48,865 bases of DNA from Candidatus Parcubacteria bacterium (GTDB lineage Bacteria; Patescibacteriota; Minisyncoccia; Minisyncoccales; JAGMAB01): NCBI GenBank assembly GCA_023131055.1, contig JAGMAB010000002.1, positions 1-48,865 on the forward strand, in the 5' to 3' direction. Positions 1 to 48,865 of this stretch are shown in pieces. The notes beneath the pieces are model-generated. The model was given only the letters and a program-made list of their open reading frames with translations. It did no database searches and was not told the origin of the DNA. Numbering within the stretch: the first letter of the stretch is position 1; every line of letters begins with the position of its first letter. The translations under genes and the position numbers were made by a program.

Positions 1-1743
1 GACCTGAATATAAAAGTTGGCGCAAAAGAGGTGTATAAATATGGCGGCAAATTCGCGTATGAGTATAGAGGAACATATGATATAGAAAATGAACCGACCG
101 GAAAATGTGTCAATCAAAACATATCTTCCGGTACATATGTAACCGCAAATGATATATGTAATTGGTTAGGAAAAGGTAATTGTGTAGAGGCGTCAGGATT
201 GCTTCGTATCTATGTTGATTCTGATTGTAGTGGTGGGTTTAATGGTGTTAGCGCACATGGGACTAATGGTTGTACTGGTGGTATGACTGCACCAGGGACT
301 CGGAAAAGCGCAGGAGTTGATAATTTGGTCTGTTCCGCAGATGTTGGTAAGGGTAATATAGACCTGCAAGTTAATGGAAAAATAGAAAATGCGAAAATAA
401 CTTTTATCGGCGACGGATTGGAGATTGATATAATCAATAAAGATAATGAATATGATAGTTGCGACCCTTCTTCTGCTTGTGGTGTAAGTCATCAAATACC
501 ACATCCTGAACACGCTTTTCAAACCTGGGCAGTAGGCGGAGCGAGAATTTATACTGATAATGGCAGTATAACAGGATATGTAAAACCAATTTCTACTACT
601 CATCAAGGTTATGTAAAAAAAGCATCTTTAAGCGGCGACATAGATTCTAATTGTAGTTTTCCTCTTTCAACAAGGGATCCTAATCCTTGTAATGATCCAG
701 CTACCGGCCATCCGGATTTTTATGTTTATGTTGATGATGCATTATCAGTGAGTGAAGATGATTATATGCCTAAAAGGTGGGAAGGGCCATCACCTATTAA
801 TCCTTCTCCATTTAACAGTAATGGTAAATCAAAAGTAAAAGTGAAAACCAATGATTCCGTTACTTGGCTTGGACACTCTTATAAATATATTGGTATTGAT
901 ACTTTTGCTTTGAATTACACCCTCTCGGTGCCGACGCGGAATCCACAAGTGACGGTTAATGGCGAGACCGTGGGTGGCGCGAGTGTTGGAGAATTAAAAG
1001 ACCACGAATCAGTAACCTATAATTTAACCAGTTTGACGCAAGGTATAAATCATCTTGATTTTTCAACTGTTGGGCCGGGCAGTGTTTTGAGTTCGCCGCA
1101 TATAATTGATGGCAGTGTCGGCTCCGGCAAGTTCAACTATATTATTACCGGCGATTTAACCCAGACCATTGATTTGGCTTCGGAAATCAATGAGTATGTG
1201 CATACTAATTGCGAAGGCATTGATTGCGTAGTACCTATCAAATTTTCCGGTACCGGGTCAACTATAACCTTTGATACCAGCGGCGCGGCTGTTTTTGGAG
1301 CAGATGAGCAAAAGTGTAATCCATTTGGAACTCCGCCGACTATTACAGATCTTCACTCAGAACCAGGTTGTATTTGGCCTTTGATTTCTCTTAGTTGGAC
1401 ATTTTTAGATACTGGTGATGGTATGTCTGCTTATCAAGTTGAGATCTGGGATCATTCGGATTTTACAGGAACTAGATTATTAGATTCAACAAAAATTACT
1501 ACTACTCCGGCTGATTATCCTGACGGAGCAAGTTTTACTTATGAAGTAGGCGAGCTTCCTATTTCTTCTACTGCTAAATATTATTGGAGGGTAAGGGTTT
1601 GGGATAGTTCAGATACAGAATCTGGATGGTTTGATGGTATGGACACAGGCATTAAACTTCTCTACGACGAGCCGAAAAAAGAGAAAAACTGGCTGGCAAA
1701 CCTTATTGAGATATTCCAGCAACTGTTTAAAACCCGACATTAA
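1..1743 (+). CDS. Large Cys/Gly-rich putative surface protein with C-terminal Fn3-like domain (5'-truncated by window edge)
   Basis: Frame is open from base 1. C-terminal motif SWTF..SAYQVEIWD...YYWRVRVWD..SGW resembles the Fn3-like module of GH78 rhamnosidase N-termini. Confidence 0.6.
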   Translation, partial: DLNIKVGAKEVYKYGGKFAYEYRGTYDIENEPTGKCVNQNISSGTYVTANDICNWLGKGNCVEASGLLRIYVDSDCSGGFNGVSAHGTNGCTGGMTAPGTRKSAGVDNLVCSADVGKGNIDLQVNGKIENAKITFIGDGLEIDIINKDNEYDSCDPSSACGVSHQIPHPEHAFQTWAVGGARIYTDNGSITGYVKPISTTHQGYVKKASLSGDIDSNCSFPLSTRDPNPCNDPATGHPDFYVYVDDALSVSEDDYMPKRWEGPSPINPSPFNSNGKSKVKVKTNDSVTWLGHSYKYIGIDTFALNYTLSVPTRNPQVTVNGETVGGASVGELKDHESVTYNLTSLTQGINHLDFSTVGPGSVLSSPHIIDGSVGSGKFNYIITGDLTQTIDLASEINEYVHTNCEGIDCVVPIKFSGTGSTITFDTSGAAVFGADEQKCNPFGTPPTITDLHSEPGCIWPLISLSWTFLDTGDGMSAYQVEIWDHSDFTGTRLLDSTKITTTPADYPDGASFTYEVGELPISSTAKYYWRVRVWDSSDTESGWFDGMDTGIKLLYDEPKKEKNWLANLIEIFQQLFKTRH

Positions 1744-1752
1744 ACACTTCTT

Positions 1753-2202
1753 ATGGATTTTTTCAAAAAAGTTTTAATTGTTTGTATAGTTTTTTTGATT
1801 GGCGGTTTTGCTTATTTTATTTTTTTTGGTTCTGAAAATTCTGAAAAAGATACAACGCCTGAGCCGGCTCTGGAGACAAATCATCTGCCGAAAGTGAAAT
1901 CGCTTTCTTCCGCTTTTGGCTGCGGCATTCATAATGTGGCGTTTTTCTGGCGATTTTCTGACATAGATGAAAATGATTTTCAATCAGGTTTTCAAATTCA
2001 GATAGACGATGAAGAAGATTTTACTTCTCCTCTTTTTGATTCCCAAAAATCAGACGTCTGGTCTTTGATTGAAGCAGATTATTTTAGATACGACTTGCCA
2101 AAAGAACTTCCAGAAGCGCAAGAATACTTTTGGCGGGTCAGAATTTGGGACAACAAAGACAAGGTTTCTGACTGGAGCCGAAAGCAGATTTTACCGATAT
2201 AA
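1753..2202 (+). CDS. Membrane-anchored protein with Fn3-like domain
   Basis: N-terminal hydrophobic helix, then FWRFSD..QSGFQIQID...YFWRVRIWD..SDWS, paralogous to the C-terminus of the upstream ORF. Confidence 0.65.
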   Translation: MDFFKKVLIVCIVFLIGGFAYFIFFGSENSEKDTTPEPALETNHLPKVKSLSSAFGCGIHNVAFFWRFSDIDENDFQSGFQIQIDDEEDFTSPLFDSQKSDVWSLIEADYFRYDLPKELPEAQEYFWRVRIWDNKDKVSDWSRKQILPI

Positions 2203-2226
2203 CTGTTAATTTTCAATTTTCAATCT

Positions 2227-2255
2227 TTGACAAGGGGATTTTTTTTTGTTAAAAT
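2227..2255 (+). promoter_or_regulatory. Sigma70-type promoter of rny
   Basis: TTGACA (2227-2232), 17-nt spacer, TG-extended TAAAAT (2250-2255). Confidence 0.7.
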
Positions 2256-2325
2256 TACTAAAATCAATTATCAATTATTATTTATCAGTAATAAATGATT
2301 AACAATTATTTATTAGTAAAAAAAT

Positions 2326-3822
2326 ATGAATCAACTTATCCCTTTAATAACGGGCATAATTGCTATTGTTATTGGTTCTTTGCTGGGTTATTACGCGCGC
2401 CAGTCAATTGCCAAAAGAAATTATCGGACAATAGAAGCCAAAATCACAAAGAAAATCTCTCAGGCAAAAGCGCAATCTGACCAGATTTTAGAAAAAGCGA
2501 AAAAAGAAACAGACATCAGACGGGACGCTCTTTTTAACACTGAAAAGGTTTTGTTAAAAAGAGAAAACATTTTAGACAGCAAACTTTCTGAATTTGAATT
2601 AACACAAAAAGAATTTCAAGAAAAAGTAGAAAAATTAAGAGGAATCAAAGAGACATTGGAGGAATTAAAATCCCAAGCCCTGAAAAAATTAGAAATAGTT
2701 TCAGGACTTTCCAGTCAGAAAGCAAAACAAGAACTATTGGAAAATCTGGAAAAAGAATACGAGATAGAAATTTTAGAAAGAATGAGAAAATTGGAATCAG
2801 AAGGCCAATCTCGGTTTGAAAAAAGAGCCAAAGAAATATTGGCGCAAACAATTCAAAAATGCGCGGTTTCTCAAGCCCAGGAAATTACCACTACCTCTTT
2901 AACCCTGCCTTCCGAAGAAATTAAAGGAAGAATTATCGGCAAAGAAGGAAGAAATATCAGAACTTTGGAAAAACTTACCGGAGTGGAACTCATAGTTGAC
3001 GAAACGCCGGAAGCGGTAATTATTTCCAGCTTTGACCCTGTTCGCAGGCAAATCGCCAAAAAGGCTCTGGAAAAATTAATTGCTGACGGAAGAATTCAGC
3101 CGGCAAGGATTGAAGAAAAAGTAAAAGACGCGGAAGCGGAAATTAATTCTCAAATAAAGGAAGCAGGCGAGATTGCCGTTTATGAGACCGGTATTTTAGG
3201 TTTAGACCCTAAAATAGTCCAATTATTGGGCAGACTGCGTTTTAGAACCAGTTATGGCCAGAATGTTCTGCTTCATTCAATTGAAGTGGCATTTTTAGCC
3301 GAGGCATTGGCTTCGGAAATTGGCGCTGACGCAGCAGTTTGCAAGAGAGCGGGCCTTTTGCACGATATTGGAAAAGCGGTAGACCATCAGGTGGAAGGTT
3401 CTCATTGCGATATTGGAATCAAAATTTTAGAGAAATTTCAAGAGGAGAAAGAAATAATATCAGCTATGAAATCACATCATGAGGAATATCCTTATGAATC
3501 CCTTGAAGCAATTATTGTTCAGGTGGCAGACCAAATTTCAGGAGCCAGACCCGGCGCCAGAAAAGACACTTTGGAAAATTACTTAAAACGGCTTGGAGAT
3601 TTGGAAAATATCGCTCTTTCTTTTTCCGGCGTGGAAAAAGCGTACGCAATTCAGGCTGGCAGGGAAATAAGGGTTTTTGTAAAACCGGACCAGATTGATG
3701 ATTTAGCCACCAAGAAACTGGCTCAGGAAATTGCCCGAAGAATTCAGGAAGAATTGAGATATCCTGGCGAGATTAAAGTGAGCGTAATCAGGGAAAACCG
3801 GGTAGTTGAATACGCCAAGTGA
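2326..3822 (+). CDS. rny: Ribonuclease Y
   Basis: N-terminal TM helix, coiled coil, KH domain (KGRIIGKEGRNIR), HD domain (LLHDIGKA), C-terminal YPGEIKVSVIRE. Confidence 0.97.
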   Translation: MNQLIPLITGIIAIVIGSLLGYYARQSIAKRNYRTIEAKITKKISQAKAQSDQILEKAKKETDIRRDALFNTEKVLLKRENILDSKLSEFELTQKEFQEKVEKLRGIKETLEELKSQALKKLEIVSGLSSQKAKQELLENLEKEYEIEILERMRKLESEGQSRFEKRAKEILAQTIQKCAVSQAQEITTTSLTLPSEEIKGRIIGKEGRNIRTLEKLTGVELIVDETPEAVIISSFDPVRRQIAKKALEKLIADGRIQPARIEEKVKDAEAEINSQIKEAGEIAVYETGILGLDPKIVQLLGRLRFRTSYGQNVLLHSIEVAFLAEALASEIGADAAVCKRAGLLHDIGKAVDHQVEGSHCDIGIKILEKFQEEKEIISAMKSHHEEYPYESLEAIIVQVADQISGARPGARKDTLENYLKRLGDLENIALSFSGVEKAYAIQAGREIRVFVKPDQIDDLATKKLAQEIARRIQEELRYPGEIKVSVIRENRVVEYAK

Positions 3823-3948
3823 GAAAAATCTAAAAGTTAAAACAAAAAACAAAAAAATACAAGTTAAAACTTAAAAGTTTTTGTTAACGTTTATTTTTAA
3901 CTTTTTTGTTGTAGTTTTGGCTTTTTTGTTTTGTGTTTTGGATTTTAA

Positions 3949-4022
3949 TGGAGCGGGTGAAGGGAATCGAACCCTCATCATTTGGTTGGAAACCAAAAGC
4001 TTTACCACTAAGCTACACCCGC
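3949..4022 (-). tRNA. tRNA-Gly(TCC)
   Basis: Reverse complement GCGGGTG...TTTGG-TTTCCAA-CCAAA...TTCGATT...CACCCGC-T-CCA. Confidence 0.95.
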
Positions 4023-4023
4023 G

Positions 4024-4094
4024 TCGGGGTACCCAGATTCGAACTGGGACTAAATCCTCCCAAAGGATTCGTGCTACCGTTGCACTATACCCCG
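4024..4094 (-). tRNA. tRNA-Pro(TGG)
   Basis: Reverse complement CGGGGTA...AATCC-TTTGGGA-GGATT...TTCGAAT...TACCCCG-A. Confidence 0.93.
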
Positions 4095-4145
4095 TTAATT
4101 TTTTATATCATTTTATTTTCTTTTAAGCAATGTTATACTAAAATA

Positions 4146-5090
4146 ATGGCTTTTAAGAAAATTTTAGAACAATTAGATATCTTTGCCCAATGCAAGAAAT
4201 ATCATATTTCTCTTTGGCAGTGTCCTCAATTCCTTTTTGTATTAATGGGGCTCGTTATTATTACTACAATAGTTGCTAGTTATTTAATCACCGCGCTTTA
4301 TATTACTAATCCTCAAATAGTGATTTTAATTATATTTGTCTTAACCGCAATTTTATTTATTATTGCTTTTATTATCAATAGCAGTTTTGAACGGCTGGCC
4401 GAAGCCAATAGAATGAAATCAGAATTTGTGGGTATAGTTTCTCATCAATTGCGCGCCCCGCTCACCAATTTGAAATACATAATGGAATTTTTAATTTCCG
4501 ATAAAACCATAAAAAAACAGTCAGAATATTTTAAAATTATTCAGGAAAACAACGAAAGAATGAATGAACTAATTAATGATTTGCTGATTGTTTCGCGCAT
4601 TGAACAGGGAAAGATTTTTGTGAATAAAGAAAAAGTAAATATAAAGGACTTGATTGAAAAATTGATTTCAAGATTTAAAACATTTACCAACGCCATTAAC
4701 GCTGAAATAACATTTAAAGCCCAGGAAAATCTGCCAATGGTTTTTGTTGATTCTTCTCAAATAAAATTAGTCATTGAAAATCTCCTGGATAATGCCGTAA
4801 GATATATATCAAACAAAAGCGAAAAAAAAGTAGAAATAAAACTTTCAAAAACAGGCAAAAATCTTTTTTTTGAAATTAAGGATTCAGGCGTTGGTATTCC
4901 CAAACAAGACCAGAAATACATTTTTCAAAGATTTTTCAGGTCAAAAAATGTTATGAAGAACCAAACGCAAGGAACCGGCTTGGGTTTATATATTGCCAAG
5001 GGCATTATTGAAAAGTTGGGAGGGAAAATCGGGTTTAAATCTAAAGAAGAAAAAGGGTCGACATTTTGGTTCACATTACCCATTAAGTGA
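4146..5090 (+). CDS. Membrane sensor histidine kinase (HisKA + HATPase_c)
   Basis: Two TM helices, H-box SHQLRAPL, N-box NLLDNAVRY, DSGVGI, GTGLGL. Start moved to ATG 4146 because the listed start overlaps two tRNAs; TGTTATACT extended -10 lies just upstream. Confidence 0.92.
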   Translation: MAFKKILEQLDIFAQCKKYHISLWQCPQFLFVLMGLVIITTIVASYLITALYITNPQIVILIIFVLTAILFIIAFIINSSFERLAEANRMKSEFVGIVSHQLRAPLTNLKYIMEFLISDKTIKKQSEYFKIIQENNERMNELINDLLIVSRIEQGKIFVNKEKVNIKDLIEKLISRFKTFTNAINAEITFKAQENLPMVFVDSSQIKLVIENLLDNAVRYISNKSEKKVEIKLSKTGKNLFFEIKDSGVGIPKQDQKYIFQRFFRSKNVMKNQTQGTGLGLYIAKGIIEKLGGKIGFKSKEEKGSTFWFTLPIK

Positions 5091-5099
5091 AATTTATTT

Positions 5100-5468
5100 A
5101 TGAAAACAATACTTTTTATAGAAGATGAATCAGCTCTTCAAAAAACCTTTGGCGAAAAATTGTCGCAAGAAGGTTATAAACCCATTTCTGCTTTAGACGG
5201 GGAAATCGGCTTAAAATTAGCCAAAGAAAAAAAGCCGGATTTGATTTTGCTTGATTTGATTTTGCCAAAAATTCACGGGCTTGATGTCTTAAAGAAAATA
5301 AAAGAAGACGAGGAGATAAAAAACATCCCGATAATTGTTCTGACTAATTTAGAAGGAATAGAAGAAATAGAAAAAGCAATGGAATTAGGAGCAAACGCCT
5401 ATCTTGTAAAAGCGAATTATAATTTGGAAGAGCTTGCGGAAAAAGTCAAAAAAGCATTGGAAATATGA
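5100..5468 (+). CDS. Single-domain response regulator (receiver)
   Basis: IEDE, LLDLILP (phospho-Asp), LTN, YLVK motifs. Confidence 0.93.
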   Translation: MKTILFIEDESALQKTFGEKLSQEGYKPISALDGEIGLKLAKEKKPDLILLDLILPKIHGLDVLKKIKEDEEIKNIPIIVLTNLEGIEEIEKAMELGANAYLVKANYNLEELAEKVKKALEI

Positions 5469-7186
5469 AGGTAGAACCACAGCAATTAAAGGCCTTTTTA
5501 TTGGATAGCGGTTCAATCAGCAAGAAGCAGTTTGAAAGCGCGTTAGAAAAGGCAAAAAAAACCAACCAACAAGTTAGCGATGTTTTGGTTTCAGACGGTT
5601 TAATCAGCCAGGAAAAACTAATTCAGCTTGAAGCGTATATTTTGGGAATTCCTTTTATTGATTTAGAAAAAGAAAAAGTGCCATTAAAGATTTTAAAAAT
5701 TATTCCCGAGCCGATTGCCCGTTCTCATAATATCGTTGCGTTCAGAAAAAAAGGAAATAATATAGAAGTGGCAATGTTAGACCCGAAGGATTTAAGAACT
5801 ATTGAATTTATTAAAAAGACCACTTCCTTAAAGATTTTGCCGCGATTAACCACTTCTGAAAGCATTAAAAATGTTTTAAAACAATATCAAGAAACCTTGG
5901 AAGCGGAATTTGGCGATATAATTAAAAAAGAAGCAAAAGGAATAAAAGAGGAGGACGAACTTAAGAAAGCCGCGGAAGAACTTCCGGTAATAAGAATTGT
6001 TGAGACCTTGTTAAAACACGCTATTTTACAGCGGGCGTCCGACATTCATATTGAATCGTTGGAAAAAGAGGTTTTAGTGCGTTATCGCATTGATGGAATT
6101 CTGCATGACGCAATGACTTTGCCAAAGACAGCCGCGTCCGGGATTGTTGCCAGAATTAAAGTTCTTTCTAATTTAAAGCTTGACGAACACCGGCTTCCCC
6201 AGGACGGCCGATTTAAAATTGAAGCCGAAGATTACAAGTATTCTATTCGGGTTTCCATTTTACCGGTTTTTGCGGGAGAAAAAATTGTTATGCGGCTTTT
6301 ATCCGAAACATCCAAGGCCTTTACTTTAGAATCTTTGGGTTTAAGAGGAGAGGCGTTAGAAAAAGTACAGACCAATTTGAGAAAACCGGTCGGAATGATT
6401 TTAGTAACAGGACCTACCGGCTGCGGAAAAACTACTACCTTATATTCAATGATGGAAATTCTCAATAATCCCGGGGTGAACATTTCCACTATTGAAGACC
6501 CGATTGAATATCGCATGCCAAGGATTAATCAAACTCAGGTTAGGGCAAAAATTGGACTTACTTTTGCTTCAGGTTTAAGGTCTTTGGTTAGGCAGGACCC
6601 TGATATTATTATGGTTGGTGAAATTAGAGACAAAGAAACCAGCAATCTGGCTATTAACGCGGCTTTAACCGGCCATTTGGTTTTATCTACTTTGCATACA
6701 ACTAATGCCGCGGGCACTATTCCCCGTTTGATTGATATGAAAGCGGAGCCGTTTTTAATTTCTTCAACTTTAAATTTGATTTTAGCCCAGCGGCTCACAA
6801 GAAAACTTTGTAAAGGGAAAATTAAATACAAATTGTCGTTTTCAGAAATTAAAAATTTAAAAAAATATTGCGACTTGGATAAAATTAATAAAATTTTAAG
6901 AGAAAACAAGTTATTGAAAGCAAATCAGACCTTAAAAGATATTCCATTTTACAAGCCAAAACCATCCAAGGAATGTTCCGAGGGCTATAAGGGACGGCTC
7001 GGTATTTTTGAGGTTTTATTAATTACTGAAAGCATTAAAGAATTAATCGTTAAAAGAGCAGATTCTGACCAAATTACCGAACAGGCAAAAAAAGAAGGAA
7101 TGCTCACAATGATTGAGGATGGTTTTATTAAGGCGGCGCAGGGAATAACTTCAATTGAGGAAATACTCCGCGTCATTATAGAGTGA
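5465..7186 (+). CDS. pilB: Type IV pilus assembly ATPase (PilB/GspE family)
   Basis: ASDIHIE, RLPQDGR, Walker A GPTGCGKTT, TIEDPIEY, RQDPDIIMVGEIRD, LTGHLVLSTLHT. Confidence 0.93.
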   Translation: MKVEPQQLKAFLLDSGSISKKQFESALEKAKKTNQQVSDVLVSDGLISQEKLIQLEAYILGIPFIDLEKEKVPLKILKIIPEPIARSHNIVAFRKKGNNIEVAMLDPKDLRTIEFIKKTTSLKILPRLTTSESIKNVLKQYQETLEAEFGDIIKKEAKGIKEEDELKKAAEELPVIRIVETLLKHAILQRASDIHIESLEKEVLVRYRIDGILHDAMTLPKTAASGIVARIKVLSNLKLDEHRLPQDGRFKIEAEDYKYSIRVSILPVFAGEKIVMRLLSETSKAFTLESLGLRGEALEKVQTNLRKPVGMILVTGPTGCGKTTTLYSMMEILNNPGVNISTIEDPIEYRMPRINQTQVRAKIGLTFASGLRSLVRQDPDIIMVGEIRDKETSNLAINAALTGHLVLSTLHTTNAAGTIPRLIDMKAEPFLISSTLNLILAQRLTRKLCKGKIKYKLSFSEIKNLKKYCDLDKINKILRENKLLKANQTLKDIPFYKPKPSKECSEGYKGRLGIFEVLLITESIKELIVKRADSDQITEQAKKEGMLTMIEDGFIKAAQGITSIEEILRVIIE

Positions 7187-7218
7187 GGAATTAATTGGGG
7201 TCAAACCCCAATCAATTC
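7187..7218. repeat. REP-like palindrome, GGGGTCAAACCCC family, copy 1
   Basis: GAATTAATTGGGG-TCAAA-CCCCAATCAATTC hairpin; related copies at 15125, 23712 and 48496. Confidence 0.7.
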
Positions 7219-7399
7219 TTTTCAATCGATTAGAGTATATATATTCGCTGAGATTTAACAGGGGTTTTCCCCTGTTTTTCATTTGACAATCCATATTGGA
7301 TGTCGGAAAATGAAGATAGATATGGATTTACATTCATACTATCTTCTTTTTTTCGCAAAGCGAAAAAAATAAAATAATCTATTAAGAATATGTATTCGT

Positions 7400-10300
7400 A
7401 TGAAGAATAATTCAAAGGGAAAAAAATTAATCTCACTTCAAGAGGCGACAAAATATTGTTCTTACTCGCAGCCCTATTTAAGATTGCGAGTGAGGCAGGG
7501 AAAATTAAAGGCAGTAAAGATAGAAAATAATTGGTTCACTACTAAAAAATGGATAGAAGAATATTTACAAAAAATTGAAAGTTTTAATGGAAAAAGAAAC
7601 TCTTATTTCCAAAAAGACATTGGAAAATTAAAAACTGAAATTGAAAGATTAAAAAAAGAGATAAAAGTTTTAGAGCCGAAAAAAACTTTTCCAACTTCTC
7701 CAATTCTTGTTTTAAAACCAGCTCTCATTGCAGCCCTGGTTTTTATTTTGTTATGTACAGGAATTGTTTTTGGTAAAGATTCAATTATTAATTTTGCTGA
7801 AGATGTTTCTGAAAACATTTCTGAAAATATTTCTAAAGGGGCAAATATAGCAGGGGAAATAGTATCGGAAATCTCTGTGCCAAAAGTATCTTTACCAAAA
7901 GTATCCTTGCCAAAAGTATCTCTGCCAGAAATATCCGGTTCAGAAATTTCAGCAACAGTGTTTGATACATTCAACATATTGATTTCCGAAATCAATATGT
8001 TGTCCAATAGGGTTGGAAATAAAGCAGCAGATGTTAGCCAATCTGCCAGTCAGGGTATTCAAACAATTCCCCAAACCATAATTCAGGGCTACACTTTTGC
8101 TGATGATTTTGTTGAACAAAAAATTTCCTTGTTTGGTAAAAATATTACTGAAAGATATTTAGCGGCTGATAATTTTGTGGAGCAAAAAATTTCATTATTT
8201 GGAAGACAGATGACTGAAGGAACTAAGGAAGTAGTGGAGATGGTCAGTCAGCCATTTAAAAAAGAGATTGTCATAGAAAAAGTTGCCCCGGTTTCGGGAA
8301 TAACTGAAAAGGAAATTGAAACTTTAAAATCCCAAAGTAAAGAACTAAAAGAAAAAATTGAAAAATTAGAAAGAGAGGGAATTACAGCAAAAGAAATTAT
8401 CAAAGAAGTTGAGGTTTCAAGAATTACAAGAATTGAGCCGGTGAAAGAAATTACAAAAGAAAAAATAATCACTAAGATAGATGACAAGGAATTAAAAAAA
8501 CTCAAAGCCCAAGTAGCTGAATTTTCTCTCTGGGGAACTGACATTGAAGAATTAAGAAACATTACCAAGAAACTTCAGTCCAGGCCTACGGCAACATACG
8601 CGGCAAGCGCTCCAATATATATTGCTTCCCAGGGCCTTCAGGTAGGCGGCACCGGAACATTTGCTTCATTGGGCGTTTCCGGTTCTGCCGGCATAGGTCA
8701 TTTAGGTGTTGGCGGTTCAACTTCTCTTGGCTCAACTTCTTCTGATTATTTAACCGTTAACGCCACTTCTGCTTTTAAGTCAGCAGTAACAGCGGAAGCC
8801 GGGCTGACAGTCGGCACCTCAACCTTGGTTATTGATTCCCAAGGCAATATCTCCACTACCGGAAACATTACCACTACCGGCACAGGCGATCTTATTATTT
8901 CCGGAGACCTTACTATTGCCGGGGCTCAAGTTTTATCCGGAGCATCCAGTTTTACCACTGGAACTTTTAGCGGCGATTTAACAACTGCCGGCAATTTAAT
9001 TTTTGATTTAGCTGAAGATGTAACCATTCAAACAACCGCTCCTTCAGTAGCCAGAATCTATACTATTCCCGACTTTGGAGATGACGATACTTTTGTCGGC
9101 TTGGCTGCTAATCAGGCCTTAACTAATAAGACATACGATGGTTTAAGTTTAACCGCTGAAACCACTGGCTTTACAATTGCTGGTGGAACTACTTCAAAGA
9201 CCTTAACTATAGATGCAGATGGAACTGCTTCCAATTGGAATACGGCTTATACTTATTCTACAGTAGGCCATCTTCCTTTGGTTGGCGGAACATTGACAGG
9301 CAATATAATTTTTGAGGGAGCGAGTGTTGACGAATTTGAAACAACTTTAACAGTTGAAGATCCGACCACTCCCGATAAAACTTTAACCTTGCCCAACTTT
9401 ACTGGATATGTGGTTGCTAATGTTAATAAAGTTACAAATATTGAGGGAACTGGATTGTCTGTTACAGGCGGAACTCTTAACTTTTCAAGTACGGGATTGA
9501 CTTGGGCAGGTAATGTAATAGGATTGAGTGTTGGAGGAACAGGAAAAAATCTAACCGCGACAAACGGCGGCATTGTATGGTCAGATACTGACAGTTTAGA
9601 GATTTTGGCTGCTGGCAGTTCCGGGCAGATGTTAATTTCCGGCGGCGCTGGCACTCCGTCTTGGACAACAACTACAATTCCGTCAACCGCGGCTTCCGGT
9701 TCTATTCTTGCCGCTAATTCGGCTAATACATTATCAGCAATAACTTCAACTTCTGGCACAAAAGTTTTAACAAACACAGCCGGAACAATTACTTGGGAAA
9801 CACTATCTATGACTGCTTCAAGTATTACTGAAACCTGGGCAGGCAGTGTTCAGCAGGCAATTGATAATTTAAGGCAGATGACCGGGCAAATTCGTCCAAT
9901 TAGTCAGGTGCTGGAGATAATAGATACAGGGAGTTATAGCAATATTGAAGCATCAGGAAATAATTATGTTTTAACAGCTGCAGCCACTTCGGGAAATGTT
10001 TTAACAGATGTTATTTCTTCTGATTCAAAACTTCTTTTGTATTTTAAGTCCCTTGAATTAACAGTTATTAATGGCGTTGGAAACACTCACGCAACACCGG
10101 TTCAGGTAGAAATTTACGGCAACGCTGATTCTTACGCGACAGCACTGAATGGAACCACTAAATTCACCATAGACCCAAGTAGTTCGCTTATAGAATTGAA
10201 AAGAAAAGATATAACTGAAGTTGCCACTGGCGCCAATCAAACCGATTGGACAATGACCGCTGCCGGATGTTTTCCATCTGTTGCCGGCGATGAATACGAA

Positions 10301-13123
10301 ACAATCTTGGCTCAGGAAATCGGGGTGGCAGCTGTTTTGGTAGTGGAAAAATCCGTGCTTGGGAGTTTCGCCGATACAGTAGTTTTGGAAGGCGGAACCG
10401 ACTATACAGTTGATTCTTCAACCAGAACAGCCACAAAAATCACTTTAAGTTCATCCGCTGCCAGCGACATTACAACAAGTTCAAAACTCCGCGTAACCTG
10501 GGTGGCTGATGTGATGAAAATTGACAACTCAAATATCAATACATCATTAAAACTGAAAATTTATCTCAATAGAAATGGCGTTGAAGCAACTCCGGAAATC
10601 CAAGAAGTTGCCACTGGCAAATACGTTGAAATGCTGTATGAATATACTTCCAAACCAATGTTGACTGAGAAAGATATTTTACAGCATGACATTGAAACCC
10701 TTACAATGGCAAATGTAATTAACGACGCTATGGGCGCCGGCGTGTCAGCTGACGCTATCGCTACTCAAATAAACACCGCGATTGACGAAGGCGTGAAAAC
10801 CGCCGCAGAGATTGGCGATATTTTTAATACCACTAACTTAACCGCTGCTAATCTCAATTTAATTTGTGATAGTTCTAATATAACATCAACAAATATCAAA
10901 GCGGTTTTGGATAGCGGAAATGTAACGGTAGCGTCACAACTTGGCGCTATGTTAGAAGGAACATCACTAACAGCAGCTAATGCAGCAACTGTATGCAATG
11001 AAAAGTACACGGATGCACAAAAAGCAGCGGCATTCGATAATGCAATAATGTCAGCTGCAAGAATAGCAGCCGTTTGTAACGAAGCAGGATTTACCGCAGC
11101 GAACAAAGCATTAGTATTCAACGAAGCAGGATTTATTGCTGCGAACAAAGCATTAGTATTCAACGAAGCAGGATTTACCGCAGCGAACAAAGCATTAGTA
11201 TTCAACGAAGCAGGATTTATTGCTGCGAACAAAGCAGGTGTATGCAATCACACTAATCTCACAGCAGCAGTATTAAATGCAATCTGTGATAACGCAAATA
11301 TATTATCTGCAACGATAAAAGCGATTCTTGATACCGGGGGAGTTACAGTCGCTTCTCAACTTGGCGCGATGTTAGAAGGCGCGCAACTAACAGCGGCGCA
11401 TGGTGGCGCTGTTCTTAACGCGAAATATTCTGACGCGCAAAAGGGAGCTGCTCTGGCGAACGCTATTATGTCAACAGCAAGAGTAGCATCTTTGCTTGAA
11501 ATAGCGGATTTGACAGCAGGAGTCGCGGGCACAATTTGTAATGCTGCTGAATTCACAGCGGCAAATCTAAACGCAGCTTGCGACCATGTAAATATGAGTT
11601 CTGCGCGGATAAAAGCAATATTAGATACAGCCGGCGTCACAGTAGCATCACAACTTGGCGCGATGTTAGAAGGAACCCAGCTAACCGCAGCCAACGCGGC
11701 AACTTTCTGCGAAGCAGGAACTGTTAACGACGACCAATTAAACGCTGCCTGCGATAACGCAATAATGTCATCAGCCAGAATCAAAGCAATTCTTGATGAA
11801 GGAACAGTTATTACAGCAGGACATTTAGGCGCGATGCTCGAAGGAACGCAGTTAACAGCGGCGCACGCGGCAACTTTCTGCGAAGCAGGAACTGTTAACG
11901 ACGACCAATTAAACGCTGCCTGCGATAACGCGATAATGAGTTCAGCGAGAATTAAAGCAATCCTTGATATAGGAACAGTTACAACAGCAGGTCATTTAGG
12001 CGCGATGTTAGAAGGCGCGCAACTAACCGCGGCCAACGCGGCTAATGTTTGCGAGAACAAATACACAGATGCGCAAAAAGCCGCTGCATTTGATAACGCT
12101 ATTATGACCGCGACTAAAGCCGCCTCTATTTTAGATAATACAAATCTCACTGCTGATAATACTCAAAGTATAATGAGAACAATGAGCAATTACACCAAAA
12201 TTATTGACATTATTGTTGATGACGCTTCTGACACTACTATTTCTTCTAATACCTCTGTTTCTAATGAAGTCAAGCGCTACGGAGACCTGACTATTAACAG
12301 TTCTATTACCCTTACCTTAGATGCTGCTCATAACAGAAAGGTAGTTATTGCTAAGAATGTGATCAATAATGGAACAATCAGCAAGGTCAATCTCGCAAAT
12401 AATGCTGGTGGTGGATTAATTATCATTACTAAAAATTGGGATAATAATAATCTTGTAAAGGCTGATGGAGAAGGAACCGATTCTATTGGTGCGGCTGGAG
12501 CAATTGCTAGGATAGGAACAGATGCGGTGGGAACTGGAGGCGATGGAGGGAATTCGTATGGGCCTTCTGGTGCCGCAGGTAATCCCAATGGTGGCGGCGG
12601 TGGAGGTGGAGCTTTCGGATCCGATCCTACCCCTGGTGGTTCTGTTTCCTATACTGACTATACCGCTGCTTCCCTTTATCAAACCTTTCGCAATGCAACT
12701 ATTGACTGGTGGCTTGCCAATGTTGGCACTGTTAAAAATCCTATTTCTCCTCAATCTTTTCCCAATATCTATGGAGCAAGCGGGGGAGATAGAGGGTATC
12801 ATAATGCTGATTTCTATGGGGGCTACGGAGGTTCTGGTGGAGGGGAAATTATTGTTCTTTCTGATGTTTTTGACAATACTGGTGGGACATTAAGAGCAAA
12901 CGGTTCTAATGGGGGAGACGGTCATACCGCGAACTGCAGCTATTATGCCGGTGGTGGAGGTGGTGGCGGAAGTGGTTTGATCTATGGTTTATATCGTTCT
13001 ACTTTGACCGCCGCTGGAATTCTTACTGCCAGCGGCGGGAGTGGTGGTAATGGCAACTGTTGCCATGTAGGTGGTGTCGGAGTTGCTGGCACTGCCACAA
13101 CCTATTCAGTCTCTGGAGGTTAG
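7400..13123 (+). CDS. Giant (1907 aa) membrane-anchored surface protein: N-terminal excisionase-like HTH, TM helix, Thr/Gly-rich fibre-like region, helical repeat solenoid, Gly-rich C-terminal domain
   Basis: LISLQEATKYCSYSQPYLRLRVRQGKLKAVKIENNWFTT is HTH_17-like. Hydrophobic helix at about aa 100-124, followed by internal repeats and a GGGGG-rich tail. Confidence 0.75.
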   Translation: MKNNSKGKKLISLQEATKYCSYSQPYLRLRVRQGKLKAVKIENNWFTTKKWIEEYLQKIESFNGKRNSYFQKDIGKLKTEIERLKKEIKVLEPKKTFPTSPILVLKPALIAALVFILLCTGIVFGKDSIINFAEDVSENISENISKGANIAGEIVSEISVPKVSLPKVSLPKVSLPEISGSEISATVFDTFNILISEINMLSNRVGNKAADVSQSASQGIQTIPQTIIQGYTFADDFVEQKISLFGKNITERYLAADNFVEQKISLFGRQMTEGTKEVVEMVSQPFKKEIVIEKVAPVSGITEKEIETLKSQSKELKEKIEKLEREGITAKEIIKEVEVSRITRIEPVKEITKEKIITKIDDKELKKLKAQVAEFSLWGTDIEELRNITKKLQSRPTATYAASAPIYIASQGLQVGGTGTFASLGVSGSAGIGHLGVGGSTSLGSTSSDYLTVNATSAFKSAVTAEAGLTVGTSTLVIDSQGNISTTGNITTTGTGDLIISGDLTIAGAQVLSGASSFTTGTFSGDLTTAGNLIFDLAEDVTIQTTAPSVARIYTIPDFGDDDTFVGLAANQALTNKTYDGLSLTAETTGFTIAGGTTSKTLTIDADGTASNWNTAYTYSTVGHLPLVGGTLTGNIIFEGASVDEFETTLTVEDPTTPDKTLTLPNFTGYVVANVNKVTNIEGTGLSVTGGTLNFSSTGLTWAGNVIGLSVGGTGKNLTATNGGIVWSDTDSLEILAAGSSGQMLISGGAGTPSWTTTTIPSTAASGSILAANSANTLSAITSTSGTKVLTNTAGTITWETLSMTASSITETWAGSVQQAIDNLRQMTGQIRPISQVLEIIDTGSYSNIEASGNNYVLTAAATSGNVLTDVISSDSKLLLYFKSLELTVINGVGNTHATPVQVEIYGNADSYATALNGTTKFTIDPSSSLIELKRKDITEVATGANQTDWTMTAAGCFPSVAGDEYETILAQEIGVAAVLVVEKSVLGSFADTVVLEGGTDYTVDSSTRTATKITLSSSAASDITTSSKLRVTWVADVMKIDNSNINTSLKLKIYLNRNGVEATPEIQEVATGKYVEMLYEYTSKPMLTEKDILQHDIETLTMANVINDAMGAGVSADAIATQINTAIDEGVKTAAEIGDIFNTTNLTAANLNLICDSSNITSTNIKAVLDSGNVTVASQLGAMLEGTSLTAANAATVCNEKYTDAQKAAAFDNAIMSAARIAAVCNEAGFTAANKALVFNEAGFIAANKALVFNEAGFTAANKALVFNEAGFIAANKAGVCNHTNLTAAVLNAICDNANILSATIKAILDTGGVTVASQLGAMLEGAQLTAAHGGAVLNAKYSDAQKGAALANAIMSTARVASLLEIADLTAGVAGTICNAAEFTAANLNAACDHVNMSSARIKAILDTAGVTVASQLGAMLEGTQLTAANAATFCEAGTVNDDQLNAACDNAIMSSARIKAILDEGTVITAGHLGAMLEGTQLTAAHAATFCEAGTVNDDQLNAACDNAIMSSARIKAILDIGTVTTAGHLGAMLEGAQLTAANAANVCENKYTDAQKAAAFDNAIMTATKAASILDNTNLTADNTQSIMRTMSNYTKIIDIIVDDASDTTISSNTSVSNEVKRYGDLTINSSITLTLDAAHNRKVVIAKNVINNGTISKVNLANNAGGGLIIITKNWDNNNLVKADGEGTDSIGAAGAIARIGTDAVGTGGDGGNSYGPSGAAGNPNGGGGGGGAFGSDPTPGGSVSYTDYTAASLYQTFRNATIDWWLANVGTVKNPISPQSFPNIYGASGGDRGYHNADFYGGYGGSGGGEIIVLSDVFDNTGGTLRANGSNGGDGHTANCSYYAGGGGGGGSGLIYGLYRSTLTAAGILTASGGSGGNGNCCHVGGVGVAGTATTYSVSGG
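7879..7930 (+). repeat. 15-bp coding tandem repeat (PKVSL x3)
   Basis: CCAAAAGTATC repeated every 15 nt. Confidence 0.85.
11078..11237 (+). repeat. 42-bp coding tandem repeat x~4 (NEAGF[T/I]AANKALVF), organised as an 84-bp duplication
   Basis: AACGAAGCAGGATTTA(CCGCA/TTGCT)GCGAACAAAGCATTAGTATTC units, with T and I variants alternating. Confidence 0.95.
11655..12040 (+). repeat. 171-bp (57-aa) coding tandem duplication
   Basis: ACGCGGCAACTTTCTGCGAAGCAGGAACTGTTAACGACGACCAATTAAACGCTGCCTGCGATAACGC occurs at ~11694 and ~11865. Confidence 0.9.
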
Positions 13124-13164
13124 TATTATAAGAAAACGGGGTCAACTTTGTTTTCGAAAAAGAG

Positions 13165-13199
13165 AATGTCAATCCTAAACCATAAAAAATTGAAAAAAC
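13165..13199 (+). repeat. 35-bp direct repeat, copy 1
   Basis: AATGTCAATCCTAAACCATAAAAAATTGAAAAAAC; one mismatch to 14533-14567. Confidence 0.9.
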
Positions 13200-13220
13200 C
13201 GAGAATTCACAATTATCTAC

Positions 13221-13248
13221 TTGACACCTAAAATAGTAATGCTAAAAT
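13221..13248 (+). promoter_or_regulatory. Sigma70-type promoter, near-leaderless transcript
   Basis: TTGACA-16 nt-(TGC)TAAAAT, with ATG 8 nt downstream. Confidence 0.65.
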
Positions 13249-13256
13249 AGGGATAT

Positions 13257-14546
13257 ATGCAGAAAATAGAAAAGAACAAAATCATTCAACGGGAAGTTTT
13301 TCCTAAAATTGTCGCTCATCTTGGAAAACCGGAAATAACCCTGATTACCGGGGCAAGGCAAACCGGCAAGACAACGCTTTTAGGAATGCTTAAAGAACGG
13401 CTGATCAAAGAAAAAAAAGTTGCTTCTGAAAACATTTTTTACTTTAATTTGGATATTGTAAAGGATTGGGAGTTTTTTCAAGACCAGACAAAGTTTATAG
13501 AATTTCTCAAAGACCGAAGCCAAGAGCAGAAGATTTATGTATTAGTAGACGAGGCGCAGAGAGTTCCGAATTGTTCTCGATTTTTTAAAGGCGTTTATGA
13601 TTCAGATTTAAATGTTAAATTGGTCCTGACCGGCTCAAGCTCATTGGAATTAAAAACACGTTTTCAGGAATCATTAGCCGGCAGAAAACAAGTTTTTCAT
13701 CTTTTTTCTTTTTCTTTTACCGAATTTTTACAGGCAAAGGATAAAATATTAGCCGAACTATTAGAAAAGAAATCTAAAATATCCGAAATTTCCAAGAAGC
13801 AGATTTTATCCTTATTTAAAGAATATGTTATTTGGGGCGGTTATCCGCGAGTAGTTCTTTCTTCAACCAATCAAGAAAAATCAGATGTTTTGTCTGATAT
13901 TTATTCCAGCTATATTGAAAAAGACATTGTTGGTTTATTGGAAATAAAAAATCGGCTGAAATTTTCTGATTTAGTGAAACTTTTAGCCGGGCAAATAGGA
14001 CAGCTAGTTAATATAAGCGAGTTGTCTAACTCATTAAATTTAGACAGAGAAACAGTGGAAAGATATTTGAAAGCGCTGGAAGAGACATTTATTATCAGTC
14101 CTTTAATCCCTTATTTTAAAAATCCTCGCCAGGAAATAGTAAAACAAAATAAAATATATTTTAATGATACTGGAATTAGGAATTACGCTTTGGATAATTT
14201 CTCATTGCTTTCCGAAAGGCAGGATGCGGGATTGGTCTTAGAAAATACTGTTTTTAGAGAAATTTTGCTTTCTTTGTCTTTATTTCAAAAGATTCGTTTT
14301 TGGCGGACAAAACAGGGAGCTGAAGTTGATTTTTTAATTTTGAAAGGAGAAAAAATAGTTCCGATAGAGGTAAAATCAAAGATAAGAAAACCAGTTATTT
14401 CTTTAGGTTTAAGGAGTTTTATTGAAAAATATGTTCCAGAAAAAGCTTTTATAGTTAATCTATCATTAGAACAAGGAGTAAAAATTAAAAAAACAAAAGT
14501 TGATTTTATTTATCCTTTTGAGATTCAAGGAAAATGTCAATCCTAA
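13257..14546 (+). CDS. AAA+ ATPase, AAA_14 + DUF4143 family
   Basis: GARQTGKTT, VDEAQ, TGSSS, WGGYP, KIYFNDTGIRN, FWRTKQGAEVDF..PIEVK. Confidence 0.92.
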   Translation: MQKIEKNKIIQREVFPKIVAHLGKPEITLITGARQTGKTTLLGMLKERLIKEKKVASENIFYFNLDIVKDWEFFQDQTKFIEFLKDRSQEQKIYVLVDEAQRVPNCSRFFKGVYDSDLNVKLVLTGSSSLELKTRFQESLAGRKQVFHLFSFSFTEFLQAKDKILAELLEKKSKISEISKKQILSLFKEYVIWGGYPRVVLSSTNQEKSDVLSDIYSSYIEKDIVGLLEIKNRLKFSDLVKLLAGQIGQLVNISELSNSLNLDRETVERYLKALEETFIISPLIPYFKNPRQEIVKQNKIYFNDTGIRNYALDNFSLLSERQDAGLVLENTVFREILLSLSLFQKIRFWRTKQGAEVDFLILKGEKIVPIEVKSKIRKPVISLGLRSFIEKYVPEKAFIVNLSLEQGVKIKKTKVDFIYPFEIQGKCQS

Positions 14547-14567
14547 ACCATAAAAAATTAAAAAAAC
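14533..14567 (+). repeat. 35-bp direct repeat, copy 2 (includes the start codon of the next gene)
   Basis: AATGTCAATCCTAAACCATAAAAAATTAAAAAAAC. Confidence 0.9.
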
Positions 14568-15388
14568 TACTCTTTGCCTTATTTATTATAGGAGTGTTTT
14601 GCTTTTCCTTGGCTGATTTTAGTTACGCTAAAACCGAGCAGGAATGGTTGTCTGAAATCAACCAACTTTTAACCGAGTCCAAAGAAAATTCTGATTTACC
14701 TAAAGATAAACAAGAATGGCTGTCTGAATTAGAACAAGTAGCGAAAGAAGAAACAGAGAAGAGAGCTGTTGAGATAGAGTGCCTGAAAAATCCAGAAACC
14801 TGCCCTGTTGCTTTAGAATCTCTATTGATTGATAAAAAAGGAAACATTGAAGGAGTTGAGGAATTTGATTTACAATTTGAACATGCGTCTTTATTTGAAA
14901 ACTTCACCCAAAAATTAAAACAAGCCCTGGTTTCGCTCGGGCTTGTTGTTGAAAATGGAATTGCTCAAGTTAAAGAATTAATGGCTGATAAAATCACTGC
15001 TACCGAAAGGATTGTCGCGCCTGTTGGCCAGTTTGAAAAAATTGAGATGCGAGATAAACTTACTGGCGAGATTTACTGCACTTGGATTGAAAACAACGAG
15101 TGGATAAAAGTCAAAGGCGAGTGTGGAATGTTCGGGGTCAAACCCCAATCAATTCCCCCAACAGAACCAGAGTCAGAAGAATTACTAACACCAGCGGAAC
15201 CAGAAGTATTGACTGAGCCAGAACCTCCAGTTGAGGAGGAACCGTCAGTAGAAACTGAGGAATTGCCGGTTGAAGAGCCAGCGGTTGAACCTATGATAGA
15301 AGAACCAATTGAGGAACCAACAGAAGAACCAATAATTGAGGAAGAAATAATTAGTGAAGAAGAACTACCGGAAGAACCACAGGAATAA
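14534..15388 (+). CDS. Secreted protein with Cys-pair module and Glu/Pro-rich tail
   Basis: Signal peptide (..FSYA|K), EMRDKLTGEIYCTWIENNEWIKVKGEC, acidic EEP repeats. Confidence 0.75.
   Translation: MSILNHKKLKKLLFALFIIGVFCFSLADFSYAKTEQEWLSEINQLLTESKENSDLPKDKQEWLSELEQVAKEETEKRAVEIECLKNPETCPVALESLLIDKKGNIEGVEEFDLQFEHASLFENFTQKLKQALVSLGLVVENGIAQVKELMADKITATERIVAPVGQFEKIEMRDKLTGEIYCTWIENNEWIKVKGECGMFGVKPQSIPPTEPESEELLTPAEPEVLTEPEPPVEEEPSVETEELPVEEPAVEPMIEEPIEEPTEEPIIEEEIISEEELPEEPQE
15125..15156. repeat. REP-like palindrome copy 2, inside a CDS
   Basis: GGAATGTTCGGGG-TCAAA-CCCCAATCAATTCC, read as GMFGVKPQSIP. Confidence 0.7.
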
Positions 15389-15432
15389 ATTTTCAATTAA
15401 CAATAAAAAATTTAAAAAAACTGCAAGAAAAT

Positions 15433-15460
15433 TTGACAAATACAAAATATCAGATAAAAT
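15433..15460 (+). promoter_or_regulatory. Sigma70-type promoter of second ATPase
   Basis: TTGACA-16 nt-TAAAAT. Confidence 0.6.
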
Positions 15461-15497
15461 GTATTTAGGGATAAAGAATTATTAAAATTATCTTAAA

Positions 15498-16706
15498 ATG
15501 AGTATTATTAGAGATTTAACCCTAAAAATCCAAAAATATTTAGATAGAGACGAAATCTTGCTTATTATTGGAGCAAGGCAGTCCGGAAAAACAACTCTCT
15601 TACATCAAATAGAGGATATTTTGAAAAAGCAAAACCAAGCCAATTATTTTTTGAATCTTGAAGACCCGGATTATTTATCCCTGCTTAATCAATCTCCCAA
15701 AAATCTATTTAAAATTTTTTCTTTTGATTTGAAGCAGAAAACTTTTATTCTTATAGATGAAGTTCAGTATTTAGACAACCCTTCTAATTTTTTGAAATAT
15801 TTTTACGATGAATATTATGGCAAAATTAAAATAATTGCCTCCGGCTCATCGGCGTTTTATCTTGATAAAAAATTTAAAGATTCTTTGGTAGGCAGGAAAA
15901 GAATTTTCCATCTTTTCACCCTTTCTTTTAGAGAATTTTTGCGGTTCAAAGATGAGAATCAACTCAGCCAAAAAGATTTCCAGAATTTAAGTTTACAGGA
16001 GCGAGAGAAAATCATTCTTTATTATCAGGAATACATCACTTTCGGCGGTTATCCGAGAGTTGTCTTAACTCCCTTAAAAGAAAAAGAGGAGATATTAAGA
16101 GATATCGCTTATTCCTATATTAAAAAAGATATTTACGAGGCAAATATCCGTCAGGACGAAGTTTTTTATAAATTATTTAAGATTCTCGCTTCGCAAATTG
16201 GAAATTTAGTCAACAGTTTTGAACTTGCTTCTACCTTAGGAATTTCCAAAACAGCCATAGATAACTATCTCTACGTAATGCAGAAGTCCTTCCATATTCG
16301 TTTAATCAACCCCTTTTTCAAAAATTTAAGAAAAGAATTAACAAAAATGCCAAAGGTCTACTTTTTGGATTTAGGAATAAGAAATTTCTTTCTTAAAAAT
16401 TTCAAACTATTTCAGGAAAGGGAAGATAAAGGTCCTTTATTAGAAAATGCTCTTTTTAGACAACTGATAGAGAAATATAATTTTGACGAAATAAGGTTCT
16501 GGCGGACTATTCAGAAGCAGGAGCTAGATTTTATTATTGATGAAAAAATGGCTTTTGAGGTTAAAGTTCAACCGGATAAATTTAAGAAGAAAAATTATAA
16601 AGTATTTTTAGAAAACTATCCTCAGATAAAATTTTCCATTGTTTCTTTTGATACAAAAGAAAAATTAGTTGCTTCGCATCAAGTTTTTGAAATCTATCAA
16701 ATATAA
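15498..16706 (+). CDS. AAA+ ATPase, AAA_14 + DUF4143 family (second paralogue)
   Basis: GARQSGKTT, IDEVQ, SGSS, FGGYP, PKVYFLDLGIRN, FWRT...ELDFII..FEVK. Confidence 0.92.
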   Translation: MSIIRDLTLKIQKYLDRDEILLIIGARQSGKTTLLHQIEDILKKQNQANYFLNLEDPDYLSLLNQSPKNLFKIFSFDLKQKTFILIDEVQYLDNPSNFLKYFYDEYYGKIKIIASGSSAFYLDKKFKDSLVGRKRIFHLFTLSFREFLRFKDENQLSQKDFQNLSLQEREKIILYYQEYITFGGYPRVVLTPLKEKEEILRDIAYSYIKKDIYEANIRQDEVFYKLFKILASQIGNLVNSFELASTLGISKTAIDNYLYVMQKSFHIRLINPFFKNLRKELTKMPKVYFLDLGIRNFFLKNFKLFQEREDKGPLLENALFRQLIEKYNFDEIRFWRTIQKQELDFIIDEKMAFEVKVQPDKFKKKNYKVFLENYPQIKFSIVSFDTKEKLVASHQVFEIYQI

Positions 16707-16708
16707 GA

Positions 16709-16757
16709 GTGCCTATCCCAAACCATAAAAAATTAAAAAAACAAAAGTTGATTTTAT
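16709..16757 (+). repeat. Degenerate third copy of the 35-bp repeat, fused to a copy of the first ATPase 3' end
   Basis: GTGCCTATCCCAAACCATAAAAAATTAAAAAAAC followed by AAAAGTTGATTTTAT (compare 14480-14509). Confidence 0.7.
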
Positions 16758-16839
16758 GGAAAAATAGTGCAGAGTCCCGACCTCTGTAAAAATTTAAACT
16801 CCTCTGTCCAGGAGTTTTTAATTATGTTAAGATTAAAAA

Positions 16840-18054
16840 ATGCCAAAGTATTTTTACACGGCTAAATCTCTAAAAGGGGAAAGTAAATCAGGAACTTTGG
16901 AAGCAAAAGGCAAATATCAGTTGGCAAAAACCCTGCGTAATCAGGGTTTGATTTTAATTGAAGCAAAATCCATTTCCACTGCTTCTCAGAAAAAAAAGTG
17001 GTGGGAGGCTTTTTTAAACCGCGTGAGTTTGGAAGAGAAAATGTTCTTTACCAGAAATTTACAGGTAATGATTGGCGCAGGTCTTTCTTTGCCAAGGACT
17101 TTAGATTCTTTGGCTAATCAGTCAAAAAATAAGAATTTTAAAAAAAACTTGTTGGATATAAAAGAAAAAATTACTAAAGGAACAAGTTTTTCTGACGCTT
17201 TAGCCTGTTATCCTGAAATCTTTTCAGAGCTTTTCCGAAATATGATAAAAGTAGGCGAGGAAGCCGGCACTCTGGAACAGGTTTTGAAAACTTTAACGTT
17301 GCAGATGGAAAGACAGCACAAATTATCGTCAAAAGTAAAAGGAGCAATGCTTTATCCCGCGGTTATTATAACGGCAATGCTTGGAATTGGGGTTTTAATG
17401 TTAGTTATGGTTGTGCCAAAAATAAGCAAGATACTTGAGGATTTAAACATAGAATTGCCGATGACTACTCAATTTATAATTGGTTTAACTGATTTTTTAA
17501 TTACAAAATGGTATTTGGTTATTTTAATTCTTGTTTTCTTTCTTTTTTCTTTTTGGCAGTTTATTAAAAACAAAAAGGGAAAAGAAATCATAGACGCTAT
17601 TTTTTTACGACTGCCTTTTATTTCGCCAATCATTAAAAAAACCAACTCTGCTTTTACGGTGCGAACTTTAAGTTCTTTAATTGCTTCAGGAATTCCTATT
17701 GTCAGGTCGCTGGAAATTGTTTCTGAAACAATGGGAAATGTTCATTATAAAAATGCCTTAAAGCAAGCCGCTGAAAAAGTCAAAAAAGGAGAAAAACTGT
17801 CTGAAGCGCTGAAACCTTATGAGGATATTTATCCATTAACCGTAATCCAGATGATTGCCGTGGGAGAAGAAACAGGCGAAACATCGGGAATTTTAGCGAA
17901 ATTGGCTGATTTTTTTGAAGAAGAAGTAAATAGAATTACTGATAATTTCAGTTCGGTGATTGAACCGATTTTAATGATTGTTGTCGGGATAGCGGTAGGT
18001 TTTTTCGCTGTTTCAATGCTTCAGCCAATGTATTCAATATTAGGAGGAATATAA
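16840..18054 (+). CDS. pilC: Type IV pilus platform protein (PilC/GspF family)
   Basis: FTRNLQVMIGAGL, GEEAGTLE, AMLYP, GEETG, IEPILM. Confidence 0.93.
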   Translation: MPKYFYTAKSLKGESKSGTLEAKGKYQLAKTLRNQGLILIEAKSISTASQKKKWWEAFLNRVSLEEKMFFTRNLQVMIGAGLSLPRTLDSLANQSKNKNFKKNLLDIKEKITKGTSFSDALACYPEIFSELFRNMIKVGEEAGTLEQVLKTLTLQMERQHKLSSKVKGAMLYPAVIITAMLGIGVLMLVMVVPKISKILEDLNIELPMTTQFIIGLTDFLITKWYLVILILVFFLFSFWQFIKNKKGKEIIDAIFLRLPFISPIIKKTNSAFTVRTLSSLIASGIPIVRSLEIVSETMGNVHYKNALKQAAEKVKKGEKLSEALKPYEDIYPLTVIQMIAVGEETGETSGILAKLADFFEEEVNRITDNFSSVIEPILMIVVGIAVGFFAVSMLQPMYSILGGI

Positions 18055-18060
18055 ACAATT

Positions 18061-18942
18061 ATGAAGGGGTTTACTCTTATTGAATTATTAATAATAGTTG
18101 GGACTTTAATGGTTTTAATCGTGGTTGCTGACACAACCATTAGTCTTTTTGAACAAGAATCAGATTTAAACAATTCTGCGGAACAAATTATTAATGTTTT
18201 GAGATTAGCTCAAAATAAAACCTTAACTTCAGAGCAAGATACTCAATGGGGAGTTTATTTTGAAACCGATAAATATGTTTTATTTAAGGGTTCAGACTAT
18301 AATCCTTTGGAAACTGATAATGAAATCCATAATCTCTCAAAAATAGTTGAAATTTCTAAAATTGCTTTGGAGGGTTTGGGTTCAAAAATAGTTTTTGACA
18401 GAGTGATTGGCTCAACTAATCAATTCGGTGAGATTTCTTTAGAATTAAAAACAGATACATCTAAAACAAAAAGTATTTATATTGAAAATTCCGGCCAAAT
18501 AGGATTAACCGAACCTTCAACTCCTTCTAACATTGCCAGAATAAAAGATTCCCGCCACATTCATTTTGATTTAGGCTGGTCTATTCAAGATGCCATTACT
18601 TTAAAGTTTAAATTTTTAGGTCCTGAACCGGACCAAATTGAAACGATTGATATGGCTGATTATTTTGATGTTAGCAAAACAGAATTTGATTGGTCTAATG
18701 AAGATACGCCTTTTGTGGTAAATGGTTTCAATCAAGTTTTTCGCATTCACACCCATTTTCTTGACGCTTTTAATACCATTCTTTGTATTCATCGTGATAG
18801 AAACAACAACAAGAATAATGAAGAGGTGCTCATTTATATTATTGATGGAGGAATTGAGAAAGACATTGTTCATTATTCAGCCGATGTTGATGATACTGTA
18901 GAAAAAGGTTTTTATGTTTTTAATACAATGGAAACACAATAA
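18061..18942 (+). CDS. Prepilin-like minor pilin (FimT/GspH-like)
   Basis: Class III signal KG|FTLIELL; LRLAQNKT. Confidence 0.8.
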   Translation: MKGFTLIELLIIVGTLMVLIVVADTTISLFEQESDLNNSAEQIINVLRLAQNKTLTSEQDTQWGVYFETDKYVLFKGSDYNPLETDNEIHNLSKIVEISKIALEGLGSKIVFDRVIGSTNQFGEISLELKTDTSKTKSIYIENSGQIGLTEPSTPSNIARIKDSRHIHFDLGWSIQDAITLKFKFLGPEPDQIETIDMADYFDVSKTEFDWSNEDTPFVVNGFNQVFRIHTHFLDAFNTILCIHRDRNNNKNNEEVLIYIIDGGIEKDIVHYSADVDDTVEKGFYVFNTMETQ

Positions 18943-19417
18943 AAAAGGAATTGCCGTCATAGAAATTTTGATTATTATTGTTATTATTACTACCGCGTTA
19001 ACCGCTCTTTTAGGTTTGGTTGCTTTTTCTTTAAGAGCGTCTGTTTTAATTAAAGAAACAACTCAGGCAAAGAATATTGCCGAGGGAATAATAGAACAAA
19101 CGCGAAATTTCAGAGACGGAACAATTTGGGACACTGACGGGCTTGGCGTTTTATCCACAGGGATTATTTATCATATTGAAAAAACAACAGATGCGTTGCC
19201 GAAATGGCAAATAGTTGCCGGGGAGGAAACAATTGACGGTTTTACGAGAAAAGTTATTTTTGGAGAGGTTCAAAGAGATGGAGATGATAATATTGTTGAA
19301 ACAGAAGGAACTATTGATTCTGACACTAAAAAAATAACCGCTGCTGTTTCCTGGCAGACAAAAGGAAAAACCCGTCAAATAGAAATCATAACTTTTTTAA
19401 CCAATTGGAAACAATGA
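18914..19417 (+). CDS. Minor pilin, PilV-like
   Basis: KKG|IAVIEIL with hydrophobic helix; FTRKV...KKITAAVSW..LTNW. Confidence 0.75.
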   Translation: MFLIQWKHNKKGIAVIEILIIIVIITTALTALLGLVAFSLRASVLIKETTQAKNIAEGIIEQTRNFRDGTIWDTDGLGVLSTGIIYHIEKTTDALPKWQIVAGEETIDGFTRKVIFGEVQRDGDDNIVETEGTIDSDTKKITAAVSWQTKGKTRQIEIITFLTNWKQ

Positions 19418-19935
19418 GAAAAGGATTTACATTAATTGAAACTTTAGTTTATGTAGCAATATTGGCAATTGTTATTTCAGCGGTTTTTTCTTATTTTTTT
19501 TGGACTGTTAATTCTAATATTAAAACCAAGGCAATGCGGGAAACCTTGGATAACGCCAGAAGAGCTATGGAAATAATAACCCATGAAATAAAAGAATCAG
19601 AAAGTATTTATATTCCAACCAGTGTTTTCGGTTCTCATCCAGGCCAGATTTCTTTAGAAACAAAAAAATACCTGCCGGAAGGAGAGGTCATTACTTATAT
19701 TGATTTTTTTCTTTGCGAAGATAAAATCTGTTTTAAAAAAGAATCTCAAAATGCAATCGCTTTAACTTCTAACAGAGTAAAAGTAAGTAAATTGGAATTT
19801 AATCAAGTTGCCACTGATTTGCTTTACCCTTCTATTCAAATTGAGCTAAAGGTTGATTATAATACCTTGGCTGATAAGCCGGAATATCAGGCGTCAGTTG
19901 AACTTTTTTCTACCGCTTCTTTAAGGTCTTTTTAA
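19414..19935 (+). CDS. Minor pilin, PilW-like
   Basis: MRKG|FTLIETLVYVAIL; the ATG overlaps the previous stop (ATGA). Confidence 0.8.
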   Translation: MRKGFTLIETLVYVAILAIVISAVFSYFFWTVNSNIKTKAMRETLDNARRAMEIITHEIKESESIYIPTSVFGSHPGQISLETKKYLPEGEVITYIDFFLCEDKICFKKESQNAIALTSNRVKVSKLEFNQVATDLLYPSIQIELKVDYNTLADKPEYQASVELFSTASLRSF

Positions 19936-19936
19936 A

Positions 19937-21223
19937 ATGTTAAAAAGAGACAAAAATCAAAAAGGGTTTGCCGCGTTTTATCTTACTGTTTTAATTTTAG
20001 CAGTTGTTTTTACTATTGGTACAAGTATCTCTATTTTAATTTATGGGCAGGAAAAAATTTCCAGAAATATTGTAAGAAGCAGTCAGGCATATTATACTGC
20101 TGAAGCGGGAATTGAAGACGCGCTTTTACGTTTAGAAAAAAAACTTAATTGGTCAAGCCCTTATCTGTTAAACATTGGCAATAATATTAGCGCTATAGAA
20201 ATATCAGATATTATTGGCGGTTCAAGAGTTATTACAGCGAAAGGAAGCGCGGGAAATCAAGTTAGAAAAATAGAAGTGTATTACGGGATAAAAACAGGTA
20301 AGACTGCTTTTCGTTACGGGGTTCAGGTTGATGAAGGGGGAATTGTGATGCATAACAATAGCGAAATTAAAGGAAATATTTTTTCAAATGGCAGTATTGT
20401 AGGCGCAGGCGTAATTACCGGCGATGTTGTGGTGGCTAGCGCCAGCGTTGTTTATGGAAACAATGAAATCAATGGTTTAGAAATTGGAGAAGAAAGCGGC
20501 GCGGATGCTTATGCGTATTCTTGTCAAGATTGCGAAATATGGGGGAAACTTTATCTAAGCGGGGGTAGCGCCGTAAATTGTACGGCAGATGAAATAATTA
20601 CTGAAACTGAAACAATAACAAAAAAGGATTTGCCAATTACCCAGGAACAAATTGACGGCTGGGAAACAGAAGCTAGTTCTTCTGAAATTTATATCGGAGA
20701 TTATGTAGTTTCTGGCGGAGATACTGAATCTTTTGGGCCTCGCAAGATTGAAGGTTCTTTAACAATAAAAAATAACGCTGTTTTAATTATGGAGGGTACT
20801 ATTTGGGTTACAGGGCTTATGACTATAGAAAATAACGCAGTTATTAGATTAGATCAAGCCGCCTATGGTTCAAAAAGCGGGGTTTTAATCGTTGATGATG
20901 GAAAAATTATTGTTGAGAACGGCGCTGAACTTTTTGGCTCCGGCGAAGAAAGCAGTTATCTTATGCTCCTTTCCACCAATACTTCTCAAATTGAGGAGAG
21001 TCCGGCTATTGATATAGGAAATAATTCCATAGGCGCAATTTTTTACACCAATAAAGGTTTAATAGTTCTAAATAATAATATGGAAGCGAGAGAGGTTACG
21101 GGCTATAAAATTCTTCTTAAACCCAATACGGTAATAGAGTACGAAACCGGCTTAATGCACGTTTTTTTTACAAGCGGGCCCGGTGGTTCTTGGGAAGTAA
21201 CCAGTTGGAAAGAAATAGAATAA
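19937..21223 (+). CDS. PilX-like minor pilin with beta-helical C-terminal region
   Basis: QKG|FAAF lacking E5; AYYTAEAGIEDALLRL; ends in SWKEIE. Confidence 0.78.
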   Translation: MLKRDKNQKGFAAFYLTVLILAVVFTIGTSISILIYGQEKISRNIVRSSQAYYTAEAGIEDALLRLEKKLNWSSPYLLNIGNNISAIEISDIIGGSRVITAKGSAGNQVRKIEVYYGIKTGKTAFRYGVQVDEGGIVMHNNSEIKGNIFSNGSIVGAGVITGDVVVASASVVYGNNEINGLEIGEESGADAYAYSCQDCEIWGKLYLSGGSAVNCTADEIITETETITKKDLPITQEQIDGWETEASSSEIYIGDYVVSGGDTESFGPRKIEGSLTIKNNAVLIMEGTIWVTGLMTIENNAVIRLDQAAYGSKSGVLIVDDGKIIVENGAELFGSGEESSYLMLLSTNTSQIEESPAIDIGNNSIGAIFYTNKGLIVLNNNMEAREVTGYKILLKPNTVIEYETGLMHVFFTSGPGGSWEVTSWKEIE

Positions 21224-21246
21224 AAGAGTAAAATGAAAATAAAACA

Positions 21247-22311
21247 ATGTTTAATTTTTTAACATTAAAACAAGAGGCGTTTGGATTGGACATTTCTGAT
21301 TTATCTTTAAAGCTCATAAAACTTAAAAGAAAAGGAAAGTTTTTTGATTTGGCTTCATTCAACGAGGCAGACATTAAACCGGGAATAATCAAGCAAGGAG
21401 AAATTAAAAAAGAAAATGACTTGGTAAAAATTATTAAAGATGTTTGTTCTAAAATAAATGGAGAAAAACTAAAGACAAAATATGTTGTTGCGTCTTTGCC
21501 GGAAGAAAAAGCGTTCTTACAAGTAATTCAAATGCCCTTAATGTCAAAACAGGATTTGCAGTCAGCTGTTGTTTATGAGGCGGAAAATTATATTCCTTTG
21601 CCGATTGAAAAAGTTTATTTATCTTCTCAAGTTATTTCTCCTGTTAATAACCGTGAAAATCATCTTGATGTTTTAATCGCCGCTTTGCCTAAAACAACGG
21701 TTGATGCTTATGTATCTTGTCTTAAAAAAGCCGGACTTCAGCCAATTGCCTTGGAAGTTGAGTCATTGGCTATTTCTCGGGCATTAATAAAAAATGAAAC
21801 TGCTGTTTCTCCGGTTCTCTTGATTGATTTGGGAGCGAATAGAACCGGTTTTATTGTTTTTGCCGGTAATTCTTTGAGGTTCACTTCCTCTATTCCGGTT
21901 TCTTCCCAAAGTTTTACTAATATTATTTCTAAAACCTTAAAAGTAAATTTGTCTGAGGCGGAAAAATTAAAATTACAATATGGCTTAAAAGAAAAAAAGG
22001 TTTTTGACGCCTTAATTCCGGCATTAGTTGATTTAGTTGAACAAATTCAAAAATATCTTGATTATTATCAAACCCACGCTTCTCACATAAAGAAGATTTT
22101 TCTTTGCGGCGGCGGCGCCAAACTAAAAGGTTTTACTGATTTTCTTTCGGATAAATTGAAAATTACGGTTGATGTCGGCAATCCCTGGATAAATATCCTG
22201 CCGCATGATTTTTTAATACCAAAGAAATTGCTGATTTATAAAAAAGAAGAATCGCTTAGATATACTACGGCTTTAGGCTTGGCCATAAGAGCAATCAAAA
22301 AAAATGATTAA
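21247..22311 (+). CDS. pilM: Type IV pilus assembly protein PilM
   Basis: Actin-like motifs FGLDISD, EAENYIPLP, IDLGA, LCGGGA, TALGLA. Confidence 0.92.
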   Translation: MFNFLTLKQEAFGLDISDLSLKLIKLKRKGKFFDLASFNEADIKPGIIKQGEIKKENDLVKIIKDVCSKINGEKLKTKYVVASLPEEKAFLQVIQMPLMSKQDLQSAVVYEAENYIPLPIEKVYLSSQVISPVNNRENHLDVLIAALPKTTVDAYVSCLKKAGLQPIALEVESLAISRALIKNETAVSPVLLIDLGANRTGFIVFAGNSLRFTSSIPVSSQSFTNIISKTLKVNLSEAEKLKLQYGLKEKKVFDALIPALVDLVEQIQKYLDYYQTHASHIKKIFLCGGGAKLKGFTDFLSDKLKITVDVGNPWINILPHDFLIPKKLLIYKKEESLRYTTALGLAIRAIKKND

Positions 22312-22876
22312 TCTTTTACCGTCTCAATATAAAAAAGAATTAAAGCAAGAGGAAAGTTTGAAGATAATAGTAATTTTAGGAATTATTATTCTAAGTTTTT
22401 TGATTTGTTTTTGTTTAATTCTTTTTTTAATAAAAATAGATATTTCCGAAGAAATTACTACCCAAAAAATTTTTATTGAAGTAAAAGAAAAAGAATATAG
22501 AATATCAGAGACAAAAAATTTAGAGAAAGAAATGCTTTTACTCAATCAGACACTTTTGAAATTGAATTCTTTTTATAAAGAGCAGATTAATTTAACTGAA
22601 GCATTGGAAAAAATTGCTCAAATACTTCCTTCAAAAGGTTATCTTACCGGCTTTAATTTTATGTTATTAAATGAAGAATATATTGCGGGCAAGCTTTCGT
22701 TTTCCGGTTTTTCTCCAACCAGAGAGATTTTACTCCTTTTTAAGGAAAACCTTGATAAACAAGAGATTTTCACGGAAATTTATTTCCCTTCGTCTAATTG
22801 GGTTAAACCAAGCGACATTGATTTTTCAGCAACCTTGAAAATAAATAATTTGTATGATTTTGAAAAACAAAATTAA
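22304..22876 (+). CDS. pilN: PilN-like protein
   Basis: MINLLP N-terminal motif plus TM helix, directly after pilM. Confidence 0.8.
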   Translation: MINLLPSQYKKELKQEESLKIIVILGIIILSFLICFCLILFLIKIDISEEITTQKIFIEVKEKEYRISETKNLEKEMLLLNQTLLKLNSFYKEQINLTEALEKIAQILPSKGYLTGFNFMLLNEEYIAGKLSFSGFSPTREILLLFKENLDKQEIFTEIYFPSSNWVKPSDIDFSATLKINNLYDFEKQN

Positions 22877-23408
22877 TTTATCTTCACCCGCCCAAATTTT
22901 AGTACGTAAAACTTGGGCGGGTTTAGCGGTTTTTAGCATTTTAATTATATTCTTGATTGTTTTTGTAATTGACCCGCTTTTCAAAGGAATAAAGAATAAT
23001 TCAAATGATTTAATTTTCCAGAAACAACAATTTGTTTCTTTGGAAACAAAAATTAAAGACTTGCAGGAATTCAAGGTTTTTTCTCAAAATGAGAAAAAAA
23101 ATCTGGAAAAAATCGCTAAATTATTCATAAACCCTGATTTGCCGGTAGAATTTATTAGTTTCTTGGAAAACATTTCCAATGATTGTCAGATTCCAATTAA
23201 AATTTCAGCGCTTCCTTCCAAAAAAGAAAAAGAAGAAGCGATTTGGCAATCGCTTAATTTTCAAATTTCTTGTTCCGGCGCATTCCCTAAATTTTTGAGA
23301 TTTCTGGAAAAGTTAGAAAATAGCCCTTATTTAATTACAATCCAAAATGTGAATATCAATGATGTTAATATTAATCTTTCAATAAAAGTTTATGCCAAAG
23401 CGAATTAA
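22854..23408 (+). CDS. pilO: PilO-like protein
   Basis: TM helix, coiled coil, GAFPKFLRFLEKLEN motif; gene position. Confidence 0.75.
   Translation: MILKNKINLSSPAQILVRKTWAGLAVFSILIIFLIVFVIDPLFKGIKNNSNDLIFQKQQFVSLETKIKDLQEFKVFSQNEKKNLEKIAKLFINPDLPVEFISFLENISNDCQIPIKISALPSKKEKEEAIWQSLNFQISCSGAFPKFLRFLEKLENSPYLITIQNVNINDVNINLSIKVYAKAN
22886..22922. repeat. GC-rich palindromic element inside the pilO coding sequence
   Basis: ACCCGCCCAA-ATTTTAGTACGTAAAAC-TTGGGCGGGT. Confidence 0.75.
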
Positions 23409-23691
23409 TTTTAAAAAAATTACGGATTTTTTTGGAAAACTGCCTGAATTTTTAGATAAACGCGCCTTTTTATTTTTTTTAGTGTTTTTGTTAATATCTT
23501 TGATTTTGGGAAGTTTTCTTTTTTACAAATATAGTATTTTAATTGACAAGGAAAAACCGGATGTTGTTATTGGGGCAATAAAGTTTAATAAACAACTTTA
23601 TCAGGAAATTTTGGAAATTCAGCAAATAAAAGAACAGCAATTTGAAAAAACTAACTTAAAAGAATATCCTTCTCTTTTCAAAATTGACTGA
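23392..23691 (+). CDS. Small single-TM protein at the end of the pil operon
   Basis: One TM helix; overlaps the pilO stop. Confidence 0.65.
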   Translation: MPKRINFKKITDFFGKLPEFLDKRAFLFFLVFLLISLILGSFLFYKYSILIDKEKPDVVIGAIKFNKQLYQEILEIQQIKEQQFEKTNLKEYPSLFKID

Positions 23692-23712
23692 ATAGGAAAT
23701 TTTAGGTATAAT
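23684..23712 (+). promoter_or_regulatory. Sigma70 promoter upstream of tRNA-Arg(TCT)
   Basis: TTGACT-17 nt-TATAAT. Confidence 0.7.
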
Positions 23713-23758
23713 GAGGTCAATCCTCCTCAGGAGGAGGTTTGACCTCAATCAATTCCCC
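23712..23758. repeat. Doublet REP-like palindrome (variant of the GGGGTCAAACCCC family)
   Basis: TGAGGTCAATCCTCCT-CAGG-AGGAGGTTTGACCTCA, followed by the shared ATCAATTCCCC flank. Confidence 0.6.
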
Positions 23759-23788
23759 AGTGCTTAGTTATCAGTTATCAATCTTGTT

Positions 23789-23863
23789 GCCCTCGTAGTT
23801 CAACGGATAGAATACGGGTTTTCTAAACCTGAAATGGGAGTTCGATTCTTCCCGAGGGCACCA
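23789..23863 (+). tRNA. tRNA-Arg(TCT)
   Basis: GCCCTCG...CGGGT-TTTCTAA-ACCTG...TTCGATT...CGAGGGC-A-CCA. Confidence 0.93.
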
Positions 23864-23893
23864 CTAAGAAAAAGAAAATTTTTTAATCAGTTT

Positions 23894-24661
23894 ATGAATA
23901 AAAATTTAATACCAGAAAATTACAATTCTCAAAATCTTGTTAATATGTGGCGAGATTATATTGATTGGGATAAACGGAGAATCGGAGAAGAAAATTTTTT
24001 AGTAAATCAACTTCGCAAATATAATGTTAAAAAAGTTTTTGATGCCGCTTTAGGTGACGGTTGCGATTCTATATATTTAATCAAACAGGGTTTTGATGTT
24101 ATTAGTAATGAGATAGATAAAATCTTTTTAAATAAAGCTTTAGAGCATGCGAAATCTGAAAATATTGAACTTAAAACTACTTCTTTAGATTGGCGAGAAC
24201 TTGATAAAGAATTGCTCGAAAAATCCTTTGATGCTGTTTTATGTTTAGGTAATTCGCTAACATATCTTTTTACTGAAAAAAACCAAATAGATGTTTTAAA
24301 TCAATTCCGCCGTATTTTAAGAAATAAGAGTATTTTCATAATTGATGAAAGAAATTATCAATACATTTTAGATAACCGAAAAGAAATTTTAAAAGGTAAT
24401 TTTCGTTATAGTGGTAGATATATTTATTGCGGCAAAAAGGTACATAATTATCCGGTGGAAATATCCGATCAAAAAGTCAAATTTGAAATCGTTGACAAAC
24501 GAACTGGCAAGAAGGATCATTTTATTGTCTACCCATTTAAGCGTGGGGAGATGAAAAATCTTTTGAGTAAAGCAAGTTTTAAATCTGTTGAACAATTTAG
24601 TGATTTTAAATCAGGCGAAGATATAAACGCTGATTTTTATCAATATGTTTGTGTGAAGTAA
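23894..24661 (+). CDS. Class I SAM-dependent methyltransferase, glycine/sarcosine N-methyltransferase-like
   Basis: W..YIDWDKR..E, FDAALGDG, DWREL, CLGNSLTYL, IDERNY, YIYCG, SDF..DFY. Start moved past the tRNA. Confidence 0.75.
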   Translation: MNKNLIPENYNSQNLVNMWRDYIDWDKRRIGEENFLVNQLRKYNVKKVFDAALGDGCDSIYLIKQGFDVISNEIDKIFLNKALEHAKSENIELKTTSLDWRELDKELLEKSFDAVLCLGNSLTYLFTEKNQIDVLNQFRRILRNKSIFIIDERNYQYILDNRKEILKGNFRYSGRYIYCGKKVHNYPVEISDQKVKFEIVDKRTGKKDHFIVYPFKRGEMKNLLSKASFKSVEQFSDFKSGEDINADFYQYVCVK

Positions 24662-24749
24662 TTTTTTAGTATTTTGTCGTTAGAAAAAATTTGAACTACT
24701 CCACAACCGAGTGCTTTTACTTTTTAGTTTTTTGTGATAGAATTAGATA

Positions 24750-25244
24750 ATGAAAAGAAAGACAAAACAAATTTTTAATAGGAAATGTAAAATTTGTGGA
24801 AAAGAATTTCATGTTAAACCATATTTTATAAAACACGGCTGGGGTCAATATTGTTCTCGCGAGTGTCAATACAAAGCATACCGAAAAGGAAAATTTGTAT
24901 ATTGCGAAATCTGCGGTAAAAAAATTTGGAGGCAACCTCACGAGTTTGAACAATCGAAAAGCAACAAATTTTTTTGTAGCAAGTCCCATCAAACTTTATG
25001 GAGAAATAAAGAGTTTAGTGGCCCGCGTCACGGAAATTGGAAAGGCGGAGAACATATACACCATAAAAGACTTCTAATCCAAAATAAAATTAAGCCAGTT
25101 TGTAAATTATGTGATTGTAAAGATAAAAGAGTGCTTGTTGTGCATCATCTCGATAGAAATAGAAAACATAATAATATAAAAAATTTAGTATACTTGTGCC
25201 ATAATTGTCATCATTTAGTTCATTGTCATAATATTTCAGTATAA
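24750..25244 (+). CDS. HNH endonuclease with N-terminal zinc-finger repeats
   Basis: CKICGKEF..YCSREC, CEICGK..FCSKSH, NWKGG, CKLC..VHHLDRN..N..NLVYLCHNCH. Confidence 0.85.
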   Translation: MKRKTKQIFNRKCKICGKEFHVKPYFIKHGWGQYCSRECQYKAYRKGKFVYCEICGKKIWRQPHEFEQSKSNKFFCSKSHQTLWRNKEFSGPRHGNWKGGEHIHHKRLLIQNKIKPVCKLCDCKDKRVLVVHHLDRNRKHNNIKNLVYLCHNCHHLVHCHNISV

Positions 25245-25250
25245 ATTCAT

Positions 25251-25324
25251 GGTGGTCGTAGTGTAGTGGCTTAGCACAAGAATTTGTGGAATTCTTAGGG
25301 GGAGTTCAAATCTCCTCGACCACC
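25251..25324 (+). tRNA. tRNA-His(GTG)
   Basis: G-1 then GTGGTCG...AGAAT-TTGTGGA-ATTCT...CGACCAC-C. Confidence 0.93.
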
Positions 25325-25329
25325 AATTT

Positions 25330-26355
25330 TCACTTTTTTTCTTCTAATTTTGCGCGCAACTCTATTTGTTTTTTCTCTCTTAGAATTTTCAAGGAGATTT
25401 CCTGACCGATTTTGTATTTCTGCAGAATAAAAGTTAAAGGATTTTTAAAAGTAATTTTTTCCCCTTGGCACTCTAAAATTATATCGTATTCTTTCAAGCC
25501 GGCTTTATCTGCCGCGGAATCTTTCGCTATTGCCGGCTCGCCTAAATTTTCTCTGGCAATTAAAGCGCCGTAATCAACAGGCAAATGGTTTGACTTGGCT
25601 ATTTCCTTGCTTAAAATTATGTATTTTACTCCTAAAAACGGCCTCTTGATTTTTCCATATTTTTTGACTTCTTCCAAATCATTTCTGGCATAATCTATTG
25701 GAATGGCAAAACCAATATTTTGCGCTCCCATAACCATTGCCGTATTAACGCCGATTGCTTTGCTTTCCATATTTATCAAGGGTCCTCCGGAATTTCCAGG
25801 ATTGATTGCCGCATCTGTCTGAATTAGCCCTCTTAAACTGGTTGCCTTTGAAGAAAAACCGTCAATAGCCGTAATTCTGCGGCTTAACCCTGAAACAATT
25901 CCGGCAGACAAAGTGTCTTCAAATTCTCCCAAAGGATTTCCTACCGCCACAACTGTTTCTCCTAATTCAATTTCTTTTGAACTGCCTAATTCCAAATAAG
26001 GGAATTTTTTCCCCTGAATTTTTAGAACCGCTATGTCAATTAAAGAATCTCTGACCAAAACCTTGGCAGGATATTTATGTTTTATATCAAGTATTACAGT
26101 ATAATCTGCTCCATGGTCTTTGACTACATGATTGCAGGTTAAAACATATCCGTCAGGCGAAACAATAAACCCTGACCCACCGCCGATTTTTGTTTTTTCT
26201 TTTCCTTTTTTAAGTTTTGGCAAAATCAATTCTTGACCGCCAAGAGGAAAAAGATAAAAACCCTCTATTTTAGGCAGGTCTTTTGAAATAGCAATAGTTA
26301 TTACCGCGGGACAAACCTTTTTCGCTACTTTTACAATTGGCGATTGTTCTTTCAT
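25330..26355 (-). CDS. htrA: HtrA/DegP-family serine protease with one PDZ domain
   Basis: GSGFIV, TCNHVV, DIAVLK, IQTDAAINPGNSGGPL, PDZ (FLGV..DSAADKAGL). Start moved to avoid the tRNA overlap. Confidence 0.9.
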   Translation of the reverse strand: MKEQSPIVKVAKKVCPAVITIAISKDLPKIEGFYLFPLGGQELILPKLKKGKEKTKIGGGSGFIVSPDGYVLTCNHVVKDHGADYTVILDIKHKYPAKVLVRDSLIDIAVLKIQGKKFPYLELGSSKEIELGETVVAVGNPLGEFEDTLSAGIVSGLSRRITAIDGFSSKATSLRGLIQTDAAINPGNSGGPLINMESKAIGVNTAMVMGAQNIGFAIPIDYARNDLEEVKKYGKIKRPFLGVKYIILSKEIAKSNHLPVDYGALIARENLGEPAIAKDSAADKAGLKEYDIILECQGEKITFKNPLTFILQKYKIGQEISLKILREKKQIELRAKLEEKK

Positions 26356-26424
26356 ACAAGTATATTTTAACATATATGCTCTTGTTAGCAAAGGTAAAAT
26401 ATGATAATTTGATAATTGAACTCT

Positions 26425-26496
26425 GCCCTTGTAGTTCAATGGATAGAATATTTCCCCCCTAAGGAAAAAATGGAAGTTCGACTCTTCCCAAGGGCA
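26425..26496 (+). tRNA. tRNA-Arg(CCT)
   Basis: GCCCTTG...TTTCC-CCCCTAA-GGAAA...TTCGACT...CAAGGGC-A; C at position 33. Confidence 0.85.
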
Positions 26497-28094
26497 CATA
26501 AGGGCCCATAATCTAGTGGTAAAATACCTCTATGGCATAGAGGAGTCGGGAGTTCGACTCTCCCTGGGTCCACTACTTGTGATTTTTGGGGAGATTTCAC
26601 CCTCAAAAACTGCTGATTTAAGTTAAAAATCACACCTAATTTAGCGGTTCCAAATCCCTTATTTTTGTCATAGGGAATTCCTTCTGGAAACACTAACTTT
26701 TGGAACCGAGGACGCGATTCAGGCAGTAGATCAAACCACTGCCTGCCTAAATTACTAATGAAGTTAGTAGCGTAAGTTAGAACCCCTTCAATATCAAACT
26801 GCTCTATCCGGGATTCATCCAAAGATATTTTTGTAGTAACGATTTCATTATCTGTTTCTTCTTTGCGTTCCTGAAATTCTTGTTTGGTATAAGAGCCATC
26901 TTCTCTCATCTCAAAAATTCTTTTTCTTTTGGCTTGGATTATTTCAAGTCTTTTTTCATATTTCTTGGCTTCTGATTCAAATCCTTTCCCTTTTTCTTGC
27001 CATAAATCCAACACGGTTTCCTTAAACAAATTTAGGAATTTTTCTTTGGGAGTAATTTTTTCTAAATACTGTAAAAATTCTTTTTCAATTGTTTTTTTTA
27101 CTATACTCTTGCCAAACATTTGGCATTCTTTGTTGCGGCAATGATAATAAAAATATCTGCCGCCATTGCCACGAGGAGAACTTCCTGTTAATGGTGTGTT
27201 GCATAAAGCGCAAATTATAGTTCTGCGAAGCGGAAAATTTGGGTTATACCTCACATATTTATTTAGCTGTTTTTTGCCAGTCCGAATAAGTTGAATTTTG
27301 TGAAATTCTTCTTTTGTAATCATTGCTTTGTGCAGACCTTCAATTTTTTCTCCGGTCCAAGGATTCACTAAAACACCTGTATAAAAATTCAAGTATTTTC
27401 CGAGTATTCTGTTAATAAATTGTAATGTGGTTTCTTTGCCGCGAATAGATTTTAATCCCCATTTATCAAGCAATTTTGATAGTTCTACTTGTGAATATAA
27501 TCCTTTAGCGTATTCTTTGAGCGCTTTCTGAATAATTGGGAAAATTTCTTTATCCGGTAAATCAGGTTCAGTTTTCTTTTCTCCTTGTTTTTTGAAATGA
27601 GAGCATTCATAGCCAATCGGTGGTTTCCATGGGAAAATGCCTTTATTTATTCTTTCTGACATGCCATCAATACAGCGTTGTTTTCGGATGGCATTATCAA
27701 ATTCTGAGCTGCCAGCTAAAACAGTTTCAATAAATTTTTCAGCAGGATTATTACCAATGGGTTCGGCAACTGAACGTAATGTAACCTTATAATCAAGTAA
27801 TGTTTTTCTTACATAAAAGTGGTCTTCAGTGTTTCGTGCAAATCTATCAACTTTAGCTACAACAAAAGCGTCAATCTTGCCTTTGTTTTTTCTACAAAAT
27901 TCTATTGCCCGTAAAAATTCAGCCCTATCAGCTGTTTTGGCAGAAGCGCCTTCTTCGCGAAAGACGGCTAATACTTCAATACCTTTTTCTTTACAGTAAT
28001 TGCGGCACTGTTCTTCTTGGAAATCCAAAGAAGTTCCTTTTACTTGTTCGTCGCTTGATACCCTTGTATAAATAATTCCTTTTATCTTTTCCAT
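26436..28094 (-). CDS. Large serine recombinase (resolvase + recombinase + Zn ribbon + coiled coil)
   Basis: IYTRVSS catalytic motif, VDRFARN, PPIGY, CALC...YYHC. The C-terminus runs antisense through tRNA-Ala and tRNA-Arg. Confidence 0.92.
   Translation of the reverse strand: MEKIKGIIYTRVSSDEQVKGTSLDFQEEQCRNYCKEKGIEVLAVFREEGASAKTADRAEFLRAIEFCRKNKGKIDAFVVAKVDRFARNTEDHFYVRKTLLDYKVTLRSVAEPIGNNPAEKFIETVLAGSSEFDNAIRKQRCIDGMSERINKGIFPWKPPIGYECSHFKKQGEKKTEPDLPDKEIFPIIQKALKEYAKGLYSQVELSKLLDKWGLKSIRGKETTLQFINRILGKYLNFYTGVLVNPWTGEKIEGLHKAMITKEEFHKIQLIRTGKKQLNKYVRYNPNFPLRRTIICALCNTPLTGSSPRGNGGRYFYYHCRNKECQMFGKSIVKKTIEKEFLQYLEKITPKEKFLNLFKETVLDLWQEKGKGFESEAKKYEKRLEIIQAKRKRIFEMREDGSYTKQEFQERKEETDNEIVTTKISLDESRIEQFDIEGVLTYATNFISNLGRQWFDLLPESRPRFQKLVFPEGIPYDKNKGFGTAKLGVIFNLNQQFLRVKSPQKSQVVDPGRVELPTPLCHRGILPLDYGPLCALGKSRTSIFSLGGKYSIH
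26502..26572 (+). tRNA. tRNA-Ala(GGC), probable integration site
   Basis: GGGCCCA/TGGGTCC acceptor with G3.U70; CCTCT-ATGGCAT-AGAGG. Confidence 0.92.
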
Positions 28095-28100
28095 AATACT

Positions 28101-28222
28101 TAAAGGGACGGTCTGGTTGACCCAACCTGCTTGCTCCGAAGAGTAGCCCATGCTGGCAGACCGCCCCTTTAGGGTCAGCATGGATAAAAAATCTCTTCGG
28201 ATATGCTACAGGATAGGTCAAC
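28101..28222 (-). ncRNA. Putative bistable structured RNA in the recombinase leader
   Basis: Long nested stem versus an alternative 15-bp stem closing three hairpins (one cUUCGg). Four positions pair as G.U only on the minus strand. Confidence 0.6.
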
Positions 28223-28229
28223 ACTTTTA

Positions 28230-28421
28230 TTATACAATATTTTCTTTTTTAGATAAAGTATATTTCTGTGGACAAACTTTTTCTTTTGGCTTTTTTTCTT
28301 TCTGCCATTTCTCAAAAATGATTTCAGCAAGATCACGAAAACCATCTCGGATTTCTTCTATTTCTTTGTTTGAAAATGTGTCATCGTTAAGAAGTTTCTT
28401 TACATGTTCAACACTTAACAT
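28230..28421 (-). CDS. Small protein upstream of the recombinase (possible directionality factor)
   Basis: 63 aa, helical (SNKEIEEIRD...LAEIIFEKW). Function inferred from position only. Confidence 0.55.
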   Translation of the reverse strand: MLSVEHVKKLLNDDTFSNKEIEEIRDGFRDLAEIIFEKWQKEKKPKEKVCPQKYTLSKKENIV

Positions 28422-28471
28422 GATTGTTTTTAATAACCAATTTATTTAGAAAAAGTATGTGTGCGACTCAC

Positions 28472-28936
28472 TCACTTTTTCTTTTTGATTTCTTTTTGGT
28501 TTTCTTCTGTAGTAATCTTAATAGCTTCTGATATGATTTCGGCGATTTCTCCTTCAAGTTCTTCATCAGACAAATTACTATATTCGTGCTCAACTACAAT
28601 GTTCTCCTTATATCTTCCCTTAATCTTATATGCCTTATCTAATCCGGCATCTCTAGCACGCCATTGATCGTTTGAAAGCAGTTCTTTATGGACTTTAGTT
28701 AATAATTCATCTGGCAACTGTTTTTGAATCAATTCTTGCCAATTGTGCGTTGATAATAATTGGCGCGGAGTTTCCGAATAAGATTTAGAATATCCTTCTA
28801 ATCGCATTGCTTCTCCAATACCAACACCTTTTCCGAGATTATCCGAGATTCTTTTGAGTAATCTTTTATGGCGTTCATTAACCACTTTATGCTTTTTTCT
28901 TGGCACTTTTTTATTTTTCTTAATTTTTTTGTTCAT
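28472..28936 (-). CDS. Terminase small-subunit-like HTH protein
   Basis: AMRLEGYSKSYS resembles the TerS A...AGYS motif; LDKAYKIKG; LSDEEL tail. Confidence 0.5.
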   Translation of the reverse strand: MNKKIKKNKKVPRKKHKVVNERHKRLLKRISDNLGKGVGIGEAMRLEGYSKSYSETPRQLLSTHNWQELIQKQLPDELLTKVHKELLSNDQWRARDAGLDKAYKIKGRYKENIVVEHEYSNLSDEELEGEIAEIISEAIKITTEENQKEIKKKK

Positions 28937-28946
28937 TACTATTCTG

Positions 28947-29147
28947 CTTGTTAATCTTGTTAAAACGCTATTAACAAGTTTTTATACTTAAATTGGTTCG
29001 TTTGTTAAACTTGTTAAATTTTGTTGACCAAAACCTTGCTTTTCAAGAAGATAATCAACTATTGATTATCTTCTGAAAGTTTGGTGTATTTTTGAAAAGC
29101 TTGTTAGTTTATTAATACATATAGGTTATCAAGCTTTTTTTAACAAG
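28947..29147. other. Putative replication origin: CTTGTTAA iterons and a 13-bp inverted repeat
   Basis: Iteron-like octamers at 28947, 28956, 28971(rc), 29001, 29010, 29100 and 29140(rc); AGAAGATAATCAA-CTA-TTGATTATCTTCT at 29046-29074. Confidence 0.65.
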
Positions 29148-29160
29148 CTTTTTGCTGTTT

Positions 29161-30282
29161 TTAGATGTTTTTTGATGGTAAAAAATAAAACTTCTTGTTT
29201 TGTTTGCCTGTCTTATTTTTGAGTATTCCTGTTTGTGTTAGTTCTTTGAGAGCATCTCGTAAATTATTTTTTCCAAAATTAAGCCCTTTTTTTGTTTTTT
29301 CTTCCATTAAATCATTTACTGACCATTCTTTATTCTCTTTAATAGTCGTTAAAATAAAGTCTTTAGCAATATCCTTTGCTTTTTTCTCTTCAAATTCACC
29401 TGTATATCTCCAAAAAGTTTTTTTCTTGAAAGGATTATACCAAATATCAACTCCAAATGATTTTAAGTTTTCTGTTAATCGCGCCTTATATTGAGTAATT
29501 GTTATGTGTAATCCATTAAAATCAGCTCCATCTTTATCAACAACCATTATCTTTCGGCTATCTAATAATAAATGACTGGCAACTTTTGCTAATATTTCTG
29601 TGCTTCCCCGGCTACTTGCTTGCCCGTAGTTCTCTCCCTTTTGCGGCTTTCTATGATGATGAAGGTATAAAATAGTAACATTTGTTTTATCAATTAAATT
29701 GAGTAATGTTCGGTTCACTTCTCGCATTTCAGAGGCGCTGTTTTCTTCCTTGCTGTGAGCAGAATTTAGAGTATCAATGATAAGCATTTCAAATTTATTT
29801 TTTTTAATAACTTTAACTAACCATTCATAATCGTCTTTACTATCAATCTGAAAATCCTGATTATGAAAAGAAATATCTGTTGGTTTATTAATAACTGTAT
29901 GAACCCGGTTAGTAATATCATATTCACTCATTTCTAAATCTAAGATTAAAACTTTCTTTTTCTTTGTTTTATAAATATCAAATAATTTCGTGCCTTCAGC
30001 AATTGCTTGTGCTATTTTGAGAGCAAATAATGATTTTCCTTTACCAACATCAGCGGTTAGAGCTGTAATAGCATTCTCCGGTATCATCTTATCAAGAATA
30101 AAAGGTTGTTTCTTGACTTCTTTTTTAAGAATATCTACTACTGATTCAATTTTTCGTTCAGTTTCTCTTTTAACTTGTTCTTCTATTTCTTCAGTTGATT
30201 TGATATCTACCATAACGGATGTATCCCTAAGTGGAAGTGTAATGTCATCCGTTATGAATAAACTTTCATTACACCTCCACAT
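29161..30282 (-). CDS. RepA-like (AAA_25, SF4) replicative helicase with C-terminal winged helix
   Basis: Walker A ADVGKGKS, LILDLEM, Walker B LIIDTL, LHHHRK, SRGSTEI. Confidence 0.82.
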   Translation of the reverse strand: MWRCNESLFITDDITLPLRDTSVMVDIKSTEEIEEQVKRETERKIESVVDILKKEVKKQPFILDKMIPENAITALTADVGKGKSLFALKIAQAIAEGTKLFDIYKTKKKKVLILDLEMSEYDITNRVHTVINKPTDISFHNQDFQIDSKDDYEWLVKVIKKNKFEMLIIDTLNSAHSKEENSASEMREVNRTLLNLIDKTNVTILYLHHHRKPQKGENYGQASSRGSTEILAKVASHLLLDSRKIMVVDKDGADFNGLHITITQYKARLTENLKSFGVDIWYNPFKKKTFWRYTGEFEEKKAKDIAKDFILTTIKENKEWSVNDLMEEKTKKGLNFGKNNLRDALKELTQTGILKNKTGKQNKKFYFLPSKNI

Positions 30283-30299
30283 AGGGATAAAGTTATTTT

Positions 30300-30875
30300 T
30301 TAAGTTAAAAATTTAACTGTTTCAACAAACGAAAACCCTTTGGTTTCTTGAATAAATTTGATTATATCTCCGTGCCAGCAGCAAGCAAAGCAATAAGCGA
30401 ATCCATTCTTAATATAGAAGCTTCCTTTTTTCTCGGAATGAAATGGACATAAAGCAAAATTCTTTTTTACTTCAATAAATCTTTCAAATGAGACCTGCCG
30501 TGCTTTTTCAATTTGTTGTTTAGTAATTTTTCCCCTTGTCTTTTTGAGTGGAAATAAAACCAATTTTATTTTAGAAATTTCTTTTATCATTTTATCCAAT
30601 TCCTCACCCTTCCAAGTTTTTATAATTTGTTTGAAAAACCAAAGGTTAAAACCGTTATATTTCTTTTGAACTCTCAGAAAATCAAGGTAAATTATCTGAC
30701 TTAGTTTATGAGCTTTTATTTCCATCTCTTTTAATTTTTTCTTCAAATAAGGTCTCACCTCTGGAAAAATCTGTAAAAGTTCAATACCAGAATATATTGG
30801 CAAAGATTTTTTCCACTCTTTTTCTAATTCTTTAATAAACGGGTCAAAACATAAATTTTGATTAAAGTTTTTCAT
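30300..30875 (-). CDS. CHC2 zinc-finger protein (primase zinc-binding domain, no Toprim)
   Basis: CPFHSEKKGSF...YCFACCWHGDIIKF..GFSFVE. Confidence 0.85.
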   Translation of the reverse strand: MKNFNQNLCFDPFIKELEKEWKKSLPIYSGIELLQIFPEVRPYLKKKLKEMEIKAHKLSQIIYLDFLRVQKKYNGFNLWFFKQIIKTWKGEELDKMIKEISKIKLVLFPLKKTRGKITKQQIEKARQVSFERFIEVKKNFALCPFHSEKKGSFYIKNGFAYCFACCWHGDIIKFIQETKGFSFVETVKFLT

Positions 30876-31045
30876 ATTTTTTTTCGCCGTTTTTGTTATT
30901 GTTTTATTTGATTATTCAATACTCAATATATTATTTAGTAGTGCTTTCAAAATAAAATCCACTAAGTGTTTGGCAGTCCGGCGGCGAGTGCGAATATGAA
31001 GCCCGCAGTGAGTTTGCTTAATTTCTCGTTACCAGAATATCACCC

Positions 31046-31083
31046 AAAAATAAAAAACCGGATGTATTACGTAACACCCGGTT
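31046..31083 (-). terminator. Intrinsic terminator/attenuator in the leader of the replication operon
   Basis: Minus strand AACCGGGTGT-TACGTAAT-ACATCCGGTT-TTTTATTTTT. Confidence 0.7.
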
Positions 31084-31224
31084 GATAAATCTTTGGAATT
31101 AAAAACTGGGTGTAAAACAATAATAGTAATTAGTGTTTCAAGGCCCAGTATTTACAAATTCTCGTTATACGAGAGTAGTCATCCACTTGACTACTAGTGG
31201 CTTCACTATTCAATTGTATATTTT

Positions 31225-31253
31225 AATAATAACAAACCCAAAAGATCTGTCAA
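31225..31253 (-). promoter_or_regulatory. Leftward sigma70-like promoter of the element
   Basis: Minus strand TTGACA-16 nt-(TGT)TATTAT. Confidence 0.5.
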
Positions 31254-31343
31254 GGGTTTAATTTATTTACTGCTTATGCTATCTTAAAATTAGAAAAATT
31301 AATAGCCTAACCTTCATAGATTTTTTATGAAGTATGGCATAAA

Positions 31344-31441
31344 AACCCGTCTAAGGTATCAAGCTCCTCGTCAGAGCACCTTAGACGGGTTATATCCCGA
31401 AAGGGGTATAGGTAGCGAAAGCTATCGCTGGCGGGGAGCTT
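31344..31441 (+). ncRNA. Putative cloverleaf/bistable structured RNA in the leader of the cargo operon
   Basis: Perfect 14-bp stem 31344-57/31378-91; alternative 14-bp stem 31361-74/31428-41; two GAAA-capped hairpins; G.U pairs on the + strand. Confidence 0.65.
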
Positions 31442-31470
31442 TGTGTTTACCCGCAAAGACACACGAAATT

Positions 31471-32589
31471 ATGAATAAGATTGTAAAAACGCTTTACAGA
31501 GTTGTCGGTGGCGTCGTCATATTTATTGTTGGCTCTATCGCTTACAGAGTTACAGCTGAGACGGTTCCCGTATTGATTCCATCTTTTGTTCTGATAGGAA
31601 TGCTGATAGTGTTTTTGAAGTTTACTGGGTTGTGGAATTGGCTTTTTGTGAAAAGAAAAAACAAACATCAAAAAGGTTCTATTCAAATATCAATTTTAGC
31701 AGTTATTGTTTTTGGAGTAGTTATCATTGGTGGGTTTGGTTACAATGAATACAAAAATTTTCAGAATGAAAAAATTGAAAACGAGAAATTATTAAGAAAA
31801 CAACAGGATAAACAAATTCAAGAGATAACTATAGCTCAACAAAAAGAGTTAGAGGAAACTAAGCAGGAGATCGAAAAATTAAAATCCGAAAATCAAGAAG
31901 ATAGTAAAAAAATTGAGGAATTGGAACAAAAACAGAAAGACGAAGAATTAAAAGCGATAGGAGAAAATTACCAACCGTTAAGCGCAACTACTTGGTATTT
32001 TGCAACACATATCGTAAAAATAATTTGTTCTGATGATGACTCGCAAGTGGTTAAAAATGGTAGTGGGACTGTTTTCGGATTAAATAGATTTATAATAACA
32101 AATTATCACGTTGTAAAAGATACTACTCAATGCGTTATTGGTATTACTGACGACATAAAAAAGCCACCTTCAAGGTGGTATGATGCGACCGTCGCTTCAA
32201 GTGTTCCATCTCTTGATATTGCCACCCTTAGACCAACACTACCGCTCCCAGACGATGTTATAAGGGTTGGCTCTGATTTTATATGTTCTACTGATGATAT
32301 TGAGCTGGGGGATGAAGTAATAATCATAGGGTATCCTACAGTTGGTGGAAGTACCATTACCGTTACAGAGGGTATTGTAAGCGGGTTTGATGGTTTTCTT
32401 GTTAAAACTTCTGCAAAAATGGAATTTGGAAACTCCGGTGGAGGCGCTTTCCTGCAAAAGCCAAAAACACCCGTTAGGGGCATTATGAGTTGTTGGTTCG
32501 GTATTCCTACTTTTGTGACTCAGGGCCAGTTAGAAAGTATTGGCAGTATTATCAATTATTCACTCATACACGAACAAGCAAATCAATAA
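31471..32589 (+). CDS. Membrane-anchored trypsin-like serine protease with coiled-coil stalk
   Basis: Three TM helices, coiled coil, catalytic triad ITNYHVV / LDIATL / GNSGGG. Confidence 0.85.
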   Translation: MNKIVKTLYRVVGGVVIFIVGSIAYRVTAETVPVLIPSFVLIGMLIVFLKFTGLWNWLFVKRKNKHQKGSIQISILAVIVFGVVIIGGFGYNEYKNFQNEKIENEKLLRKQQDKQIQEITIAQQKELEETKQEIEKLKSENQEDSKKIEELEQKQKDEELKAIGENYQPLSATTWYFATHIVKIICSDDDSQVVKNGSGTVFGLNRFIITNYHVVKDTTQCVIGITDDIKKPPSRWYDATVASSVPSLDIATLRPTLPLPDDVIRVGSDFICSTDDIELGDEVIIIGYPTVGGSTITVTEGIVSGFDGFLVKTSAKMEFGNSGGGAFLQKPKTPVRGIMSCWFGIPTFVTQGQLESIGSIINYSLIHEQANQ

Positions 32590-32599
32590 GTTAAAAATA

Positions 32600-32818
32600 A
32601 TGGAAAACAAATCATTTAACCTATTTAACCAAAAGAAGGAGTTAGTGGTAGCCGGGAAGAAGTTAGACCCGAAGAATTACCCGGTGCTTTATCGGTGGGC
32701 AGAGAGAAATCCGGAAACTCTTACAGAGCGCTTACAAGATTTAGCCGATAAGGTGTATAGCGGCGATATAGTGAGCGCCGCGCAAATGTTAGAGAGCGAT
32801 TTGGAACATAGTCAATAA
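32600..32818 (+). CDS. Hypothetical protein
   Basis: 72-aa ORF from an ATG 10 nt after the previous stop. Confidence 0.6.
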   Translation: MENKSFNLFNQKKELVVAGKKLDPKNYPVLYRWAERNPETLTERLQDLADKVYSGDIVSAAQMLESDLEHSQ

Positions 32819-32908
32819 TTAATCACTAAAAATAGTAAGAGATATTTTTAATTATCATGGATTTTCTTTTAGATTACCGTCAGAGTAGAGTATAATTAAA
32901 GACCATGA

Positions 32909-33397
32909 ATGAAGCCACAAAAAAAAATACAAAAAGAGATTCTTAATTTAATAACAAGGCAATTTAAGTTAGATATTGAGTTAGAACACGGAATATCTCA
33001 TTGGAAGAGAGTTAAAGAGATTGGCAATTACTTAGCTAAACACACTAAAGCAGACCTTAAAGTTATTAATCTTTTTGCTTATCTTCACGACTCAAAAAGA
33101 GAGAACGAAAACCACGATCCGGAGCACGGATTAAGAGCAAGCTTTTTTATTAAAGAACTATACAATAAAGACATATTGAATATCTCACAAAAACAATTAA
33201 ATCAACTATCCTTTGCCTGCGAGCACCATAATAATTCAAAGGTTAAAAGCGACGATATCACTATTCAAACTTGTTGGGACGCAGATAGATTAGATTTATG
33301 GAGAATTGGGGTTATTCCGGAACTGTCTTTATTAAATACAGCCATTGCTAAACAAGAAGAAACCATTGAACTTGCATGGAAATTAGGTAGGAAATAA
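32909..33397 (+). CDS. HD-domain phosphohydrolase
   Basis: HGISHWKRV, LHDSKR, EHG, CEHH, CWDADRLDL. Confidence 0.85.
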   Translation: MKPQKKIQKEILNLITRQFKLDIELEHGISHWKRVKEIGNYLAKHTKADLKVINLFAYLHDSKRENENHDPEHGLRASFFIKELYNKDILNISQKQLNQLSFACEHHNNSKVKSDDITIQTCWDADRLDLWRIGVIPELSLLNTAIAKQEETIELAWKLGRK

Positions 33398-33442
33398 AAT
33401 TAAAAAGCCCATCGCTGGGCAATTTTTATCTTAAATATTAGC

Positions 33443-33471
33443 AGGCGGAATCTTATTGGTTTCGTCTTTTT
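33443..33471 (+). terminator. Putative intrinsic terminator
   Basis: AGGCGGAATC-TTATT-GGTTTCGTCT-TTTT; a second hairpin GCCCA-TCGC-TGGGC lies at ~33407-33420. Confidence 0.5.
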
Positions 33472-33570
33472 GATTCCGGACAGAAAAATTTCGGCATCTT
33501 GCTTTATATTTTAGAAATGGTAGAACAAAAATAATACTGTATTATTCTTACGGTATCTATATGAGGCACT

Positions 33571-33647
33571 GAGTGTAACAGCTCGTAGCTTCGGCTACAA
33601 AACTTTATGTGGGTTTTGTAGTTGAGGCAAAAGGTTGATTACTACGA
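33571..33647 (+). promoter_or_regulatory. Structured leader with alternative folds
   Basis: GTAGC-TTCG-GCTAC hairpin competes with a 15-bp stem 33589-33603/33613-33627. Confidence 0.45.
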
Positions 33648-33670
33648 ATAAAATTTATTTAGAAACAACT

Positions 33671-34162
33671 ATGGGAATTTTAGATAGCATAAAAAAATCA
33701 TTGAAACAACAAAAAAAATCATTAGAACAACAAATTGAAGAAGCAAAAAGAACAGTTCACCTTACTTATTTAGGAGGACACCCTGATATTTCTTCTTCCA
33801 TGCCTATTCGACTAAAACGAGAGAATGATAATCTTAATTTATATAGATATGGTGGATATGGTGGTGAGAAATTCCTTACAAATATTCCCTTATCTGCTAT
33901 TAAATCAGTCCAATTCCAACGAGCTGGCAGTCGTTCTTTGGGTAAAGCTGCTGCTGGTGCAATTGGCGGAGGTATCTTACTTGGACCCCTTGGGTTGATT
34001 GTTGGTGGAGCTCTTGGTGGTAAAAAAAAGGACGAAAGTGTTATTGTAGTTACTATTCAACATGATTCTATGGAATTACAAATCTTATTTGGTAGCATTA
34101 CAGGAAAAAAGGGAATAATAGAAAGAAAATATTCTAAGTTTGTCCAGTTAATTAAACCATAG
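33671..34162 (+). CDS. Hypothetical protein with Gly-rich hydrophobic hairpin
   Basis: KAAAGAIGGGILLGPLGLIVGGALGGKKK, a pattern often seen in prophage accessory proteins. Confidence 0.7.
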   Translation: MGILDSIKKSLKQQKKSLEQQIEEAKRTVHLTYLGGHPDISSSMPIRLKRENDNLNLYRYGGYGGEKFLTNIPLSAIKSVQFQRAGSRSLGKAAAGAIGGGILLGPLGLIVGGALGGKKKDESVIVVTIQHDSMELQILFGSITGKKGIIERKYSKFVQLIKP

Positions 34163-34272
34163 ACAATTTTTGAAAAATATTTTCTTTTTTTAAAAAACTA
34201 AAAAGAACTGGTAGGATAAAATTAGAAAACTAAAAAGGTCGGTTTTAAATAATTTAATCAAAGTTATAAAAT

Positions 34273-34512
34273 ATGACAGAAGAAATACAATCAACTATAG
34301 AAAAATCCGAGAAAGATTGGTTAATTACTTTGTTACTTTCAATCTTTGTTGGAGCTTTTGGAATAGATCGTTTTTATCTGGGTAAAACAGGAACTGGTAT
34401 ATTAAAGTTAATTACCGGAGGCGGTTTTGGAATTTGGTGGTTGATAGATGTGATTTCAATCGCCACAGGAAAAATGAAGGATTCTGATGGAAAGATAGTG
34501 AAAGAAAAATAG
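34273..34512 (+). CDS. TM2-domain protein
   Basis: LLLSIFVGAFGIDRFYLG..GILKLITGGGFGIWWLID. Confidence 0.9.
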   Translation: MTEEIQSTIEKSEKDWLITLLLSIFVGAFGIDRFYLGKTGTGILKLITGGGFGIWWLIDVISIATGKMKDSDGKIVKEK

Positions 34513-34563
34513 AAAAAGTGGACGATAATAAAAGTCGATCATGATAAAAAATTTATCAAAATT

Positions 34564-35739
34564 ATGAACAAAAATATCCTAACATTTGGAGGAATAGTGA
34601 AAAGGAAACTTCAAACTAGTTATTCAAGAAAAGAAAAATTAGAAAAGTTAATTAAAAATTTAGAAGAACTTAAGGAAAAAGAATCAGTTAGTGAGGATAG
34701 ATATAATTTATTAAAGCAGGAATATAATAAATTCCTCGGACAATCAGAGAATACAATTAAAGAAATAAAGGAAGATTTAAAAAGGAAAGTTGAAGAAAAA
34801 GAGAACAAGCTGAAAACATTGAAAGAGGATTTAGAAAATTTAGAGACAAGATCTAAGGTGGGAGAAATTGAACAGAAGGATTTCCAAAAGTCTAAAATTT
34901 CTGTAGTAAAAAGGATTGAACAATTAGAAAAAGAAATTCCCAAACTGAAAGAACTTCTTAATTCAGAATTCTCTTCGGATTTAGGCGGGTATTTAGATGT
35001 CAAAATAGAAGAGGGAAAAGGATTAGGTGGTATTATAAAAACAGTTGGCATTAGTTCTGATACATTGGATAGAATAAAAGAATTTTTTTTAGGATTGAGT
35101 GTTTCTCCTAAAAAATTAGCAGTAGGAATAGGTATGATTATAGCAATTCTTTATTTGATTGTTTTTTCAGGAAGTGGATTACCAGGCAAGTATGTGAATA
35201 TCAATAATGAGAGCGACATTGTAGAACTTAAAACAGACAAAACCTTTACATCTAAAGAATATGGAGTTTCTTTTTCAGGAAATTATAAAATTAAGGGCAA
35301 AAAACTTATATTTGAACTTGATGTTTTTGGAGCATCTTTTCCTACAGAATGTACACGAGTCAAAAATGGTTTTGATTGTCCGGATGGTAGTCAATATAGA
35401 AAAGTCAAGGAAAAATCATCTGTAAAAGTAAAAAGGAATTCACCGTCAGCGACAGTTAAAACTTTTTTTGAAGCGATTGAGAAAGGAGAATATTCTAAAA
35501 TGATAGATTATATTAGTTCTCGTACTCTAATGTCAGAACCGTTTAGCGTACAATATTTTAACGAAATAAAAGAAGAAATGAACAATAAAGGTGGAATTAA
35601 GAAAATTGATATTATAAAAGAAGAAATTGAGGGTGAAACTGCTAAGGTTTGTTATAGTATTGAATATGGTAATGGTAGTACCGATGGACGTTGTAATTAT
35701 TTTATAAAAGAAGAGGGTGCTTGGAAAATATCGGAATAA
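34564..35739 (+). CDS. Bitopic membrane protein: cytoplasmic coiled coil (CdvA-like), TM helix, small beta domain, DUF4878/NTF2-like C-terminus
   Basis: LENLETRSKVGEI; TM helix at about aa 185-201; SPSATVKTFFEAI...IKEEGAWKI. Confidence 0.65.
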   Translation: MNKNILTFGGIVKRKLQTSYSRKEKLEKLIKNLEELKEKESVSEDRYNLLKQEYNKFLGQSENTIKEIKEDLKRKVEEKENKLKTLKEDLENLETRSKVGEIEQKDFQKSKISVVKRIEQLEKEIPKLKELLNSEFSSDLGGYLDVKIEEGKGLGGIIKTVGISSDTLDRIKEFFLGLSVSPKKLAVGIGMIIAILYLIVFSGSGLPGKYVNINNESDIVELKTDKTFTSKEYGVSFSGNYKIKGKKLIFELDVFGASFPTECTRVKNGFDCPDGSQYRKVKEKSSVKVKRNSPSATVKTFFEAIEKGEYSKMIDYISSRTLMSEPFSVQYFNEIKEEMNNKGGIKKIDIIKEEIEGETAKVCYSIEYGNGSTDGRCNYFIKEEGAWKISE

Positions 35740-35762
35740 TAAATTTGAGATTTTGACTTTTC

Positions 35763-36329
35763 ATGAATAAAAAATTTACCATTTTAATAATCGGTATTTT
35801 ACTTTTAGCTATCACCGGAGGAATTTTTTGGTGGCAGAGTGAAAAGGAATTAAAAGAGCTAAATAAAAATTTGCCTGATGGAGTAAAAATAGAGAAAAAA
35901 GAAGGACAGTATAAGGTAGTAAATAAAAGAGATGGATACGAAATAAAAATGCCTAAAGAATGGGAAGAATTATATTGGGTTGATTACATTTTTGAGAAAG
36001 GAATGATAGGCCACGTCATTGTTTTAGAACCATTTGAAAAAGAAGGGGTGGGAATTAGTTGCATCATACCGGACCCACCAGATGTAAATTTAGAAATTTG
36101 GATACAAGATTATTGTGAAAAATTCTTTAAGAATCCTCTGATAGAAAGGGGAAAGATAGGGGATTTTGAAATAACTAAATTAAAAAAGGAGTATTCTATT
36201 CGAGGTGGAAAAGAAAAAATAAGTAAGTATTTATATGTGTTTCGACAAAACTCAAAAATTTGTCAAATTGGCGGTGAATCAAAAGATTCTATCCACTACA
36301 TAATCCTAAATAGTAAATGGTCATTGTAA
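35763..36329 (+). CDS. Membrane-anchored hypothetical protein (PsbP-like motif)
   Basis: N-terminal TM helix; NKRDGYEIKMPKEW. Confidence 0.6.
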   Translation: MNKKFTILIIGILLLAITGGIFWWQSEKELKELNKNLPDGVKIEKKEGQYKVVNKRDGYEIKMPKEWEELYWVDYIFEKGMIGHVIVLEPFEKEGVGISCIIPDPPDVNLEIWIQDYCEKFFKNPLIERGKIGDFEITKLKKEYSIRGGKEKISKYLYVFRQNSKICQIGGESKDSIHYIILNSKWSL

Positions 36330-36353
36330 GTTTAATACCTTAGACAACGACAT

Positions 36354-38357
36354 ATAAAATTTAAATCCATAATTCTAAAATTTAGTAGAATAGGATTAAC
36401 TACATTATTAGTAGCTGCGATTTTTCTTTCTTTAAATATCCCAACCGCAATGGCTTGGGATTGGTCTTGGTTGTCTTGGGTTGAATCAAAAGAATTTAAA
36501 ATTAAAGAAGATGATGAGAATTTTTTAAAAATTAAAGAGGAATTAGGAATTGAAGAGATATATACATGGACAGAAGAAAATATCATTCGCTCCCCTGAAC
36601 TGATTACTTTTACTGATCACGAATTAGAAAAAATTCTTAATGAAAAAATAGGTTCCGAAGTTTCAGATTTAACCTATGGAGTTGCTATTTTAGATATTTT
36701 GTATGAAAGAGATATAGTTGATGCCCTTCCCGGTTCTTCATGGCACCAGAAAAAGTATATAGATATTTATTTTGAAAATATGTCTAATATAAACTTTTGG
36801 GCTAAAGAAGGTCAATTTACGGCTGAAAAATTTTTAGGAGAATGCTCGGGAGTTATTGGAAGTACTATTCTTATGATACCTGATTTGCTTGAAGCAGGAG
36901 TTAGCTTTAAAATGCTATCGAAAACATTTAAGAGTAAAGTTTACTGGCATTATTTTCAGGAATGTTCTCAAGGTATAGATAGCGATAATACATTTATGAT
37001 TGGAATAGAAGTAGGATGTTATCCTGTTGGAGGTCTTCCACGTATATATTTAGACTCGGCAGGAAATTTAAACGAGAAGGGCAAAAAAACAAAGGAATAC
37101 TTGGAAAAACTATGGAACCAATATGGAGAAGGTTATGATTCAGACTCGCGTAAAGGAGGATTAACAAAAGAGTTTAAATTTCAACATAAGAAGGAACTCA
37201 CAGAAATTCTTATTTTTGCGATTAAAGAATTACGAGAAGAGAAAAAATTTCTGCCACTTCCTACTTGGGAAGAAATAGAAAAACCCAAATCTGCTGAAGA
37301 TAAAGATTCCGAAACAGCATCATTAGTTCTGCCATCAGTCATAGAAGAAATCGCAGAACAAGGAGAGAAAGAGCAAGCGAAAGAAGAAAAAAAACCGCCG
37401 GCCAAAGAAAAAGATATTTTGTCAGGAAAATATGTAAGCATAGTTGACGAAGATGATTTTGTAGAACTTTATAAAGATAAAACTTTTTACACACCGGAAT
37501 CTTTTTCTTACTCTATGAAAGCCTACGGGATGGAGTATGGCGCGGAAGCGAAGTATGAATTTTTTGGAAAGTATAATATTCGAGATAATAATATCTTCTT
37601 CAAATATAATAAGGTTAAAATTGAATCAGGAGGATTTGAAATTGAGACAGATCTTTTTGGCGTTTCTATCAACTGTACTTTATCTCTTGATGGTTTTGAT
37701 TGTCCGGATGGAAGTCAATATAGGAAATATGAAAAAGATGAATTCATAGAGCAAGGAGAAAAAGAGCCAAGAGAAGAAAAAACAGAAGGATCGGGGGTCG
37801 GAGAATCTGTTCTTTTAAAATATCGTTTGTGTTCTCCGATGAATCAGAAAAAAGAAAAAGTTGATTCTCAAATAGAAGTAAGTTTGGGAACATGGATTGA
37901 TAAAAATCTTGGTCTTAAAATGAGATGGATTAGTTGTAGAGAAAACGAGGGTATATGGAGTAGTGGATATCTTGACATTGAAGACCATACAGTGATTGGA
38001 GAACATCTTTGGGTAGTGGGAACCATAGAGGGTGGTGATGGTTTGATTTTTTATAGTCGAGATGGCGGAATATCTTGGGAACTTCAATGGAACGAACCTC
38101 ATAAGATGTTTGGTGGATCCTATCCTTTTGTGGTATATTTTTTAAATATAACAGAAGGATGGGTTGGAATGAAAGGTGATTTTTTTTATACTAAAAATGG
38201 TGGCAAAAACTGGATATCCAACGATGTGCCCAACGAAGGTTCTTATATAAAAGAATATTGGTTTTATAACGATCAACGGATTGTAGCAAAAACTGCCTAT
38301 GGTAATATCGTTTGCGAATCGGTTAATGGTGGAGAAAATTGGGAGTGTGATCCTTAA
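36354..38357 (+). CDS. Secreted multidomain protein with C-terminal BNR/Ycf48-like repeats; start uncertain (first ATG at 36450)
   Basis: SRDGGISW, TKNGGKNW, SVNGGENW. An in-frame signal peptide lies upstream of the first ATG. Confidence 0.65.
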   Translation: MKFKSIILKFSRIGLTTLLVAAIFLSLNIPTAMAWDWSWLSWVESKEFKIKEDDENFLKIKEELGIEEIYTWTEENIIRSPELITFTDHELEKILNEKIGSEVSDLTYGVAILDILYERDIVDALPGSSWHQKKYIDIYFENMSNINFWAKEGQFTAEKFLGECSGVIGSTILMIPDLLEAGVSFKMLSKTFKSKVYWHYFQECSQGIDSDNTFMIGIEVGCYPVGGLPRIYLDSAGNLNEKGKKTKEYLEKLWNQYGEGYDSDSRKGGLTKEFKFQHKKELTEILIFAIKELREEKKFLPLPTWEEIEKPKSAEDKDSETASLVLPSVIEEIAEQGEKEQAKEEKKPPAKEKDILSGKYVSIVDEDDFVELYKDKTFYTPESFSYSMKAYGMEYGAEAKYEFFGKYNIRDNNIFFKYNKVKIESGGFEIETDLFGVSINCTLSLDGFDCPDGSQYRKYEKDEFIEQGEKEPREEKTEGSGVGESVLLKYRLCSPMNQKKEKVDSQIEVSLGTWIDKNLGLKMRWISCRENEGIWSSGYLDIEDHTVIGEHLWVVGTIEGGDGLIFYSRDGGISWELQWNEPHKMFGGSYPFVVYFLNITEGWVGMKGDFFYTKNGGKNWISNDVPNEGSYIKEYWFYNDQRIVAKTAYGNIVCESVNGGENWECDP

Positions 38358-38445
38358 TTGTCTAAATGAGCAGTCATAAATCTAAAATATAAAAGAGAAT
38401 TCGTTAATTATTTGTTTCTATACAAAAGAAGCAATAATGTATAAA

Positions 38446-38476
38446 AAAGCAGGTATTTCCCCCTGCTTTCTTTATT
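38446..38476 (+). terminator. Putative intrinsic terminator
   Basis: AAAGCAGG-TATTTCCC-CCTGCTTT-CTTTATT. Confidence 0.55.
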
Positions 38477-38636
38477 ACTGACAACTAAAAAATAGTGCTA
38501 TAATTATACAAAAGATAAAACTGTATAAAAAATATGCAGGGAAAATCACTCATACAAAAAAGAACAGGGAAAATTAAGGTCAACTCTATTTTTTTAGAAA
38601 TAGTGAATAATAAGATAGGATGAGTAATAAGCTATT

Positions 38637-38918
38637 ATGACTGAAGTAACTAAATTTATAAAACAAGAAGCAAAAGAAAATGGTGAAGTGGTAAGAACAT
38701 GCCCGCTTGTATATGGTGGAGCCTCTGTGGAAGTTAAGCTTTATATCTTTTTCAAAAATGGAAAAATCACGAGGTCTATAAAATGGAGTTTTATGAACAA
38801 TCTTTTTCTTCCTAAAGATCAATGTCGATTGACTTATTATGATTTTAAAGAAACAATGGAACAGATTTCATTTTGGCATAAAATAGGCAAGGTGCCGATT
38901 TTCAAAAATAGTGAGTAG
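38637..38918 (+). CDS. Hypothetical protein
   Basis: 93-aa ORF with no recognisable motif. Confidence 0.45.
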   Translation: MTEVTKFIKQEAKENGEVVRTCPLVYGGASVEVKLYIFFKNGKITRSIKWSFMNNLFLPKDQCRLTYYDFKETMEQISFWHKIGKVPIFKNSE

Positions 38919-38973
38919 CCATAAGTAATAAAATAAAATAAATCTATGGAAGAAAAAAATAAAGAGAAAAATT

Positions 38974-39324
38974 ATGACTAGAAATAAAATCATCTTAACT
39001 TTAATTTTGACGATATTTTTATTTTTTTTGTCACTTTTCTATGTGAGAAATGAAGTATGTTGTATGTTTTCCAGTATTCGACATCGTGGATTTCCTTATC
39101 AAATAATAGCAATATCTAAAGGAACCGATAATTGGGAAGAAGCAAAAAAAGTTTATTCTCTTAATGACTTAGAGCTTTTAAATCAGGGTTGGAAATTAAA
39201 AATAGGTTCTGGCTTTGATCCACTTTTTTGGAGTATTTCTTTTAATTTTATATTTTATTTAGCCATAAGCAGAGGATTAATTTTTATATTTGAACGAGTA
39301 AAACAAAACTATGATCAGAAATAA
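38974..39324 (+). CDS. Two-TM membrane protein
   Basis: N- and C-terminal hydrophobic helices, RGFP motif; overlaps the mltG start. Confidence 0.65.
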   Translation: MTRNKIILTLILTIFLFFLSLFYVRNEVCCMFSSIRHRGFPYQIIAISKGTDNWEEAKKVYSLNDLELLNQGWKLKIGSGFDPLFWSISFNFIFYLAISRGLIFIFERVKQNYDQK

Positions 39325-40567
39325 AAAAATCGCAATCGCAGGCGGGATAATTTTGGTGATAGGGATTTTTATTGGAGCATACCAATGTTTATTTTCAGCG
39401 CCGGAAAAAGAATTTGAAATGGAAAGAATTGTAATCAATCTTGGTACAACCGAAGAAGAATTAATTCCCAAATTAAAAGAACAGGGGTATATAAGAAGCG
39501 AATGGGCTTTCAAATTTGTGCTAAAAAGAAAAGATTGGCAAGGCAAAATCAAGCCGGGTGGATATAAGGTTTCAAAGAATATGAATGTTTGGATGTTGGC
39601 AGAAACTTTTATTAGATTTCGAGACCAGAATTGGATAGTGATACCAGAGGGGCTAAGGAAAGAAGAAATAGCAGAAATAGCAAAGAAAGAACTTGGCTGG
39701 ATAGATAACACAAAAGAGGAATTCTTAAATTACGCTAAAGAAGGATACTTATTTCCTGACACTTACTTACTTGATGTGTTTAATATTAGAGATGCAGGTA
39801 AGAAAGTAGCCAAAAGAATGGAAAATAATTTCAATGAAAAATGCCAAGAAATCTTTAAAGAATTTGAAGAGGCGAATATTCGCAATGACACAGCAATCAC
39901 TCTTGCTTCAATCATTCAAAGAGAAGCAGCTAATAAAGAACAAATGCCGCTGATAGCGGGAATTATCTGGAACAGGTTGTTAAAACCAATGCCTTTACAG
40001 GTAGACGCGACTATTCAATACATTGTCGGAGAGCCGGGTAATTGGTGGCGGCCGGTAACGCCAGAAGAATACAAAATAGAATCACTATATAATACCTATT
40101 TACATGAAGGAAGACCGCCGGCGCCAATCTGCAATCCGGGATTAGCGGCAATTGAAGCGGTGGTTTACGACCAGCCCAGCGATTACTTTTACTACTTACA
40201 CGACAGTAAGGGAGAAATTCATCTTGCCAAAACTTATAAAGAACACAAAGCGAATATAGAGCAATACCTGCTTGAAATTATAATAGGAACAATTACAGAT
40301 GTAGCATTAAGCGCCAAAGTCATCACAATACAAAACCAAGAAGGGAAGGAAATAAGTTTGGCAATTACTGACGAAACAAAACTTTTTCTAAATAGTTTAG
40401 GAGAAAGAGTAGAAGTAAAATTAAAAGATTTCCAGCAAGGCATGGAAATTAGAAGTGCAGGGAGATGGACAGGCAAAAATACATTTCTCCCAAAAATGAT
40501 TCAGATACAAGTAAATGCAAGTATAGAGCTTCCAACTGAACCACCGGAAATAATCTTTGTTCCCTGA
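39311..40567 (+). CDS. mltG: Endolytic transglycosylase MltG with an extra C-terminal beta domain
   Basis: IPEGLR, EGYLFPDTY, LASIIQRE, NRL..MPLQVDAT, YNTY..GRPPAPICNPG, YFYY. Confidence 0.9.
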   Translation: MIRNKKIAIAGGIILVIGIFIGAYQCLFSAPEKEFEMERIVINLGTTEEELIPKLKEQGYIRSEWAFKFVLKRKDWQGKIKPGGYKVSKNMNVWMLAETFIRFRDQNWIVIPEGLRKEEIAEIAKKELGWIDNTKEEFLNYAKEGYLFPDTYLLDVFNIRDAGKKVAKRMENNFNEKCQEIFKEFEEANIRNDTAITLASIIQREAANKEQMPLIAGIIWNRLLKPMPLQVDATIQYIVGEPGNWWRPVTPEEYKIESLYNTYLHEGRPPAPICNPGLAAIEAVVYDQPSDYFYYLHDSKGEIHLAKTYKEHKANIEQYLLEIIIGTITDVALSAKVITIQNQEGKEISLAITDETKLFLNSLGERVEVKLKDFQQGMEIRSAGRWTGKNTFLPKMIQIQVNASIELPTEPPEIIFVP

Positions 40568-40821
40568 CTTACATCAAGGCATAGCTGGCCGTAATAATTC
40601 TTTCATTTGTTTTAGTGCTCTTTTTGGATAATCGAATACTTCTTTTTAATCTAATGTTTTTAAATGGTTCGTCAAAGCGAGCTATTTTTTTGTAATTTTA
40701 GAGATTTTGTGATAAAGTAATGGCGTTAAAGTGTCGGATTAAGATTTAAATTAAGTTTTAGTTGTTGCCAATTTTGTAATTCTTGTATGATTTGGTTCCA
40801 ATTAAATTCTATATACTCCAC

Positions 40822-41838
40822 ATGGAAGGGAAAAAAATAGCGATAATTGGAGTTGGCGGACGGACCGGAACAATGTTTGCTTTTGAATTGGGAAAAGCTA
40901 ATAATATTTTGGGCATTAGCAGAGAAAAAGAAGTTGAACAAATCAAAGAAAGAAAACTTTATGTCCAGAGACAAGGCAGGCAGCCAGAATTATTTGAGGG
41001 AAAAGTGAGCAGCGATTTTCAATTTTCTTCCGCGGAAGTACCTGACATTATTTTCATGGCTACCAAAAATCCGGTTGGCCCGGTAGTAAAATACTATTAT
41101 CAAAAAATTAAAGATACTGGAAAATTTCCGGCTTTAGTTCTTTCTCAAAACGGCATTGCCGCAATACAGGACGCTATACAGGCGTTGGAAGAAGTTTTCG
41201 GTTTAGAACAAAGCAAGAAAATTCAAATAATACGGCTCAATCTTTTTAACGCAATAGACAGAAAAGAACTTGGAGACAAAATTTATGTGAGTTATTCTCT
41301 GCCAATCAGAATTGCTTTTACCAGCGCTTATGGTCCAAAAGACATTCAAGACATTGCTTTTCTTTTTAAGCAAGCAGGGTTTGAAGCCAAAGAATTTCCT
41401 TGCTCGCAAGTCAAGGATATGGAATTTTCCAAACTCTTTTTAAATTTAATTGGCATGGCTTCAGCAGTTAAAGGACTTTCAATAAACCAAGGATTTAGAG
41501 ATAAGCAAACATTCAAACAGGAAGCAGAAGCGCTCAAAGAATATATCAAGGTTGTTCACGCTAGCGGAAGCAATTTTGTTAATTTCCCTCATTATCCGGT
41601 AAAACTGCTTGCTTGCTTGTTTTTTTTCCTGCCAATGAATATTCTTTTAATTTTCAGGAATTATTTGGCTAAACTAATAAGCAAAGGAAGGCAGGGAAAG
41701 CCAAAAGGCAATTTAGATGAAATTGAATATTACAACGGCGCAGTAATTGATTTGGCAGAAAAAAATAATATACCCGCCACATTAAATCAACAAATACTCA
41801 AAAAAGCGTTAGAATTGGAGGCGTGCGAGAGTGGTTGA
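40822..41838 (+). CDS. Ketopantoate reductase (ApbA/PanE) family oxidoreductase
   Basis: IAIIGVGG..G, FMATK, LSQNGI, FSKLFLN, EIEYYNG..IPA.N. Confidence 0.75.
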   Translation: MEGKKIAIIGVGGRTGTMFAFELGKANNILGISREKEVEQIKERKLYVQRQGRQPELFEGKVSSDFQFSSAEVPDIIFMATKNPVGPVVKYYYQKIKDTGKFPALVLSQNGIAAIQDAIQALEEVFGLEQSKKIQIIRLNLFNAIDRKELGDKIYVSYSLPIRIAFTSAYGPKDIQDIAFLFKQAGFEAKEFPCSQVKDMEFSKLFLNLIGMASAVKGLSINQGFRDKQTFKQEAEALKEYIKVVHASGSNFVNFPHYPVKLLACLFFFLPMNILLIFRNYLAKLISKGRQGKPKGNLDEIEYYNGAVIDLAEKNNIPATLNQQILKKALELEACESG

Positions 41839-41906
41839 ATCGGGCAGTTTCGAAAACTGCTATAGCTGAAAAGTTATCGAAGGTTCGAATCCTTCCGCCT
41901 CCGCCA
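41817..41906 (+). tRNA. tRNA-Ser(CGA)
   Basis: GGAGGCG...GCAGT-TTCGAAA-ACTGC, long variable arm, CGCCTCC-G-CCA. Confidence 0.95.
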
Positions 41907-41979
41907 CGCAAAAAACAGGTAATTTTATCTGTTTTTTCTTGCTTAAAAGCAAAAAAAGTGCTATTATTAAACGCACAAT

Positions 41980-42405
41980 ATGTTTAATTTTTTCAAAAAG
42001 AAAAAACAACAGCCGAAAAATTTTAAAGAAATTTTATGTGGTTTTGCAATCCTGGAAGAAAAAATTGAGAAGATTTCTAAAGAGATTGAGCTCTTGAAAA
42101 AGGAAAATAAATTTTCAATAAAGAAAATAGGAGTAATCAGATTTAATCCTTTTAAGGAAGTTGGCGGAGACCAGAGCTTTTGTTTAGCTTTATTAGATAG
42201 TGATGATACAGGCGTTGTTATTACGAGTTTATATAATAGGGAAGGAAACAGGGTCTATGGCAAAGCGATAAAAAACAGCCGGTCCCAATATGAACTTTCT
42301 CAAGAAGAAATCAAAGCAATTGAAAAGGCAAAATATGAAAATGAACACAAAGACGCAAAATTCAATAATTCGTCCGCCAATAGTAGTGGTTCTGGGACAC
42401 ATTGA
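41980..42405 (+). CDS. DUF4446-family protein
   Basis: GVIRFNPF..GGDQSF.LALLD...GVVITSL...YGK..LSQEE. Confidence 0.8.
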   Translation: MFNFFKKKKQQPKNFKEILCGFAILEEKIEKISKEIELLKKENKFSIKKIGVIRFNPFKEVGGDQSFCLALLDSDDTGVVITSLYNREGNRVYGKAIKNSRSQYELSQEEIKAIEKAKYENEHKDAKFNNSSANSSGSGTH

Positions 42406-43828
42406 CCATGGAAAATCAAGCTTGCTTTGCGCCATTAAGGACTTCAAAATTACTGAAAAAGAATCAGGCGGCATTACCCAGCATATCGGCGCTTACCAGA
42501 TTGAACAGCAGGGCAAAAAAATTACTTTTATTGACACTCCCGGCCATGAAGCGTTTTCAGCTATGCGCTCGCGCGGAGCCAAAGTAGCTGACATTGCTGT
42601 TTTAGTGGTGGATTGTTCAGAGGGAGTAAAAACGCAGACAAAAGAAGCGATTTTGGACATTAAAAAAGCAGGAATTCCCATAATTATTGCTTTGAATAAA
42701 ATTGACAAGCCCGCGGCAGACCCGGAAAGAGTAAAAAAAGAATTATCCAAACAAGACATTTTAGTGGAATCAATAGGCGGAAAAATTCCTTCGGTTGAAA
42801 CATCAGCTAAAACAGGAAAAGGAATTTCTGAACTTTTGGAAATAATATTATTGGTGGCTGAAATGGAAAATCTGCAGGCAGACCTTTCAAAACAAGCAGA
42901 GGGCTTGGTTATTGAGTCATATATGGATAAATTAAGAGGTCCGACTGCCACTTTGCTTTTAACAAACGGAACTTTGGAAAAAGGAGATATTTTAGCCACT
43001 TTTTCCTGTTCAGGGAAGATTAAAAAATTAGAAAACTTTCAAGGAATTTCAGTTGAGCAAATCTTTCCTTCAGACCCGGCTATCATTATAGGTTTTGAAA
43101 ATGTTCCAAAAACAGGCGAAAAATTTAAAGTTTTTTCCAATTTGGAAGACGCGAAAAATTACCAAAAAACGGCTGAAAAAAGAATTGCCGAAGTGTTAGA
43201 GATTTCGCCTGACCAAAAAGTTTTAAATTTAGTTCTAAAAACGGATGTGGTTGGCACAATTGAAGCAATTGAAACAGTTTTAAAAAATCTTCCCCAGGAA
43301 AAAGTAATTTTAAGAATTTTGAAAGCAGAAGCCGGAGACATAAACGAATCAGACATTAAATTAGCCAAATCCGGAAAAGCGATAATTTTGGGCTTTCGGG
43401 TAAAAATGAATTCGTCTGCCAAACTCATGTTTGAAAGGGAGAAAATAAGAGTAATGAATTTTGATGTTATTTATGATTTAGTGGAAGGAACGCGGAAAGC
43501 AATGGAGAAAAGAATGGAAGTTGAACAGGTTAGAATTGATGTTGGCAAAGTTAAAGCGCTTATTATTTTTCTGACTGAAAAAAACCGCCAGATTGTCGGC
43601 GGAAAAGTGATTGAGGGCGAAGTTAAAAAAGGAACTAAAATTGAGGTTTTGAGGAATGAGGAAAAGATTGGTCAGGGAAAACTTATCAGTCTTCAAAAAG
43701 ATAAAAAAGACATTGACAAGGTGAGCAAAGGAGGAGAGTGCGGAATACTTTATGAAGGAAATGTTAAAGTTGAACAAGGAGATGTATTGAAGATATACAC
43801 GGAAGAGCGGAAAAAAGGAGAACTTTGA
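42341..43828 (+). CDS. infB: Translation initiation factor IF-2 (short form lacking the N-terminal domain)
   Basis: RPPIVVVLGHIDHGKS, GGITQHIGAY, DTPGHEAF, NKID, ECGI. Confidence 0.96.
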   Translation: MNTKTQNSIIRPPIVVVLGHIDHGKSSLLCAIKDFKITEKESGGITQHIGAYQIEQQGKKITFIDTPGHEAFSAMRSRGAKVADIAVLVVDCSEGVKTQTKEAILDIKKAGIPIIIALNKIDKPAADPERVKKELSKQDILVESIGGKIPSVETSAKTGKGISELLEIILLVAEMENLQADLSKQAEGLVIESYMDKLRGPTATLLLTNGTLEKGDILATFSCSGKIKKLENFQGISVEQIFPSDPAIIIGFENVPKTGEKFKVFSNLEDAKNYQKTAEKRIAEVLEISPDQKVLNLVLKTDVVGTIEAIETVLKNLPQEKVILRILKAEAGDINESDIKLAKSGKAIILGFRVKMNSSAKLMFEREKIRVMNFDVIYDLVEGTRKAMEKRMEVEQVRIDVGKVKALIIFLTEKNRQIVGGKVIEGEVKKGTKIEVLRNEEKIGQGKLISLQKDKKDIDKVSKGGECGILYEGNVKVEQGDVLKIYTEERKKGEL

Positions 43829-43829
43829 T

Positions 43830-44168
43830 ATGAGTGAACGCATTAGAAAAGTTAATGAGCTTATAAAACGGGAATTATCCCAGATTATTCTTCGGGAAAT
43901 TGATTTTTCAAAAGGTGTCTTGGTAACCATAACCAGAGTGGAAGCATCTCCTAATTTAATTCAGGCAAAAGTTTATATAAGCGCGCTTCCCGAAGACCAG
44001 CTCACAAATGTTTTTCATATCTTGAAACAAAGAGTTTACAACATTCAGCAATTATTGAACAAGCGTTTGAAAATGCGTCCAATGCCCAAGATTGAAATTA
44101 TGGAAGAAAAAGAGACCAAACAAGCCGGCAGAATTGAAGAAATTCTGGAAAAAATTAAAAAACAATAA
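43830..44168 (+). CDS. rbfA: Ribosome-binding factor A
   Basis: RIRKVNELIKRELS..VTITRV..AKVYIS; follows infB. Confidence 0.92.
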   Translation: MSERIRKVNELIKRELSQIILREIDFSKGVLVTITRVEASPNLIQAKVYISALPEDQLTNVFHILKQRVYNIQQLLNKRLKMRPMPKIEIMEEKETKQAGRIEEILEKIKKQ

Positions 44169-44173
44169 ATTAT

Positions 44174-44246
44174 GGCACGGTAGCCAAGTAGCTAAGGCAT
44201 TGGTCTGCAAAACCAATATACATGGGTGCAATTCCCATCCGTGCCT
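44174..44246 (+). tRNA. tRNA-Cys(GCA)
   Basis: GGCACGG...TTGGT-CTGCAAA-ACCAA...CCGTGCC-T; atypical D and T loops. Confidence 0.88.
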
Positions 44247-44254
44247 CAAGATTT

Positions 44255-44337
44255 GCCCGGGTGCTGGAATGGTAGACAGTCTTGGCTTAAAACCAAGTGA
44301 GGTTTTCCTCGTGTGGGTTCGAATCCCACTCCGGGCA
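44255..44337 (+). tRNA. tRNA-Leu(TAA)
   Basis: GCCCGGG...CTTGG-CTTAAAA-CCAAG, variable arm, TCCGGGC-A. Confidence 0.93.
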
Positions 44338-44340
44338 CAT

Positions 44341-44372
44341 AAAAAGTCCCGCTTTCATAGCGGGACTTTTTT
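44341..44372. terminator. Bidirectional intrinsic terminator
   Basis: AAAAAGTCCCGCT-TTCAT-AGCGGGACTTTTTT between convergent genes. Confidence 0.8.
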
Positions 44373-44437
44373 ATTACTTAAATCATTGATTCGTGGTCAG
44401 TAGAATAGAGTAAAATTGAATTTAAGGAAATTAAATT

Positions 44438-44923
44438 TTAACTTTCTAGAATTTCGATAAAAGTTCTTTTTGCTCCGAAGTTTTTTGCCTCCTCGTAAGA
44501 AGCGCACCAAACATCAATATGATAATTTCCTTTTCTCCAGTGCATTCTGTCTTCAACTACAAAAATTTTATCTCCGTAAATTTCCGGCATACGGATTTTC
44601 GTTCCAAAAGGATATTTGTTATTTGCCACAATTCCGTCTTTAACCCAGGTTCCGGCGGCGGTAATAAACGGGTCATTGTCTGTTTGCCAGACAGTGCTTG
44701 AATAAGCGGTTACTATTACACGGATTTTTTGGACAACTTCAGGCTCTGGATTTTGAGGATTGCTGTTTGCTGAAAGAGTATTTTCCTGAACAAAAAACAA
44801 TCTTTCTTCAACAGAAAATTCTGTCTCAGTATTTTGAGTTTTTGATTCTAAAATCGGAAAAAAATCAAACAAGACCGCTGAACCAATTATTAGAATAATT
44901 AATAATAAGAGATTTTTATTCAT
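44438..44923 (-). CDS. 3D-domain (MltA-like) secreted protein
   Basis: TAYSS..QTD..PFITA, PFGTKI, VEDR, HIDVW. Confidence 0.85.
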   Translation of the reverse strand: MNKNLLLLIILIIGSAVLFDFFPILESKTQNTETEFSVEERLFFVQENTLSANSNPQNPEPEVVQKIRVIVTAYSSTVWQTDNDPFITAAGTWVKDGIVANNKYPFGTKIRMPEIYGDKIFVVEDRMHWRKGNYHIDVWCASYEEAKNFGAKRTFIEILES

Positions 44924-45008
44924 TTTCAATCCCGCTTTTAGCGGGATTGTATTATATTAGTTTGTTTTGTGAGTTTGTCAACCCTTCGGCAAATTTAGGG
45001 CAAGTATA

Positions 45009-45083
45009 TGGAGCGGGTGAGCGGAATTGAACCGCCGTTGTCTCGTTGGCAACGAGACGTAATAGCCACTATACGACACCCGC
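45009..45083 (-). tRNA. tRNA-Gly(GCC)
   Basis: TCTCG-TTGCCAA-CGAGA; encoded CCA. Confidence 0.95.
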
Positions 45084-45090
45084 GCTCCTG

Positions 45091-45162
45091 TGCCGCGGGT
45101 GAGAATTGAACTCACGACTTCTTCTTTTTCAGAGAAGCGCTCTACCACTGAGCTACCGCGGC
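45091..45162 (-). tRNA. tRNA-Phe(GAA)
   Basis: GCCGCGG...CTTCT-CTGAAAA-AGAAG...CCGCGGC-A. Confidence 0.95.
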
Positions 45163-45206
45163 GTGATTAAAATAATAATTATCAATGATTATTAATCAAT
45201 AATTAG

Positions 45207-45280
45207 TGGACGGTACAGGACTTGAACCTGTAACCCCCGCGATGTAAACGCGATGCTCTAGCCAATTGAGCTAACCGTCC
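45207..45280 (-). tRNA. tRNA-Val(TAC)
   Basis: GGACGGT...TCGCG-TTTACAT-CGCGG...ACCGTCC-A. Confidence 0.93.
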
Positions 45281-45298
45281 CTATATTTCTTCTTTTTA

Positions 45299-45331
45299 AT
45301 TAAAAATTAAAAATTAAAAATTAAAAATTAA
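45299..45331. repeat. (TTAAAAA)x4 heptamer tandem repeat
   Basis: Directly visible between tRNA-Leu and tRNA-Val. Confidence 0.85.
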
Positions 45332-45339
45332 TTTGGGGG

Positions 45340-45422
45340 TGCCCAGGGCGGGACTCGAACCCGCACGCTCTTACGAGCATAGAGCCTCAGTCTATTGCGT
45401 TTACCAATTACGCCACCTGGGC
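45340..45422 (-). tRNA. tRNA-Leu(GAG)
   Basis: GCCCAGG...ATAGA-CTGAGGC-TCTAT, variable arm. Confidence 0.93.
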
Positions 45423-45429
45423 TTAGGGC

Positions 45430-45819
45430 TTATTCCCTTTTCTTTAATCGCGCTTTTTTGCCTTTTGCTTCTCTCAAATAATAAAGTTTTGCCCGTCTCA
45501 CTTTTCCTTGTTTTATTATGTCTATTTTTTCAATTAGCGGCGAATGAATTGGAAAGATTTTTTCAACACCAATTCCGGAAATTACTTTTCGCACAGTAAT
45601 TGTTGCTGTTAATCCTTTTCCATGTTTCTTCGCCAAAACCAGCCCTTCAAAAACTTGAATTCTTTCTTTTTCTCCTTCTTTTTTGCCTCCCGCGGCCTTG
45701 CTTTTTAGCGGGGTAAATGCCGGGATTTTTTGATAAACCTGAACAGTATCACCCGGTCTGATTTTAGGCAAGTCATTTTTTAATTGATTTTTATTGAATG
45801 CTTCTGATTTAGTAATCAT
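45430..45819 (-). CDS. rplS: 50S ribosomal protein L19 (with ~15-aa insertion)
   Basis: [41 protein letters not shown]. Confidence 0.97.
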
Positions 45820-46436
45820 AGTTTTAATTTATTTTTAATTTCTTTTAATTCTTTTGGCAATTCTGACACAAATTCTTTTTCTTTTCCATCCGGCAGTTTT
45901 ATTTTCAGGAAGCTTGCGTGCAAGAATTGTCTTGTTAGCCCAACCGGGCAGGGTTGGTTCTTAAATCCATATAATTTATCTCCAACAATCGGACAGGATA
46001 TATAAGCAAGATGGCATCTGATTTGATGTTTTCTTCCGGTTTTCAGAGCAATTTCTAACAAAGTATATTTTTCATATTGCTTTAAGACTTTATATTCAGT
46101 GCTCGCGTTTCTTTTTCCGTTTGTTTGCGGTTCGTTAAGTAAATATACTTTTTGTTTTCTACGGTCTTTAGGGGAGCGGCCTATTAAGGTTTCAATTTTA
46201 CCATTTTTGGAAGACGGGCATCCAACTACTAAAGCAATATAATGCTTTTTTACTTTTCTTTCTTGAAATTGCTTTTGCAGGAATTCCAGCGCGTCATCAT
46301 TTTTTGCCGTCAATAAAATTCCCGAAGTATCTTTGTCTAATCTATGAGCAGGTCTGTCAAAATTATCAATAGTAATTCTTGCTGGCTTGTCAAAAACTTT
46401 AACATTTTCATCCTCGTAAATAATTTTCATTTCCAT
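45816..46436 (-). CDS. RluA-family pseudouridine synthase (no S4 domain)
   Basis: [34 protein letters not shown]. Confidence 0.92.
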
Positions 46437-46439
46437 ATG

Positions 46440-46513
46440 TGGGCGGTACAGGATTCGAACCTGTCACCTCTTCAATGTCACTGAAGCACTCTAACCAAAT
46501 GAGCTAACCGCCC
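46440..46513 (-). tRNA. tRNA-Val(GAC)
   Basis: GGGCGGT...CTTCA-GTGACAT-TGAAG...ACCGCCC-A. Confidence 0.93.
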
Positions 46514-46524
46514 TCGCGCGTGTG

Positions 46525-46597
46525 TGCGCGTGGATGGATTTGAACCATCGGCCTTTCGCTTATAAGACGAATGCTCTAACCACTGAGCTACACGCGC
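46525..46597 (-). tRNA. tRNA-Ile(TAT)
   Basis: GCGCGTG...TTCGT-CTTATAA-GCGAA...CACGCGC-A. Confidence 0.9.
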
Positions 46598-48477
46598 TTG
46601 ATTTTTATGTTAATTGATTTCTTTTGTCTTGTTTTTTCTTTCTTCTCCGGTTTTAATAATTCTTCAAATTCTTGTCTTTCAATTGTTTCTTTTTTTATAA
46701 GCACTTTGGCAATTTTATCAAGCAGTTTTCTGTTTTTAATTAAAATGTTTGTCGCTTGCTTTTCCGCGTTTTTAATAAATTTTGCCACTTCTTCATCAAT
46801 CCGGATAGCTATTTTTTCAGAATAATTTTTTTGTTCTCCGAGTTCTTTTCCTAAAAACACCATTTCTTCTTTTTTGCCGAAAGAAATCGGGCCCAAAGCA
46901 GACATTCCATATTCTTTAACTAATTTTCTTGCCAGTTCCGACGCCTTTTCCAAATCATTTGCCGCGCCCGTGGTAATTTCATTAAATTTTAATTTCTCGG
47001 CGCAGTAACCGCCCAATAAAGTGGTTAATTCAGATAAGAACTGCGTTTTCGTATGAATTTTTCTTTCTTCTTTAGGCATTTTTAAGGTATAGCCGGCAGC
47101 CATTCCGCGGGAAATAATTGATATTTTTCTTATCGGTTCCGCGTCCGGCGAGAAAGTTGATGTTAAAGCATGCCCGGTTTCATGATAAGCGGCAATTTCT
47201 TTCTCTTTTACTGACAAAATATGTGATTTTCTTTCAGGCCCCAATAAAACCTTTTCAATTGAGTCCAAAAATTCTTCCTGAAAGACCTGGTGTTTGTTTT
47301 TTCTCGCTGCTAAAATTGCGGCTTCATTAACCACATTTGCCAAGTCAGCTCCGGAAAATCCGGGCGTTCTTTCAGCCACTTCTCTTAAACCGACATTTAA
47401 AGCCAAAGGTTTTCCTCGGCAGTGAATTTTCAAAATTTCTTCCCTGTCATTGATATCAGGCAGGTCTAAAACGACTATTCTGTCAAACCTTCCGGGACGC
47501 AGCAGGGCAGGATCTAAAACATCCGGGCGGTTGGTAGCCGCAAAAACTAAAGTTGTGGATTCTTTTTCAAAGCCGTCCATTTCAACCAGGATTTGATTTA
47601 AAGTTTGTTCTCTTTCATCATGGCCTCCGCCTATGCCAGAACCTCTCACCCGGCCGATAGCGTCCAGCTCGTCAATAAAAATAATTGACTTGCCTGCTTT
47701 TTTGGCAGTGGAGAATAAATCCCTCACGCGCGAGCTTCCGACCCCCACAAACATCTCAATAAATTCTGAACCGGAAATTGAAAAGAACGGCACATTGCTT
47801 TCAGCTGCCACAGCTCTGGCAAGCATTGTTTTTCCTGTTCCCGGAGCGCCCACTAACAAAACTCCTCTTGGTATTCTGGCGCCGATGCTTAAATATTTTT
47901 TGGGATTTTTCAGAAAATCAACAATTTCTTTTAATTCTTCTTTCGCCTCTTTCAAACCCGCCACATCTTTAAAACTAATTTTTTCTTTTGACGCGCCTTT
48001 GGCGCCGAATAATTTAGCTCTGGCTTTTGAAAAATTAAACGCCTGCATTGCTCCTGTTTTTGCCTGCCGAAAAATCATCCAGAAAAAGAAACCAAAAAAT
48101 AAAAGAGGCAAAAAAAGCAATAAAAACGGAGCCAATCCCGCCCACGCGCCTCCTCCTTTTTTTGTTTCAACTTCTACTTTTTTCAGCTTTTCCAAAGACA
48201 CGCCATAATTTATCAGTGATTGTGAAAGCGCTGTTTCTGTTTCTTTTCGCGATATCGCTTTTGTTTCATCTTGGTATAAAATTGAAAGCTCGGACCCGGC
48301 AACAGTGATTTTTTTAACTTTTTCCTGCTCAATGTCTTCAACTAATTGAGTAATGGATACTATTTCTTTTTTTTCAAACGGTTGGAAAAACAAACTAAAA
48401 ACAGACGATATGAGCAGGAAAATCAGCACAACAAATATAAAATTTTTAATTAAACTATTAATATTTTTCTTTTTCAT
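46588..48477 (-). CDS. ftsH: ATP-dependent zinc metalloprotease FtsH
   Basis: Two TM helices, GAPGTGKT, FIDELDA, SRH LDPALLRPGRFDR, HETGH. Confidence 0.97.
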   Translation of the reverse strand: MKKKNINSLIKNFIFVVLIFLLISSVFSLFFQPFEKKEIVSITQLVEDIEQEKVKKITVAGSELSILYQDETKAISRKETETALSQSLINYGVSLEKLKKVEVETKKGGGAWAGLAPFLLLFLPLLFFGFFFWMIFRQAKTGAMQAFNFSKARAKLFGAKGASKEKISFKDVAGLKEAKEELKEIVDFLKNPKKYLSIGARIPRGVLLVGAPGTGKTMLARAVAAESNVPFFSISGSEFIEMFVGVGSSRVRDLFSTAKKAGKSIIFIDELDAIGRVRGSGIGGGHDEREQTLNQILVEMDGFEKESTTLVFAATNRPDVLDPALLRPGRFDRIVVLDLPDINDREEILKIHCRGKPLALNVGLREVAERTPGFSGADLANVVNEAAILAARKNKHQVFQEEFLDSIEKVLLGPERKSHILSVKEKEIAAYHETGHALTSTFSPDAEPIRKISIISRGMAAGYTLKMPKEERKIHTKTQFLSELTTLLGGYCAEKLKFNEITTGAANDLEKASELARKLVKEYGMSALGPISFGKKEEMVFLGKELGEQKNYSEKIAIRIDEEVAKFIKNAEKQATNILIKNRKLLDKIAKVLIKKETIERQEFEELLKPEKKEKTRQKKSINIKIKRV

Positions 48478-48495
48478 CTATGTATTTTTATTGGC

Positions 48496-48528
48496 GGGAA
48501 TGTTTGGGGTCAGACCCCAAACAATTCC
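48496..48528. repeat. REP-like palindrome, copy 4
   Basis: GGAATGTTTGGGG-TCAGA-CCCCAAACAATTCC. Confidence 0.72.
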
Positions 48529-48532
48529 TCAT

Positions 48533-48865
48533 TCACTTTTCTAATTTTAGGGTCATTCTGTGCTGTTCGGGACGAATTTCTAAAATCTGAAAATTATATT
48601 TTTTGTCAATTTCCAGCGCCTCTTCCATTTTTATCTTTGTTCCGAATTCAGAAATATGGCACAGCCCTTGAATTTCAGGCGTTATTTCAATAAAAGCCCC
48701 AAAAGGATTAAATTTACTCACCTTGCCTTTGATAGCGTCTCCTTTTTTATATTTTTTTTCAATATCCTGCCAAGGGTCTTTTTTCAGGGCTTTCAAAGAA
48801 AGAGAAACCTTGTTATTTGATATGTCAATAATTTTCGCTTTAATTTTTTGCCCTATTTTAACAAT
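48533..48865 (-). CDS. rpsA: 30S ribosomal protein S1, C-terminal part (truncated by window edge)
   Basis: S1 domain: SLKAL..DPW..GKVSKFNPFGAFIE..GLCHISE. Confidence 0.85.
   Translation of the reverse strand: MVKIGQKIKAKIIDISNNKVSLSLKALKKDPWQDIEKKYKKGDAIKGKVSKFNPFGAFIEITPEIQGLCHISEFGTKIKMEEALEIDKKYNFQILEIRPEQHRMTLKLEK

What the first reader, a model, noticed from the sequence alone, without database searches (positions are those of the whole stretch)
26560..33650. Candidate new system: repressor-less integrative satellite apparently controlled by several bistable/cloverleaf leader RNAs
Seen: the element encodes recombinase, TerS-like, helicase and CHC2 proteins, but I recognise no CI/Stl-type repressor at the divergent junction (30875-31471). 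Four leaders (28101-28222, ~31020-31215, 31344-31441, 33571-33647) carry strong helices. In at least three, G.U pairs work only on the coding strand and there are two competing folds. Known: phage P1/P7 c4 and satellite P4 CI small RNAs control expression by pairing with complementary sites in their own leader. Inference: integration, replication and cargo expression in this CPR element are RNA-controlled, possibly by an undescribed RNA family.
Basis: partly seen in the sequence, partly recalled or inferred. Interest (0 to 1): 0.85.

Follow-up and report, generated by a model that had tools for sequence, protein, structure and literature searches.

The report
Structured leader RNAs in CPR element
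A 14-kb mobile element sitting in a tRNA gene of a tiny-genome bacterium starts its two gene blocks with conserved folded RNAs, one already catalogued (LOOT) and one apparently undescribed pseudoknot in front of the integration enzyme's gene.

Summary
The helices are real, but the four "leaders" are not equivalent.

- **Leader 3** is the known Rfam family LOOT (RF03000, 100 bits against a 46.4-bit cut-off).
- **Leader 1** (28095-28222, minus strand) is a conserved RNA motif that Rfam 15 does not match. It has three covarying helices and a 14-bp pseudoknot ending about 7 nt before the recombinase AUG. A TATAAT box sits 6 nt before its first base. I found it in 60 distinct sequences and in at least 119 metagenome stretches. 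All 49 downstream ORFs scanned are serine recombinases.
- **Leaders 2 and 4** fold well but have no detectable homologues.

The element is larger than reported. It spans 26574-40816 (14.2 kb), as shown by an empty site in a same-genus genome and in contigs of two sequencing runs.

LOOT lies divergently 1.4-6.8 kb from leader 1 in about two thirds of loci with at least 7 kb of upstream sequence.

No c4/P4-like RNA was found, and no pairing of leader 1 with LOOT or with the attachment site. "Repressor-less" and "satellite" remain unproven.

Most likely, leader 1 gates recombinase translation in cis. That is inferred, not shown.

The parts
26502..26573 (+). tRNA-Ala(GGC), the integration target. 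Its last 5 nt (TCCAC, 26569-26573) are repeated at the other end of the element.
   Evidence: ARAGORN, Rfam tRNA, empty-site comparison, joint with 5 shared letters.
26577..28094 (-). Large serine recombinase. The open frame runs on through the junction to a stop at 26436, antisense to tRNA-Ala and tRNA-Arg.
   Evidence: Pfam Resolvase 5e-30, Zn_ribbon_recom, Recombinase. Homologues of 50-74% identity end at a tRNA 3' end. The ORF stop lies in or beyond the tRNA in 30 of 31 loci.
28095..28222 (-). Leader 1, a conserved 5'-leader RNA motif. P1 28222-28210/28128-28116. P2 28201-28193/28143-28135. P3 28183-28176/28155-28148. Pseudoknot 28170-28157 with 28115-28102. The AUG is at 28094.
   Evidence: Covariance models R1 and R2. 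Covariation counts. 49 of 49 downstream ORFs are Resolvase. No Rfam match.
28229..28234 (-). TATAAT -10 box, 6 nt upstream of the first base of leader 1. It overlaps the stop codon of the 63-aa gene.
   Evidence: A hexamer matching at least 5 of 6 lies at exactly this distance in 56 of 60 distinct family members, 48 of them exact. TTG near -35 is present in about 70%.
28230..28421 (-). 63-aa protein, member of a small helical protein family found in many related elements. Function unknown.
   Evidence: tblastn hits in L079, L084, L075, L083. Alignment A9. AF2 model of two helices, pLDDT 78. No Pfam or PHROG family.
28472..28936 (-). 154-aa basic protein, unassigned. The 'TerS-like' label is a lead only.
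   Evidence: No Pfam, PHROG or PDB-sequence hit. ESM-Atlas nearest clusters are viral, one with Terminase_2 on 24% of members. AF2 pLDDT 59.9, and no Foldseek match below E=4.
29161..30282 (-). AAA_25 / DnaB-like helicase (replication).
   Evidence: Pfam AAA_25 4.8e-25, DnaB_C. PHROG primase/helicase families.
30300..30875 (-). CHC2 zinc-finger (primase-type) protein.
   Evidence: Pfam Zn_ribbon_DnaG 2.7e-13. PHROG DNA primase families.
31040..31253 (-). Leader 2. A promoter-like site (TTGACA-16-TATTAT with TG, 31253-31226) is followed by a ~180-nt structured leftward leader ending in a terminator-like hairpin with a U run (31083-31056). It lies 170 nt upstream of the CHC2 gene.
   Evidence: Consensus scan. 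Fold z -6.23. No homologue found by blastn in 41 loci.
31304..31455 (+). LOOT RNA (Rfam model 31304-31426) plus a conserved 3' extension with the loop GAGCUUUGUGUU. The promoter-like -10 TAAAAT at 31285-31290 is my own reading of the sequence.
   Evidence: cmscan 100 bits against a 46.4-bit cut-off. A second genomic copy carries compensatory changes in all four stems. 3' arms pair better with their own 5' arms. RNAalifold on a MAFFT alignment did not recover that hairpin.
31471..32589 (+). Membrane-anchored trypsin-like protease, the first cargo gene. It starts 20 nt after the nhmmer LOOT match (45 nt after the Rfam model).
   Evidence: Pfam Trypsin_2 6e-16. Downstream-ORF survey.
33407..33467 (+). 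Two terminator-like hairpins after the 162-aa gene. The first (33407-33420) is a short hairpin found near-identical in many genomes of the order.
   Evidence: Consensus scan. Many 26-45-nt hits at 85-100% identity.
33571..33647 (+). Leader 4, a long G.U-rich hairpin upstream of the 175-aa gene. Not conserved.
   Evidence: Fold z -4.85 on plus, -2.05 on minus. No hit in 41 loci. None in the rows listed from the 401-genome search.
32540..40567 (+). Rest of the rightward cargo block: 92-aa and 162-aa proteins, a 175-aa protein, a TM2 protein, a DUF4878 coiled-coil protein, a 188-aa membrane protein, a 635-aa BNR-like protein, small membrane proteins, and an extra YceG/MltG copy (39311-40567).
   Evidence: Pfam. 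A second YceG copy lies on contig C1.
40812..40816 (.). Right end of the insertion, the second copy of TCCAC. The host gene resumes at 40817.
   Evidence: G022 joins 26573 to 40817. Contigs of runs X2 and X3 carry the joint 26568->40817 with 5 shared letters and a 24-letter side.

Best explanation
Shown. The reported region is the left half of a 14.2-kb integrative element (26574-40816). It is inserted at the 3' end of tRNA-Ala(GGC) in a small-genome (CPR/Patescibacteria-type) bacterium. It belongs to a widespread family of tRNA-targeting elements that carry a large serine recombinase.

The family has a fixed plan:
- a tRNA gene;
- a convergent recombinase gene whose frame crosses the junction;
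- leader 1 with its own -10 box;
- a leftward replication and small-gene block;
- often a divergent LOOT RNA placed directly in front of a rightward block of variable cargo genes, many encoding membrane proteins.

Leader 3 is LOOT. Leader 1 is a conserved RNA that Rfam does not match. It has three nested covarying helices. A 14-bp pseudoknot pairs the P3 loop with the stretch immediately following P1, and ends a few to about 25 nt before the AUG.

Inferred. Leader 1 is transcribed from the TATAAT box and starts at its first G. It acts in cis on the recombinase mRNA. P1 and the pseudoknot form a near-continuous helix that abuts the ribosome landing zone. This keeps translation low, and perhaps shields the 5' end, unless a factor shifts the fold.

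The pseudoknot and joining strands are nearly invariant, while the recombinases diverge to about 20% identity. I therefore favour a universal input over an element-encoded protein. That input would be a small ligand, in the manner of H-type pseudoknot riboswitches, or a conserved host factor. I put the ligand version at about 0.35.

LOOT most likely acts in cis on the cargo transcript, through stability, processing or read-through of internal terminators. That too is inferred.

Leaders 2 and 4 are local structures of this element only. Leader 2 may be an attenuator.
For: Boundaries:
- The same-genus genome G022 joins window 26573 directly to 40817.
- The same joint, with 5 shared letters, appears in contigs of runs X2 and X3.

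LOOT:
- 100 bits against a 46.4-bit cut-off.
- Found in 26 of 151 genomes of the order, with up to 6 copies. Absent from the same-genus genome and from 14 control genomes.
- 41 of 46 distinct copies have an ORF of at least 50 aa starting within 60 nt downstream on the same strand.

Leader 1:
- Nucleotide identity is 71-81% in loci whose recombinase is only 24-28% identical.
- On 52 distinct rows, 90.3% of cells pair against 32-50% when partners are slid. 36 of 43 pairs change on both sides. 0 of 500 shuffles reach the observed value.
- On 15 rows found without the pseudoknot pattern, 93.4% pair. The 14 pseudoknot pairs, which were not in the covariance model, are 92-94% paired, and 8 of them change on both sides.
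- In the pattern-fetched set the R/Y pair is GC in 39 rows and AU in 12, with no mismatch, although the pattern allowed mismatches.
- A -10 box matching at least 5 of 6 lies at a fixed distance in 56 of 60 sequences.
- 49 of 49 downstream ORFs are Pfam Resolvase.
- By a rough measure the AUG lies within 25 nt of the pseudoknot in 52 of 57 sequences, median 11.
- Distribution: 5 of 151 genomes of the order, 10 of 151 across the phylum, 47 genome stretches, at least 119 metagenome stretches.

Architecture:
- LOOT lies upstream and divergent in every locus where both RNAs were detected. That is 12 genome loci by nhmmer and 10 of 10 metagenome LOOT hits. One more locus, L072/G073, carries the LOOT that only cmscan found.
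- Where at least 7 kb of upstream sequence was available, LOOT was present in 7 of 12 genome loci, or 8 with the weak G073 copy. It was present in 8 of 11 metagenome loci.
- The ORFs between the two RNAs lie almost all on the recombinase strand.
Against: - No RNA data. No listed sequencing run is RNA, so transcription, the start site and any regulation are unproven.
- The alignments used for P1-P3 were fitted to the model, which inflates pairing for those helices.
- Leader 1 is missing from five of the six closest recombinase relatives (50-74% identity: G300, G070, G132, G353, G244). It is therefore dispensable for this recombinase clade.
- There is no recognisable Shine-Dalgarno sequence, and the start codon itself is not paired, so the expression platform is not obvious.
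- Strong sequence conservation of a helix could also mean a protein or DNA-level site.
- LOOT is absent from about a third of leader-1 elements that have enough flanking sequence. It also occurs without leader 1.
- The empty-site joint in runs X2 and X3 has only 24 letters on its shorter side and was laid at 90% likeness. It may come from a relative such as the G022 type.
Confidence: 0.7

Rival explanations
1. First reader's model. A repressor-less phage satellite whose immunity and gene expression are run by c4/P4-CI-like small antisense RNAs. These would pair with complementary sites in their own leaders, through bistable folds.
For: - No CI/Cro-type HTH is recognised in this element or among 71 ORFs of 13 related leftward modules.
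- Structured RNAs do sit at the heads of both divergent units.
- Leader 2 has a promoter-like site plus a terminator-like hairpin, which could give a ~180-nt RNA.
- One related element carries a Terminase_2 protein next to leader 1.
Against: - No Rfam family other than LOOT and tRNA reaches even E<=1 with a meaningful score.
- Cognate leader 1-LOOT duplex energies are no better than non-cognate ones (-61.5 against -64.1 kcal/mol; 98% of permutations are as good).
- Leaders 2 and 4 are not conserved.
- Neither RNA pattern occurs in 2.9 million IMG/VR viral contigs.
- TerS identity of the 154-aa protein is unsupported by Pfam, PHROGs, PDB sequence search or Foldseek.
- Most ORFs are unassigned, so absence of a repressor is not established.
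Confidence: 0.07
2. Leader 1 is an operator RNA for an element-encoded protein. The protein would be the recombinase itself, a directionality factor, or the conserved ~60-aa helical protein encoded just upstream. This would give autoregulation rather than sensing of a ligand or host factor.
For: - The motif is tied strictly to recombinase genes (49 of 49).
- In this window and its closest relatives, a small conserved protein gene lies immediately 5' of it.
- A long, sequence-invariant helix is a typical protein-recognition feature.
Against: - The recombinases downstream share only 18-26% identity across clades, yet the pseudoknot sequence barely changes.
- The gene just upstream of the motif differs between elements. 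It is a Terminase_2 protein, a 376-399-aa protein or a 113-aa protein in others.
- Close recombinase relatives work without the motif.
Confidence: 0.2
3. Leader 1 and/or LOOT act as DNA rather than RNA. They would fold as single-stranded DNA or be bound as duplex DNA, serving as replication origin, packaging site or accessory recombination site.
For: - Some related elements encode rolling-circle-type Rep proteins (Phage_CRI in 2 of 71 ORFs). Such proteins use folded single-stranded origins.
- Weinberg et al. 2017 (PMC5737381, passages read) state that ssDNA and RNA motifs are hard to tell apart by comparison alone.
- Both strands of leader 1 and of LOOT fold better than shuffles.
Against: - Leader 1 has many G.U pairs that would be A.C on the other strand. 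One pseudoknot pair is G.U in 50 of 52 rows.
- A -10 box lies at a fixed 6-nt distance and a start codon follows directly. Strand and position relative to the gene never vary.
- LOOT always points into the downstream ORF.
- Leader 1 shows no similarity or complementarity to the attachment junction beyond chance. Longest shared word for own pairs is 6.5 nt, against 6.3-6.4 for other pairs, over 31 loci.
Confidence: 0.07
4. LOOT is a free trans-acting small RNA (Rfam's own type label, 'Gene; sRNA') and only happens to be carried by mobile elements. Leader 1 is a constitutive stabilising 5' structure with no regulatory input.
For: - Rfam lists LOOT as 'Gene; sRNA'.
- LOOT has its own promoter-like boxes.
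- Leader 1 begins exactly at the predicted start site with a long stem. By general knowledge of 5'-end-dependent RNA decay, such a stem is what protects an mRNA.
Against: - No terminator follows LOOT in the window, by my reading of the sequence. The scan lists no plus-strand terminator between 31426 and 33400.
- 41 of 46 LOOT copies are followed within 60 nt by an ORF on the same strand.
- The near-invariance of the leader 1 pseudoknot and joining strands exceeds what a mere protective stem needs.
Confidence: 0.15

Closest known systems
LOOT RNA motif (Rfam RF03000; from Weinberg et al. 2017, NAR 45:10811; shown as a 'metagenomic-based RNA' in the Rfam 14 paper, PMC7779021, passage read)
   Same: Leader 3 matches the full 121-position model at 100 bits. 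It has the serial hairpins with GAAA-type loops. A second copy in the same genome keeps all stems through compensatory changes.
   Different: - Here it gains a genomic context: the head of the cargo block of serine-recombinase elements, divergent from the recombinase.
- It has a conserved 3' extension and a conserved 5' stretch after a -10 box, both outside the Rfam model.
- Whether the original supplement already noted this context I could not check. Supplements are closed, and the main text names LOOT nowhere outside a reference author's name.
- The expansion 'lots of tetraloops' is recalled, not read.
H-type pseudoknot riboswitches that gate translation (SAM-II, preQ1-II, fluoride classes). 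Recalled from general knowledge, not from a call.
   Same: - A compact leader that starts at the transcription start.
- A pseudoknot whose 3' strand lies just upstream of the start codon.
- A U-rich joining strand that could line a groove.
- Free covariation in peripheral helices with near-invariant core sequence.
   Different: - No Rfam family matches.
- The pseudoknot is long (14 bp). It joins a hairpin loop nested inside two further helices to the 3' tail.
- No Shine-Dalgarno sequence is evidently sequestered.
- No ligand is known, and the regulated gene is a recombinase rather than a metabolic or transport gene.
Structured RNA motifs upstream of integrase genes, such as the int-alpA motif of the 2017 Weinberg set. 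Recalled; it is not in the main text I could read.
   Same: A conserved structured element in the 5' region of a mobile-element integrase gene, with function unknown.
   Different: As I recall it, int-alpA goes with tyrosine integrases and alpA in Proteobacteria. Leader 1 goes with large serine recombinases in CPR bacteria and does not match any Rfam model.
Phage P1/P7 c4 and satellite P4 CI antisense RNAs
   Same: Small structured RNAs of a mobile element, placed in leaders of its own operons.
   Different: - No Rfam match to these families.
- No conserved complementary target sites found.
- No cognate leader 1-LOOT pairing.
Phage-inducible chromosomal islands and other phage satellites
   Same: Size (14 kb), an integrase at one edge, a primase/helicase replication module, divergent transcription units, and no capsid genes recognised.
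   Different: - A serine rather than tyrosine integrase.
- No recognised master repressor.
- No confirmed small terminase or capsid-remodelling gene.
- No helper known.
- Neither RNA pattern occurs in viral contig collections.

Membership tests
LOOT RNA (RF03000) | Score at or above the curated gathering threshold over the whole covariance model | tested here: met
   100 bits against 46.4, model positions 1-121 of 121, E 5e-19.
LOOT RNA (RF03000) | Stems kept through compensatory change between copies | tested here: met
   The two copies in this genome differ on both sides in all four stems.
c4 / P4-CI type antisense RNA | Match to the Rfam models of these families | tested here: not met
   cmscan of 26000-34600 against all 4227 families at E<=1 gave only LOOT, two tRNAs and two sub-threshold chance hits.
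c4 / P4-CI type antisense RNA | Complementary target sites in the element's own leaders | tested here: inconclusive
   Only leader 1 against LOOT was tested, with a crude duplex-energy comparison. Cognate pairs were no better than non-cognate ones.
Large serine recombinase integrative element | Resolvase catalytic domain plus Recombinase and zinc-ribbon domains | tested here: met
   PF00239 5e-30, PF07508, PF13408.
Large serine recombinase integrative element | A discrete insertion with an empty site in relatives and a short shared core | tested here: met
   G022 and contigs of runs X2 and X3 join 26573 to 40817, with the 5-nt TCCAC shared.
Riboswitch / cis-regulatory leader (for leader 1) | Conserved structure with covariation, fixed position in the 5' UTR of one gene class | tested here: met
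   covariation; 49 of 49 Resolvase; -10 box in 56 of 60.
Riboswitch / cis-regulatory leader (for leader 1) | Expression platform that couples the fold to initiation or termination | tested here: inconclusive
   The pseudoknot ends at a median of about 11 nt before the AUG. No paired Shine-Dalgarno sequence, paired start codon or terminator is evident.
Riboswitch / cis-regulatory leader (for leader 1) | Specific ligand binding that changes the fold | not testable with these tools
   Needs in-line probing or an equivalent assay.
Phage satellite (PICI-like) | Integrase plus own replication module | tested here: met
   Serine recombinase, CHC2 and AAA_25/DnaB-like proteins.
Phage satellite (PICI-like) | Packaging-redirection gene (small terminase or capsid-size factor) | tested here: inconclusive
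   The 154-aa protein has no Pfam, PHROG, PDB or Foldseek match. Only an Atlas lead exists.
Phage satellite (PICI-like) | Dependence on a helper phage, and a master repressor lifted by it | not testable with these tools
   No helper is known. No repressor was recognised.
Transcription attenuator (for leader 2) | Promoter, then a leader with a terminator hairpin and U run ahead of the operon | tested here: met
   Consensus scan: 11 of 12 promoter match with TG at 31253-31226, and a 10-bp stem plus U run at 31083-31056. Fold z -6.23.
Transcription attenuator (for leader 2) | Conservation or covariation of alternative folds in relatives | tested here: not met
   No blastn homologue in 41 related loci.

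The most novel reading that the evidence does not exclude
Leader 1 is a new riboswitch-like class: a ligand- or host-factor-responsive pseudoknot. It would decide when a CPR-wide family of tRNA-targeting serine-recombinase elements makes its recombinase. Together with LOOT at the head of the cargo block, it would give these elements an RNA-centred control plan in place of a classical protein repressor switch.
Probability: 0.25. Interest if true: 0.8.

Novelty: new member of a known kind. Interest (0 to 1): 0.6.

Why it matters
Three things would follow if this holds.

- **An orphan RNA gets a context.** LOOT has been catalogued since 2017 as a metagenome RNA. In the text I could read it has no function. 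Here it marks the start of the cargo block of a defined mobile-element family.
- **A well-supported new RNA family.** Leader 1 has 60 distinct sequences in hand and many more in metagenomes. It shows covariation in all four helices, and one gene class always lies downstream. That is a ready candidate for ligand or protein screening. It would be one of the few regulatory RNAs known from CPR bacteria, whose gene regulation and mobile elements are poorly understood.
- **A possible directionality device.** These serine recombinases target tRNA genes, and their reading frame crosses the attachment site. Integration and excision should therefore swap the enzyme's C-terminal tail. That is of interest to people who mine serine integrases as genome-engineering tools.

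None of the regulatory roles is shown yet.

Tried and rejected
- **RNA-guided recombination (bridge-RNA-like).** I compared leader 1 with the element/tRNA junction in 31 loci. The longest shared or complementary word was the same for own and foreign pairs (6.5 against 6.3-6.4 nt). Rejected.
- **Leader 1-LOOT pairing.** Cognate duplex energies were no better than non-cognate ones. The test is crude, because long duplexes dominate.
- **Viral origin.** Exact-pattern scans of IMG/VR for leader 1 and for the LOOT 3' loop found 0 stretches. This covers exact patterns only.
- **Expression data.** No RNA holder is listed among the public runs.
- **The 154-aa protein.** Pfam, PHROGs and PDB sequence search gave nothing. 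The AF2 model from a 9-row alignment had pLDDT 59.9, and Foldseek found no match below E=4. At that confidence the fold search is uninformative.
- **The 63-aa protein.** AF2 gives two helices, pLDDT 78. That is not a three-helix HTH or a ribbon-helix-helix. No fold search was run.
- **LOOT 3' hairpin.** RNAalifold on a MAFFT alignment of 24 of the 38 sequences did not recover it. A cognate-against-non-cognate arm test on 37 of 38 sequences did favour it (-8.5 against -6.9 kcal/mol; 0 of 5000 permutations as good). Several copies lack a 3' arm.
- **Rows dropped.**
  - For the Pfam survey of leftward modules I submitted 71 of 79 ORFs. The 8 left out were on the opposite strand and I judged them shadow ORFs.
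  - For the downstream-ORF scan, 49 of 52 distinct loci were submitted. The 3 left out had ORFs under 60 aa, cut off by the end of the locus.
  - The nhmmer LOOT counts miss weak copies such as G073, which only cmscan found.
- **Literature.** Six searches gave no paper describing leader 1 or the context of LOOT.
  - Of Weinberg 2017 (PMC5737381) I read passages only. Of the Rfam 14 paper I read one passage.
  - Of Roux 2019 on inoviruses I read three passages. It places inoviruses in CPR hosts and lists serine recombinases, with nothing on these RNAs.
  - Of the 2026 bioRxiv preprint 10.64898/2026.10.21.760802 I read passages. It does not mention serine recombinases, Patescibacteria or LOOT in its main text. 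Its released database of RNA clusters could contain leader 1.
  - Supplements of all papers were closed and may bear on both novelty claims.
Nothing from it was used.

Full report
**What is at the coordinates**

The window is contig C12 of a 506-kb, 87%-complete genome. That size fits the CPR/Patescibacteria-type bacteria named in the record titles of related loci.

On the minus strand the region holds four assigned or partly assigned genes:
- a large serine recombinase, 26577-28094 (Resolvase 5e-30, plus Recombinase and Zn_ribbon_recom);
- a 63-aa and a 154-aa protein with no family;
- an AAA_25/DnaB-like helicase, 29161-30282;
- a CHC2 zinc-finger protein, 30300-30875.

On the plus strand, from 31471, lie a membrane-anchored trypsin-like protease and further cargo genes.

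All four reported leaders fold better than dinucleotide shuffles:
- leader 1, z -4.15;
- LOOT region, z -5.40;
- leader 4, z -4.85;
- leader 2 read as one minus-strand RNA, z -6.23.

A neighbouring control stretch does not (z about +1.2). The raw observation of strong helices stands.

**Leader 3 is a known family**

Rfam cmscan places LOOT (RF03000) at 31304-31426 on the plus strand. It scores 100 bits against a 46.4-bit cut-off over the whole model.

A second copy lies on contig C31 (91.6 bits). It differs from the first by compensatory changes in all four stems. It shares an identical 23-nt stretch beyond the 3' end of the model.

At E<=1, nothing else in 26000-34600 matches any of the 4227 families, apart from two tRNAs and two far sub-threshold chance hits. 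No c4-type RNA appears.

**Leader 1 is a conserved RNA that Rfam does not match**

A DNA search of 401 genomes of the same order returned short hits to 28096-28252. These were far better conserved than the adjoining recombinase gene.

In fetched loci the leader is 71-81% identical at the nucleotide level where the recombinase is only 24-28% identical as protein.

Reading the sequences gives the following layout:
- a TATAAT box;
- six bases;
- P1, P2 and P3, nested;
- a pseudoknot between the P3 loop and the 14 nt that follow P1;
- a short A/U-rich spacer and the AUG.

I built a covariance model from ten sequences with P1-P3 only. It found the motif in 5 of 151 genomes of the order.

A degenerate pattern on the pseudoknot arms found 47 stretches in 185,579 species genomes. 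Almost all carry CPR-group labels.

On 52 distinct rows:
- 90.3% of cells pair, against 32-50% when partners are slid;
- 36 of 43 pairs change on both sides;
- no shuffle of 500 reaches the observed value.

That alignment was fitted to P1-P3, and most rows were fetched with a pseudoknot pattern. I therefore repeated the count on 15 rows found by covariance model or blastn alone. There 93.4% of cells pair. The pseudoknot was never in the model. Its 14 pairs are 92-94% paired, and 8 of them change on both sides. This includes matched insertions and deletions visible.

Within the pattern-fetched set, the R/Y position is GC in 39 rows and AU in 12, with no mismatch. The pattern would have allowed mismatches.

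One pseudoknot pair is G.U in 50 of 52 rows. This fixes the strand as the recombinase sense strand.

**Leader 1: promoter and gene link**

- A hexamer matching TATAAT in at least 5 of 6 positions lies exactly 6 nt upstream of the first base in 56 of 60 distinct sequences, 48 of them exact. TTG is present near -35 in about 70%. The RNA very probably starts with the first G of P1.
- All 49 downstream ORFs submitted, out of 52 distinct loci, match Pfam Resolvase. The other three were cut off by locus ends.
- A refined model found the motif in 10 of 151 genomes sampled across the phylum.
- The motif is absent from five close recombinase relatives of 50-74% identity. It is present in one relative of 74% identity. 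It is therefore not obligatory.

**The element and its family**

The same-genus genome G022 lacks both RNAs. It joins window 26573, the last base of tRNA-Ala, directly to 40817. TCCAC is present at both ends of the inserted 14.2 kb.

Contigs of two other runs of the same study carry the same joint. It has 5 shared letters and only 24 letters on the shorter side, and was laid at 90% likeness. These contigs may come from a G022-like relative, so they are not independent proof of excision.

The island therefore runs 26574-40816, not to 33650. It carries a second, divergent YceG/MltG gene, while the ordinary copy lies on contig C1.

Every recombinase homologue examined abuts the 3' end of a tRNA gene convergently. 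The tRNAs seen are Ala, Arg, Lys, Gln, Asp, His, Ser, Asn, Glu and Met. In 30 of 31 loci the recombinase frame has no stop inside the element and ends within or beyond the tRNA.

**Where LOOT sits**

LOOT occurs in 26 of 151 genomes of the order, patchily and with up to six copies. It occurs in none of 14 control genomes.

In every locus where both RNAs were detected, LOOT is upstream of leader 1 and divergent from it, 1.4-6.8 kb away. That holds for 12 genome loci by nhmmer, for one more locus where only cmscan found LOOT (G073), and for 10 of 10 metagenome LOOT hits.

Where at least 7 kb of upstream sequence was available:
- 7 of 12 genome loci hold LOOT, or 8 counting the weak G073 copy;
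- 8 of 11 metagenome loci hold LOOT.

The ORFs between the two RNAs lie almost all on the recombinase strand.

Of 46 distinct LOOT copies, 41 are followed within 60 nt by a same-strand ORF of at least 50 aa. Many of these ORFs begin with a hydrophobic, membrane-type segment.

LOOT also has features outside the Rfam model. A conserved 3' extension is often closed by a hairpin (supported, not recovered). A conserved 5' stretch follows a -10-like box.

**Leaders 2 and 4**

Leader 2 contains a strong promoter-like site on the minus strand (31253-31226) and a terminator-like hairpin with a U run (31083-31056), ahead of the CHC2 gene. This layout fits an attenuator or a ~180-nt RNA.

Leader 4 is a long hairpin rich in G.U pairs.

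Neither has a homologue in 41 related loci. The 401-genome search listed none in the rows shown. Nothing can be said about their function.

**Repressor and satellite claims**

No HTH repressor is recognised in the element.

I scanned 71 ORFs from 13 related leftward modules, after dropping 8 opposite-strand ORFs. The families found were DUF5659 (7), CHC2 (2), Zn_ribbon_Top1 (2), Phage_CRI (2), and single Terminase_2, HTH_17, Phage_integrase and methylase hits. Most of the 71 ORFs match nothing.

The 63-aa protein belongs to a family conserved across elements. Its model is two helices. The 154-aa protein could not be modelled with confidence.

A palindrome-like site overlaps the leftward -35 (31234-31259, my reading). 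It could be a protein operator.

Absence of a repressor is thus not shown. The 'satellite' label rests on one weak lead.

**How it most likely works**

Shown:
- the structures, their conservation, their fixed position and their gene association;
- the element boundaries.

Inferred:
- Leader 1 is the 5' end of the recombinase mRNA.
- P1 and the pseudoknot share one continuous 3' strand, so they can stack into a roughly 27-bp helix.
- That helix ends at a median of about 11 nt before the AUG by a rough measure, inside the ribosome's footprint.

I therefore read leader 1 as a cis-acting gate on recombinase translation and perhaps on mRNA stability.

The core sequence is almost invariant across recombinases of about 20% identity. 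For that reason I favour a universal input, either a small ligand or a conserved host factor, over an element-encoded protein. The rivals are listed with odds.

LOOT probably acts in cis on the cargo transcript.

RNA guidance of recombination and leader 1-LOOT pairing were tested and found no support.

**Comparison and novelty**

LOOT is already known.

Leader 1 resembles pseudoknot riboswitches in design. It also resembles other integrase-upstream motifs in its placement. Both comparisons are recalled from general knowledge. It matches no Rfam family and appears in none of six literature searches.

It is best filed as a new member of the known kind "conserved structured 5'-leader RNA".

Noticed in passing
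window 26436-26576 and 40726-40816; loci: The recombinase reading frame has no stop inside the element. In 30 of 31 related loci it ends within or beyond the antisense tRNA gene. In the window the integrated form adds a 46-aa tail read from tRNA-Ala and tRNA-Arg. By my reading of the sequence, the excised circle would instead continue into the right end of the element and give a different tail of about 30 aa. This could be a directionality device.
   Followed up: partly
window 33400-33425: A short hairpin (5-bp GC-rich stem, 4-nt loop, A run before and T run after) recurs at 85-100% identity. It is often present in several copies in many genomes of the order. It scores as a terminator on both strands. 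It is probably a shared bidirectional terminator or a small repeat element.
   Followed up: no
own genome contig C31:16921-17042 (locus L003 6001-6122): A second LOOT copy lies in front of a 90-aa membrane protein gene. It sits beside small genes homologous to leftward-module genes of related elements (my reading). No second serine recombinase exists anywhere in the assembly. It may be a remnant, or an element with a different integrase.
   Followed up: partly
window 39311-40567: The island carries an extra, divergent YceG/MltG-type gene (Pfam 1.8e-69). The copy that matches relatives' genes lies on contig C1.
   Followed up: partly
window 31234-31259: A palindrome-like site has 6-bp outer arms around a central AGATCT. 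It overlaps the -35 of the leftward promoter-like site and lies between the divergent promoters. It is a candidate protein operator, which would argue against 'repressor-less'. This is my own reading of the sequence; it was not tested against chance.
   Followed up: no
window 28230-28421; L079, L084, L127, L128, L037, L125, L140, L159, L152: A family of ~60-aa two-helix proteins recurs in the leftward modules. DUF5659 proteins occur in 7 of 71 ORFs surveyed. The function of both is unknown.
   Followed up: partly
window 35366-35403 and 37690-37727: A 38-nt segment, 95% identical, is shared by two cargo genes (the 391-aa and 635-aa proteins). The proteins also align over about 119 residues at 36% identity.
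   Followed up: no
loci (upstream of LOOT): Many LOOT copies have a TATAAT-like box about 25 nt upstream. A conserved stretch of about 15 nt lies between that box and the first position of the Rfam model. The transcribed RNA is therefore probably longer at the 5' end than the Rfam family.
   Followed up: partly

Follow-up and report, generated by a model that had tools for sequence, protein, structure and literature searches.

The leader and its locus

The window, by which we mean the whole 48,865-nt stretch of DNA that was analysed, carries on its minus strand a recombinase gene preceded by a structured leader. The recombinase scores above the curated cut-offs for Resolvase (PF00239, 4.6e-30) and Zn_ribbon_recom (PF13408, 2.8e-06) and matches the PHROG 95 integrase family (9.6e-71). 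By its sequence features the product is a large serine recombinase, although its Recombinase domain (PF07508, 0.001, 19.7 bits) falls just below the 21.1-bit cut-off. Its N-terminus, MEKIKGIIYTRVSS, aligns with the N-termini of homologues, which identifies the ATG at 28094-28092 as the true start codon. The final ~46 codons run antisense through tRNA-Ala (26502-26573) and tRNA-Arg (26425-26497), and the surrounding element is self-replicating and carries helicase and primase genes. The leader is best explained as part of the mRNA for the integrase of a small integrative element that targets tRNA genes.

The leader can adopt two folds. Fold A is a rod of four helices (P1 to P4) formed by the strands A5' and A3', and Fold B is a long-range stem formed by T5' and T3'. 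The features, all on the minus strand, are as follows.

28230-28421, minus strand: 63-codon ORF, directly upstream of the leader
28229-28236, minus strand: extended -10 promoter element TGTATAAT, ending 6 nt before P1
28222-28101, minus strand: leader RNA (rod plus T3')
28176-28222, minus strand: A5', the 5' strand of the rod, with P1, P2, P3, a U-run and P4 in this order
28222-28214 with 28124-28116, minus strand: P1 of Fold A
28212-28208 with 28130-28126, minus strand: P2 of Fold A
28201-28193 with 28143-28135, minus strand: P3 of Fold A
28192-28185, minus strand: U-run AUUUUUUA inside A5', between P3 and P4
28184-28176 with 28155-28147, minus strand: P4 of Fold A
28156-28175, minus strand: 20-nt apical loop, which houses T5'
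28171-28157, minus strand: T5' core UAAAGGGGCGGUCUG, 5' strand of the long-range stem
28116-28155, minus strand: A3', the 3' strand of the rod, with P4, P3, P2 and P1; CUC-UUCG-GAG lies within P3
28101-28115, minus strand: T3' CAGACCGUCCCUUUA, 3' strand of the long-range stem, abutting the last base of P1 (spacer 0)
28095-28104, minus strand: U-rich tract UUUAAGUAUU, 3' of the G+C-rich part of the stem, with which it forms a putative intrinsic terminator
26436-28094, minus strand: large serine recombinase gene

The 63-codon ORF has no family match in protein-family searches. Its stop codon (28232-28230) falls within the extended -10 element, and its homologues are found ahead of the recombinase gene in leader-bearing and leaderless relatives alike (tblastn, 25 loci). 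Across 53 non-identical leaders, -10-like hexamers are concentrated upstream of the rod, with 50 in the 5-nt bin located 11-15 nt upstream of P1 and 6 in the next bin; leaders of the main clade show a promoter of the form TTGCTC-17-TATAAT. With the -10 element of the window ending 6 nt before P1, the predicted transcript begins at the first base pair of the rod or no more than about 2 nt away. A simple promoter/terminator scan of 27600-28700, limited to promoters with a -35 box and to loops of 3-8 nt, missed both the leader promoter and the stem. The repeat search across the whole window returned mostly A/T-rich repeats.

An earlier note had described two mutually exclusive folds here, and all of its helices are present in the sequence. 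The 32-bp rod is the unconstrained MFE fold of 28240-28085 on the minus strand, with -53.2 kcal/mol against -38.1 ± 3.9 kcal/mol for shuffled sequences (z -3.83; 1 of 200 shuffles as good) and a partly self-paired apical loop. In Fold B, 28171-28157 pairs with 28115-28101 over 15 uninterrupted bp, one of them G·U, and the helix extends to 17 pairs if one mismatch is allowed. Of 300 mononucleotide shuffles made from the 128-nt leader, one gave an uninterrupted helix of 15 bp. Between the end of the structure and the recombinase ATG lie 6 nt (AGTATT), a distance also given in the note. These single-sequence statistics are only moderate; it is conservation and covariation across the family that place the leader beyond chance.

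The finer details proposed for Fold B fared less well. Among the three hairpins said to lie inside it, CUC-UUCG-GAG appears in the constrained MFE fold and the other two are marginal. The "cloverleaf" to which these arms were assigned is not conserved, since short family members have a plain hairpin in its place. A tRNA-like reading of the cloverleaf, with an NCCA end at the P1/T3' junction, was rejected as well; the closing G-C pair of P1 together with the CAG of T3' accounts for the motif, which the short variants do not conserve.

Distribution and covariation of the two helices

Comparative sequence analysis identifies the leader as a member of a widespread, evolutionarily conserved RNA family, for which Rfam 15 offers no match at the locus, either at the gathering score or at E values up to 10. 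Large serine recombinase genes are directly preceded by the same architecture in 51 of 80 metagenomic relatives and in about 9 of 30 genome-derived loci. A covariance model (R1) detects the leader in 51 of 99 and in 7 of 92 sources, on the recombinase-sense strand, and the 51 metagenomic relatives are among these detections. In 150 further genomes of the phylum it gives five matches, each directly upstream of a serine recombinase of ~500 aa that belongs to another subfamily. The model found no leader in any of 80 viral-contig loci, which are mostly distant (alignment scan), and a single-protein scan of viral contigs gave no relative. The genome itself holds a single copy, and its genome family, with only two members, yielded chance matches only. 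The order of parts is invariant (promoter, 5' strand of the rod, T5' in the loop, 3' strand of the rod, T3', U-run), and in nearly all leaders T3' follows the rod with a 0-nt spacer.

The earlier note had also suggested an RNA partner of the recombinase. A role as cofactor or guide, in the manner of the IS110 bridge RNAs, would be in keeping with the position directly 5' of the recombinase gene, with the separate promoter and with the exclusive association with serine recombinase genes in the covariance-model searches. We nevertheless regard it as extremely improbable. The enzyme is not of the DEDD type, and a large serine recombinase has DNA-binding domains of its own. Complementarity to att or tRNA sequences does not exceed that of shuffles: 21 and 16 of 100 shuffles match the att/tRNA-Ala junction as well as the leader does, and the leader has no word longer than 7 nt in common with the junction. 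The internal loops, rich in A and U, do not resemble targets. Furthermore, the leader is missing from 28 of the 80 close relatives, and in four of these it has been cleanly deleted.

Covariation upstream of homologous serine recombinases, which had been proposed as a check, is present in both helices. Alignment A7 comprises 49 sequences fitted to a rod model that does not include the T stem. In it, 94.0% of cells are paired, compared with 74.2% in shuffles, and double-sided changes occur in 43 of 50 pairs; none of 500 shuffles attains any of these measures. Many of the sequences come from one clade, and the cells in these counts are non-independent events. Shifting the 3' partner by 1-3 columns leaves only 34-45% of the cells paired. 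Compensatory changes are seen in 32 of 33 pairs of the rod helices and in 11 of 17 pairs of the T stem, where 93.2% of cells are paired. Applied to a plain MAFFT alignment, RNAalifold recovers the T stem alone, because the variable rod is misaligned; a covariance model is needed to see it.

The rod was also examined in leaders detected by the T stem alone, by exchanging A5' strands between loci. Out of 56 A5' partners, the one from the same leader gives the best duplex with A3' in 41 of 53 cases, and in the remaining 12 it is equalled by only 1-3 close relatives. The T columns are the best-conserved part of the RNA, with a commonest-base share of 0.86 compared with 0.66-0.72 in the rod helices. 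This higher sequence conservation of T5' and T3' is not explained by a stem acting purely in cis.

Selection at the RNA level on the minus strand, argued in the earlier note from four G·U positions, holds for the family. Three of the four are found in the model-fitted alignment row and the P2 U·G (CCUGU/GCAGG) by eye. Family-wide, G·U cells outnumber A·C cells by 146 to 34, which indicates an RNA on the recombinase-sense strand, and this strand folds better in 41 of 49 sequences. The same asymmetry makes it very improbable that the leader acts as DNA, be it as binding sites of a protein, such as a recombinase that regulates its own gene, or as a single-stranded hairpin (single-strand origin or promoter). 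Long inverted repeats do adjoin the recombinase gene of a self-replicating element with helicase and primase, and the T arms are conserved in sequence, as such a role would have it. Yet the rod varies freely in sequence while its pairing holds, unlike protein sites; the U-run is found in one orientation only, the promoter sets the transcript start at the rod, and the att/tRNA junction bears no similarity to the leader.

A terminator signature and two-state switching

The stem of the family is 15-18 bp long and G+C-rich, and a U-run follows it directly. In all 53 leaders at least three U occur among the first 4 nt past the last C of T3', and at least five U occur in the 9 nt after the stem in 94% of leaders, compared with 11% of background 9-mers; the leaders counted were not chosen for the presence of a U-run. 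The stem in the absence of A5' folds at -24 to -43 kcal/mol. A stem and U-tract on the sense strand upstream of an ORF have the make-up of an intrinsic terminator, and the alternative helix that excludes it is also conserved, as rod covariation and the strand exchange show, which is the make-up of an attenuator. The terminator would be weaker than usual because its stem closes an insert of 35-40 nt instead of a small loop. In the main clade, the U-run is short (UUUAAGUU) and begins with bases that pair with an A-tract in T5'. The host region holds 88 sigma70-like promoters, compared with 56 in shuffles, and 28 canonical terminator-like sites, compared with 16.7.

The two strands of the rod differ in their own folding. 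A5' is AU-rich and unstructured by itself (mean MFE -2.35 kcal/mol, GC 0.35) and includes a U-run of at least five U in 40 of 49 sequences. A3' by itself forms small hairpins; its mean MFE is -7.1 kcal/mol, and in 52 of 53 leaders it exceeds A5' in stability. UUCG is located in A3' of 32 of the 53 leaders and in A5' of 8. An open A5' next to an A3' that is structured alone fits a switch in cis. As for the complete folds, E(A) averages -39.9 kcal/mol and E(B) -33.4 kcal/mol, with A lower in 47 of 53 leaders. In an MFE series of the growing chain, the rod is finished before T3' emerges, and the barrier of the direct path from A to B is about 48 kcal/mol.

We propose that the leader is a transcription attenuator upstream of the integrase gene, to which we assign a probability slightly above one half (about 0.55); most likely, it switches integrase production on and off. 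In the model, a sigma70-type promoter whose -10 element ends just ahead of the rod would start the transcript. In state A, A5' and A3' would pair as the P1-P4 rod and trap T5' in the apical loop, leaving T3' single-stranded, so that the polymerase would continue into the recombinase gene. In state B, the T5'/T3' stem over a compacted A3', with the U-run next to it, would act as the putative terminator. The two states as modelled share no nucleotides and are mutually exclusive by topology, because T3' starts directly at the base of the 20-32 bp rod and T5', its partner, lies at the opposite end. For the same reason of geometry, with 0-1 nt between this rod and T3', an H-type pseudoknot containing both helices was rejected. 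The modelled layout is unusual in that the antiterminator loop encloses one terminator strand, and geometry, not competition for shared bases, excludes the other fold.

The default would be ON, because the rod comes first in transcription and is, on average, the fold of lower energy. Since the rod always wins in silico, the terminator cannot form there without an extra factor, and shut-off would occur only if, during synthesis of the leader, some factor captured the A5' strand, which is long, AU-rich and unstructured. Termination by state B, read-through as the default and the existence of a trans-acting factor are what we infer from these folds. An RNA could play this part, as could a protein with affinity for single-stranded A/U-rich RNA. 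A search for a partner of A5' in the element (26570-31450, both strands) and in the nearby LOOT RNA gave matches no better than shuffled controls.

The earlier note had favoured a switch gating translation. Over the 53 leaders, the last C of T3' lies 7-39 nt (median 24) from the start codon, and the stem ends within about 20 nt of it in most and within about 22 nt in nearly all. SD-like words occur in only 4 of the 53, and a Shine-Dalgarno site precedes none of the 37 long ORFs of the window, so that, judged by sequence, the organism seems to do without such sites. A related account would make the leader a translational and/or stability element with no termination at all, the T stem occluding the ribosome landing site. 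The 5'-terminal rod would then block 5'-end-dependent decay and keep T3' and the A/U-rich spacer open for SD-independent initiation. In its favour, the stem of the window ends 4-6 nt before the ATG and could block initiation there, local structure should dominate initiation where SD-like words are this rare, and the rod begins at the predicted transcription start. We still consider this account unlikely. The stem's last C and the start codon are more than 20 nt apart in 31 of 53 leaders, which leaves ~18-20 A-rich nt unpaired; a hairpin that hinders ribosomes needs no universal U-run; and the stem is as unable to form once the rod exists as in the attenuator. Gating of translation may apply in the window but is less general than attenuation, because the U-run follows the stem in every leader and the spacing varies. 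A translational effect is nevertheless inseparable from termination, because the stem is near the start codon and SD sites are apparently unused.

A leader peptide was rejected as the mechanism common to the family, since AUG is absent from several diverse members (by eye), neither frame nor peptide is conserved and SD sites are apparently unused. T5' (AAAGGGG) resembles a Shine-Dalgarno site, and in many members an AUG follows ~10 nt later; in the window this AUG is in frame with the recombinase.

The conservation of the T arms bears on a further possibility, in which the leader is a trans riboregulator that targets itself. The T5' loop of a stable rod, freed from an earlier transcript, would pair with the unpaired T3' of an integrase transcript in the making, whether from the same element or a sister copy, forming an intermolecular terminator stem at the U-run or blocking initiation, with negative feedback, copy sensing or immunity as the outcome. 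In a variant, two leaders could cross-link head to tail as a dimer. In state A, T5' and T3' are mostly free yet out of mutual reach in cis, an exclusion enforced by the 0-nt spacer between P1 and T3', and their conservation exceeds that of the rod helices. No other partner was found, and no antisense promoter: antisense -10 elements downstream of the leader show no positional peak (at most 5 of 53 per 5-nt bin, canonical promoters only). Against this, the open A5' and self-folding A3' of 52 of the 53 leaders point to state B in cis, as does an E(B) within about 6.5 kcal/mol of E(A). The loop is partly self-paired in the MFE fold, and a closed loop of 20 nt is hardly able to form 15-17 bp with a long RNA. 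An immunity role, moreover, predicts diverging T sequences, and these are conserved. We therefore hold action in trans to be quite unlikely. Were it true, the integrase would be made only just after entry of the element or a change in copy number, and the leader would constitute an RNA-only timing or immunity circuit specific to the serine-integrase elements of ultra-small bacteria.

Relation to known regulatory RNAs and implications

As an attenuator, the leader can be set beside several known systems. The repC leader of pT181 and the repR leader of pIP501 are attenuated by countertranscripts. Such an arrangement is also described for RnaG and icsA of Shigella (PMC2879508). With these three, the leader shares a place on a mobile element in a plasmid-like setting, two exclusive folds and a 5' segment whose sequestration gives the terminator. 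They differ in having an antisense promoter on the opposite strand, for which no conserved -10 element was found downstream of the leader, and the two plasmid leaders control rep, whereas the one described here precedes int.

In the immunity system of P4, seqB of the CI RNA pairs with seqA and seqC. The leader resembles it in being a stable stem-loop, derived from a leader, that exposes a sequence able to pair with a segment farther along the transcript, and also in its host, a small integrative plasmid-like element at a tRNA gene. Unlike the CI RNA, it has one target site and not two, and there is no sequence or Rfam relationship between them; of the two, only the CI RNA is known to be processed and to act in trans.

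Attenuation of the Bacillus subtilis trp leader is driven by the TRAP protein (PMC3064811). As in that system, the antiterminator forms first by default, and a factor bound to its 5' strand, which is long and single-stranded, would release a rather weak intrinsic terminator. In trp, antiterminator and terminator share nucleotides, whereas here they share none and are interleaved in the order A5'-T5'-A3'-T3'. The leader also differs in lacking (G/U)AG repeats and in preceding an integrase gene.

With riboswitches and T-boxes, the leader has in common a bistable terminator/antiterminator between promoter and ORF that would be decided kinetically during transcription. Unlike them, it has no core of conserved unpaired nucleotides for a ligand or tRNA to bind, and its conserved positions are in helices. 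No riboswitch class of Rfam 15 matches, the junctions and internal loops vary and are rich in A and U, and it is the T helix that is conserved. There is likewise no match to the Rfam T-box, and complementarity to the adjacent tRNA-Ala region does not go beyond that of shuffles.

A mobile element needs its integrase for a short time only, after which the enzyme has to be silenced. Elements with tRNA-targeting serine integrases are abundant in bacteria of the candidate phyla radiation, and in the literature searched we found no description of how they silence the enzyme. The leader offers a compact, testable model of kinetic RNA switching, and it can serve as a marker for such elements and for the true start codons of their integrases. 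Serine integrases are widely used tools of genome engineering, and the leader is a possible part for their control.

Two folds of the recombinase leader

A G+C-rich island on the minus strand (GC 0.5–0.6 in 50-nt windows, against 0.16–0.36 farther upstream) lies between a 63-codon ORF (28421–28230) and the serine recombinase gene. The helices of the rod described in the earlier note are all present in this island exactly as listed there, and the free MFE fold is this rod, at −53.2 kcal/mol (z −3.83; 1 of 200 shuffles equally good). A segment of its apical loop (T5′, 28171–28157) is complementary to a segment (T3′, 28115–28101) that starts right after the last base of P1. In the resulting long-range helix, the T stem, 15 pairs (one of them G.U) follow each other without interruption, and tolerating one mismatch extends it to 17; shuffling the leader 300 times gave a helix as long once.

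Features of the leader in the window
28236–28229, minus: extended −10 element TGTATAAT, ending 6 nt before P1
28222–28214 / 28124–28116, minus: rod helix P1
28212–28208 / 28130–28126, minus: rod helix P2
28201–28193 / 28143–28135, minus: rod helix P3
28184–28176 / 28155–28147, minus: rod helix P4
28175–28156, minus: apical loop of the rod, 20 nt

The stop codon of the 63-codon ORF falls within the extended −10 element of the leader promoter. The recombinase starts at ATG 28094–28092, and MEKIKGIIYTRVSS matches homologue N-termini in the alignment. We rejected an alternative start at 28181, from which the ORF crosses the structure without conservation. This in-frame ATG (minus strand, within P4) opens an ORF of 581 codons, and automatic annotation would likely put the recombinase start inside the leader RNA.

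Distribution and covariation of the leader

No match to the leader is found in Rfam 15 at the gathering score, nor with E values of up to 10 allowed, and the genome itself (506 kb, 35 contigs) holds a single copy. Relatives of the recombinase were collected from the phylum (166 of 401 genomes with a match, best 30 loci fetched), from a species-genome collection (1 locus) and from metagenomes (best 80 of 276 kept, 60–78% identity). Many share the same order: promoter, A5′ (the 5′ strand of the rod), loop with T5′, A3′ (its 3′ strand), T3′ without a spacer, U-run and start codon, with 1–39 nt between the last two. Of 187 upstream regions, 65 satisfied a script that looks for the interleaved helices. 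Seven of these were dropped by eye as false (L023, L034, L103, L193, L194, L197 and L198) and L187 as mis-registered; collapsing identical sequences then left 53 leaders.

We built a covariance model on 10 sequences and gave it the rod as structure; it scores the window's leader at 68.6 bits (28089–28222, minus). On the recombinase-sense strand it finds the leader in 51 of 99 sources in one set and 7 of 92 in another; both sets together place it in 51 of the best 80 metagenomic loci. The model finds no leader in 80 viral-contig loci. It matches five times in 150 further genomes of the phylum, each time directly before a gene for a serine recombinase of about 500 aa from a different subfamily. 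No copy apart from a recombinase gene was found in the genomes and loci searched.

For scoring, the T stem was represented by a second bracket type in the 49-sequence alignment of leaders, A7. In this alignment, which was fitted to the rod with the T stem left out of the fit and in which many rows belong to one clade and cells are not independent events, 94.0% of cells are paired (74.2 ± 0.5% in shuffles) and double-sided changes occur in 43 of 50 pairs (440 cells against 117). Such changes affect 13/13 pairs in P1/P2, 7/7 in P3, 12/13 in P4 and 11/17 in the T stem. None of the alignment-wide measures is reached by any of 500 shuffles, and shifting the 3′ partner by 1–3 columns leaves only 34–45% of cells paired. 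A swap test avoids the caveat of the rod fit: leaders were found by the T stem alone and A5′ was exchanged among 56 non-identical loci, of which L129, L130 and L132, lacking a covariance-model match, were not counted among the 53 members. The own A5′/A3′ duplex has about twice the mean cross-locus energy (−46.3 against −18.9 kcal/mol in the window). For 41 of the 53 members no other locus supplies as good a partner; for the remaining 12, only one to three near relatives match the own strand. RNAalifold, run on a plain MAFFT alignment, picked the T stem independently, with 9 of 13 pairs compensatory.

The two alternative folds are thus borne out by covariation across relatives. The claim of selection at the RNA level also holds for the family, with 146 G.U against 34 A.C cells; 41 of 49 sequences fold better as the sense strand than as the complement, and the structure accordingly belongs to the recombinase-sense RNA. 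Selection acts on the RNA in both of its folds, and the leader is almost certainly a real, conserved two-state RNA.

No covariance-model match is found in 28 of the best 80 metagenomic relatives; these include L120, a short variant caught by the script only. In L121, L122, L125 and L153, among the closest relatives (77–78% identity), the promoter and first P1 bases are kept and the rest of the leader is cleanly deleted (positions about 1155–1200), running directly into the start codon. In L002 (54% identity), an ORF adjoins the recombinase gene. The enzyme can thus do without the leader, as would be expected of a regulatory element.

In the leader-less loci L193, L194, L197 and L198, the 8-nt word GTGTAGGA and its complement are instead repeated, in direct and inverted orientation, in an array some 190 nt before the recombinase start. 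This array looks like a set of putative protein-binding sites, and so may represent a different control module at the leader's position.

Terminator signature and predicted default state

Among the 53 leaders, −10-like hexamers cluster 11–15 nt before P1 (50 in that 5-nt bin, 6 in the next), which predicts a transcript start at the rod base. In this script-derived set, for which U content was no selection criterion, all 53 leaders have at least 3 U among the four nucleotides that follow the final C of T3′, and 94% have at least 5 U in 9 nt (11% of background 9-mers following a C). The U-run is kept where pairing with the T5′ A-tract is impossible (e.g. L011). A sense-strand stem that is rich in G+C, lies between promoter and ORF and runs straight into U's bears the signature of an intrinsic terminator. 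In the host region there are 88 sigma70-like promoters (56.1 ± 6.9 in shuffles) and 28 canonical terminator-like hairpins (16.7 ± 5.1).

Rod and T stem have no common bases; they cannot coexist, because T3′ begins 0–1 nt after a rod of 20–32 bp and T5′ lies at the rod tip. The rod state is the lower in energy in 47 of 53 leaders (family means −39.9 against −33.4 kcal/mol; window −51.3 against −39.7). Cotranscriptional folding, suggested earlier as a check, was approximated by an MFE series on the growing chain, the last 12 nt being counted as hidden in the polymerase: the rod is fully zipped before T3′ emerges. For the direct path from the rod to the T-stem state, a heuristic upper bound puts the barrier at about 48 kcal/mol. 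With the rod complete first and this barrier high, read-through would be the default outcome, and the putative terminator would act only if A5′ were kept from pairing during transcription.

The two rod strands differ accordingly when folded alone. A5′ (mean 45 nt, GC 0.35) has a mean MFE of −2.35 kcal/mol (shuffled −3.29) and A3′ (35 nt, GC 0.45) one of −7.1 (shuffled −5.0); A3′ is the stabler in 52 of 53 leaders. The A3′ strand contains a UUCG hairpin in 32 of 53 leaders, the A5′ strand in 8; A5′ also has a conserved U-run, 40 of 49 sequences having 5 U or more. This asymmetry suits A5′ being held off during transcription; the leader appears built for that. We consider it somewhat likelier than not (roughly 0.55) that the leader is a transcription attenuator, ON by default, in which a factor would remove the antiterminator (the rod).

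The earlier note had proposed a switch gating recombinase translation. SD-like words at −16 to −4 precede none of 37 window ORFs (at least 150 codons, first ATG; 7.5% of random positions) and occur in only 4 of 53 leaders. The organism seems to initiate translation without SD pairing, so a helix close to the start codon could matter, and in the window the T stem ends just 4–6 nt from the ATG. However, more than 20 nt separate the stem's last C from the start codon in 31 of 53 leaders, so occlusion of initiation is not a conserved mechanism and would be a local addition at best. The two-state leader stands; a translational block as its general mode of action is not well supported.

As for a trigger of the predicted attenuator, no conserved antisense −10 was found downstream of the leader; for the sense promoter the same criteria give a clear peak. 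No partner of A5′ beyond shuffled controls was found in the element or the nearby LOOT RNA, no ligand-type conserved core in the leader, and no complementarity above shuffles between the leader and the tRNA/attachment-site junction. Sequence conservation is higher in T5′ and T3′ (0.86) than in the rod helices (0.66–0.72), which a purely cis stem leaves unexplained; this keeps alive a pairing of T5′/T3′ in trans.

The integrative element and known attenuators

The recombinase matches Resolvase and Zn_ribbon_recom above Pfam cut-offs, the Recombinase domain more weakly, and PHROG 95 'integrase'. Upstream on the same strand follow the 63-codon ORF, a 154-codon ORF, an AAA_25/DnaB-like helicase and a CHC2 primase zinc-finger protein. 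The recombinase ORF (26436–28094, minus) runs antisense through tRNA-Ala(GGC) and tRNA-Arg(CCT) (26425–26573, plus), its last ~46 codons being tRNA-antisense; the L002 homologue also runs into a tRNA gene, tRNA-Arg(TCT). The element is small, integrative and plasmid-like, targets tRNA genes and sits at the end of one.

The 63-codon ORF (28230–28421, minus) has no match in Pfam or PHROG, but in 25 related loci, some with and some without a leader, a homologue lies shortly before the recombinase gene; its product is a candidate excision or regulatory protein. On the far side of the element, about 430 nt past the primase-like gene, lies a full-model Rfam LOOT RNA (RF03000; 31304–31426, plus; 100 bits against a gathering score of 46.4), which shows no complementarity to the leader beyond shuffles. 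A trypsin-like protease ORF (31327–32589) is called as starting within this RNA; its true start probably lies later. In the main clade a gene for a CHC2 zinc-finger primase-like protein lies upstream of the leader on the same strand (in L170, 108–953, plus, identified by sequence), so the leader also parts the integrase gene from replication genes.

No paper describing such a leader was found in the limited literature collection searched. In pT181 and pIP501, antisense RNAs reportedly remove a default antiterminator. Two reports describe the same logic, with a default antiterminator removed by a factor, for TRAP on the trp leader (PMC3064811) and for the antisense RNA RnaG on icsA (PMC2879508). 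The leader follows this known terminator/antiterminator logic and differs from these systems in that no effector was found, in its interleaved, non-overlapping folds and in its exclusive link to serine recombinase genes.
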